Below, piece after piece: positions 1 through 64,000 of a stretch of DNA of 64,000 bases; position 1 is the stretch's first letter, and every line of letters begins with the position of its first letter. Both the position numbers and the translations under genes were made by a program. This DNA is from Octopus vulgaris (Eukaryota). The notes beneath the pieces were generated by a model. That model was not told the DNA's origin. It did not search any database and worked only from the letters and a program-made list of their open reading frames with translations. The stretch covers positions 30,070,001-30,134,000 of the forward strand of contig OX597831.1 of the NCBI GenBank assembly GCA_951406725.2. The letters run 5' to 3'.

Positions 1-1730
1 ACCTCAGAGCCACTTCTATGCCTGTTTCTGTTGAAATGCACTGCCTTTGCTTAAATTAATTTCATTTAATTTTGAAAATAATTAATTTAGTAAAATAACT
101 TTGTTGTTATCAAAATGGTGTTTGACACAAAATTTTTGATGGGAGGTTTTTAGTCTAGAACACTCTAAAACAGGCTGTTTGTATCATAGACTCAGTAGTC
201 TTGGGTGAAATGGTATTGAAAGGGTTAAGTGAGGATCTGTTGTACACATGTTAATATTCCAAAGGTAGAAATGAAGGTGTAGGACAATGGATGGGTAGGA
301 TATAGGGTGGATAGGATTAGGGCCATGAGCCAGAGATTTACATAAAATGTTGATGATGATGATGAATTCCAATATTTTAAATCCAAGTTTATCCCTGTTA
401 ATGAGGGTGGCTGGATCTACCTCACTCTTACAGCAACATCTCTCCCAGTTTTGGGCATCCTCCCTCCTCAAATCAACCCTCCCAATCTCCTCTGCTACCT
501 GTCCCTTAATTAGCTATAGATAAGCCCTGTAACTCTTTAGCATTCAATTACTTTATCAAATATAACAAAATGCTTATTTACCTGTAATCTATTAAATTAA
601 TCATATTTTACCTAGCAGCTTCAACGGTGTAATTGTTTATTTTTAGAATGACATTGTAGGATAGGTGTGAGAGGCTGGATCTAGCTGGTATGAACATAGA
701 AAAGGTTGAATATTTAGGCCAAATATGACTGGTTTAAATGCAAAAGGGGTCAGAGTAAAACACAGCTACCCTAAACAGAATCTTCGTTAATCTGATGAAA
801 CCTTCATTAACATCCAGCATGAAGGTCAATTCTCACTGTGCAAAGTTAGGTCTATCGCTGGAGGTCTAGACCAGCTGGTATGGCTAAGCCTAATGTGTCT
901 AGGTGGGACACTTGATGGCACTACGTACCCTACTGTGTCTTCTAAAATTACTGATACAGGGGTCGCAATCAAGGGCAGCTGACCAACATCTGGAAACAAG
1001 TCCCCCAAAGCTATTAGGGGACAAACCACAAAAACTGCTTTGAAACCCTAAATAATTGGGTAAGGAGTCCCCAGTTCTAATCTTGGCACACATGTAGTCT
1101 TGTAAAAGACAAAAGATTTATAAAGATATATACAAAATTGTCAGAGAAAGGGATTGTCAGACCCCACCCCTTCTCCGGTAACACAACTGAGTTTCGGGAT
1201 CCATATCAAGGACCCTAATACCATGACATATCAGATTAAACCTTCCAATTTCAGAATATTTTATATACACACTCATACATACATACATACACACACATAC
1301 ATACAGCAATACAGCAAATTTGATAGACAAAATAACTAAAACCCAATTTACGTATGTGTATTTGTATATATATATAATATATATATCATGTGACTGACCA
1401 GGCTATAAGATGTCTCATATCACTGGTCACAATGCGCCTTCGCATTGTTTTAGCATTCAAATGACACCACCTAGCTGGGTAGGCGAGCAGGCTAACATAT
1501 ATACATATACACTCTTTCTCTTTTACTTGTTTCAGTCATTTGGCTGCGGCCATGCCGGAGCACCACCTTTAGTCGAGCAAATCGACCCCAGGACTTATTC
1601 TTTGTAAGCCTAGTACTTATTCTATCAGTCTCTCTTGCCAAACCGCTAAGTTACGGGGACGCAAACAAAACCAGCATCGGTTGTCAAGCGATGGTGGTGG
1701 TGGGGAACAAACACAGACACACAAACATAT

Positions 1731-1775
<45 letters not shown>

Positions 1776-1967
1776 CGATGAGCGTCTTTCTGTTTCCGCC
1801 TACCAAATCCACTCACAAGGCTTTGGTCGGCCCGAGACAATAGTAGAAGACACTTGCCCAAGGTGCCACACAGTGGGAATGAACCTGGAACCATGTGGTT
1901 GGTAAGCAAGCTACTTACCACACAGCCACTCCTGTACCTATACATACACACAAACACACACATATAT

Positions 1968-2010
<43 letters not shown>

Positions 2011-2344
2011 TACTGCATAAATATGCATAGTGCAGTCCAATGAAGGCTAGCAGTGCAAAATGTTGAAGTCAAAGTCACGAGTTTAGTAACATGTACTCAA
2101 TTAAAAAAACTATTGAGTAATTTTGCAGTTTAATGTTAAAGTATTTTATTACAACTTGACCAAAAACATACATACCACATACTCACAAACACACACACAC
2201 ATTTTATCAACCCTGGATGGCAGAAAGTGTCAAAGTCAACCACAGGTAGGGTTTGAACTCAGAATGTAATAAGACAAAATAAAATACTGTTAAGACCCTT
2301 ACTAAGGCACTCTACTGTTTCTGCCAACCAACTTCCACCTTAAT

Positions 2345-2381
<37 letters not shown>

Positions 2382-2713
2382 CCTTTCTATTGTAGGCACA
2401 AGGCCTGAAATTTTGGTGGAGGGGACTAATTGATTACATCAACCCCAGTGTTTCACTGGTACTTAATCTATCAACCCCAAAACGATGAGAGGAAAAGTCG
2501 ACCCCAGCAAAATTTGAACTCAGAACATAAAGACAGGTGAAATACCGCCAAGCATTTTGCCCAGCATGCTAACAATTCTGCCAGCTTGCCACCTTAATAA
2601 TAATAATAATAACAATAATAATAATAGTAATAATAATAATAATAATAATTATAATAATAACAATAATAAATAATAATAACGAATAATGGTTTCTGCTATA
2701 AGTGCCTATAGGC

Positions 2714-3165
2714 CAGTGTTTCTCAACCGGGGTTCTTCGGAACCCTAGGGGTCTGCAAAAAATTCTTAAGTGTTTCGTGAGGAAGAGTGAGATAAACTAA
2801 TGCTAATTTCATGATTGTAATATTACCATACATGCACAACATATTGGTTATTGTAGTATAGACATCATCCTATCTAACCTATTATGTTATCGAAAAAATA
2901 TAACAACCATTAGGGATATATTTAGTGACGTCTGTAATTTATGGACACCCTATATATATATATATATATAATTGATATAGGATAAAATTTTTTTAGGGAA
3001 AAAATTTTTATCAATGGCCAGCATATCAAAAAATGCCTTTAAAGGTAAACTTTATAGAGATTTCTATCGGTTTGTTTCAAGACGCATAAATTTAATGATT
3101 ATCGACAATTTTTTGTTTCGGCGTATCTGGCATTAGAATTTTTCTTCTGCCCTTATCTTGTAAAT

Positions 3166-3207
<42 letters not shown>

Positions 3208-3485
3208 AAGTGCCTTATTTTCATTTGCCTATTACTTCAATACACTTGACTAATATAGGCAGAATGAGATACTTTTATCTATGGGCTGAAACAGCTGTAA
3301 GTTATTTTACTAATTTATATTCATGTTTTTTAATAATTACTTGTATCCTTATCTTATATGCATAGAATAATATGCTGTATGTATGTATGTTATTATAATT
3401 ATCAGTTTAATAAATAAATAAGTTAACATTTTCAATGTCCTAAAGTTGATGAACCAACTATGGTTTTCCTCCGTTTTCTTATTTG

Positions 3486-3545
<60 letters not shown>

Positions 3546-3768
3546 GTATATATATAGCAAATGAAAGACAGAAGATGGAATATACGAGAATTTATTATTA
3601 ATCACATCTAGCATTGATCCCTCATGGGTGGGACACCCAACAAACTGGCACAATGAAAAAAATATGAGAAAGATATGGTGCATAATTTTTTTGAGGGGTG
3701 TAGGGGTTCTTTGAAACATGTAATTTATTTTAAGGGTTACTCAAGGGTAAAAAGGTTGAGAAACACTG
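2714..3768. mobile_element. Non-autonomous hAT (Charlie-like) element nested in a SINE tail
   Basis: TIR CAGTGTTTCTCAACC; 8-bp TSD ctataggc/ttataggc. Confidence 0.85.
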
Positions 3769-4048
3769 TTATAGGCACAAGGCCTGAAATTTTAGTGGGG
3801 GAATGGGTTAGTTGGTAACTTTGACCTTACTGCTTAACTGGTACTTATTTTTATCGACCCCCGAAAGGACGAAAGGTTAAGTTGGCAGAATTTGAACTCA
3901 AAAATGCAAAGACAGACGAAATGCCACTAAGTATTTTGTCTGCTAATGATTCTGCCCGCTCATCACCTTCATAATAATAATAATAATAACAACAACAATA
4001 ACAACAACAACAATAATAATGACAATAAAAGTCAGAAAAAGGTAAAAG

Positions 4049-6613
4049 TTAATTTAAGCTGATATAGGAATGGCTACGAAGTTCCATAAGCAGATCTTGT
4101 TCACTGGGTTCCTCGAGTGAACGTCGAAACATTGCATGTAAAGAGAGTAATTCCGTTGTTTCTTCCATTGATTCCGTTCGATCTCTCATGCCGAGGCCAA
4201 GTCTGTCCCACTTCATGATGAAGTTCTCCAAAATCAGGGCTGTCAACAAATTGAGAACGATGACAACGGAAAACAACCACCAAAATACGAAATAAAGATA
4301 GGAAAATTTTGAGGTTGCAGATGCGTACGCTGAAAGGAATACCTGCCAGTTATTAACGACCATAATGTCCCAGAGGACCATTAAGGACGAAGCAAAGTCA
4401 TCGAAATTATTGGCCCAGTACTCCAATTGTTGATATGAGCCACATTTAGAATGGTGTTTCGAAGCAGCATCTAGTTGGGACTGTGGAGAAAGAAGGGTGG
4501 ATTCGGAATTGTTTACTGGGTTGTAAGTGATGGCACCCTGAAATAGTTCCATTCCGAGTAGGGCATAACTGTAAAAAATGACAACAAGAATTCCTGCAAA
4601 GGCTTTCAGATTCTGTACAAGATCCAGTAATGTGCTAGCTACCAATGCCAGTGTTTTTATCAAAGGGATAATACGGATTAAGCGTATTATAATAAGAATA
4701 TTGGTAAGACGGATTAAGTTCCGCAAAGACGTCACGCCTTCAATGAAAGAGTCTTCGTTGGAAAATGGTAAACCATACAAAACAACTGTGACCATCTGGA
4801 CTACGACCAGAATTAACGTAATTCCACAATCATATACACAACCTTTAAAGGAGAAATACCGTTTGATACCAGCTGCCCATATTTTCAAGAACTGTTCCGT
4901 GACATAGTAGATAAGAAAGACAAAGTTTCCAGCCATTAACAATGTATGGGTCGATGCCATAGATTTTTCATATTGAACATTCAGCTGGACAGTCAATAAG
5001 ATTACATTTAAACAAGCTATAAACATACTAAAATATAAGAAATAAATGTGGTTGGCCATTCTTTGGAGCATCTGAAGGGCAGTGTTATTAACCCACACGA
5101 TAGGGGGTGGAGTTTTTACAACCACGAAGGTACGGTCAATGACTGAGAAAATATCTTTAAACTGAGCAAAGTTCAAAAAGGATTCGGAATAGACACAGAT
5201 TTTCTGATGCATTTTTGACTTGACAGTTTTAGACAGATCTGCCATTTCTATCACCCTTTGTATGATGCTCAGCTCCACCGTAGAACTCTCACTGATCACG
5301 CTTTGTTGATTCAAAACACTAAATGCAGCAAAAATTGCAACTCGGCGCCGGAAAAGACTTGATTGCATAGAATTGAGAAAATATCCACGGAACTGGTTGT
5401 ATATGACTGCCGTTAGCATGTTCATAAAACAGTAAAGACCAATGGCAAGGAACAGGACAAAGTAAATACTGTACAAACGGTTTTGGTTATAAGCTGGCAT
5501 CATAATGTCAGGATTGTTAGCAGTGGTCAGTAGAATTAACATACTCATAAAAGATTCACTGAGGTTCTTGAAGTATTTCTTTTCTTCTTTAGTATTTGGC
5601 GGCAAAATTGTGTTGTTTGTGACATTGTGTTTTGTGATGTTCTTCCAGTCGACATTCTGCGGAGGCTGAGGAAATATCAACATGCCCAGCAGACTAAAGA
5701 CATAGAGGTGGAAAGCAAGCATGAGAAGAATACTGAATACCTCCGGAACGGTTCTCCGCAAACAGTTGACAATTTTCTTCATGAGGGACGAATGTTGCAG
5801 TATAAAGAACGGTCGGAGCATTCTGCGGACTCGGACCACTTCATTACAACCAACGCTCACGGACACAGACCAGTCGATAAATGAGACAAGCAATACAATC
5901 ACATCTGCTATCATCCATTTCGATGCTAAGAATTGTTTTAAACCAACAGCATAGATTTTAGTGGAAAGATCAACAGCCAGGAGCAGCAGACACATCATTT
6001 CAACTGACTGTGTGGTCAAGCACGACAGTTCAATCCTCGGATCCTGTTGCTTGATACTGGAGCTCCAACTCAACGAAGAAGGGAATTCGAAAAACGCAAG
6101 CGAATGAAGTATAATGATGGTGACGTACCTGATACAGGTGAGGAAGCGTGAGTAGTGGAATCGGTAAAGCTTCAAAGATGCCGTGTCAACTTTATGATGT
6201 ATGGAACGGTAGGTGTTGGCATCTTCTACAAAGACGACCGCCTGGAGAACGGCATCGCTTTCGTCCATTAGATGAACGTATTGATTATTTTGTTGGGATG
6301 GATGGTGGTACTGGTGGCTCTCGCTCAATAAACATCTACCGTTGTCATTTCGAAATTGGACACTGCCAGTCGATGGAGTATGAGGTTTGTTTCTGCTGAT
6401 GCTGTTTGTAAACATTATAGATGTAGGGTCGTCATTAGCAGCAGCAGCAGCAGCAACAGTAGAAGGAGAAGGAGAAGAAGACACGAGATTCGGGTTTCTG
6501 TCATAGTCTGTTTGTTTCGATGGTAAAGCTGTTGGTGAGGTTTCCACCGGAGACGAAGAATTGCTTTCATTGGCAACTTTCGGATACTGCATCTCTCGCG
6601 AATCAAAAGACAT
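4049..6613 (-). CDS. TPCN2: Two-pore channel 2 (TPC2), single-exon CDS, 854 aa from the first ATG
   Basis: Uninterrupted ORF with two 6-TM repeats. Filter motifs LLTTANNPDIMMPAY and MVVNNWQVFL; TPC2-type N-terminal block QAVVFVEDANTYRSIHHKVD; SSLMKK and NQFRGY. The track starts at GTG 6643; the first in-frame ATG is at 6613. Confidence 0.93.
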   Translation of the reverse strand: MSFDSREMQYPKVANESNSSSPVETSPTALPSKQTDYDRNPNLVSSSPSPSTVAAAAAANDDPTSIMFTNSISRNKPHTPSTGSVQFRNDNGRCLLSESHQYHHPSQQNNQYVHLMDESDAVLQAVVFVEDANTYRSIHHKVDTASLKLYRFHYSRFLTCIRYVTIIILHSLAFFEFPSSLSWSSSIKQQDPRIELSCLTTQSVEMMCLLLLAVDLSTKIYAVGLKQFLASKWMIADVIVLLVSFIDWSVSVSVGCNEVVRVRRMLRPFFILQHSSLMKKIVNCLRRTVPEVFSILLMLAFHLYVFSLLGMLIFPQPPQNVDWKNITKHNVTNNTILPPNTKEEKKYFKNLSESFMSMLILLTTANNPDIMMPAYNQNRLYSIYFVLFLAIGLYCFMNMLTAVIYNQFRGYFLNSMQSSLFRRRVAIFAAFSVLNQQSVISESSTVELSIIQRVIEMADLSKTVKSKMHQKICVYSESFLNFAQFKDIFSVIDRTFVVVKTPPPIVWVNNTALQMLQRMANHIYFLYFSMFIACLNVILLTVQLNVQYEKSMASTHTLLMAGNFVFLIYYVTEQFLKIWAAGIKRYFSFKGCVYDCGITLILVVVQMVTVVLYGLPFSNEDSFIEGVTSLRNLIRLTNILIIIRLIRIIPLIKTLALVASTLLDLVQNLKAFAGILVVIFYSYALLGMELFQGAITYNPVNNSESTLLSPQSQLDAASKHHSKCGSYQQLEYWANNFDDFASSLMVLWDIMVVNNWQVFLSAYASATSKFSYLYFVFWWLFSVVIVLNLLTALILENFIMKWDRLGLGMRDRTESMEETTELLSLHAMFRRSLEEPSEQDLLMELRSHSYISLN

Positions 6614-9600
6614 CTTGAAGAAATCTCTCACAATATTTGGCACACGCGATCAGTTATTTATTATATTTCTTCTGAACCTTTCTTTTCTGAAGTGCAAGGT
6701 GTGTATAAAATATTTTTTTCTCCTCTGTTAGACTCTCACAGTTAAAATATCGTATTTACATTTATATATATACACACACACAATAAACTGTGTAGTTGTA
6801 AAAACAACAGAAAACGGAGCAAATATATAATTTTTGTTGATGCTATTGTTTTCGTTATTGAAGAATAAAAAATATATTTCTTTTAATTGTTGCGTTGTTA
6901 TTTTGTCTGTCTGTTCTATTTAAAGACGAGGGGGGCATCAGACTTTGTCGTTGTTGATAATTTAATCTTCAAGTAAAAAAATTGGCCTCTTCACACTGTG
7001 GCCTTTATCACATTATCCCTTTTTTTTTATCGTCTCCCCGACACAAAGATATGTCACACAGATACTTATATGAATGTATATAGATATAGCGAGAGTAAAA
7101 GAGAGAGATAAATATATATTTAGACAGACCAACGGGTTCGTCGTTAAATTTCTTCTTCTTCGTCGTCTTCTGAGATTTCGGTCATTCTGGGTTTATTTGT
7201 GGACAAAAACATCGACATAAACAACTTCATCGCTCTTCTATGAACACCACAACAACTGCAGCAACTCTGTAGCGCAGCTGCTTCGAGGGGGCAGGGCTTC
7301 TTCCGCTTCTTCTTCGTTTCAAAGTTGGATTTCTCTTAGTTTTTCAATGAAAGATTTTTTTTTTATGAATGGCCGGTGTAGCGCCTCTGATGTACCACTT
7401 TGACATTTATTCCGGCCTCTGTCTCTATTCTTTCTTTCTCTATTTTGATATATGTATGTATAGTTATTTCCTTATGTGTATGTATGTCTCTGTGTGTGTG
7501 TGTGTGTGTAGTATATAGACACGCCCAAACCAAAAAAAACCGCGGTGATGACGCAAACGTAAAGAAAAATAACCACTCGCTTAAATCTCCTTTCACCCGT
7601 AATTGAAATTAGTTTTCTTTGCTAACTTTTATACTCTGTAACAGTAGACACCTTATCACTTGCTAACTACATCCGGCATCAAAACACTGCTACTACTTCT
7701 ACTACAGTAACAACAACAATAACAAACCTGTTTATATATTCCAACGTGACTTTATTCAAGTTTTTAAAAAAATGCATGGTTGGTGGATCCTAGGAATTTA
7801 ACACAACTGAATTTTAAACCTCGTCTTCGGTTACTTGACGTTGATAATAAGATAGATAATAAAAGGGCGATCCTTCGGTATAGGTACCGTAAGAACATGT
7901 TTTATATGACGCATTCTGAAAGTGTTCAGTTACAAAAAATTATTTTTTAAATCTGTCGGTCAAAAGATAAAGATCTCAAAAACGTGATAAACTTTTATTA
8001 GGCGATCCTTCGGTATAGGTACCGTAAAATATATGTATATGTATATATGTTTGTCCCCCCCCCCCCAACATCGCCTGACAACCGATGCTGGTGTGTTTAC
8101 GTCCCAGTAACGTAGCGGTTCGGCAAAAGTTACCGATAGAATAAGTACTAGGCTTACAAAGAATAAGTCCTGGGGTCGATTTTCCCCTACTAAAGGCGGT
8201 GCTCCAGCATGGCCACAACCAAATGACTGAAACAAGTAAAAAAAAAAAAAAAGTCCTTCGGAATTAATATACAAAGGGGGCGAGCTGGCGAAAACGTTAG
8301 CATGCCAGGCAAAATGTTTACCGGGATTTTGTCTCTCTTTACGTTCCGAGTTCAAATTCCGCCGAGGCCGACTTTGTTCTTTATCCTTTCGGGGTGGATA
8401 AATTAAGTACCAGTTGCATCCTGGGATCGATCTAATTGACTGGCCCCTTACCCCAAAATTTCGGGCCTAATACCTTGAGCAGAAAAGATTAATAGACAAC
8501 GTCGTTAATCCTGTTTTTCAGCCTTCCTCTTTTTTTTACGTCATGAGAATTTTGCGTGGTTGAACGACGTGGTATACTAATACCGAAGGATTGCCTTGCC
8601 GAGAATAATACTTTTTTTACTCGTTTCAGTCATTTGACTGCGGCCATGCTGGAGCACCGCCTTTAGTCGAGCAAATCGACCCCAGGACTTATTCTTTGTA
8701 AGCCCAGTTCTTATTCTATCGGTCTGTTTTGCCGAACCGCTAAGTTACGGGGACGTAAACACACCAGCATCGGTCGTCAAGCAAAAGCTAGGGAGACAAA
8801 CACACACACACACACATATATATATATCACGTGACCGACCAGACCATCAGATGTTACACATCGCTGGTCACAATGCGTTCGCATTGTTTTAGCCTTCGAA
8901 TGACGCCACCCCGCTGGCTAAGCGAGCAGGCCAATATATATATACATATATACGACAGGCTTCTTTCAGTTTCCGTCTACCAAATCCACTCACAAGGCAT
9001 TGGTCGGCCCGGGGCTACAGCAGAAGACACATGCCCAAGATGCCACGCAGTGGGACTGAACCCGGAACCATGTGGTTGATTAGCAAGCTACTTACCACAC
9101 AGCCGCTCCTGATTGATTTCTTACCTTACATATCTTTCGAAACAACAAATAATTTAATCATTCTAATGACGTTTTTATAAAACAGTACCGGACCGACGAT
9201 CTGGCAAGCAGGAGAAGTGGGGATAGGAAATGTCCGGGAGCTTCGGATCTTCTGGTTTTCTAGAGACATTGAAAAAATATATATTCTTTTTATTTATCAC
9301 AGTCATTTGACTGCGACCACGCTGGAGCACTGTCTTAAAGGGTTTTTTTTTAGTCGAAGAAATCGGCCCCAGGACTTATTATTTTATTTGTAAGCCTAGT
9401 ACTTATTCTATCGGTCTCGTTTGCCGAACCGCTAATTATGGGAACGTAAACACACCAACATCGGTTGTCAAGCGATGGTGGGGAGACAAACACACACACA
9501 CATACACATATATATACGATAGGCTGCTTTCAATTTCCGTCTACCAAATCCACTCACAAGGCTTTGGTCGGCCCGTGGCTATAGAAGAAGACACTTGCCC

Positions 9601-10984
9601 AAGGTGCCATGCAGTGGGACTGAACCAAGAACCATGTGGTTGGGAAGCAAGTTTCTTACCATACAGCCACGCCTATATGAAATATTAAATACAGTATGAA
9701 AAGTAAAGAGCAAAATTGTGCTTAGCAGATTTAAATACATGCACTTCTAAAGCACCGTTTATTTAAAGTTTGTTAATCTACTATTCCAGGTGTACAGTAT
9801 ACTGTTCGTAGGATGAAAACTGAAGGAAGAAAAATAGGAACGATTTTATTCAACGAATACCGGTACAGATTAACACGATAAACGTCGCCCTTTTCAAGCC
9901 AAGCCAGGCTCATGGACCCGGCTTCTGTGGCGTATGTGTTCCACCCAGCTGGACGGGACGCCAGTCCATCGCAGCATTACTCAATAAACAGGAAGAGGGA
10001 ATGAGAGAAAGTTGTGGTGAAAGAGTACAACCGGGGTCACCACCACCCCCTGCTGGAGCCTCGTGGAGCTTTTAGGTTTTTCGCTCAATAAACACACAGA
10101 ACGTGGGAATCGAAACCGCGATCCTCCGACCGCTGCCCTAACCACTGGGCCATTGCTCCTCCGCCAGATAAACACGCTGTATGCAAATTAACCAACTTCA
10201 AAAAGAGGGTTTGTTTATTCAGTGCAGGGTACAAGGTATGAACGGTATTGCATGGTGTGCCCAGATTTCTGGAGATTCTGAACTTCTGGAAGGCTGATAG
10301 AGAGATCCGATGCAGTAAGAGTTTCGTATTAAAAAAAATATTCTAAGGGCGACAACTTAGTATCTCTTATTAATTCAGTCTTTGGCATTTCGTTTTGTGG
10401 ATAAAAAAAAAGATGCTGTGTTTATAAATATAATTCTTATTTTCACTGAATTTTTAAATAGTTATTTCAAACTAGTTTATCTATAGTAAATTTCAATCAT
10501 ATCGAGATACTGAATATCATTTTTATAGATCAAGCATTTTTTGTTTTCCAATTTCGAGTTCTTTAAATTCGAAGTTTTTGCTAAATTGTAATATACTAGC
10601 TGAATAGCCCATCATCGACGGGCAATTTTTACAATAGAATGCCTTATATAAATTTTTGTTTATTCCATGCCTTTCCCGACAGATAGGGCTTTTGAACAGG
10701 GTAAATTTGTGCAATTTTTCGCAAAAAAACTTCGTTGGTGTTTTTTCCTTTTAAAATCACTTACATGTCCGTTCGATCGATTCATATGACTTTATTTATT
10801 AGAATTTATTAAAACTTCAGAAGTCCTTACTACTTTGGTCGTCGTAATGCTTAGCTTTCGTTTATTTAATAAAAATTCCACCTAATGATTTGGCATTCAT
10901 TCTGTGATAGACAGCTGTCATGCAAAAAATGCCAGCTTCCAAATCCTGTTTTCCGATTAGGTAAAATTGGTTAAACTTTAAACC

Positions 10985-12040
10985 TTAGTAACATTTTCCT
11001 GCCATGCATAAGTTTCTCATCACCTTTAACAAGTCCGCTTTTAGGATACTGAACTTGATATTATCTGCAAGAGCTGCGTTCGTGTAGACGTATTTAGAGG
11101 CCATGGGTTTGGCATAGTGGGAATGAAGGATCTGGACCTTGTTGCTCCTGGTTTCCAGCCAGAGTTGTGTGTCTAAAATCTTATTGTCTGTTGCTAGGGT
11201 ATTTGCTAAGGAAATCTGTTGTTACTTAAATACTCAAGTGGATGGAGTTAGCTACATGCTGGATGCTCTTCATAAAGCTAGCATCTAGTTCATTGAAAAG
11301 TACCACTGTCTTGCAGAGGTGCTTTTTCCACTATGTTGATATCATCCACAAAGCGGGAGCACATGTTTAGGGTTACGGAGCTCTCTGCTAAGCATTCTTT
11401 GAAGTCTCCTGTCCCACAATAGCATGAAGAGGCTAGCCACATCGCCAGCGATACTGACACAGATGGCTGCAACCTCTTTTTGGGCCCATATCTTGTCATT
11501 AAACTTGAACATATGGCCCTTTCATGTAACTTTGGTACTCGCACCTACCGCATGTGCAACTATTTTACTCGTGTGATTGTAGTTATCGTGGGATCGTATG
11601 GCTCTGATCCACCAATTCCATCTTCTCCACGTCGCTCTCAACAGCAAAATCAACATCAGTGGATGAGTGTAGGGACACCACATCCATACTGCCTATTGTG
11701 CATCCTGTCGCGTCGCAGGTGGGGTTCCATTTGTTGAGGTCTTGCTACTGGATCAGTGGTCGCTTTTTTATCCTTGCAGAGTCCATACAGCGCTGGGACA
11801 TCGTTATTCGCGACTTGGAAGTTGTTGGTCGTGCGTTTCTTTAGTCCCAGGAAGTTTGACCACATCATCATGTGAGCATGGACAATCTTTTACCTCTCTA
11901 CACATGCTTGCGTTATTTCTCTCATGTTGGTGATGCGAGGTTGCACTGCCTGAATGTTGTTCGGCAGGCTATCGACATTTTCTTCTATCCCAGTGGTCCG
12001 CAAAAGTAGTACAGAGTGTCTGTGAACATGTTAAGATGAC
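10985..12040 (-). mobile_element. Decayed Penelope-like reverse transcriptase
   Basis: Fragments VPALYGLCKDKK (PxLYGLxKxHK-like), RFVDDI and ILDTQLW...HYAKPMAS, in the expected order and with frameshifts. Confidence 0.55.
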
Positions 12041-13822
12041 AAGACTTTTCAATACCCTGGGAAAACTCATTTAAATAAAAGGGGTCCTTGGTAGTGAAAA
12101 GGTTGGGAACCACAGCTCTATCTCACTATTATTGCTCGTGTTGGTTTGCATATTTTCAGTCTTCGTTGTTGTTGCTATCACCATTAGCGAGCTGGCAGAA
12201 TGCTTAGCAGCGTTTCGTCAGTCCTTACGTTCTGAGTTCAAATTCCATGGAGGTCGACTTTGCCATTCATCCCTTCGAATGAGCTCTAGGGTCAATGTAA
12301 TCGATCCGTTCTCGCCCCACAAAATTTCTGCCCTTATGACAAAATTTGAAGCCATGATTATCACTAATAATATTAGTTTGGCTGCACCCGCAGAAAGCTT
12401 AAAATTTAGTAGTGAAGAAATTGTTCGGAATGGTTATATTAAAAAAGTAAATAAAAAATTAAAGGGGAGATAAGTAGTAACAGAAGTAACTTACTCTTTA
12501 ACAGAATGTGAACATAGCCGTAGGAGTGGCTGTGTGGTAAGTAGCTTGCTTACCAATCACATGGTTCCAGGTTCAGTCCTACTGCGTGGCACCTTGGGCG
12601 AGTGTCTTCTACTATAGTCTAGGGCCGACCAAAGCCTTGTGAGTGGATTTGGTAGACGGAAACTGAAAGAAGCCTGTCGTATATATGTATGTTTGTTCCC
12701 CCCACCCCAACATCGCTTGACAACCGATGCTAGTGTGTTTACGTCCTCGTAACGTAGCGGTTCGGCAAGAGACCGATGGAATAAGTACTAGGCTTACAAA
12801 AAATAAGTCCTTGGTTCAATTTGCTCGACCAAAGAGTGCTCCAGCATGGCCAGTCAAATGACTGAAACAACTAAAAGAGATATATAGAAATCACATCCCG
12901 ATTGAATCTTCCGTAACTCTTGTATTCCTCTTCGCACACACAGCAACCTTAGTTACATACCGAGGAATATAAAAAGAACATTTTTTCAGCTCATTGTTCT
13001 TCGAAAAAAGAAAAAAAAACATCTGCAGCCTTCTGTCTTGATAAACCACTACTGTTTCTGAAAAGTTCAGAGCGTGGTGCAGCTCCCTGGCTTGCCAAAG
13101 CCAGCATAGAGAACAGGCATTAAATGATGATGATGATATACACACACATACTCAGAGAGGGCACCCTTCAATTATATCAAATTCGATAACTGGCATCCGT
13201 GCTAGTAGAGCGCTAAGAGCACCATCATTGCCAGTGGCATGCAAAAAGCTGCATACGAGTGTCGCCTTACTGGCACTTGTGCCAGTGACACCTGAAAAAA
13301 CATTCGTTGCCAGTACCACTACACTGGCCCTCGTGCTGGCAGTATGTAAAAGCACCCACTATAGTCCCAGAGTGGTTGGCGTTAGGAAGGGCATCCAGCA
13401 GTAGAAACTCTGCCAGATCAGATTGGAGCATGGTGCAGCCATCTGGTTCATCAGTCCTCAGAGAAATCGTCCAACCCATGCTAGCATGGAAAGCGGACGT
13501 TAAATGATGATGATGATGATGATGAAGGAAACAAATAGTGGAGCAGAGGAACATATGCCAATGATTTCACTAATTTGGGAAGAATAAGCAAAGGTGACCT
13601 CAGAAACAACCGGAACCAGTAACAATAAATACTAAAATAAACACAAAGCCAGAAATTTAGGATTAAAAAATCCAGTTGTAAAACCTTAGTCAAGCCTTGA
13701 ATGATGAAAAGTGAGATTAACTACCATCAGCAGGAATAGAACTCAGAACATAAAAGACCAAAATGAGAAAAAAAAAGTTTTCTTATTTGGAAGAAATAAT
13801 GATTGAATATAAAATTTAAACC

Positions 13823-13828
13823 TTTATT
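13823..13828 (-). terminator. Probable NOP56 polyadenylation signal
   Basis: AATAAA on the minus strand ~165 nt after the stop codon. Confidence 0.5.
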
Positions 13829-13991
13829 TTTTCTTCTCTTTTTTGTTATCCAATAACCAAAGTATTGGAAATACACATTAAAAAATAACATAATTTAAAA
13901 TGGTCCGCCACAGATGCTACCTATCAGTAGCATCCGTCTTTGATAACACAGCCATACACTTACACACACTCATACAAATCCTCTCATTCAT

Positions 13992-14735
13992 TCAGTCTTC
14001 TTCATCTTTCACTTTTGAAGATTTCTTCTTTTTACTTTTCTTTTTTGACGGAGTCTCTGTATTTTCTGTAACATCCACATCAACAGATTCTTTCTTTTTC
14101 TTCCCCTTCAGCGGAGTCGTTGATTCCCCATCTTCCTCTTCAGCACCCAACTTCTTTTTCTTCTTCTTCTTTGATGAAGACTGCGTATTTACAACTTCCT
14201 CCTCCTCTGCTTCATCATCTTCATCGTCATCACCAGATTTCTTCTTCTTCTTCTTCTTTTTCAACACAGGAGTTTCCGTATTTACAACCTCTGCTTCCTC
14301 TTCATCTTCAGCCTTCTTTTTCTTCTTCTTCTTCTTTGAAGATGGAGTTTCTGTATTTACAACTACTACCTCTTCCTTCTCCTCCTCTTCCTCATCACCA
14401 GATTTCTTTTTCTTTTTCTTCTTTTTCTTTGACGGAGTCTCCACCTCATCACCGCCACCATTAACCGTTTCCACCTCCTCCACCACACTTTCATCATGCT
14501 TCTTTTTCTTCTTCTTCTTGCTCTTCTCTGTCACATCAGCCTCAGCTTCTTCATCTGCCAACTTCCTCTTTTTCTTTGAAGAAACCAACTTATCCCCGCC
14601 ACCGCTCTCATCAACAGGAACGCCCACCACAGTGTCGCCATTGACCATAGCATTGTCTGGCAGTTCTACAATTGACAGAGACTTTTTCTTCTTTTTCTTT
14701 TCCTTCTTCTGGTGCTTGACATAAAGATTGGCAAC
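13992..14735 (-). CDS. NOP56: NOP56 exon 10 (K/E-rich C-terminal tail)
   Basis: ttttcag|GTTGCC in phase 0, in frame with ORF 13992..14648; poly-K and poly-E/D blocks; TGA stop. Confidence 0.88.
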   Translation of the reverse strand, partial: VANLYVKHQKKEKKKKKKSLSIVELPDNAMVNGDTVVGVPVDESGGGDKLVSSKKKRKLADEEAEADVTEKSKKKKKKKHDESVVEEVETVNGGGDEVETPSKKKKKKKKKSGDEEEEEKEEVVVVNTETPSSKKKKKKKKAEDEEEAEVVNTETPVLKKKKKKKKSGDDDEDDEAEEEEVVNTQSSSKKKKKKKLGAEEEDGESTTPLKGKKKKESVDVDVTENTETPSKKKSKKKKSSKVKDEED

Positions 14736-17700
14736 CTGAAAATAAACAAAAACTAATTAGACATGACAGCAGTAATTAGATATAACTTATTAACAATTAA
14801 AAAAAGCAATCAGTGAAATGGATAAGACCAGGTTTAATGTTCTCCAACACCAAATATGCAGTAATTAAACATGTAATAATTTGTTCTAATTTTGGCACTA
14901 GGCCAGCAATTTTTTGAGGGGAAGTGGAAGTTAAAAATGACCATTCCGAAATACAACAATGAAGTTAAATTCCATTGAGGTTTATTTTATCAACAGTGAA
15001 AAGATGAAAGGCAAAGACAATCCTGGCAGATATGTATCCAGAACGTAAAGCCTCTAAGTATCATCATCATCATTTAACGTCCGCTTTCCATGCTAGCATG
15101 GGTTGGACGATTTGACTGAGGGCTGGCAAAGCAGATGGCTACACCATGCTCCAATCTGATCTGGCAGTTTCTACAGCTGGATGCCCTTCCTAACGCCAAC
15201 CAATCCGAGAGTATTTTGTCCAAAATATTAACAATTCTGCCAGATTGCTGTCTCGAGATACAGTATAATAATTAAGCAGTAATTAGGTGTGACATAACAA
15301 TTAAACAAACTGGCATTAGTAAAGTCATCCAGCTGTAGAAATCACACCAAGTAGACATGACAAACTGTTTACAAATTAGTAAAGTCACACCAAGTAGACA
15401 TGTCAGTACTAGTAGAACCGTCCAACCCATACTGACATGCAAAAATAGATGTTAAATGATGATAACGATAATGATGTTAACTCTCAGTGAATTACTTTGC
15501 AAAAATATGACCACAGAAGAGGGGGAAGTTAGAGCAAAAGGACAATGTATGATAAGATATGAAAGAACAAGGGAAGGATTTTGCATCACTTTTCCTCAGA
15601 CCCAAAGTGACCACACACTGGCCAACCTTGGTCCCTGGGGTTGACTAACATATGCGAAGTTGCTGTAGCAGCAGACTCCAGCATTCTGAGCGCAAGGATG
15701 GTCTCATCATTGGAGAAGTGAGCAAAACCTAAAAGATCACATTATACAGACACCATGCACTAATATATTGCATCCAATCCAAAGGTTTTTGTTCTTTTTT
15801 TTTAACTCCATATTCACACACTATCATTTATAGCCTTATCTGCCTCGAGTTTCATAATTAAAAATTAATTAAATAAATAAATACTCACCTCAGCCAGTGC
15901 CAGTCTCATGATATCAATGTTCTTCTTTGGCGTGGAACCTGTTTCAAAATACAAGAGCCTGTCTTCTACTTGCTGCCGGAGATGTACACCAATCACAGAA
16001 TTTGGGAAATCTGGAACATAACGAACACCATATTTTCAATACTAACAATGAACGATAAGGTGATGTACATCAATAACAGTAAACCATGAACAATAGGAGG
16101 ATGTACTGTTAAAGCCAGTTAATGAAACAAACTGACAGCACAGTGGTATACACAATTAACATAAACCCATGTGAACACACACAAGATTTGATAGATGACA
16201 AAAGCAGGACGTGCAGCAGGTTCCATAGTCTGGATGCCCTTCCTAATGCCAACCACAGAAGCCATACATAATAAGGGTGTTTAGCAGATGACTCTTTAAT
16301 TTAAGTAAGGAATTGACAAAGGTATCAGTGAATAGGTACAGATTCTCATCATTTAACCCTTTAGTGTTCAGATTACTCTGTTAAATGTAATACTTTTTGA
16401 CTCAAATTGTTTTGAATTAATCATGCATTATCTTATAGCTTTGAGGTTTCAATGATGTGATTGTTTATTTTCAGAATGGCATTGTAGGTTAGGAGTGAGA
16501 GGCTAGATATCGCCAGTTTGAATATAAAACATGTAGAATATATTGGGCCGGATTTGGCCGGTTTAAACACTAAAGGGTTAACGTCCACTTTCCATGCTAG
16601 CATGGGTTGGATGATTTGACCGAGGACTAGCGAACCAGATAGCTGCCCCAGGCTCCAATCCGATCTGGCAGGGTTTCTACAGCTGGATGCCCTTCCTAAT
16701 GCCAACCATTCCGAGTGTAGTGGATGCTTTTACATGCCACCAGCACGAGGGCCAGTCAAGTGGTAATGGCAACGAACACGCTGTAGAAACAATAGACGAA
16801 AATCACACCACAGATGATCAAATTTATTGCTGCAACCCATTAGCACTTACACTGGCTATTACGTGGCCCAAATATCTGTCTTAAGCTCAAACTGGCCACA
16901 TCCAGCATCTCACACCTACCCAACAGTGCTCTTCTAAAAACAGACAATCACATCGAAATGTTGAAGATATATAACAATAAATGATTAATTCAAAACAATG
17001 TTAGGAAGGGCATCCAGCCGTAAAAATCGTGCCAAAACATACACAGAAGTCTGGTGCAGTCTTATGCCTGGCCAGTTCTGGTGAAACTGTACAACTAATA
17101 CCAGCATGGAAGGCAGATGTTAAACAATGGTGTTGATGATTGTGAATAAAGAGCTGTTATGTTTGACTGAGGAATCTGAATTCTAAAAGGTTAAATCAAC
17201 AGAAATATTGCCAAAGCCAGACTTCTTAAGATTATTTGGGCAAGGAAGGGTCTTAGCATTGAAACCCTGTTGAAGGTCTACAAAATTCCTTTATTATTTA
17301 CAAATTAGCTGTATGCTCCAAAAAGAACCAAAACCAAGTCAACCGCAGATGCCATCTTACTACATGACCTTATCATTTACACTTCTATCAAAGCACCACA
17401 ACTACTACTCACCTGCAAAACAATCAACCCTGGTGGCCAGAGAACATTTGTTAGCCAAAAACCGAGATATCCTGCCCTTGTTTTGGGCGCCAGCACGCCC
17501 GATGAATGTGGAGTGAAATATTAGACCATATTTTGGTGTGTTCCCTCGAACCTTCAAAGCTCTGAAAATAGAAAATACATAGAAAGTTCAATCAAAGGAG
17601 TCACAGCAGAGCAAAAATAATGCTTTTACAGAAATTCTACATTTTCAAAACTGTTGTACAATATGGCATGGAAGAGTGAGGGGGGAGGGGGACTGCTGTG

Positions 17701-20700
17701 ATAATTGCATTTACATCTCCTTGGGTGGTTCTCTGCTCAAACATACAACAGCAAGTGGAATCCACAGCTGACTGTCAAACTAACTGATCACACAAATGTG
17801 TGTATATGTATATATATAGTTTGATTTTTATGTCATGTTTGTGGAGGCGCAATGGCCCAGTGGTTAGGGCAGCAGACTCGTGCAGACCGGGCGTTGTGTG
17901 TGTTTATTGAACGAAAACACCTAAAAGCTGCATGAGGCTCAAGCAGGGGGTGATGGCGACCCCTGTTGTACTCTTTAGCCACAACTTTCTCTTCCCGTTT
18001 CTTGAGTAACACTGCAATGGACTGGCGTCCAAGTCCAGCTGTGGGGAACACATACGCCACAGAAACCGGGCCCATGAGCCTAGTTCGGCTTGAAAAGGGC
18101 GACGTTTATCATTATGTCATGTTATATATTAACACAATTCAATACTAAGCTGAAGAATTACTCAAAACCTTTTAGCAGAATAGCTAACTGGCACACTCCA
18201 TTGATTATAAGGGTTCCGGTTTATTTGATCAATGGAACAGTCTGCTAATGAAATGAACATGCACGTGGCTGAGCACAAACAAGCACACGCTCCATGTAGT
18301 TCTCAAGGAGATTCAGTGTGACACAGAGTGTGACAAGGCTGGCCCTTTGAAATACAGGTAAAACTCATTCTTGCCAGCTGAGTGGACTGGAGCAATGTGA
18401 AATAACGTCTTGCTCAAGGACACAATGCACAATTGGTAATTGAGCACATGTAAATTACTTGGTTTTACAAGAGGTGACAGTGACTTCGAAGTTCCTGCCT
18501 GCTAGCCTTCAACAGACTGTCAGGGATACACTCACACACAATGGGCTTCTTTCAGTTTCCATCTACCTAATCAACATGAGGCCACAGTAGAAAAAAAAAA
18601 CTGTTTCGGAGTGCCACATAGCAGGATTGAACCAGAAACCATGTGACTGACAGGCAAACTCCTTACCACACAGCCATGTCCATGCAAATAGAAAACAAAG
18701 ATCTCAGGTTCATAACACTTGGAAAAACTTCAAAAAGTCCCATCAGTCCAGACTAAATATGAAAAGCTCCAAACTTTAGCACAAACTCCAAAACAGAATG
18801 AACAAATTATTCCACGCAACAGCACCAACTCTGTAACTGGTCATTGCATATGTCTTACCTGAAGAGTGCCTTCTCAGCTCCAAGAATCTGTAAAGTTGAT
18901 GCCGGACATTTGGCAAGATTTGTTAAACTTCCAGCATGAGAAATAAGTCGAGCACCAACCTGTCCGAAACAAACCATTTGAAAATCAAACATTTTTATCC
19001 ACAGACAAAATTAAGAGGAACACAGCAAATGGTAGGCACCAATTCTTGTTTGGCATACTACCTGCCTGCCAATGTGAAACAATGATAAAGTAGAGACGTC
19101 ATTAAATACCCACCACCCATTCTGAGTTAACTTGGTTCAACCAAAGCCATTTCTTTAACCCTTTCGTTACCATATTTCTGTTGAGATGCTCTGTGTTTCT
19201 TAGTAAAACAACTTGTCATTAAGCTAGTGTTAGGAACATAAATTGTGACTAAGGTTTGGTGGAAGATTTTAATTCAAAACTTTTGAAAATAAGACATTTG
19301 TACTACAGAGTCAGAAGTGGTTTCAGCTGGGTTAGTATCAAAAGGGTTAACCCCTCCCCACCACCAATTCAGACCTTTCTTTTAAATAGAACACTTATTT
19401 ATTCAAGCAGTTTTGAATTAATCACGCATTATCTCAGTTTCAAGTTTTCGATAATGCAATTATTTATTTCAGAATGACATTGTAGGCAAAGTGTGAGGGA
19501 CCGGATTTGGCTGGTTTATGAATATTAATTCTGGCATTAGGAAGGGCATCCATGCCAAATCAGATTGGAACCTGATGCAGCTTTTCAGCTTCAGTCAAAG
19601 CGTTCAACCCATGCCAGCATGGAAACCAGATGCTCAATGATGATGAAAGTATGAACATGATAGATGTAGGAGTGGCTGTGTGGTAAGTAGTTTGCTTACC
19701 AACCACATGGTTCTGGGTTCAGTCCCACTGCATGGTACCTTGGGCAAGTGTCTTCTACCATAGCCCCGGGCTGACCAAAGCCTTGCGAGTGGATTTGGTA
19801 GACGGAAACTGAAAGAAGCCCGTCGTGTATATGTTTGTGTGTTTGACCCCACCAAAATTGCTTGACAACCGATGGTGGTGTGTTTATGTCCTTTTACTTA
19901 GCAGTTCGGCAAAAGAGCCCAATAGAATAAGTACCAGGCTTCCAAAGAATAAGTCCTGGGGTCGATTTGCTCAACTAAAAGCAGTGCTCCAGCATGGCCA
20001 TTGTCAAATGACTGAAACAAGTAAAAGAGTATGACACACTTGAACAACAGAATCCATTTAGGTTCCCAATGAATAACAGGTATAATGCCAGCCTCGTGCC
20101 TACAGGCCCATAAGGCTGAAACTTGCCTGAAAAGTTTAGGTAAGTTAACCCCATAGATCCCACTGGTACACATTTTCAGCACTAAAATACATAAGACAGA
20201 CAACTAATATTTGATAAACATCTAATATGTAGTAAATAACTGATATATGTATAAGCACAGTAAACATATAACATACAGTAAAGAACAACAAGCAGAGAAA
20301 CACATATTTATCTTACCATGTGCCAACCCACAGCTAATATTGGTTTCAATACTGATTTGAAGGCAGTGAGCTGGCAGAATTGTAAGCACGTTGGGTGAAA
20401 TGCTTAGCAGTATTTAGTCTGTCTTTATGTTCTGAGTTCAAATTCCGTTGAGGTCAACTTTGCCTTTCATCCTTTCCGGGTTGATTAAATAAGTACCAGT
20501 TATGCACTGGGGTCGATGTAATCGACTCAATCCCTTTGTCTGTCTCCCCTATGTTTAGCCCCGTGCGAGCAATAAAGAAATAAATTTTGATTTCAAATTT
20601 GGGCACAAGGCCAGCAATTTTGGACGAGGGGATAAATCAATATCAGTGACCCCCAGCACTTCACTGGTACTTATTTTATTGACCTGAAAGGATGAAAGGC

Positions 20701-23496
20701 AAACTTGACCTCGACGGAATTTGAACCCAGAACATAGGGGTGGATAAAATGCTACCGAGCATTATGCCCGGCATGCAAATGATTCTGTCAGATTGCTGCC
20801 CTACTCACAGCCAATATCAAATTATAGTTTTAGGTTTACAAGACAGATTAAACGATCAGCATTCACATTACTCTGTCGAATGTAACACTTATACCCTCAT
20901 GTTCTTTTGAATTAATAATCATGTATTATGATGTACCTTCAAAATTTCAATGAAGCAACTGTTTATTTTGAAAATGACATTGTGAGATAGGTGTGAGAGG
21001 CCTGATTCAGCCAGACTATTTATGCATGATTTGGCTGGTTAAAATAGTAAAACCCCTTTGACTACATTTATTACTGATTTGCAAAAAGGCCAGAGGCACA
21101 GACACCTTCAAATCATGATTACCATTTTAAAAGTCTGCTTTTCTATGGCTCGATACCATCCCTACTGCCAAGCAAAGTAATTTCTCCCTAAGGCCAGACA
21201 TGTTTTGATAGAATACTGGATATATTTATAACAGTATGTGTTGTCAAAACAAGGATATACACACACATACATTTCTTTCAGTTTCCAGCCACCAACTTCA
21301 CTTACCAAGCTTTGTTTGGCCCAGGGTTAGAATAGGAAAGTCACCCAAGGTGCCACACAGTAGGACTGAATCCCAAACCATACGGTTGGGCAGCAAACCC
21401 ATATAATGACACAGCCATGCCTGTGCTTATATTCTTTTATAAAAGATCTGTGATGAGACATAACTACCAAAGCCCACCCACAATCTGTAAATGCCATTTT
21501 TTATCCACTGGCACACCACATTTGACAGACACATTACATAAACCCGTTCCTGTGATAATTTTGATGAAGAGAGAAAGATCGAAATAGCTTACCGTTTCTC
21601 CGATTAATGCTGTGAGATTTGGTGCAACTTGAGACATTTTCTTTTGCAGATATTCCACAAGATTAGCTCGATATTCAATGAGGTCAACCACACGTTTAGC
21701 AAACATCTCAATGTTTAGTAAGTCTATGACTGATATATCCATACCTGAAATAAAGATTAGATTAAGATATTAAATATAAATAGGCAAAGGCATAACTGTG
21801 AGGTAAGAAGTTTTCTTCACAACCACGTGGATTCAGGTTCAGTTCCACCGAATGACACCATCGCCAAGTTTCTTCTAACCAAGTCCCAGGTCTACCAAAG
21901 CCTCGGGAAAGAAATAAGTAGGTAGAACCTGATAGAAACCCACCGTCTTTGTGTGTGCGTCACAGTAGTATTAAATGAGAAGCACAATCTTGCAAATGAT
22001 GCCCGTTTCCAATATTCTGTGAAAACACACCTGCCCATGGGGGAATATTACTTTACCTGGTTGGAATCAGGTAAGGGTCGGTGACAAAAAATCTGCCTCA
22101 GTAGATAACGTTCAACCCAGGCAACCAAGGAAAAGTGGACGTTAAAATGATGATGATAACCCTAATTAAAACACATTAGGGAGACATGATAAATAATATT
22201 TAACAAAAAAAAAAAAAAAAAAAGCAAGAGTATATAATGTGACACTACCATTTTGGAGTTGTTTCCCTGTCACTCTAAAATTCCCCCCACGTCCTGATAT
22301 TTGTCTTTTTCCCAACTACTAAGAAGCTGTGGAGGTGCAATGGCCCAGTGGTTAGGGCAGCGGACTCGCGGCCGGAGGATCGCAGTTTCGATTCCCAGAC
22401 TGAGCGTTGTGTGTTTACACCTAAAAGCTTCGACAGGAGGTAGTGGCGACCCTTGCTGTACTCCTTCGCCACAACTTTCTCTCACTCTCTCTTCATGTTT
22501 CTTGAGTAACGCTGCGATGGATTGGCGTCCCGTCCAGCTGGGGGGAACACATGTGCCACAGAAACCAGGCCCATGAGCCTGGCTAGGCTTGAAAAGGGCG
22601 TAAAAAAAGAAGCTATTTTAATTAAGATAATTACCACTAGGAAGGCATGAAGGGTCAGTCTGAGGCAACATAGCTGTAGTAAATTCACATAAGTAGTGTG
22701 TAGCAAGTGCTAATACTTCAGACCCACAATGACACCGAAAGGGCAACTGAATTAAAAATGCAGTGGCATAAATAGCTGCAGGGCATTGTTGTAACCCCTG
22801 CCCAACTATTATTATTACTTGTCGATTGAATTAAAACCATTACACGGTTCCCTGGCTTGCTAGACATAACAGCCAAATATCTCTCAAATCAAAGGAAGGA
22901 AGAGCAATCAGAGTTGCCCGTCCGCTTGACAACCAGTGTTTGTGTAAATTAGCGGTTCTGCAAAAGAGACCGATAGAATAAGTACCAGGCTTTGAAAAAG
23001 AAAAAAAATTAAGCACTGGGGTTGATTTGTTTGACTAAAAACCTTCCAGGGAAGTGTTTCAGCATGGATGCAGTCGAATGACTGAAACAGGTAAAATAGC
23101 AACAAGCAGAGAAATATATATATACATTAGAAAAAACCACTATTATGTAATTCAAACAATGATAAACGTAAAACATACCATATAGAAAAAATAAAATATA
23201 TTATAAAACATTTACCCTAGATCACAATAAAGTACAAAATAATGTTTAATAATAGTTATGCTTACTTTATGTACTTTACTGTGATCTAGAAAAACGTTTT
23301 ATAATATATTTTATTTTTTTCTATATGGTATGATTTACATCTTTCATTGTTTGAATTACATAATAGTGGCTTTTCTCTAATCTCTCTCTATATATATATA
23401 TTTATTTTGTGAAAATTGATTTAATACTAAATTGAATTTTTCCCTGTAAGTTTGGAGTTATACTCCCTAATATTATATATATATATATATATATAT

Positions 23497-23530
<34 letters not shown>

Positions 23531-26500
23531 TTACAATTTATTAATTGAACATGATTAACACAAACAATTTCCCTCTCCTCAGACACATAGAGAAATTTGC
23601 ACACGCACATAAACAGGAGTGAGAGAGAGAAAAGAAGAAATATTTGAACGCCTGAGGCCCAAATAAGCCAGCATCAACTCAGTGATGCCAAAATAGATGC
23701 ACCAAGACATCTCATACTCTAAGCAAGCCATCTATTTCAAAGAGTTAATTCACAAAATTAAAAATTGAAACAAAACGGTCGGAACCAAATCTCACCCATT
23801 GAAGACTTTGATGCTTCATAAACAGACTGAGCTTTACTTCTGTCATTAAGAATCTCTTCCATAACATCTATAGTTTCTTCTGTAATCGTTTTCCGTGACT
23901 TGATGATTTTCACTAGTTTAGCGTACAGCGCTTGTTCTGGGACTATTTTGTAAAGTTCTGGAAAATGGTAGGAATACCACTCTCTGGAGCACAACAAACA
24001 ATTATATAAACATACACACATATATATATATACATCATCTTATTAAATTACAAAAACAAGCAACAACTACAACAATATCAAATGCATGTGTCCACTTTGT
24101 TTATCAGCAGTGATGGCCAGCACGATTATAGAGCAGCTCTTTTCATTGCCAACCATTATTTTTTGTATATATCCTCATAATACTACAGAAAACTGTGTGT
24201 ATTATATGCAGGAGATATGCCCCTACCCTAAAGATTATAGTAACAGCACACAAACATGGAGTATGTTTGTCAGCAAACATTAAATGTACTTGGGTATAGA
24301 ATTCCAGGTACAAGTAGAAGAATATGCATAGCTGTTTATGTACCAAGTTTAATTCTGCCACCACAATTAAAAATATGGCTGCAGACTCAAAGACTTGGAA
24401 ATAATCAAACAATTGAATTCAATTAAAACAAGGATGAATAAACCATGTAAATCTTAACCCTTCAGCATTCAGATTACTCTGTCAAATGTAATGCTTACTT
24501 TTATTTTTAAAAAATGTTTTTTTTATTTGTTTCAGTCATTTGATTGCGGCCATGCTGGGCACCGCCTTTAGTCGAGCAAACTGACCCAAGGACTTATTTG
24601 TTGTACTTATTCTGTCGGTCTCTCTTGCCGAACCACTAAGTGACAGCGGCGTAAACACACCAGCATCAGTTGTCAAGTGATGTTGGGGGGACAAACACAG
24701 ACATACATACATACCACGGGCTTCTTTCAGTTTCCGCCTACCAAATCCACTCACAAGGCTTTAGTCGGCCCGAGGCTATAGTAGAAGACACTTGCCCAAG
24801 GTGCCATGCAGTGGGACTTAACCCAGAACCATGTGGTTCGTAAGCAGGCTACTCACCACACAGCCACTCCTACACCTGCATTATCTCATAGCTTCGTGCA
24901 ATTTGTTTATTTTCAGAATGACATTGCAAGGTATGTGAGAGAGGTCAGATCTGACAGGCTGGATATGGCCAGTTTAACCCATTAACATTTAAACCAACCA
25001 AAATATTCTACCCATTTTAAGTTCAAACCAGCCAGACCCGGACTCTCACAGCTTCCTGACAATGTTATTCTTAAAATAAAGTCATATCATCAAAATCTCT
25101 CATTTCATTGGACAGAATAACCTGACCGCTGAAGGGTTAAACCAGCCAAAATATTCTGCCTCTTTTATGTTTAAACTGGCCAGATCCAACATCTCACACC
25201 TACTCTACAATGCCACAGTAAAATAAACAATCACATCATTGAAATCGAAGTCACAAGATAAAACATAATTCAAGACAATGTGAATAAATCATCATCATCG
25301 TTTAACGTCCGTTCTCCATGCTAGCATGGGTTGGACAGTTCGACCGGGAATCTGGGAAGCCAGAAGGCTGCATCAGGCTCCGGTCTTATCTGGCAAAGTT
25401 TCTACAGCTGGATGCCCATTTGACCCAAATCTGAACACTCAAGGATTAAAGTTTTATGTGGAATGTATAATTTCTCCGTTAACCCAAAGACAAGAATGCC
25501 TGAAAGCCACAACTTCACAGCAGAATATTGAATTTAAGACTCACCTGATCCTCATGCTGAATGCATTGATGTCTTTGTCCAATTGATCTAACAGTGCAAT
25601 ACTCTGAATAATCATGTTATCAACTCGGTTGATGTTGAACTTCACCTTGGCACGAGAATAGGCATGACCAAGGCCCAACTGGGCCTTGTTCTGGGTCACA
25701 GATGTCATCCCCTGCACCATTTTGTGGAAGTGGACTCGGATACCTGGCAAATAAACGACAACAATATTGGCTTCAAATTTTGGGGAAGGGTGAAAGTTGA
25801 CTACAGTGACACCCAGTGGATCAACTGGGTCTTAATTTTAAAACCCTCAAAAAAAGATTAAAGGCAAAGTCAACCTTGGTGGAATTTCAACTTTGAATTT
25901 ACAAAAGAGATTAAATGCAGTCGTGCATTCTGCCTGGTATACTAACGATTCTGCCATCTCACTGCATTATAAATAACAATAACGACAAAGCAGAAACAGA
26001 CAAAGAAAGTATTTAGAGAAAGGATCAGAGGCAAATCTCACACGACCCTTGTTTCAACAGCCTAGTTTAGATGCTTGCAAAGAGCAAACGAAATTCTCTA
26101 AGGAATAAGAACAAATGTAAGTTCTACTTAGACCAGTTTGCTCATTGGTTGGTCAACAACTGGGTGGAGAAGAACTGGTTTGGTGTAGGACACTAAAATC
26201 AGCAACAATTACAGAACTGGTGCCATAGACATTCGGTGTCCAATATCTTTTACTTGTTTCAGTCATTAGACTGTAACCATGAAAGGGCAACACCTTGAAG
26301 AATTATAAAACCCTGGTACTTATTCGATTGGACTCTTTTGTTGAACTAATAAGTTATGAGGATAAACAGATACAAAGCCCCCAACCCCACACTAAGGGCA
26401 CTTTTGGTCAGCCTGAGGCTATAATAGAAGACACCTGCCCAGGGACTGAACCTGGAACCATTTGGTCGGGAGGCAAGCTTCTTACCAATAGAAGTACCAG

Positions 26501-29500
26501 CTTTACACACCTGTGCTGGTGTTGTGTAAAAGGACCCAGTACACTTTTTTAAGTGGCTGACATTAGGAAGGGCATCAAGCTGTAGAAACCATGGCAAAAC
26601 ACAAGGAACCAGCACAGGCCCTCTTTACACGGCACCAGCTTAGGGATCCAAGCAAGCTAAATTGTAAATTGGGGATCTATGATAGTATTTTAGATCATAA
26701 AAAGCTTTTTTGGTTTAGGTGTATTTATTGCTAGAAACAGGCTTCTTTCTCTAACGTTTTGCATATTTCAGCATGCTTCTTATTTCTTTATTACCCACAA
26801 GGGGCTAAACACAGAGGGGACAAACAAGGATAGACAAAGGGATTAAGTCGACTACATTGACCCCCCCAGTGTGTAACTGGTACTTAATTTATTGCCCCCA
26901 AAGGGATGAAAGGAAAAGTCGACCTCAGCGGAATTTGAACTCAGAACGCAACGGCAGACGAAATACCACTAAGCATTTTGCCTGGCGTGCTAACGATTCT
27001 GCCAGCTTGCAGCCTTCATTTCAGCATGTTTCTGGCCCCTGAAACACATTCTCTGAGAAAGCTCTATTTCAAACTTACACAAGCGAATGGGTGAAACACA
27101 AAATAGGAATTTCAAAAGAAGTATCCATAAAACCAGTTTCTGCCATCTCACTGCATTATAAATAACAACAATAATGACAGCAAAAACAGACAAAGAAAGT
27201 ATTTAGAGAAAGGATCACGGACAAATTTCACATAACCCTTGTTTCAACAGCCTAGTTTAGATGATTGCAAGGACCAAATGCAATTCCATGAGGAAGATCT
27301 TCTACAGCTGGAAGTTATTCCTGCTGTCAACTCTCACTTAACCATGTAGACTATGATGTCTTTGGGTGTACCCTTGTACAGACTTCACACAATGGTCGCA
27401 AATATGCATCAATGTCTTACAAGCAAGGAGGTTTGTTTGTGGGAATATTACTTTGTTCAAAAACAGGGGTGGGGGGTCGATGATATTAAGGGCATCCGAC
27501 AGTAGAAAATCTGAATCGACAAATTCTGCACGACCCATGCAAGCATGGAAAAACTGGATTTTAAGTGAGAATGACAATCACTTCAAGCAGGGGTCTTTAA
27601 TGTGGAAAGAGAGAGAGAGAGAGAGAAAAGTTCCTGCCTGAAACAATCGTCAAGATTTACATTTACACTATTTCATAGGATAAGAACAAATGTAAGTTCT
27701 ACTTAGACCAGTTTGCTCATTGGTTGGTCAACAACTGGGTGGAGAAGAACTGGTTTGGTGTAGGACACTAAAATCAGCAACAATTACGGAACTGGTGCCA
27801 TAGACATTCGGTGTCCAATATCTTTTACTTGTTTCAGTCATTAGACTGTAACCATGAAAGGGCAACACCTTGAAGAATTATAAAACCCTGGTACTTATTC
27901 GATTGGTCTCTTTTGTTGAACTACTAAGTTACAAGGGCAAACATGGATACAAAGCACCCACCCCAACACCAGGGGCTTCTTTGGTCAGCCTGAGGCTAAA
28001 GTAGAAGACACTTGCCCAGAGTGCCATGCAGCGGGACTGAACCCAGAACCACTTGGTCAGGAGGCAAGCTTCTTACCAGTTGATGTACCAGTTGAGCATT
28101 CATAATCTTGTGGGCTCGCAGGTGTTGGTGCCATGTGAACACAGCTGAGCTGGTGGTGTGTAAAAGCATCCAGCTGTAGAAACCATGGCAAAACAGACAT
28201 GGAACCATCTAACTCATTACCAGCATAGGTCCTCTTTACATGGCACCCGCTTGGGGATCCAAGCAAGCTAAATTGTAAATTGAGGATCTATGATAGTATT
28301 TTAGATCATAAAAAAACATTTTTGGTTTAGGTGTATTTATTGCTAGAAACAGGCTTCTTTCTCTAACGTTTTGCATATTTCAGCATGCTTCTTATTTATT
28401 TATTGCCCACAAGGGGCTAAACAAGGATAGACAAAGGGATTAAGTCGACTACATTGACCCCAGTGTGTAACTGTGATGAAAGGCAAAGTCGACCTTGGTG
28501 GAATTCGAACTCAGAATGTAACGGCAGACGAAATACCACTAAGCATTTTGCCTGGCATGCTAACGATTCTGCCAGTTTGCAACCTTCACTTCAGCATGTT
28601 TCTGGCCCCTGAAACACATTCTCTGAGAAAGCTCTATTGCAAACTTACACAAGTGAATGGGTGAAACACAAAATAGGAATTTCAAAAGAAGTATCCATAA
28701 AACCAGTTTCTGCCATCTCACTGCATTATAAATAACAATAATGACAGCAAAAACAGACAAAGAAAGTATTTAGAGAAAGGATCACAGACAAATTTCACAT
28801 AACCGTTGTTTCAACAGCCTAGTTTAGATGATTGCAAGGACCAAATGCAATTCCATGAGGAAGATTTTTCTACAGCTGGAAGTTATTCCTGCTGTCAACT
28901 CTCACTTAACCATGTAGACTGTGATGTCTTTGGGTGTACCCTTGTCCAGACTTCACACAATGGTCGCAAATATGCATCAATGTCTTACCAGCAAGGAGGT
29001 TTGTTTGTGGAAATATTACTTTGTTCAAAAACAGGGGTGGGGGGTCGATGATATTAAGGGCATCCGACAGTAGAAAATCTGAATCGACAAATTCTGCACG
29101 ACCAATGCAAGCATGGAAAAACTGGGTATTAAGTGATAATGGCAATGACAAACACTTCAAGTAGGGGCCTTTAATGTGGAAAGAGAGAGAGAGAAAAAAA
29201 AGTTCCTGCCTGAAACAATCATCAAGGTTTACATTTACACCATTTCATGGGATAAGAACAAATGTAAGTTCTACTTAGACCAGTTTGCTCATTGGTTGGT
29301 CAACAACTGGGTGGAGAAGAACTGGTTTGGTGTAGGATGCTAAAATCAGCAACAATTACAGAACTGGTGCCATAGACATTCGGTGTCCAATATCTTTTAC
29401 CCGTCTCAGTCGTCAGACTGTAACCATGCAAGGGCAGCACCTTGAAGAATTATAAAACCCTGGTACTTATTCGATTGGTCTCTTTTGTTGAACTACTAAG

Positions 29501-32500
29501 TTACAAGGGCAAACACAGATGCAAAGCTCCCACCCCAACACCAGGGTCTTCTTTGGTCAGCCTGAGGCTAAAGTAGAAGACACTTGCCCAGGGTGCCATG
29601 CAGCGGAACTGAACGTGGAACCATTTGGTCAGAGGCAAGCTTCTTACCAATAGATGTACCAGCCGAGCATTCATAATCTTGTGGGCTCGCAGGTGTTGGT
29701 GCCATGTGAACACAGCTGAGCTGGTGGTGTGTAAAAGCATCCAGCTGTAGAAACCATGGCGAAACAGACATGGAACCATACATGGAACCATCTAACTCAT
29801 GCCAGCATGGAACCAGCAAAGGTCCTCTTTACATGGCATCCGCTTGGGGATCCAAGCAAGCTAAATTGTAAATTGGGGATCTATGATAGTATTTTAGATC
29901 ATAAAAAAATTTTTTGGTTTAGGTGTATTTATTGCTAGAAACAGGCTTCTTTCTCTAACGTTTTACATATTTCAGTACGCTTCTTATTTCTTTATTGCCC
30001 ACAAGGGGCTAAACACAGAGGGGACAAAGGGATTAAGTCGACTACATTGACCCCCCAGTGTGTAACTGGTACATAATTTATTGATCCCAAAAGGATGAAA
30101 GGCAAAGTCGACCTTGGTGGAATTTGAACTCAGAATGTTACGGCAGACAAAATACCATTAAGCATTTTGCCCGGCGTGCTATCGATTTTGCCAGCTCTCC
30201 GCCCTCATTTCAGCATGTTTCTGGCCCCGGAAACCCATTCTCTGAGAAAGCTCTATTTCAAACTTACACAAGCGAATGGGTGAAACACAAAATAGGAATT
30301 TCAAAAGAAGTATCCATAAAACCAGTTTCTGCCATCTCACTGCATTATAAATAACAATAATGACAGCAGAAACAGACAAAGAAAGTATTTAGAGAAAGGA
30401 TCAGAGGCAAATCTCACACGACCCCTGTTTCAACAGCCTAGTTTAGATGCTTGCAAGGACCAAATGCAATGAGGAAGATTTTCTACAGCTGGAAGTTATT
30501 CCTGCTGTCAACTCTCACTTAACCATGTAGACTGTGATGTCTTTGGGTGTACCCATGTCCAGACTTCACACAATGGTCACAAATATGCATCAATGTCTTA
30601 CCAGCAAGGAGGTTTGTTTTTGGAAATATTACTTTGTTCAAAAACAGGGGTGGGGGGTCGATGATATTAAGGGCATCCGACAGTAGAAAATCTGAATCGA
30701 CAAATTCTGCACGACCCATGAAAGCATGGAAAAACTGGGTATTAAATGATAATGACAATGACAAACACTTCAAGCAGGGGTCTTTAATGTGGAAGAGAGA
30801 GAGAGAAAAAAAAGTTCCCGTCTGAAACAATCGTCAAGATTTACATTTACACCATTTCATGGGATAAGAACAAATGTAAGTTCTACTTAGACCAGTTTGC
30901 TCATTGGTTGGTCAACAACTGGGTGGAGAAGAACTGGTTTGGTGTAGGACGCTAAAATCAGCAACAATTACAGAACTGGTGCCATAGACATTCGGTGTCC
31001 AATATCTTTTACCCGTCTCAGTCGTCAGACCGTAACCATGCAAGGGCAGCACCTTGAAGAATTATAAAACCCTGGTACTTATTGGATTGGTCTCTTTTGT
31101 TGAACTACTAAGTTACAAGGGCAAACACGGATACAAAGCTCTCACCCCAACACCAGGGTCTTCTTTGGTCAGCCTGAGGCTAAAGTAGAAGACACTTGCT
31201 CAGGGTGCTGTGCAGCAGGACTGAACCTGGAACCATTTGGTCAGGAGGCATGCTTCTTACCAATAGATGTACCAGCCGAGCATTCATAATCTTGTGGGCT
31301 CGCAGGTGTTGGTGCCATGCGAACACACCTGAGCTGGTGGTGTGTAAAAGCATCCAGCTGTAGAAACCATGGCCAAACAGACATGGAACCAGCAAAGGTC
31401 CTCTTTACCTGGCACCCGCTTGAAGATCCAAGCAAGCTAAATTGTAAATTGAGGATCTATGATAGTATATTAGATCCTAAAAAAAAAAATTGGGGATTTT
31501 GGTGTATTTATTGCCAGAAACAGGCTTCTAAGCATTTTGCCCAGCTTGCCACCTTCATTTCAGCATGTTCTCTGAGAAAGCTCTTTGGCAAACTTACACA
31601 AGTGAATGGGTGAAACACAAAATAAGAATTTCAAAAAGAGAATCTATAAAACCAGTTTTTCAAGCACCAAATGGTAATAGGGGCCTATAGGTAAAAGATG
31701 AATGAGAGCACCTAATGTAGATGGAAAGAAAAAGAGAGAAAGCATCTTACCTCTGATTATTTCTGGAATGGCTCCAGTGTGGACACAAGAAATATTCAAA
31801 CTGTTTTCTTCAGAAATGGCAGACCCTAACTTGGAATCGCCCACCCCAAGAAGCGATTTCACCTTTTTCTTGGACATTGGAACATTGCTTTCGATGAAAA
31901 CCCGAAGATTCTCATGAAGAATACCTGGTTAACAAAATAAAAAAAAAATAAAAAAGTCATTAACAGCTGGCACTAAAAACATTAACATTTCTGGCTCCAT
32001 CCTTACCAGAAGTTGCTCCTAGTTTTAGGACACAAACTTGCAATTTCAACCCTCTAGCTCTCACATTACCCTGCCAAGCTTATTTATTTATATTGGTTTT
32101 AACCCTTCCATTACCACATTTATTTTGAGATGCTCTGTGTTTCTTTCAATTAATTAAAAATATAACAAAGAATTTAGTAAAATAACTTAGTTATCATTAA
32201 GCTTGTGTTAGGAACATAAATTTTGACTAAGGTTTGGTGGAAGATTTTAATTCAAAACTTATGCAAATAAGACATTTGTACTCAGTCAGAGCCAGTTTGG
32301 TAACGAAAGGGTTAATTAATCATGCATTTATCTCATAACTTCAAAATTTCAATGATGTGATGGTTTATTTTCAGGACATGGTAGAGTAGGTGTGAGAAGT
32401 AGGATCTGGTCAGTTTCAACATAAAATAGGATATTTGTGCTAGATATGGCTGATTTAAATGTCAAAAGGATTAAAGTAACCTAAATTAAAGGCTTCCATT

Positions 32501-35500
32501 GAAATTTCACATCAATTAACCCTTTTGTTACCATATTTCTTTCTGTTGAGATGCTCTTTGTTTCTTTCAATTAATTTTTAAATACAACGAAGAATTCGTA
32601 AAATAATTTAGTGTATCATTAAGCAAGTGTTAGGAACATAAATTGTGACTAAGGTTTGGTGGAAGATTTTAATTCAGAACTTTTGAAAACAAGACATTTG
32701 TACTACAGAGCCAGAGGCAGTTTCAGGCGGGTTGGTATCAAAAGGGTTAATGTTCCAAACACCAGCTTGATAACAAAGTTATTTTACTAAATTCACTGAA
32801 ACAAAGGCAGTGCCTTTTAACAGAAATATGGTAACAAAAGGGATAATGACAAAATGATTGCACTAAATCCTTAATTATCCTATTGATTAACCCATTAGCA
32901 TTCAGACTACTGCCAAATTTAGTACTTGTTAATTCACATAGTTTTGAATTAACCATGCAGTATCTTGTAACTTCGAGATGTGATTGTATATTTGTAGAAT
33001 GACATTGTAGGCTAGGTGTAAGAGATCAGATTTTGACAGTCTGAACCTAAAACAGATAGAGTATTTGGACTGGATATGACCAGTTTAAATGCTAAAGGAT
33101 TAATATCAACAGAGTCAATAAAACATTTCAGGATTCAAATTGTGGCTCATTTAGGGTCATAGATTTACTAGTTTTATGACATTCTCTAGCCTAAAAACAA
33201 TGACAATTACAACATATGTCATACATATTATCATAAGTTTAATAGATATATACTACAGTTTTATGACAGTTCCCTGTCATAAGTGACAATCACAACACAT
33301 TATACAAAAATGAGTCATTTCAGTTTTATGATATTCTTATAATGCACCCCAACCCCCCCAAAACCTGTCACCCTCCACTTCACACCAATTATGACATCAT
33401 CATCGTTTAACGTCTGTTTTCTGTGCTAGCACGGGTTGGACAGATCGACCGGGGTCTGGGAAGCCAGAAGGCTGCACCAGGCTCCAGTCTGATCTGGCAG
33501 AGTTTTAACAGCTGGATGCCCTTCCTAATGCCAACCACTCCGTGAGTGTAGTGGGTGCTTTTTACATGCCACGGGCACAGGTGCCAGGGGAGGCTGGCAG
33601 CGGCCATGATCGGTTGGTGCGTTTTACGTGCCACCAGCACAGAAGCCAGTCAAGGCGGGTTAAAAATCATCACATACTGCAAATGTCCTAGCCACTACCT
33701 TCCAACAGTCCATTGTTACTGCACATTCTCTCAAATTGATGTTACAACCAGAAATAAAAACTTAGGATGTTGAGAGAGAGAGAGAGAGAGAGGGAGGGAG
33801 AGATATTAGATGTAAATTCTACTTAGACCAGTTTGCTCATTGGTTGGTCAACAACTGGGTGGAGAAGAATTAGTTTGGTGTAGGACACTAAAATCAGCAA
33901 CAGTCACAGAACTGGTGCCATAGACATTCAGAGTCCAGCAGTAATGAAAAACGGCACAGGATTACTGCAACTAAATCACAATGAAACAGTTGTACACTAG
34001 AGTGACCTGAATTTAGTCACACACTAGTATCATACCACACTTTACACTCTATTCTATTCGCTAAACCATCACCAGTAAAACTGCAGGTGCAAAGTACTAC
34101 ACACCACCTCAAGCAACGGAACAACTTGTATATTATGAAGAAACTTACTAAAACTAACAAAAACGTAGAACTTGTTATCTCATAACGGTGTACTAAAATA
34201 TATTAATTAAAAACCCTAATATATTTCGCTTATAGCCAAGTATAATACATTAAAGTCAGTTACGCATGCGCGATTTTTCATCGAAAAAGTGTGGTGGCAA
34301 GTCGTACATTTACTTCCAGCCGAACGTAAGAAGCAAAAAGGATTGTTTTCACCATATTTTCTGGCATACAAATCTAAGCATTATGTAGCATAAACACTTA
34401 AGCATTATCACTCTCTTTTCAAATCCTGCTGCGTTTCACAAGGAATTTTCAGCCCTCCAAAGTCATCTCGGTTTACAAGCCAACTTAGCTTTTTTCTTTA
34501 CTATAAATTTTAGTCTGAAGAATTTGACTTGTATGCAGTAAGATATGGTAACATGAAATCCACCTTTTAACTAATACTGCAGCATAACTTACAACTACAA
34601 TACAACTAGTCTGGAGTGACACAGACGGACGACAGTTTAGCACTCATGTGCAAGTATGGCTGTGATAAGACATTCGCCTTCTTGTCAAACCATCTTCAAC
34701 GTATTTGTAATTAATTCTTCAATATTCACATGAATTTGAATTAATCATTGATTATCTCACAGCTTCGAGATTTTGATGATGTGATGGTTTATTTTTTAGA
34801 ATGACATTGTAGGGTAGGATCCAGCCTGCTTGAAAACGAAGCAGAAAATATTTGGGTTGGATAAGGCTGGTTTAAATGCAAAGGGTCAAAGAATACAAGA
34901 CAACCACATAGAATGGACAAAATATTCACAACCAGCATCTCACTGGTTGTCACCTAGATCATTTTATCCAGGAGGATTGTTAACACACCTCCACAATTAT
35001 ATACACTGGGGTCTATGTATCTTTAGCGAGGACTCAAACATTATTCTCATATGCCTACGAGGTCAAGTCGAAGTGGGGAGAGATAGATGGTTGTGGCCAG
35101 TAAAATAGAGAGATTATTGATGTAAATTCTACTTAGACCAGTTTGTGTAATGGACACAACTGGGTGGAGAAGAATAGTTTGGTGTAGGACACTAAAATCA
35201 GCAACAATTACAAAACTGGTGCCATAGACATTTAATGTTCAATATCGAATTATTATTAACAGCCTGATCGTGGCACAGCATTAATGCCACTAATTCACAC
35301 TGTTATGCTGTAACATCATTTTTACACTCCAGTCGAGACAGTTTATAACTCTTATTCAAAGTGTTGCAACAGAAACAAAACTGGTTTTATAACAAAAACT
35401 GAAATTGGGAAAGAATTGAAGAGAATCAATAATTTGTCAAGAAATCCAAAGGCCTAGTCTTCAGCAGCATCATTATTATTATTGTTTCCCAGTTTTACAT

Positions 35501-38500
35501 ATTGGATAGTTTGACAAAATCTGATAAATTGGAAGACTATTTTGAACTCCAGCGCCTGCTCTGGCAAGGATCCTACAGCTGTGAGAATGACATTTCAGGG
35601 TAAGTGTGAGAGCCCATATCTTGCCAGTCTGAACAGGTAGAATATTTCAGCCAGATATAACTGGTTTAAATGCTAAAGTGTCACATGACTGGGTAGAAAG
35701 ATTCTAGGAACAGACTAAATGAAGAAGTAAAACAAAGACACGTGTGCTGCAGTGATTCTCAACCATTTGTTGGCCTACGGACCTATTTCTCTGATTTTCA
35801 CTTAGTGGGACGAGACCCTCATAGCCATTCCATGTCTGAAGAGTCTAATGTTTTTATCATTAAATATTAGGAATTGTGAAAGCACATGGTCCAGTGATTA
35901 AAGTGCTGGGCTCAGCCACGACCTAGTGACATTTTGTTGATAGTCAACCCATAATGATTTCGGCAACCCTTCGTTTTAACTCGACAAAACCAAAACAAAA
36001 ACTTGGTTGTTTCCATGACAACTGCTAAAATGGGAGGAGGAGAAGAAAAAAAAGGTAATGGGTTGTGTGTCTGTTCTGTTTTTATGTGTTGTGGAATATA
36101 GATATAACGAAATTATGCCAGCAAAAAAGCCTTAAGGCCTAGCAAGGCATAAAATTTCATTCTGTTTTCTGCTTGGAAATTTGCGGATTTTACATACACA
36201 TGAAGCAGGTAAGAATATGCAAGGCTTTTTGTTGGCATAATTTTGTTATATTTATATTCCACAACACATAATTACATAAAAACAGAACACGCATGCACAC
36301 ACAATCCACTAGCTTCCTTCTCCCCCCGTCCATTTCAGCAACTGTCATGAAGATATCCAAAGTGAATTGTCGAGGTGTCACAGTTTGTTTTGTTTTGTTG
36401 AGTTAAAACGAAGGATTGCCATGATTTCTTTACTGAAAGGTCTGGCCTCGGCAAGAACATTCAGCTATAGAAACCATGCCAAAACTGCCAGTAGAGCTTG
36501 GAGCAGTTCTCTGGCTTGCCAGCATGGAAGACAGAAATTAAATGATGAAAATTACAAGAACAAAAAAAAAAAAAAAACAACAAACAAAATGATAACTTAC
36601 CTTCTGATAAACTATTTATGTTGTCTAGGGCATTGGTGCCACTTTTGAAAGGAGAAAAAGCTACAAATTTGACAATGGCATTAAACTTGCCCAAATCATG
36701 CACAGCTGCTTCCACTTGTGGCAGTAGCATAGACATTTCTTCAAACTCTGCAACATGAAACAAGGTGTAGCCGCAGGCATGTTCATAGAGAACATGCAGT
36801 ATCTCAGCCTAAAATTGAACCCAAAACGAAGAGAATCAGTAAAAAACAAGGCAAACGATTGCAGTAAATGAATCTAATTTAGCAGAAATTACATGAGATG
36901 ATTATTTAATCCATTAGCATTCAGATTACTCTGTCAAAGGAATGTTTAGAATTAATCATTTATTAACTTGTAGCTTTGAGATTTTGATGAGGCAACTGTT
37001 ATTATTAACCTATTATTTTTTGGCATTTACAGAAAATTTCAGCGAATTTGTGGTGCACACACGAGAATTCATACGATTGTGAAGAAAAAAAAAAAGCCAC
37101 ACTCCACTATTTCTTTCAAATCAAATTCCAAAATACTCGTAATCTACACCATTAGAAAGGTATCTGCTGAAAATTTCACTAAAAAATATTCATTTTTTCC
37201 AGAATTATGAGGAAACAATCTGTAGTTATGCCTGATGCTCTCACCAATCGTTAAGTTTCGTTTATTCCCCACCCCGCACCACCTAATTTTATCACTCAAG
37301 TCATTTCTTTACAATAATTAGTCCTGTATTATTATTTACCCCACAACTTCTAAGAGAAAGGAGATATCACCCGAAACATCGCCAGTGACCACATATGTCT
37401 GATCAAAGGGAGACACGGACCGAATCACTAAATTTGCTTGCGTCTTAATAAAAAAAAAGTTTTAAGTCGTCATAAATTTTATTTATGTGTAAATTATTTA
37501 TTCTAAGTATAAATAATAATCGCAAAAAAATTTTTACAAACACGAACTCATTCATTCTATGTATTTGTATGACCCCATTTCTGTGTTTGATCCGTAGCGA
37601 TCTTAAAGATTTTATCACTAAAAAGATTCGAAGCAAATTTTCTTTGAGCATGGCCATCCAGAAAGCATAGCGAGCTGCGGTTTGCCCAAGGCTAGATTCT
37701 AGGGACATCGTATAAACGGGGTCATGTACCGATCAGACACCAATATTTCAGATCGTTTCTTCTCTCTCTCTCCCTTTAAATATTGTTGATGTCCCACGAG
37801 CAGCCTACGACTTTTTCTATCCCCAAAAGATATTTTAAGCCCAGTATTTACAGGCTATTATATATAGATTTCGAGATCCACTGATTCAAAAACAAGTAGA
37901 AAAAAAAAAAAAAAAGATAGGAGTTATTGAGATAATCACAATGTATAGATATGTTTAGATTATTTGTAATGTAGAACTACGAAGCACTCGTGCTTCTGTG
38001 ACAACACGTGCGTGAACTTAATACACAATTACACGCGCGACTGTATCTTGTATTAGTATAATCTATCCAAAGTTTTCAAGCGGCCAGGCCGCAGTCCAAG
38101 TGTATTTTATTATATTGCGCCACGTAATCTCCGTCCCTCAGTTTTCGTAGGTAATGAATTTCACGTTATAAGTCTCTGCCAATAGCACAGAATATAGTTG
38201 CATGATCTACATTCTCTGAGGGTGTGGAAGTCTTTAAAATATACTGACCTATGGTTCGATACAATATCAGAGGACATCAAAATCTGAGTACACATTACAG
38301 AACAAAAACTGCGGATCGATGTCTACGAACTCCCCCCAAAATTTCAGACTTTGTGCCTAAAGTAGATATATTTATTCGTATCAACCCTAAAACCCCTAAA
38401 TGTCGTTTAAATAGGATACCCCAACTCCCTCGTTTTAGCTACTTCAGATCATATTTTTCCATGTCACTCACTAAATATTAATTTACTTCATATTCTAAAT

Positions 38501-39163
38501 ATCATTGTCCTGTAATAAATATTCCAATTTCAGGCGAGCGTAAACAATTCATGTTGCTACTGTAGTTTAACCTTAAACCAGCTCCACGATCCGAGACATC
38601 CTAACCGTGGCAATCACGTCTGAATAACAAAGTGTCGTGTATTTTAAGACGATAGATTGGGATTTGGTTGTTACTGCAGCAGGTCAAGAGATGTTAGAGA
38701 GTCTGAATGCTATTTCTTTAAGAATCGCCAACGTACCCATATTTTATTAACTTAGAAAATTCCGATATACCATTTCGCTTATTCGCGAAAAATATATTTT
38801 TCCTCATACAATCATTATTTACACATTTCACGACAATTAAACAGCTTGTATTTAATAGTAAACCAACAAAATAACTTGTAACGACGCATAAAAATTAATA
38901 GTTACACAAAATTGGGTTAAAAGACTGAAACAGAGCAAAAAGCCAGGCTGACCACGTGGTATGCGCTGCTCTTAATTAATAATATACAACAAAAATTAAC
39001 AAAGCACAATTAAAAATGATCATTTTTTTTAAACATTAATTAACAAGTATTAATTAAGACAAAGAAAATCACTCAAAAAGACACGATTTTAAATTTCCTT
39101 TTACGTTGTTTAATAATTAAATTTGGTAAAAGGAAGGAAATTGCAACACGTGCGACTTACCAT
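13992..39163 (-). CDS. NOP56: Nucleolar protein 56 (box C/D snoRNP core), 10 coding exons, 2040 nt, 679 aa
   Basis: Exons 39161-39163, 36601-36808, 31751-31924, 25545-25743, 23796-23983, 21593-21744, 18859-18959, 17413-17561, 15889-16010, 13992-14735. All introns are GT-AG and phases join in frame. Motifs: [96 protein letters not shown], and a K/E-rich tail. Confidence 0.95.
15592..15715 (-). ncRNA. Box C/D snoRNA in NOP56 intron 9, predicted U6 2'-O-methylation guide (SNORD23-like)
   Basis: C box ATGATGA (15704-15710) and D box CTGA (15596-15599). Long terminal stem TTTTGCTCACTTCTCC/GGAAAAGTGATGCAAAA. CATCCTTGCGC is antisense to U6 G65-G75; CAGGGACCA lies in an internal stem-loop. Confidence 0.85.
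15889..16010 (-). CDS. NOP56: NOP56 exon 9
   Basis: tccag|ATTTC...GCTGAG|gtgagt; [35 protein letters not shown]. Confidence 0.93.
16357..16577. mobile_element. piggyBac-type MITE, family 1
   Basis: TTAA|CCCTTTAG...CTAAAGGG|TTAA, inserted in the TTAA of an RTE tail. Related copies near 530-750, 20850-21050, 32890-33100 and 34740-34890. Confidence 0.8.
17413..17561 (-). CDS. NOP56: NOP56 exon 8
   Basis: ttcag|AGCTTTG...GCAG|gtgagt; [25 protein letters not shown]...[22 protein letters not shown]. Confidence 0.95.
18859..18959 (-). CDS. NOP56: NOP56 exon 7
   Basis: gacag|GTTGGT...TTCAG|gtaaga; [33 protein letters not shown]. Not in the ORF track. Confidence 0.95.
19159..19346. mobile_element. 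piggyBac-type MITE, family 2
   Basis: TTAA TSD with CCCTTT...AAAGGG ends. Other copies at 32103-32311, 32520-32746 and 41543-41762. Confidence 0.8.
21593..21744 (-). CDS. NOP56: NOP56 exon 6
   Basis: ttcag|GTATG...GAAACG|gtaagc; [16 protein letters not shown]...[11 protein letters not shown]. Confidence 0.95.
22329..22600 (+). mobile_element. tRNA-headed SINE family C
   Basis: Head TGGCCCAGTGG...GTTTCGATTCCC. Copies near 9870-10165 (-), 17841-18110 and 61501-61613. Confidence 0.75.
23126..23381. repeat. Long AT-rich inverted repeat (~110-bp arms) in NOP56 intron 5
   Basis: CCACTATTATGTAATTCAAACAATG...GATCACAATAAAGTACA is mirrored by TGTACTTTACTGTGATC...CATTGTTTGAATTACATAATAGTGG. Confidence 0.9.
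23796..23983 (-). CDS. NOP56: NOP56 exon 5
   Basis: tccag|AGAGTGG...ATGG|gtgaga; [11 protein letters not shown]...ASKSSM. Confidence 0.95.
25545..25743 (-). CDS. NOP56: NOP56 exon 4
   Basis: gccag|GTATC...ATCAG|gtgagt; GIRVHF...[15 protein letters not shown]...FSMRI. Confidence 0.95.
26113..26242 (-). ncRNA. H/ACA snoRNA copy 1 (18S Psi1347-type guide, SNORA4/snR83-like), NOP56 intron 3
   Basis: Hairpin GGACAC/GTGTCC, H box ACACCA, second hairpin with a CTCCAC / TCTAAG pocket, ACA 3 nt from the end and 14 nt from the pocket. Confidence 0.85.
27688..27817 (-). ncRNA. H/ACA snoRNA copy 2, NOP56 intron 3
   Basis: Near-identical to copy 1, offset by 1575 bp. Confidence 0.8.
29260..29389 (-). 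ncRNA. H/ACA snoRNA copy 3, NOP56 intron 3
   Basis: Same fold; two substitutions (GCATCC) weaken the basal stem of hairpin 1. Confidence 0.7.
30872..31001 (-). ncRNA. H/ACA snoRNA copy 4, NOP56 intron 3
   Basis: Same fold; one basal-stem mismatch (GCGTCC). Confidence 0.75.
31751..31924 (-). CDS. NOP56: NOP56 exon 3
   Basis: accag|GTATT...ATCAGAG|gtaaga; [14 protein letters not shown]...LGVGDSKLG...PEIIR. Confidence 0.92.
33808..33937 (-). ncRNA. H/ACA snoRNA copy 5, NOP56 intron 2
   Basis: Boxes and pocket conserved in unrelated flanks; compensatory G-C to A-U change in the basal stem of hairpin 2. Confidence 0.85.
35118..35241 (-). ncRNA. H/ACA snoRNA copy 6, NOP56 intron 2
   Basis: Boxes and pocket conserved; apical stem rewritten (GTTGTGT/ACACAAAC) but still pairs. 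Confidence 0.85.
36601..36808 (-). CDS. NOP56: NOP56 exon 2
   Basis: ttttag|GCTGAG...TCAGAAG|gtaagt; [17 protein letters not shown]...NINSLSE. Confidence 0.92.
39161..39163 (-). CDS. NOP56: NOP56 exon 1 coding part (ATG only)
   Basis: Minus strand reads GCCATCATG|GTAAGT and joins in phase 0 to exon 2 ([10 protein letters not shown]). Human NOP56 also has an ATG-only first exon. Confidence 0.8.
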
Positions 39164-39204
39164 GATGGCAGGATGTTTGAAGTGAGAACACCGGGTAAAC
39201 CTTA

Positions 39205-39270
39205 CGCCGTGAAAAGACAGTCACTGATTGGCTTGACGTAATCACATGACATACATTTCACCAATGGGGG
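39205..39270 (-). promoter_or_regulatory. NOP56 core promoter: TCT/5'TOP-like initiator with CCAAT, CRE-like and E-box motifs
   Basis: Minus-strand CTGTCTTTTC at 39211-39220, ~50 nt upstream of the ATG. CCAATC at 39226-39231, TGACGTAA, CACATG and a second CCAAT are packed within ~50 bp upstream. Confidence 0.55.
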
Positions 39271-39856
39271 GAGTTGTAACAACTAAAGTCTCATGTTTAT
39301 CGTTTACCTCCTCCTCCCCCTTCATTATCGAAATATAATTTTATGGAAATAATCATCTGATATTGGCCGCATTAAATTATGAAAACAAGTCTTCAGTTAG
39401 CATTTGCTAGTAACGGCTTCTTCCATTTGTTGCTTCCATTAAGATCAGCATTTGCTTTTTTTTTATATTTCACTTAATAACTCAAACAATTGAAATGCGA
39501 AATGTAAAACCGAAATGGAGACAACGAAACGAAGCTATATATATATACACGTACACCATATGCAAATATATTTATTTGCTTATATTACATTATATTATAT
39601 ATATATTCTTTTATTCTTTTACTTGTTTCATTCATTTGACTGCGGCCATTCTGGAGCACCGCCTTTTGTCGAACGAATCAACCCCAGAACTTATTCTTTC
39701 TAAGCCCAGTACTTATTTCTACCGCCCTCTTTTGCCGAACCGCTGGGTTACGGGGACGTAAACGCACCAGCATAAGTTGGGTAGAGTGGGGGGACAAACA
39801 CAGACACACACACATGATATATGTGTGTATATGTAATATATATGTATATATAATGC

Positions 39857-40265
39857 GCAGGAGTGGCTGTGTGGTAAGTAGCTTGCTAACCAACCACATG
39901 GTTCCGGGTTCAGTCCCACTGCGTGGCATCTTGGGCAAGTGTCTTCTGCTATAGCCCCGGGCCGACCAATGCCTGGTGAGTGGATTTGGTAGACGGAAAC
40001 TGAAAGAAGCCTGTCGTATATATGTATATATATATATATATAAGTGTGTGTGTATATGTTTATGTGTCTGTGTTTGTCCCCCTAGCATTGCTTGACAACC
40101 GATGCTGGTGTGTTTACGTCCCCGTCACTTAGCGGTTCGGCAAAAGAGACCGATAGAATAAGTACTGGGCTTACAAAGAATAAGTCCCGGGGTCGATTTG
40201 CTCGACTAAAGGCGGTGCTCCAGCATGGCCACAGTCAAATGACTGAAACAAGTAAAAGAGTAAAA
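39857..40265 (+). mobile_element. tRNA-headed SINE family A (CORE-like), representative full copy
   Basis: A box TGGCTGTGTGG, B box GGTTCAGTCCC, CTTGGGCAAGT, internal (TA/TG)n. Many copies: ~1521-1933, 8616-9110, 9295-9674, 12517-12880, 19665-20030, 24520-24873, 43186-43553, 63660-64000. Confidence 0.85.
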
Positions 40266-41005
40266 GAGAGAGATACATGCACCTACCAAACTGAGGTATG
40301 TAGCTTAGTGTATATACACACACACCAGCAATAACATCCAGTACTAGTAGAATTCTCCTGCAACTGAAATCAGCTTTCAATCGGGCTTTTGATAGCAGAT
40401 AATATAGCAGCAGCATTATAGTATGTACTCGGTTTGTTGTAAGTGTTGTGTCTGCAGTGAACCATAAAAACTACAGATTCTCAGGAAACTGATTTTCACA
40501 AATGTCCTGGAGACTCTTTAGAGGCCGTCCACTTCAGTCTACATTATTAAAACATTTGATATTTGAGACACAGGAGAGAACTGGTTCAATGACAAAGAAC
40601 GTTTTGTCATCATTGGTTCGATGTCTACATTTGCCTGGTAGAAATGAGAGAGGTGGTTCTTAGTTACAGAATGACTCCAAGGAAGAAATTCAACAAGATC
40701 TCGCCAAGTGGTTCATGAAGAGAGACTGAATGGAGAAGATGATCTTCAATGCCTACATCATGATTATGGTCCAACTAACAATAGAAAACACAGAGCCTGG
40801 AAAGGCTAGCGAGGAGAAAATTTCTCCCACCAGATGGTTTATCCTAAAAGTTTATAGTTACATACCGGACTTGTTTATTGTTGTTTTGGCAGTTGTCTAC
40901 TACAAGCTACAAGCATTCCTAATTATCTGAGGGGAAGAATGAAGATATTGTTGAGAAAGAACTTGAAAAATAAAGAAAAATATTCAACAATTTTAGGCCC
41001 ATAAC

Positions 41006-41160
41006 CACTAGCATAACTAGAGTGTGTGCCACCCGGGGCAGCCCTTCCATTTGCTGCCCCTGGACCCCCCAAAAAACACATTGCCTACGGCAGACCCAAA
41101 GGTGCTGCCCCTTTAAAAGTGCCATCCACGGTGGATCCCCCTGCCTTAGTTACACTAGTG
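41006..41160. mobile_element. 155-bp hAT-type MITE
   Basis: Imperfect TIR CACTAGCATAACTA/TAGTTACACTAGTG; perfect 8-bp TSD CCCATAAC. Confidence 0.75.
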
Positions 41161-42119
41161 CCCATAACTCAGCTAAACACAGTTAAAAATTTTAATAAGG
41201 GTACTTCCCACCTTTAAGTAGTCTGAGATTAGAGACTGCAGCTTCCTGGGAATCTATCCATGTCAATCCCTACATCATCCAATTCATCATAAAATGGATC
41301 AAGAACAGAAGTAGCTTTGGTGTGGCTCAGTTTCATTTAGATTAGGTTAAACCTTTCAAAAGGGCCAACCATTGCCATATGGCTGTCTTAAGTGTAGCCA
41401 ATTTCAAATAAACTTTCAGTGTTTGAATCATTATAATGACCAGCAGCATCTATTTGATGACCAAACTGAACAGCTACCTACTGCAGCCATTTCATACATT
41501 CTGTTCATCTACATGAGTGTGCTGAAAAGTTCCTTGCTTTAACCCTTTCGTTACCAACCTGGCTGAAACCAGCTCTGGGTCTGAGTACAAATGTCTTGTT
41601 TTCATAAGTTTTGAATTAAAATCTCCCTGCAAACCTAAGTCACAATTTATGTTCCTAACACTAGCTGAATGATAACTAAGTTATTTTACTAAATTCTTTG
41701 TTATATTTAAAGTAATTGAAAGAAATACAGAGCATCTCAAAATAAATACAGTAATGAAAGGGTTAAGGGTATCATAAAAGCTGTAGTTGGAGGCCCAAAC
41801 TTCTGAGTTCTTTTACAGGGCTTAGAAAAACTGAAGGACCATTGCAATAAGTTTATGAATCTAAGAGGGGAATATGTTAAATAAGATTGTAATTAACCGA
41901 TCCTCCTGTATTTTCTTTTATCCAAAGCCAGGAACTTTTCAGCACCCCCTCATAATTTCTTTTGTACATTTCCATGGTAGAACCACAACTAGATGAGTTA
42001 TGGGCCTAAAATTGTCAAATGTTTTTCCCTTTTTTGAGATTCCTTTTCAACATTATCTCTGCTCTTTGGTTCACGTAACTGGGAATGTTCGTGGTTTGCA
42101 GTAGAAATCAGCCAAGACC

Positions 42120-42590
42120 CCTGCAAACAAGTATGGTATATAGTAATAAAGTTTTCAGGGCAAACCATGCAACTCTGACAGTTTGCTCCCTGTTGACCTC
42201 TCAAAGATTTGCATCTTCCATTGAAAGTCAAGGTACACTGTTGATGTAGGATCTGAAGACCATCTTTTTCAGTCAGTTGTAGTTATTGTGAGGAACACAA
42301 TTGATCTGAGACAGAGTAGCACCGTGTCAACATATGTTGAGGACATTTATGGTTCATTGACATGAAGTTTGCAAATCCAGGACCCAAGAAACATACTTGC
42401 AGTTTCTTACCTATTATTATTGGAGCAACAGGATACATACCGACCGACCTGGAGCAAATTATGGTTGACCTTGGAATCTTGGGATTTATATACTATAAAT
42501 GAAAATGATACCCGGTACTATAAAACTCTGCAAGACTTTCTTAAGATTCAAAGAATGATGGTTAAAACAAGATTCTTTCCTTCACAGTTT
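42120..42590 (-). mobile_element. Possible piggyBac transposase fossil
   Basis: Degenerate SDQLC...KRW and C-terminal CQSCMVC...IYH motifs. Confidence 0.35.
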
Positions 42591-43915
42591 TACTAGCAAG
42601 AAAATGGTCAGTCAAAATTTACTCTAAAATTAAAAAGAGAAAGAGAAGAACATACATACATGCATACACACACACACACACACACACAATACAACACAAC
42701 ACAAGGGGCACTCTGTTAGTTACAACGATGAGGGTCACAACTGATATGATCAACGGAACAGCTTGCTCGTGAAATTAACATGCAAGTGGCTGAGCACTCC
42801 ACAGACATGTGTACGGTTAAAGTAGTTCTCAGAGAGATTTAGTGTGACACAGATTGCGACAAGGCTGGTCCTTTGAAATACAGGTATTACTCTTTTTGCC
42901 AGGTGAGTGGACTGGAGCAAAGTGAAAAAAATTGTCTTGCTCAAGGACGCAACACTTCACCAGGAACTGAACAACACAAAACTTGGAATACCGGTGGAAC
43001 ATTCCAATGAAAACATCTGACAAGTGTAAAGATAACAGGCCAGATATTGTTGTTTGGGACATATAAGAAAAAATATGTTCCATCGTAGAGGTCAGCTGTC
43101 CTGCCTTTGTGAAAGTCTCTTTGAAAATTAAAGAGGAAGATCATAACTATGGAGAACTGCTCTGAAATCTTTAGCTTCTATATTCTTTTACTTGTTTCAG
43201 TAATTTGACTATGGTCATGCTGGAGCACCACCTTTAATCGAACAAATCAACCTCAGGACTTATTCTTTGTAAGCCTAGTACCTATTCTATCAGTCTCTTT
43301 TGCCGAACTGCTAAATTACAGGAATGTAAACACCAACATCGGGTGGGGACAAACACAGACACTCAAACACACACACACACACACACATAGATATACGTTG
43401 GGCTTCTTTCAGTTTCTATCTACCAAATTCACTCACGAGGCTTTGGTCAACCTGAAACTATAGTTGTAGACACTTGCCCAAGGTGCCATGCAATGGGACT
43501 GAACCCAAAACTATGTGGTTGGTAAGCAAACTACTTACTACACAGCCACTCCCTATCCAGATTATAATTTCAGATTTAAACCAATAATTAAAGAAAAAAG
43601 CATTATAATGAATGTTATCAATAATATCTAGTGGAAATAGGGGGTGCTGCAGTTCTGCAGTGACAATATACAAGCCGCCACTGGTGTGGGTAGATTGATA
43701 TAGACAAATATGTGTATGTATGTGTGTGAATATATATATACACACATATATATATACCACTCTTGGAGTGGTTGGTGTTAGAAAGGGCATCCATCTGTAC
43801 AAAATCTGCCAGAGCAGATTGGAGCCTGGCGCAGCCATCTGGTTCGCCAGTCCTCAGTCAAATCGTCCAACCCGTGCTAGCATGGAAAGCAGACGTTAAA
43901 CGATGATGATGATGA

Positions 43916-43962
<47 letters not shown>

Positions 43963-44268
43963 CATATATGTGTATATGTGTGTGTGTGTATACAAATATA
44001 TATGTGTATATACATATATATATATATATTTATTTACTTTGATATATATATATATATATACACAGATTTAAATTAAAAACACACACATAAATGTACATGT
44101 ATCTATATGCAGCTCTCTTTGCGTATATTCGCATATATGTGTGTGTGTGTGTGTGTGTATGTTTGAGTGTGTGTATACATATGTGCACATATATACGCAT
44201 ATATATCTATAGTACATTTATAAAACAAAATATATGCACAGTTTTTCTATATGTATTATACACATATT

Positions 44269-44686
44269 GGCAATCTTTCGTCTCTAGTAGACCTTTCCGT
44301 CGATTTCCGTAAAAAAATTTTTTTTTTTACATATGGGCTTGCGGGAACTTTTGAAGTAATGAGAGCGAAAGAGACTAAGAGAAAGCGATTGTATGACGAG
44401 GGAAGTTCTTTTGAAGTTACCGTCCATGTGAAGCATTGATGTACATGTGTGTGTGTGTTTGATGGGGTGTGGGAGATAGACAGTATGTTGTGTAAGTGAA
44501 GTGCTTCTGTTAGTGTGTGTGAAGAGACAGAGTAATGTGTGAAACAAAGAGATAACTGAAATTTTTTACTCGGTGTATGTGTATATGTATGTATATTACT
44601 TCAAAAGTTCCCGCAAGCCCATATGTAAAAAAAAAATTTTTTTTACGGAAATCGACGGAAAGGTCTACTAGAGACGAAAGATCGCC
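44269..44686. mobile_element. 418-bp MITE with ~90-bp TIRs (Merlin-like)
   Basis: GGC...GCC ends, near-perfect TIRs, TSD cacatatt/cacatatc; the site is empty in sister units. Confidence 0.85.
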
Positions 44687-44791
44687 CACATATCATTTAT
44701 TACAATTATAAAGTTAAAAAAGCAACATGTCATTAACCACATTGATATCTTTAAGCAATATAAAGCTTAAAATATACCTGTTTACCAGTCA

Positions 44792-44864
44792 ACCCGGCTA
44801 GCTCAGTCGGTAGAGCACGAGACTCTTAATCTCGGGGTCGTGGGTTCGAGCCCCACGTTGGGTG
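44792..44864 (+). tRNA. tRNA-Lys(CTT), A1:U72 variant
   Basis: 73-nt cloverleaf with CTT anticodon, A and B boxes, TATAAA at about -30 and an oligo-T terminator. Confidence 0.93.
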
Positions 44865-45782
44865 GATTTTTTTTTGTTCACATTCTTTTAACATTCACTA
44901 CTCCATGTTTATGTGATCACACTTTGGTCACATGTAACAATACCTCTGACCACTATTGTTCTGTTTTCATAAAATCTCATCCTATTTTTCTTCGGTGTTT
45001 TAACAAATCCCGCCAATATTTATTATTTCCCGCCACATGTAAGGGAGATAACAATATTGTAACAAACAAGTTTTGTCCCTTATAAACTTTGTTTATTTTT
45101 TTAGTTTTTCATGCTTGATAACATTTCTTCTGTTCGTCTTAATTTCTAGAATTTAGAAACCCCGTCTTTTCCTTAAAATGCTTACAATTGGCATTTTTTT
45201 CCTGTTTTTCATGGGATTACTATTGTTTTTAGTGCTGTAGGCTTTGAGTATATGCAGGGAGTTTTGATTTGGTTGTATTAACTGTCCTGGCAGACACGTT
45301 AGCGCGCCGGGCGAAATGCTTGTCGGTATTTCGTCTGTCGTTATGTTCTGAGTTCAAATTCCGCCGAGGTCGACTTTGCCTTTCATCCTTTCGGGGTCGA
45401 TAAATAAAGTACCAGTTTCGCACTGGGGTCGATGTAATCGACTTAATCCGTTTGTCTGTCCTTGTTTGTCCCCTCTATGTTTATCCCCTTGTGGGCAATA
45501 AAGAAATATATAATACGTGTATAGTAATCAATGGCGTAATGTCCTGCGTAGCCTATATGAAATAACTACAGTACCCAATAGAGCAATGTTGTTGTTGTGT
45601 GTGTGTATGTGTGAGTGTGTGTGAATGTGTGTGTGTGAATGTGTGTGAGTGTATGTGTATGTGTGTGTGTGAGTATGTATTGTGTCTGTGTGTATGAGTG
45701 TGTGTGTGAATGAATGTGAGTGTGAGTGAATGTGTATGTGTGAGTATATGTGTGTGTGTGTATGAGAGGGAGAGAGAGAGGG

Positions 45783-46433
45783 TATCATCATCATCATCAT
45801 CATCATCGTTTAACGTCCGCTTTCCATGCTAGCATGGATTGAACGGTTCAACTGCGGTCTGGCAAGCCCGAAGGCTGCACCAGGCCAGTCAGATCTGGCA
45901 GTGTTTCTACAGCTGGATGCCCTTCCTAACGCCAACCACTCCGAGAGTGTAGTGGGTGATTTTATGTGCCACCGACACAGGTGCCAGACGAGGCTGGCAG
46001 ACGGCCACGCTCGGATGGTGTTTTTTATGTCCCACCGACACAGGTGCCAGATGAGGCTGGCGAACGGCCACGATCGGATGGTGTTTGTTACGTGCCCACA
46101 GCACGGAGGCCAGTCGATGCGGTACTGGCAACGGTCCTGTTCGGATGGTTTTCTTATGTACCACCGGCACTGGTACCACAAGGATACAAATTCCATTGAT
46201 GTTCATCTATTTTGATTTGGTTTGATTTGATTTGATTTGATTTGATTTTCACTTGCCTCAACAGGTCTTCACAAGTGTCACAAGCAGGAATGTATGCACA
46301 GGTGGACTGACTATGCCCCAGGTAGGGGCCACGGGTTATGGCTTCACTAGTCTTGCCGGGTCTTCTCACGCACAGCATACTTCCATAGGTCTCGGTCTCT
46401 AGTCATTTCCATGGTGAGACCTAACTTTCGAAG
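45783..46433 (-). mobile_element. Short 3' fragment of the same RTE family (ORF end, 3' UTR with ~62-bp internal repeats, (GAT)n)
   Basis: Matches 52983-53580. Similar tail-only pieces at ~13340-13525, 15061-15210, 16578-16780, 25289-25417, 33394-33660 and 43757-43918. Confidence 0.85.
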
Positions 46434-46768
46434 AGTATGTGTGTAATATATCTTTTATCTTTTACTTGTTTCAGTCATTAGGCTGTGGCCATGCTGGGGC
46501 ACCGTCTGGAAGAATTTTCAATCGAATGTATCGACCCCAGTACTTATTTTTAAAAGCCTGGTACTTATTCTATTGGACTCATCTACTGAACTGCTAGATT
46601 ACGGGGTCGTAACCAGCACCGGTTGTCAAGCAGTGTGGGAGACAAACTCAGGTACACACACTTATTCTTTGTAAGCCTAGTACCTATTCAATCAGTCTCT
46701 TTTGCCGAACTGCTAAATTACAGGAATGTAAACACCAACATCGGGTGGGGACAAACACAGACACTCAA

Positions 46769-46854
<86 letters not shown>

Positions 46855-47246
46855 ACGTTGAGCTTCTTTCAGTTTCCATCTACCAAATTCACTCACGAGG
46901 CTTTGGTCAACCTGAAACTATAGTTGTAGACACTTGCCCAAGGTGCCATGCAATGGGACTGAACCCAAAACTGTGTGCTTGGTAAGCAAACTACTTACCA
47001 CACAGCCACTCCCTATCCAGATTATAATTTCAGATTTAAACCAATAATTAAAGAAAAAAGGTTTATACTGAATGTTATCAATAATATCTAGTGGAAATAG
47101 GGGGTGCTGCAGTTCAGCAGTGACAATACACAAGCCGCCACTGGTGTGGGGAGATTGATATAGACAAATATGTGTATGTATGTGTGTGAATATATATATA
47201 CACATATATTGTTTAAATATTTCTGATTATTTTTAAAATATTTCAA

Positions 47247-47345
47247 TTAACCTGAAGATTGACTGTAACCATAACTCGAATTATTAATTGAATTTAAATT
47301 ATTGTTATTCGAATTGGTACAGCCATGAAACGATCGTAGTGTTTT
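47247..47345 (+). ncRNA. Type I hammerhead-ribozyme-like motif (degenerate), copy 1
   Basis: CTGAAGA (47252-47258), stem II TGACTGTAACC/GGTACAGCCA, GAAA (47327-47330), palindromic CGATCG, GTA triplet; stem I is weak. Confidence 0.55.
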
Positions 47346-48006
47346 ACTCTTTATCTTTTATTAAACTTTTGATATATAAAATAAAATTTGAAAAAAAAAT
47401 ATATAAAAATAAATAAATAAATTAATTAATTAATAAAATAATATATAAATATAAAAATATACATACATACATATATATATATATTTGTATATATATATAT
47501 ATAAAATTTATAAGTTTTAATTATTTAAATAATTTTTTATTTTTAACTTTTATATTTTAAATTAATTTTATGTATTGGCTTATGTTTTTCACTGTTTGAT
47601 TTGCCTAATAGTGGTTTTATCTCTAATTTAATATAATATAATATATTTATACTATAAAATCGGATTTAATCCTAAATCTCATTTTTCCCTGTAAGTTTGG
47701 ATTTATTTCCTAATATTATTATTATATACACACACATATATATATATATATATACCACTCTTGGAGTGGTTGGTGTTAGGAAGGGCATCCATCTGTACAA
47801 AATCTGCCAGATCAGATTGGAACCTGGCGCAGCCATCTGGTTCGCCAGTCCTCAGTCAAATCGTCCAACCCGTGCTAGCATGGAAAGCAGACGTTAAACG
47901 ATGATGATGATGATGATGATGATATATATATATTTATTTATATATATATATACATGTGTATATGTGTGTGTGTGTGTGTGTATACATTTATACATATATA
48001 TATGTG

Positions 48007-48051
<45 letters not shown>

Positions 48052-48351
48052 TTACTTTGATATATATATATATATATACACACATTTAAATTAAAAAACA
48101 CACACATAAATGTACATGTATCGATATGCAGCTCTCTTTCCATATATGTATGTATGTGTGTGTGTGTATACATATATGTACATATATATCTATAGCACAT
48201 TTATAAAACAAAATATATATACAGTTTTCCTATAAGCATTATACACATATTATCATTTATTACAATTATAAAATTAAAAAAGCAACATGTCATTAACCGC
48301 ATTGATATCTTTAAGCAATATAAAGCTTAAAATATACCTATTTACCAGTCA

Positions 48352-48424
48352 ACCCGGCTAGCTCAGTCGGTAGAGCACGAGACTCTTAATCTCGGGGTCG
48401 TGGGTTCGAGCCCCACGTTGGGTG
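48352..48424 (+). tRNA. tRNA-Lys(CTT), A1:U72 variant
   Basis: Identical to the 44792 copy; T-run terminator. Confidence 0.93.
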
Positions 48425-49568
48425 GATTTTTTTTGTTCACATTCTTTTAACATTCACTACTCCATGTTTATGTGATCATACTTTGGTCACATGTAACAAT
48501 ACCTCTCACCACTATTGTTCTGTTTTCAAAAAATCTCATCCTTTTTTTCTTCGGTGTTTTAACAAATCCCGCCTTAATTTATTATTTCCCGCCACATGTA
48601 AGGGAGATAACAATATTGTAACAAACAAGTTACGTCCCTTATAAACTTTGTTTTTGTTTTTTTTTTACTTTTTCATGCTTGATAACATTTCTTCTGTTCG
48701 TCTAAATTTCTAGAATTTAGAAACCCCGTCTTTTCCTTAAAATGCTTACAATTGGCATTTTTTCCCCCTGTTTTTCATGGGATTACTATTGTTTTTAGTG
48801 CTGTAGGCTTTGAGTATATGCAGGGAGTTTTGATTTGGTTATCAATGGCGTAATGTCCTGGGTAGCGTATATGAAATAACTACAGTACCCATTAGAGCAA
48901 TGTTGTAGTTGTTGTTGTGTGTATATGTGTGAGTGTGTGTGTGAGTGTATGTGTGTGTGTGAATGTGTGTGAGTGTATGTATGTATATATGTATGTGTGT
49001 CTGTGTGAATGTGTGTGTGAGTGTGTGTGAATGTATGTGAGTGTGAGTACCCATTAGAGCAATGTTGTTGTTATTGTGTGTGAGTGTGTGTGTGTATGTG
49101 TGTGTGAATGTGTGTGAGTGTATGTATGTATATATGTATGTGTGTCTGTGAATGTGTGTCAGTGTGTGTGTGAATGGATGTGAGTATGAGTGAATGTGTA
49201 TGTGTGTGTGTGTGTATGAGAGGGAGAGAGAGAGAGAGTATGTGTGTAATATATCTTTTACTTGTTTCAGTCAGACTGTGGCCATGCTGGGGCACCGTCT
49301 GGAAGAATTTTCAATCGAATGTATCGACCCCAGTACTTATTTTTAAAAGCCTGGTACTTATTCTATTGGACTCATCTACCGAACCGCTAGATTACGGGGA
49401 CGTAAACATACCAGCACCGGTTGTCAAGCAGTGTGGGAGACAAACTCAGGTACACACACACTTATTCTTTGTAAGCCTAGTACCTATTCTATCAGTCTCT
49501 TTTGCCGAACTGCTAAATTACGGGAATGTAAACACCAACATCGGGTGGGGACAAACACAGACACTCAA

Positions 49569-49615
<47 letters not shown>

Positions 49616-50006
49616 CGTTGAGCTTCTTTCAGTTTCCATCTACCAAATTCACTCACAAGGCTTTGGTCAACCTGAAACTATAGTTGTAGACACTTGCCCA
49701 AGGTGCCATGCAATGGGACTGAACCCAAAACTGTGTGCTTGGTAAGCAAACTACTTACCACACAGCCACTCCCTATCCAGATTATAATTTCAGATTTAAA
49801 CCAATAATTAAAGAAAAAAGGTTTATACTGAATGTTATCAATAATATCTAGTGGAAATAGGGGGTGCTGCAGTTCAGCAGTGACAATACACAAGCTGCCA
49901 CTGGTGTGGGGAGATTGATATAGACAAATATGTGTATGTATGTGTGTGAATATATATATAGACATATATTGTTTAAATATTTCTGATTATTTTTAAAATA
50001 TTTCAA

Positions 50007-50105
50007 TTAACCTGAAGATTGACTGTAACCATAACTCGAATTATTAATTGAATTTAAATTATTGTTATTCGAATTGGTACAGCCATGAAACGATCGTAGT
50101 GTTTT
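50007..50105 (+). ncRNA. Type I hammerhead-like motif, copy 2
   Basis: Identical to the 47247 copy. Confidence 0.55.
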
Positions 50106-61612: not shown

Positions 61613-63430
61613 ACTGGCCTTCCATACTTTGTGATTTTGGCACCGCTGGCTTTCCATACTTTGTGATTTGGGCACCGCTGGCTTTTCATACTTTGTGATT
61701 TGGGCACCGCTGGCTTTTCATACTTTGTGATTTGGGCACCACTGGCCTTCCATACTTTGTGATTTTGGCACCGCAAATGTTATCCGACAATTTTCCGAAA
61801 ATTTTAACCAAAAAGTTATCGAAAATTGCCGAAAATTTTAACCAGAAAGTTTTCCCCAAAAATTTTTCGAAAATTATCACCGAAAATGGCACCGCTGGCT
61901 TTCCATACTTTGTGATTTGGGCACCGCTGGCTTTTCATACTTTGTGATTTGGGCACCACTGGCCTTCCATACTTTGTGATTTTGGCAACGCAAATGTTAT
62001 CCGACAATTTTCCGAAAATTTTAACCAAAAAGTTATCGAAAATTACCGAAAATTTTAACCAGAAAGTTTTCAAAAATTTTCATCGAAAGCTTTACCCAAA
62101 AATTTACAGAAAATTTCACCCAAAAAGTTTTCGAATATTTTCCCCAAAAATTTCTCGAAAATTTTCACCTAAAATTTTCCCCAAAAATTTTTCGAAAATT
62201 TTCACGGAAAATTTTCCCAAAAGTTTTTCGAAAATTTTCACGGAAAATTTTACCCAAAATTTTTCGAAAGTTTTACCCCAAAATTTGTCCAAAATTTTCC
62301 CCGAGCTAAAAATGGCTAAAAATAGATTTTTAGGTGGCTGTTGCTGCTGCTTTCTGTGTATAGAGTGAATTCTGGTTTACTCCTACTGTCAAGATGCCTC
62401 ACCATCGACGATACACCAGATTCTGCTTTACACTTAACAACTATGACGATATCGACGTTTATAGACTTCAGCATATGGAGCATATTCGTTATATGGTTTA
62501 TCGAAAATTTTAACCGAAAATTTTTGGCGAAACTTTTATCCAAAATTTTTTTTAAAATTTTCACTGAAAATTTTCAGCAAAAATCTTTCGAAAAATTTCA
62601 CCGAAAATTTTCCCCAAAAATTTTTCGAAAATTTTCCCCAAAGATTTTTCGAAAATTTTCACCGAAATTTTACGCAAAAATTTTCCCCGAAAATTTTCTC
62701 AAGAATTTTTCCAAAATTTTCATCGAAAATTTTCCACAAAAATTTTTCCAAAATTTTCACCGTAAATTTTTCCCCAAAAATTTTCCAAAATTTTCACAGA
62801 AAATTTTACCTAAAAATTTTAGCGGTTCAAAAATCAGAAATTATGGCTTTCCATACTTTGTGATTTTGGCACCGCTGGCCTTCCATACTTTTTGAAGTTG
62901 GCACAGCTGGCCTTCCATACTTTTTGAGTTTGGCACCGCTGGCCTTCCATACTTTCTGATTTATGACAACCGATGCTGGTGTGTTTATGACAAAAATCAC
63001 AAATTATGGCTTTCCATACTTTGTGATTTTGGCACCGCTGGCCTTCCATACTTTATGATTTTGGCTCCGCTGGCCTTCCATACTTTTTGAAGTTGGCACC
63101 GCTGACCTACCATACTTTTTGAAGTTGGCACCGCTGGCCTTCCATACTTTTTGATTTTGGCTCCGCTGGCCCTCCATACTTCTTGATTTTAGCACCGCTG
63201 GCCTTCCATACTTTATGATTTTGGCTCCGCTGGCCATCCATACTTTTTGATTTTAGCACCGCTGGCCTTCCATACTTTTTGATTTTGGCACAGCCGGCCT
63301 TCCATACTTTTTGATTTTGGCACAGCTGGCCTTCCATACTTTTTGATTTTGGCACAGCTGGCTTTGTGATTTTCGAAAATTTTTATTTAGAATTTTTCCA
63401 AAATTTTAACCGAAAATTCTACCCAAAAAT
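61613..63430. repeat. Composite satellite: 32-bp GGCACCGCTGGCCTTCCATACTTTNTGATTTT blocks interleaved with ~11-12-bp TTTTCNGAAAA-type blocks
   Basis: Periodicity is directly visible and produces the repetitive ORFs in the track. Confidence 0.9.
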
Positions 63431-63594
63431 TATATATGCACGTATATATATATGCACGTATATATATATATATACATGTAGGTATGTACATATATGGATG
63501 TATACATGCATATATTTATATATTATTTATATTATTATATGATCGAACGCCACGATTATATTTTCCAAGTAAGTTTTATATATATATATATATG

Positions 63595-63650
<56 letters not shown>

Positions 63651-63833
63651 CTCTCTTACTCTTTTACTTGTTTCAGTCATTTGACTGCGGCCATGCTGGA
63701 GCACCGCCTTCAATCGAGCAAATCGACCTCGGGACTTATTCTTTTGTAAGCCCAGTACTTATTCTATCGGTCTCTTTTGCTGAAAGTACTTATTCTAGGG
63801 GACAAACACAGACACACAAATACTCACACGCAT

Positions 63834-63866
<33 letters not shown>

Positions 63867-64000
63867 CATATATACGACGGGCTTCTTTTAGTTTCCGTCT
63901 ATCAAATCTACTCACAAGGCTTTGGTCGGCCCGAGGCTATAGCAGAAGACACTTACCCAAGGTCCACGCAGTGGGACTGAATCCGGAACCATGCGGTTGG

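Follow-up and report, generated by a model that had tools for sequence, protein, structure and literature searches.

A box C/D RNA-like sequence in an intron of octopus NOP56 with a predicted guide to U6, probably for A70

The NOP56 host intron and its box C/D unit

The window analyzed here, a 64,000-nt stretch of Octopus vulgaris DNA, contains exons of NOP56 on the minus strand, and a box C/D snoRNA-like unit lies on the same strand within the last coding intron of that gene (Table 1). The host assignment made in the preliminary description holds: the exons fit human NOP56 far better than NOP58, as the E values for the Nop-domain exon show. Contigs from three sequencing runs presumed to be RNA splice position 16010 to 17413, and one of these contigs also runs on into the last NOP56 exon. 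Because this spliced contig joins the flanking exons, the intron bounds are fixed at 15888 and 14736. The unit is thereby placed inside a spliced intron of a gene for an snoRNP protein, with box C 178 nt from the splice donor and box D 860 nt from the acceptor, and its G+C content is 52%, compared to 35% in the remainder of the intron.

Table 1 Features of the NOP56 locus and of the box C/D unit (positions in the window).
Feature	Positions	Strand	Basis
NOP56 last coding exon, lysine/acidic tail	13992..14735	-	
Host intron, last coding intron of NOP56, 1153 nt, GT..AG	14736..15888	-	Spliced contig
Box C/D snoRNA-like unit including terminal stem	15586..15721	-	Box pair/stem scan and folding
Box D, CUGA, perfect	15596..15599	-	Sequence
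Predicted internal hairpin 2, 12 bp, just 5' of box D	15602..15631	-	Folding
Second U6-complementary element, CAGGGACCA	15629..15637	-	8/9 with U6 57-65; statistically weak
Candidate box C', AUGUUAG, degenerate	15645..15651	-	Sequence; C' assignment inferred
Predicted internal hairpin 1, 14 bp, directly 3' of D'	15652..15684	-	Folding, pair probabilities 0.89-1.0
D' region CUCAGA, two overlapping imperfect D' boxes, CUCA and CAGA	15685..15690	-	Sequence; register inferred (+5 rule)
Main guide, CAUCCUUGCGC, D'-type antisense element	15690..15700	-	Pairing with own U6, shuffles
Box C, AUGAUGA, perfect (RUGAUGA)	15704..15710	-	Sequence
NOP56 penultimate coding exon (human NOP56 389-426)	15889..16010	-	Match E 2e-8
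NOP56 Nop-domain exon (human NOP56 337-386)	17413..17563	-	E 6e-25; NOP58 E 4e-11

Boxes C and D are both perfect, as had been described. The long terminal stem reported with them is also present, comprising in the predicted fold 9 base pairs and one C-A mismatch between 15721-15712 and 15586-15595; the extent given earlier (15592..15715) was slightly too narrow, and the unit spans 15586-15721. The geometry is that of a kink-turn, with G15595 paired to C15712 and a 3-nt bulge preceding the GA pairs. Overall, the element is real, and its preliminary description is partly confirmed. Internally, the overlapping D' boxes CUCA and CAGA each match the consensus at three of four positions, and the candidate C' box flanks hairpin 1. 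Hairpin 2 (-15.9 kcal/mol) buries the guide region adjacent to box D. We ruled out a working D-box guide: besides lying in this hairpin, the region finds no perfect match among U6, U2, 18S and the large-subunit region.

When both strands of the window were scanned, 17 C/D-like candidates emerged, among which this unit has the best terminal-stem score (9); the runner-up scores 8.5 and has an imperfect box C. In two other candidates that we examined, guides to the RNAs tested do not exceed 9 nt. The unit is present as a single copy in the genome. At gathering level, Rfam identifies five tRNAs only in the whole window and nothing at the snoRNA-like unit. Coverage of the intron by contigs presumed to be RNA is low and uninformative about a mature product. 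As a side observation, a contig of run X18 (15432-15711) ends beside box C; this is a single contig of depth 2.8, other contigs run through the position, and we give it no weight.

Complementarity to U6 and the predicted target nucleotide

We compared the guide to this genome's own 107-nt U6, which over positions 57-75 is identical in nine of the ten copies fetched and carries a single substitution in one. All 11 bases of CAUCCUUGCGC (15700-15690) form Watson-Crick pairs with this RNA, at G65-G75, so that the exact antisense match to G65/C66-G75, first noted on human numbering with an assumed conserved U6, is upheld on the octopus sequence itself. If 15690 is taken as the first base of D', 10 pairs (C66-G75) are left, a length compatible with the limit that a review gives (PMC8162545). 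Either length falls within the 9-20 nt expected of a box C/D antisense element immediately upstream of D or D'. Such a match rarely arises by chance: a perfect 11-nt match to U6 was seen in 3 of 2000 dinucleotide shuffles, and to the other RNAs compared (U2, U4, U5, U6atac, 18S and large-subunit region) the guide matches perfectly over at most 8 nt. Moreover, a pattern consisting of box C and CATCCTTGC occurs 36 times genome-wide, and the NOP56 copy is the sole one with a terminal-stem score above 5.5 and a match reaching G65. U6atac, the database prediction for the vertebrate RNA SNORD23, was rejected as a target, as the octopus U6atac pairs poorly (-11 to -13, versus -21.8). Together these results support the earlier reading of a box C/D RNA in NOP56 that is aimed at the U6 internal stem-loop. 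From the sequence we judge it probable that this intron-encoded box C/D element is a guide to U6 65-75 that directs 2'-O-methylation of A70.

Folding gives the guide duplex an energy of -17.0 kcal/mol at 10 bp and -20.2 kcal/mol at 11 bp, compared to -2.7 kcal/mol for the U6 stem-loop. By these calculations, any guide to U6 65-75 opens the stem-loop by itself; the second element is unnecessary for the proposed “unzipping”, since the main guide duplex far outweighs the stem-loop. In our model, the RNA would be released from the spliced NOP56 intron, with the C/D kink-turn and the 9-bp stem shielding its ends. Between box C and D', the 10-nt guide would then pair with U6 C66-G75, the loop and the 3' strand of the internal stem-loop, and this pairing alone would open that structure. 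An extended D' box, CUCAGA, would have the C at 15690 as its first base and so place A70 five pairs upstream, and fibrillarin would be directed to 2'-O-methylate that nucleotide. Nucleotides 1-20 of the octopus U4 pair with U6 56-74; because U4 takes the same stretch of U6, the guide would presumably need to act on free U6, ahead of U4/U6 annealing.

The choice of target nucleotide depends on the D' register. Counting on the duplex reproduces both registers of the preliminary description: by the +5 rule, D' = CUCA (15690-15687) leads to A70, and D' = CAGA (15688-15685) leads to C68. A70 had been pointed out as a known 2'-O-methyl position, and the human U6 list supports it as the likeliest site: the portion of PMC8599867 that enumerates human sites gives eight, A70 included and C68 not among them. 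In human cells A70 methylation depends on LARP7, as stated in the accessible text of PMC13109388. In S. pombe, deletion of sno530 is reported to abolish U6 A64 methylation (PMC10484740, in part), and A64 appears equivalent to A70, judging from the six-position offset of A41/A47. Yeast C'/D' motifs provide a rule for the register, in that the 5' C of D' sets it, and 6-nt D' boxes exist, as described in the available part of PMC5389607. On balance, methylation of A70 alone is the outcome we expect, with some confidence.

The same RNA might instead use the other register, with CAGA as the working D' box marking C68, or with CUCAGA marking both A70 and C68. Geometry favors C68, because CAGA retains the GA needed to form the sheared pairs and adjoins hairpin 1 directly, and CUCA lacks the G; the 14-bp hairpin is followed in turn by the C' candidate AUGUUAG. 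The full 11-bp duplex also suits the C68 register. Precedent exists in overlapping 4- and 6-nt D' boxes and in the ability of one 6-nt D' to serve two sites two bases apart, exemplified by the two sites of yeast snR48 (available part of PMC5389607). Against this stand the absence of C68 from the human site list (PMC8599867, as above) and the methylation of A70 in human and of its probable equivalent in fission yeast, as reported in the sources named above. Moreover, we found no other A70 guide of this form in the genome, and a literature search for a reported C68 guide, Drosophila included, returned nothing relevant. We therefore regard a C68 or dual register as unlikely, and retain A70 as the preferred site.

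The second element, conservation and ancestry

The preliminary description had paired the guide with a second element and proposed that the two parts together could unzip the U6 stem-loop. CAGGGACCA (15637-15629) indeed matches U6 57-65 at eight of nine positions, and in the A70 register it adjoins the guide exactly, the two covering U6 57-65 and 66-75 with no gap and no overlap. The complementarity is therefore as claimed, but a joint role is weakly supported, the match being near chance and the main guide sufficient. The exact window was equalled in 68 of 2000 shuffles (3%) and the 5' flank in 213 of 2000 (11%), and the duplex energy is no better than that of shuffles (828/2000 and 1065/2000). 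U5 is a stronger pairing partner for the stretch than U6 is (-16.3 versus -12.7), and when the guide is forced onto U6 in co-folding, the probability of pairing between CAGGGACCA and U6 is at most 0.08.

The placement of CAGGGACCA in the loop of a GUCAACC/GGUUGGC stem did not hold up. This stem can form (-7.9 kcal/mol) but has a probability of about 0.0002, because it is outcompeted by hairpin 2 (15631-15602, -15.9), which takes those bases and also three bases of CAGGGACCA. Another stretch, 15652-15643, can form 10 bp with U6 49-58, three of them G-U, and wins in co-folding; we rejected it as a third U6 contact, as it shares bases with the C' candidate and does not surpass shuffles in energy.

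Known box C/D RNAs use accessory pairing of 4-11 bp near the target, located between D' and C' or in an unused guide region (PMC3116282, in the text available). With eight of nine pairs to U6 57-65, CAGGGACCA resembles such an element, and it lies between the candidate C' box and box D. The accessory elements of snR75, snR70 and U16 likewise lie beside the target in an unused guide region, away from the D box; those elements are defined by conservation, whereas CAGGGACCA is known from one match near chance (comparison with the same portion of PMC3116282). At most, then, CAGGGACCA may serve as an optional accessory grip on the released U6 5' strand, as is known for many C/D RNAs.

A stronger role would be that of a two-handed clamp or chaperone, in which the guide and CAGGGACCA tile U6 57-75 and hold the stem-loop open over the stretch later taken by U4 stem II, methylation being secondary or absent. 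The exact abutment in the A70 register is consistent with this idea, as is the position of CAGGGACCA, which falls in the second guide region, unused here, where accessory pairing is typically located (PMC3116282). In human SNORD23, an 11-nt stretch past the guide can pair by eye with U6 55-65 with one G-U (sequence from PMC4914119), and the human SNORD23-U6 chimera peak is given as U6 57-83 in the accessible text of PMC11863803. The mouse counterpart, also judged by eye, keeps nine of these 11 bases but loses the pairs to U64 and C63, and in both mouse and human the stretch also forms a hairpin. The position-equivalent bases in the mammalian RNAs read CUGGG, not CAGGG. Set beside the near-chance match in both shuffle counts, a duplex energy at the shuffle mean, the preference for U5, the low co-folding probability and the three bases buried in hairpin 2, these differences make a clamp improbable, and an A70 methylation guide accounts for the locus better.

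We also considered that the locus might be a snoRNA copy in decay or without expression, or might have arisen by chance. The degenerate C' and D' boxes and the 860 nt between box D and the 3' splice site point in that direction. C/D RNAs located distally in introns need a long external stem, and the unit has one; moreover, perfect boxes, stem and guide coincide in a single-copy element. Four runs from very close relatives (organisms A-D) show no listed substitution between 15586 and 15721, whereas the nearby flanks (about 100-130 nt on each side) contain 10 differing sites in the same runs, four of them in one cluster. This comparison considers listed substitutions only, and one of the four runs covers just 15614 onward; it weakly suggests constraint on the unit among very close relatives. 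Beyond these relatives, a metagenome scan found no homologues: it returned 119 loci from 13 of the 64 parts of the collection, and inspection of all of them showed mostly bacterial groEL matched on its opposite strand and nothing resembling a snoRNA. Overall, decay or chance is very improbable as an explanation, compared to a functional U6 guide.

Least credible of all is retention in NOP56 of an ancestral SNORD56 whose guide switched from 18S rRNA to U6. Over 14 bases leading up to and including box D, the sequence is identical to the Rfam SNORD56 (RF00275) consensus, at 19.3 bits, and vertebrate SNORD56 is located in NOP56; in mouse, Snord110, 86, 56 and 57 are neighbors on chromosome 2. The 14-nt motif is one arm of hairpin 2, the octopus RNA has no 18S guide (C517 site), and 19 bits is background for C/D RNAs, the SNORD56 cut-off being 36 bits. 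Since the score is background and four intact SNORD56-type RNAs with 18S guides on contig C4 lack the 14-nt 3' motif, we rejected descent from SNORD56; the likeness is confined to this motif and the vertebrate host, and the missing 18S guide sets the octopus RNA apart. The SNORD56-type copies of this genome show, as a separate point, that snoRNAs change hosts.

Comparison with SNORD23 and other U6 guides

The stretch after box C resembles that of SNORD23, as had been suggested; we find the likeness in the Rfam consensus and in the human and mouse RNAs. Both RNAs have box C, 3-4 nt and then ACCAUCCUUGC, within which an AC is left unpaired with U6, although 9 of the 11 bases of ACCAUCCUUGC are dictated by the shared target. 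Both carry the guide at the D' position and are similar in size. By eye, the likeness extends to a hairpin before box D, a GGCCAGU core, a CUGAGG end and a colinear 3' half. An Rfam check, proposed in the preliminary description, does not place the RNA in the family: the SNORD23 model (RF00603) gives 20.1 bits against a cut-off of 64 bits, as a local match to the 5' 30 nt, and other C/D RNAs of this genome score 19-23 bits with unrelated Rfam families. The RF00603 model found no match in the 3' 60 nt of the unit, and a profile search with RF00603 found none in the whole genome. The host also differs, being NOP56 in octopus and GLTSCR2/NOP53 in human; the octopus guide is two pairs longer and the RNA about 20 nt longer; and the octopus D' box is near consensus (CUCAGA), compared to CCCC/GUGC-like D' boxes in mammals. 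The SNORD23 family is listed as deuterostome. From these sequence features, the octopus RNA likely works like SNORD23, as a counterpart in function and a candidate only for family membership.

The preliminary description had expected the octopus RNA to help assign a target to an orphan family. Such an assignment has already been proposed. In 2017, chimeras between SNORD23 and U6 were reported, with a predicted site, U64, that is unmethylated (PMC5389715), and in 2025 the register was moved to U6 Am70 without a knockdown; the SNORD23-Am70 pairing lay under the cut-off in mouse cells and was significant in one human data set (accessible sections of PMC11863803). Nonetheless, U6 A70 is the sole methyl site in the stem-loop with an animal guide at the stage of proposal, namely SNORD23 with its poor D' box. 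An invertebrate RNA with the SNORD23 guide segment and a near-consensus D' would lend independent comparative support to the Am70 assignment, and would offer a cleaner substrate for testing it. Methylation of the human U6 stem-loop, chiefly Cm62 and Cm63, primes the installation of m2G72, according to the part of PMC13109388 available. A literature search, with most subscription journals outside its scope, found no report of an invertebrate A70 guide, and nothing relevant on mollusc U6 guides.

A bolder reading unites these likenesses: the octopus RNA would be a protostome orthologue of SNORD23, methylating A70 and an unrecorded C68, with CAGGGACCA gripping U6 57-65 and the stem-loop held open at the U4 site. 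We hold this combination to be improbable. Were it true, the SNORD23 family would reach back beyond deuterostomes, and CUCAGA would reveal the register hidden by the degenerate mammalian D'.

The S. pombe RNA sno530 offers a further parallel to the octopus A70 guide, with what is probably the same target position, 11-12 nt of complementarity and unusual internal motifs; sno530 differs in having an imperfect C box and no hairpin closing the C/D motif (both points from the available portion of PMC10484740).

We asked how the RNA relates to the U6 guides bound by LARP7. The preliminary description gave CAGGG as a motif common to these guides, which we take as an assumption. The octopus RNA has CAGGG at 15637-15633, outside the guide, and the motif occurs in 1364 of 5000 shuffles (27%). 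In mouse, CAGGG occurs outside the guide in Snord7, Snord8 and Snord10, and also in the orphan Snord86, and is absent from Snord23. Three other U6 guides, fitting A47, A53 and C62, were found in the octopus genome as separate RNAs: a snoZ30 for A47 (59.8 bits with the Rfam model), a candidate A53 guide (27.2 bits against a cut-off of 36) and a SNORD94-like C62 guide (37.6 bits against a cut-off of 60, E 9e-8), the latter two aligning over their full length. None of these three has CAGGG outside its guide, though one has CAGGA. By eye, the CAGG of snoZ30 faces a complementary CCUG, and that of the octopus NOP56 RNA is without such a partner. CAGGG in this RNA is not evidence for membership among LARP7-bound guides.

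Because separate guides for A47, A53 and C62 are present, U6 methylation guides are a working class in this genome. CAGGGACCA was also considered as a guide to C60 or C62; the existence of the separate SNORD94-like C62 guide led us to reject the C62 assignment, and no C60 guide was found among 13 genome pattern matches. The known LARP7-bound U6 guides are SNORD7/snoZ30 (A47), SNORD8/9 (A53), SNORD67 (C60), SNORD94 (C62) and SNORD10 (C77). In the accessible text of a 2025 LARP7 eCLIP study (PMC11863803), the top-enriched RNAs are six known guides, and SNORD23 is not named among them.

Overall, the locus involves nothing mechanistically new: U6 guides, D' boxes with two registers and accessory pairing have all been described. 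What is newly seen is likely a U6 methylation guide of the ordinary kind, probably for A70, in an invertebrate NOP56 intron. Like the known U6 guides, it would be an intronic C/D RNA aimed at U6, and it differs from them in the site.

U6 guides elsewhere in the genome

The source genome carries further guide-like loci for U6 (see table). In the guide for A47, which belongs to snoZ30 and exceeds the Rfam cut-off, visual inspection places CAGG opposite a complementary CCUG stretch, and both appear altered together relative to the Rfam consensus. The candidate guide for A53 closely follows an exon whose translation resembles ribosomal protein S19. On contig C7, a SNORD94-like guide has a perfect D' box in register for U6 C62; it reads as an invertebrate SNORD94 with a score below the Rfam cut-off.

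Features in the source genome and in the window (C, contig; L, locus)
Feature	Location	Strand	Details
U6-A47 guide, snoZ30	C26 21836204-21836290 (L183)	-	59.8 bits
Candidate U6-A53 guide, snoU6-53	C20 47392657-47392754 (L198)	+	27.2 bits, under Rfam cut-off
SNORD94-like guide, U6 C62	C7 128421999 and downstream (L271)	-	37.6 bits, E 9e-8
SNORD56-type guides (n=4), 18S C517 site	C4 161541852-161546868 (L230-L233)	-	introns of one gene
SNORD56-type copy	C9 60217139 (L238)		stem lost
18S rRNA genes in rDNA units	C20 23977188-24001179 (L131-L133)		
NOP56	window 13900-36800	-	span ~23 kb
NOP56 lysine/acidic tail exon	window 13992-14735	-	long, internal repeats
tRNA-Lys(CUU)	window 44792-44864	+	
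tRNA-Lys(CUU)	window 48352-48424	+	
tRNA-Lys(CUU)	window 51107-51179	+	
tRNA-Lys(CUU)	window 56336-56408	+	
tRNA-Lys(CUU)	window 57990-58064	-	

SNORD56-type guides and rDNA

The Rfam family search missed the SNORD56-type guides on C4 and the copy on C9. Exons of the C4 host gene resemble an MTA-family protein. The rDNA unit repeats every 18.3 kb on C20, and its 18S gene, at ~2640 nt, is far longer than the 1831-position model.

NOP56 and its surroundings

Upstream of NOP56, the window contains five near-identical tRNA-Lys(CUU) genes, four of which have A rather than G at position 1 and an altered 3' end. Sequencing runs aligned to the NOP56 tail exon show a 3-nt insertion and joints that jump ~330 nt within the exon.

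Mouse Snord86 is an orphan snoRNA hosted by NOP56; by eye, a stretch, CUGACCAGGG, is common to Snord86 and the U6 guide Snord7. Within the 64-kb window, no convincing snoRNA was found in the octopus NOP56 introns besides the U6 guide-like element of the last intron, whereas vertebrate NOP56 carries several intronic snoRNAs.

What the first reader, a model, noticed from the sequence alone, without database searches (positions are those of the whole stretch)
26113..35241. Six-copy amplification of one H/ACA snoRNA inside two NOP56 introns
Seen: a ~130-nt hairpin-ACACCA-hairpin-ACA unit, four times in intron 3 and twice in intron 2. The intron 2 copies sit in unrelated flanks and show a compensatory G-C/A-U change; one has a rewritten but still paired apical stem. 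Both argue for selection on the RNA. The 3' pocket (CUCCAC / U-CUAAG, 14 nt from ACA) fits 18S CUUAG-U-Psi-G-GUGGAG, the site of human Psi1347 (SNORA4) and yeast Psi1290 (snR83), with one U-U mismatch. Known: vertebrates typically have one snoRNA per intron and host SNORA4 in EIF4A2. Inference: host switch plus a polycistronic intronic cluster that needs endonucleolytic or extra splicing for release. The hairpin 1 target is unassigned.
Basis: partly seen in the sequence, partly recalled or inferred. Interest (0 to 1): 0.75.

Follow-up and report, generated by a model that had tools for sequence, protein, structure and literature searches.

The report
Six-copy snoRNA cluster in octopus NOP56
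Two introns of an octopus NOP56 gene hold six copies of a small hairpin RNA gene that likely guides a well-known chemical change in ribosomal RNA; four copies are passengers of a recent local duplication, and such clusters are already known in flies.

Summary
The six copies are real: four in intron 3 and two in intron 2 of an Octopus NOP56 gene. Each has hairpin-H box-hairpin-ACA anatomy. The 3' pocket's best match in 12 of 13 proxy animal rDNAs is the 18S site that is Psi1347 in human and Psi1290 in yeast; which of two adjacent uridines is modified cannot be resolved. Corrections: the four intron 3 copies ride in a ~1.6-kb tandem duplication; the intron 2 copies share a 31-nt flank remnant; the compensatory change is one event. 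Better evidence of selection: 96 stem, pocket and box bases are identical between the intron 2 copies. Release need not involve a cut: trimming could give snoRNA-capped long RNAs. New lead: the 5' pocket best fits a 28S uridine that is 2'-O-methylated in human and Xenopus, with U6 Psi31 as rival. Expression, modification and octopus rRNA were not observed. Intronic H/ACA clusters and host switching are known. New member of a known kind.

The parts
36601..36808 (-). NOP56 exon 2 (NOP5NT domain); the start Met comes from an upstream exon that was not mapped
   Evidence: splice to exon 3 seen in RNA-type contigs
35272..35302 (-). 31-nt block upstream of c1, 26/31 identical to the block upstream of c2; remnant of an old local duplication
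35118..35241 (-). H/ACA snoRNA copy c1 (intron 2), most diverged, rewritten 3' apical stem
33953..33983 (-). 31-nt block upstream of c2
33808..33937 (-). H/ACA snoRNA copy c2 (intron 2), 8-10 differences from the array copies
31751..31924 (-). NOP56 exon 3
25949..31658 (.). tandem array of about 3.6 units of 1.57-1.61 kb, rich in dispersed-repeat fragments, one snoRNA copy per unit
30872..31001 (-). copy c3 (intron 3); one mismatch in the 5' lower stem
29260..29389 (-). copy c4 (intron 3); two changes break the 5' lower stem, likely decaying
27688..27817 (-). copy c5 (intron 3), intact
26113..26242 (-). copy c6 (intron 3), intact; H box 26181-26186, ACA box 26116-26118; 369 nt from the 3' splice site
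25545..25743 (-). NOP56 exon 4; 100% identical at protein level to Octopus vulgaris and O. sinensis NOP56

Best explanation
This is a six-copy family of a hairpin-H box-hairpin-ACA sequence in introns 2 and 3 of octopus NOP56 that is likely a box H/ACA snoRNA and is predicted to guide pseudouridylation of the conserved 18S site known as human Psi1347 / yeast Psi1290. Shown: anatomy, copy number in this assembly, host gene, complementarity (5 + 6 base pairs) to that site in proxy animal rRNAs. Inferred history: an old short local duplication gave c1 and c2; a c2-like copy moved into intron 3; a recent ~1.6-kb tandem duplication then carried it to four copies as a passenger, and c4 (less so c3) is decaying. 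Inferred biogenesis: ordinary splicing, debranching and exonuclease trimming; a lariat on which one copy has assembled its proteins gives one mature RNA, and one on which several have assembled gives a snoRNA-capped long RNA that needs an internal cut to free monomers. Inferred, weaker (about 40%): the 5' pocket guides a 28S uridine just 3' of the sarcin-ricin loop.
For: Folds and boxes. My own H/ACA heuristic over window 13900-37900, minus strand, returned 7 candidates: 4 of the 6 copies (not c1, c4), the intron 4 snoRNA and 2 others. 3' pocket: top site in 12 of 13 rDNA loci scanned (13 of 102 held); shuffled guides reached that score 8 of 120 times at any site and 3 of 120 at sites shared by two rRNAs; the site is a mapped pseudouridine in human and Xenopus (PMC6984369 supplement) and yeast (PMC9715914). 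Between c1 and c2, four blocks of 19+31+20+26 = 96 nt covering pocket strands, stems and boxes carry no substitution, while the shared flank block is 84% identical and changes sit in apical loops and the 5' end. Helices 2-4 are 100% paired in all six copies. Not a dispersed element: bins over the copies have depths of 64-145 in DNA run X3 against 1e4-1e7 over neighbouring repeats; the contig bearing the array's letters has depth 211 against 59-81 for single-copy contigs (X3) and 23 against 3-7 (X8), which fits 3-4 copies (the tool warns that depth is a poor copy measure).
Against: No Rfam family at gathering score; best weak hits are SCARNA24 (21.8 bits, cut-off 70) and SNORA79 (15.8, cut-off 55), both U6 guides, and not SNORA4. 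The two registers of the 3' pocket are equal in energy (-16.1 vs -16.4 kcal/mol) and my scan ranked the U before the known Psi first (31 vs 26); it made the same shift on the intron 4 control, so its register is unreliable. Target tests used unnamed animal rDNAs, not octopus rRNA. Covariation is not beyond shuffles. Within the array the snoRNA is less variable than the rest (3 of 130 vs 160 of 1384 columns) but another 130-column tile is as quiet, so this is weak. Gene conversion could also explain identity between c1 and c2. Predicted guides with good-looking pockets can be inactive (PMC8522698 passages).
Confidence: 0.75

Rival explanations
1. One reading: a selected polycistronic cluster from which every copy is released by endonuclease cleavage or extra splicing, raising guide dosage.
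For: Intronic H/ACA clusters exist in Drosophila (PMC3089462 passage); splicing-independent endonucleolytic release is described (PMC10557570 passages); c1, c2, c5, c6 look intact; each array unit has a pyrimidine-rich AG acceptor-like site.
Against: The four intron 3 copies are explained by one segmental duplication; c3 and c4 carry stem-breaking changes; no strong donor site and no inverted repeat at E<0.01 in 4 of 4 spacers between copies; RNA-type contigs join exon 2 directly to exon 3.
Confidence: 0.3
2. The main products are H/ACA-ended long RNAs (SLERT-like sno-lncRNAs): about 1,434 nt from c1 to c2 and up to 4,889 nt from c3 to c6.
For: Two snoRNAs in one intron yield sno-lncRNAs by exonuclease trimming, including the H/ACA case SLERT (PMC11028025 passages; PMC10557570 section 13); spans; both intron 2 copies are conserved; no obvious cut or splice signal between them.
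Against: Spacers are largely repeat-derived and show no sign of their own conservation; conservation of both pockets fits guide function; the examples in the passages read are mammalian.
Confidence: 0.25
3. The 5' hairpin guides U6 snRNA Psi31 (SNORA79/ACA65-like), making this a dual snRNA/rRNA guide.
For: The 5' hairpin's 3' strand matches the SNORA79 consensus strand and can form 7-8 Watson-Crick pairs with U6 24-31 (by eye, U6 as printed in bioRxiv 10.1101/2021.08.01.454689); ACA65 guides U6 Psi31; dual snRNA/28S guides exist in Drosophila; a UGAG, CAB-like (motif recalled), lies in the 3' apex of c2-c6.
Against: The other strand gives only 3 pairs with U6 before a mismatch and lacks the SNORA79 element, against 9-10 pairs with the 28S site in all three sequence variants; c1 has lost the UGAG; the MFE puts part of it in a stem.
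Confidence: 0.2
4. Non-functional relics or a transposon-borne repeat, or an assembly artefact.
For: The array is full of dispersed-repeat fragments; no Rfam family; c4 looks broken.
Against: Low read depth over the unit against adjacent repeats; array units differ by 5-10%, so are not duplicated reads; invariant pockets and boxes between c1 and c2; match to a known Psi site.
Confidence: 0.07

Closest known systems
Human/Xenopus SNORA4 (ACA4) and yeast snR83
   Same: H/ACA guide for 18S U1347 / U1290; the 3' pocket here fits the same site.
   Different: No Rfam similarity; human host is EIF4A2 (PMC8759569), here NOP56; single copy in human and Xenopus tables; second targets differ (yeast U1415, Xenopus 28S-4323) and neither was among the top sites of the 5' pocket.
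Xenopus SNORA67
   Same: Also guides the 1347-equivalent site through antisense-element shuffling.
   Different: Different family; shows that target identity does not establish orthology.
Drosophila intronic H/ACA snoRNA clusters
   Same: Several H/ACA genes in one intron of an invertebrate (PMC3089462 passage; clusters). snoRNA:Psi18S-1377b exists; that this lettered family targets the same site is recalled and untested.
   Different: Here spacers are 1.2-1.5 kb and four copies come from a segmental duplication with repeat-rich flanks.
sno-lncRNAs, SLERT; SNORD86 in human NOP56
   Same: Two snoRNAs in one intron; H/ACA ends in SLERT; NOP56 is a snoRNA host in human.
   Different: SLERT arises by exon skipping between two different snoRNAs; SNORD86 is C/D type and autoregulatory; no long product was observed here.
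SNORA79 (ACA65) and SCARNA24 (ACA12)
   Same: Best, but sub-threshold, Rfam matches; shared lower stem and one pocket strand.
   Different: Their U6-pairing elements are otherwise absent; scores far below cut-off.

Membership tests
Box H/ACA snoRNA | Two hairpins separated by an ANANNA hinge | tested here: met
   5 of 6 copies fold so, c4 does not; definition
Box H/ACA snoRNA | ACA three bases from the 3' end | tested here: inconclusive
   ACA is invariant and similarity between copies ends a few bases later; the RNA's real end was not observed
Box H/ACA snoRNA | Bipartite pocket complementary to a target uridine about 14 nt from the box | tested here: met
   3' pocket, 5+6 pairs on proxy 18S, 13-14 nt from ACA
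Box H/ACA snoRNA | Intronic, sense to a ribosome-biogenesis host | tested here: met
   NOP56 introns 2 and 3
Box H/ACA snoRNA | Expressed, bound by dyskerin, directs pseudouridylation | not testable with these tools
   only contigs were available
SNORA4 / snR83 family | Guides 18S U1347/U1290 | tested here: inconclusive
   site matches, register unresolved
SNORA4 / snR83 family | Sequence-structure match to the Rfam model | tested here: not met
   absent at gathering and at E up to 10
SNORA4 / snR83 family | Host gene EIF4A2 | tested here: not met
   host is NOP56; human host
SNORA79 / scaRNA-type U6 guide | Both pocket strands pair around U6 U31 or U86 | tested here: not met
   one strand only (by eye)
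SNORA79 / scaRNA-type U6 guide | CAB box in apical loops | tested here: inconclusive
   UGAG in the 3' apex of 5 of 6 copies, partly stem-paired, none in the 5' apex; motif recalled
sno-lncRNA | Two snoRNAs in one intron | tested here: met
sno-lncRNA | Stable long RNA with snoRNA ends | not testable with these tools
   no raw RNA reads offered
Dispersed transposable element | High genomic copy number | tested here: not met
   depth over the unit is 2-4 orders of magnitude below adjacent repeats; six copies in the window, all in NOP56

The most novel reading that the evidence does not exclude
Octopus NOP56 makes H/ACA-capped long RNAs (1.4 kb and up to 4.9 kb) from its own introns, an invertebrate counterpart of SLERT, and the same guide pseudouridylates the 28S uridine that vertebrates 2'-O-methylate (Um4620), i.e. 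a switch of modification chemistry at one ribosomal nucleotide, guided from inside the gene for a methylation-complex protein.
Probability: 0.12. Interest if true: 0.65.

Novelty: new member of a known kind. Interest (0 to 1): 0.3.

Why it matters
If right, it adds a cephalopod guide for a pseudouridine conserved from yeast to human, in a family Rfam cannot see. Its practical value is as a natural test case: six copies with diagnostic letters in two introns let one read directly from small-RNA data how an animal handles several H/ACA snoRNAs in one intron (monomer from one copy, cut polycistron, or capped long RNA). The 5' pocket gives a testable prediction of Psi at a position that is methylated in vertebrates. 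None of this overturns known biology.

Tried and rejected
No whole genome is held, so genome-wide copy number was judged only from run depth. No RNA holder was listed; intronic RNA-type contigs over c1 (depth 7.4) and c2 (3.4) say nothing about a mature RNA. A second read-laying on 23700-26330 gave no result, so variation in other species labels and depth over c6 remain unseen. My idea that the 5' pocket targets SNORA81's site (U4636, also hosted in EIF4A2) was rejected: the matched uridine is Um4620 (old 4590), guided by SNORD72. The 5' pocket does not fit the 18S helix-39/40 region in the 16 sequences printed (by eye). Viral contigs gave no rRNA (0 matches) and no U6 (10 matches, 0 of 10 with an Rfam family). 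No C/D snoRNA candidate with a 10-nt rRNA match was found on the minus strand of 13900-37900. Earlier findings of this scan: nothing. Literature: (snoRNA, octopus, cephalopod, pseudouridylation; 22 papers, 19 listed, seen as listing only) showed no title or abstract start on cephalopod guide snoRNAs; searches likewise; one search returned 0. Subscription papers on the Drosophila clusters were not available, and bioRxiv supplements are closed (the host-gene table of 10.64898/2026.05.21.726978 could bear on the Psi18S-1377 comparison). PMC8609340 (passages) added nothing.
Full report
Setting. The window is from an octopus: the exon at 25545-25743 translates to a peptide 100% identical to NOP56 of Octopus vulgaris and O. 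sinensis, and those proteins map across 36808-13995 on the minus strand. RNA-type contigs of both such runs laid join exon 2 to exon 3.

Observation. Six copies exist, at the coordinates listed under parts, and a permissive search finds no seventh in the window. Five of six fold as hairpin-hinge-hairpin-tail; c4 does not, because two changes break its 5' lower stem. The H box and ACA are invariant. Three points differ from the finding. First, c3-c6 are parts of a tandem array (about 25949-31658) of 1.57-1.61-kb units, 91-97% alike and rich in dispersed repeats; they differ from each other by 1-3 bases. Second, c1 and c2 share a 31-nt block upstream, 26/31 identical, unique in the window, reached by 0 of 1000 random windows, so they come from an old short duplication. 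Third, the G-C/A-U change is a single event, 1 of 28 pairs, and 96 of 500 shuffles reach it.

Selection and copy number. The better argument is the pattern between c1 and c2: four blocks totalling 96 nt that cover pocket strands, stems and boxes have no substitution, whereas the shared flank block is 84% identical and differences collect in the apical loops and the 5' end. At 16% divergence, 96 unchanged bases would be very unlikely (inference; gene conversion is the caveat). Within the array the snoRNA has 3 of 130 variable columns against 160 of 1384, but variation is patchy and another tile is equally quiet. In DNA-type runs the unit has low depth next to repeats that are hundreds to hundreds of thousands of times deeper, and the contig bearing the array's letters is about 3-4 times deeper than single-copy contigs (211 vs 59-81 in X3; 23 vs 3-7 in X8). 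This argues against a transposon and loosely for a real array; the tool cautions that contig depth is not a copy number.

3' pocket. Octopus rRNA could not be obtained. As proxies I fetched 102 loci by a 28S motif; 21 of them also hold the 18S site (22 matches; 20 with G and 2 with C after the two uridines), and Rfam confirmed full 18S, 5.8S and 28S in the two used for the null test. With my own scoring, the 18S site ranked first in 12 of 13 loci scanned; shuffled guides reached the score 8 of 120 times at any site and 3 of 120 at shared sites. The second uridine of this site is marked as Psi in human and Xenopus 18S (PMC6984369 supplement); ACA4 modifies U1347, equal to yeast U1290 guided by snR83 (PMC9715914 passages; table in PMC5699541).

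5' pocket. The best rRNA site, rank 1-3 in 13 of 13 loci for all three sequence variants, is a 28S uridine just 3' of the sarcin-ricin loop, with 9-10 pairs on one side and 4 (two G-U) on the other. The loci were chosen by this motif, so its presence is circular; the fair control is 5 of 120 shuffled guides reaching the score at any site. The variants in c1, c2 and the array all keep the pairing, but they are transitions that also keep intramolecular pairs, so this is weak. The uridine is Um4590/4620 in human, guided by SNORD72 in human and Xenopus (PMC6984369 supplement part 3 and table rows; PMC11550049 table), not SNORA81's U4636. A rival is U6 Psi31: Rfam's weak hits are the U6 guides SCARNA24 and SNORA79 (targets in PMC7960923 table), and one strand pairs 7-8 bases with U6 (by eye), but the other gives three. 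I put the 28S site at about 40%, U6 at 20%, an unseen or no target at 40%.

Mechanism. Shown: anatomy, position, complementarity to proxies. Inferred: co-transcription with NOP56, splicing, debranching and trimming to protein-protected ends (PMC11028025 section 3). With more than one copy per intron, trimming yields either one monomer per lariat or a long RNA capped by the outermost assembled copies: 1,434 nt for c1-c2, 4,889 nt for c3-c6. Freeing all copies would need an internal cut, a route that exists (PMC10557570 passages); I found no strong donor and no long inverted repeat in 4 of 4 spacers, though each array unit has an acceptor-like site. Nothing here shows which route is used.

Comparison and novelty. 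It works like SNORA4/snR83 at the 3' pocket but cannot be filed in that family: no Rfam match, another host, and guide elements for this very site move between families in Xenopus. Movement of snoRNAs between introns and hosts by recombination, segmental duplication and retrotransposition is described as usual (PMC6984369 passages). One snoRNA per intron is the predominant animal rule, but intronic H/ACA clusters are described for Drosophila (PMC3089462 passage) and NOP56 hosts snoRNAs in human. My searches (listings only) showed no report of this octopus RNA; the library lacks most subscription papers. All papers were seen as passages, named sections or supplement rows, none whole.

Verdict. 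A real, probably functional H/ACA snoRNA family, new as an annotation, ordinary as a kind. The six-fold count mostly reflects a passive recent duplication. Interest 0.3; the bold reading (capped long RNAs plus a Um-to-Psi switch) has about 12% probability and would merit 0.65.

Noticed in passing
window 24261-24400 (-), NOP56 intron 4: A second, single-copy H/ACA snoRNA candidate (fold z -3.9; weak Rfam SNORA41 hit, 31.5 bits). Its 5' pocket forms 6+6 pairs around the 18S site that is Psi1244 in human, the SNORA36 target, not SNORA41's U1643; 3' pocket unassigned.
   Followed up: partly
window 44792-58063: Five tRNA genes with a UUU anticodon (Lys), four on + and one on -, in duplicated segments of about 2.8-3.5 kb: tandem segmental duplication of small RNA genes is common in this region.
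   Followed up: partly
window 4052-6649 (-): Intronless 865-aa open frame with two ion-transport domains (Pfam Ion_trans), two-pore-channel-like by architecture (my reading), downstream of NOP56.
   Followed up: partly
window 35272-35302 and 33953-33983 (-): 31-nt block kept upstream of both intron 2 copies while the bases between it and the snoRNA have diverged; absent from the array copies; remnant or processing signal.
   Followed up: partly
window 35962-36420: Nested inverted repeats (52 nt at 92%, 38 nt at 92%) near the 5' end of intron 2, able to form a long stem in the pre-mRNA; MITE-like.
   Followed up: no
window 33988-34125 (-): Two-hairpin stretch with H-like and ACA motifs just upstream of c2, flagged by my heuristic; no pocket-like loops tested, probably chance.
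   Followed up: no
window 61614-63418: Complex satellite of 32-, 24-, 36- and 12-nt units.
   Followed up: no
L004 104-4450: A long insertion with an open-frame-like, reverse-transcriptase-like stretch (by eye) interrupting a eukaryotic 28S gene, inside a bacterial MAG: a site-specific rDNA retroelement and host contamination.
   Followed up: no
L001 62-373: Group I intron in a eukaryotic 28S fragment within a bacterial MAG.
   Followed up: no
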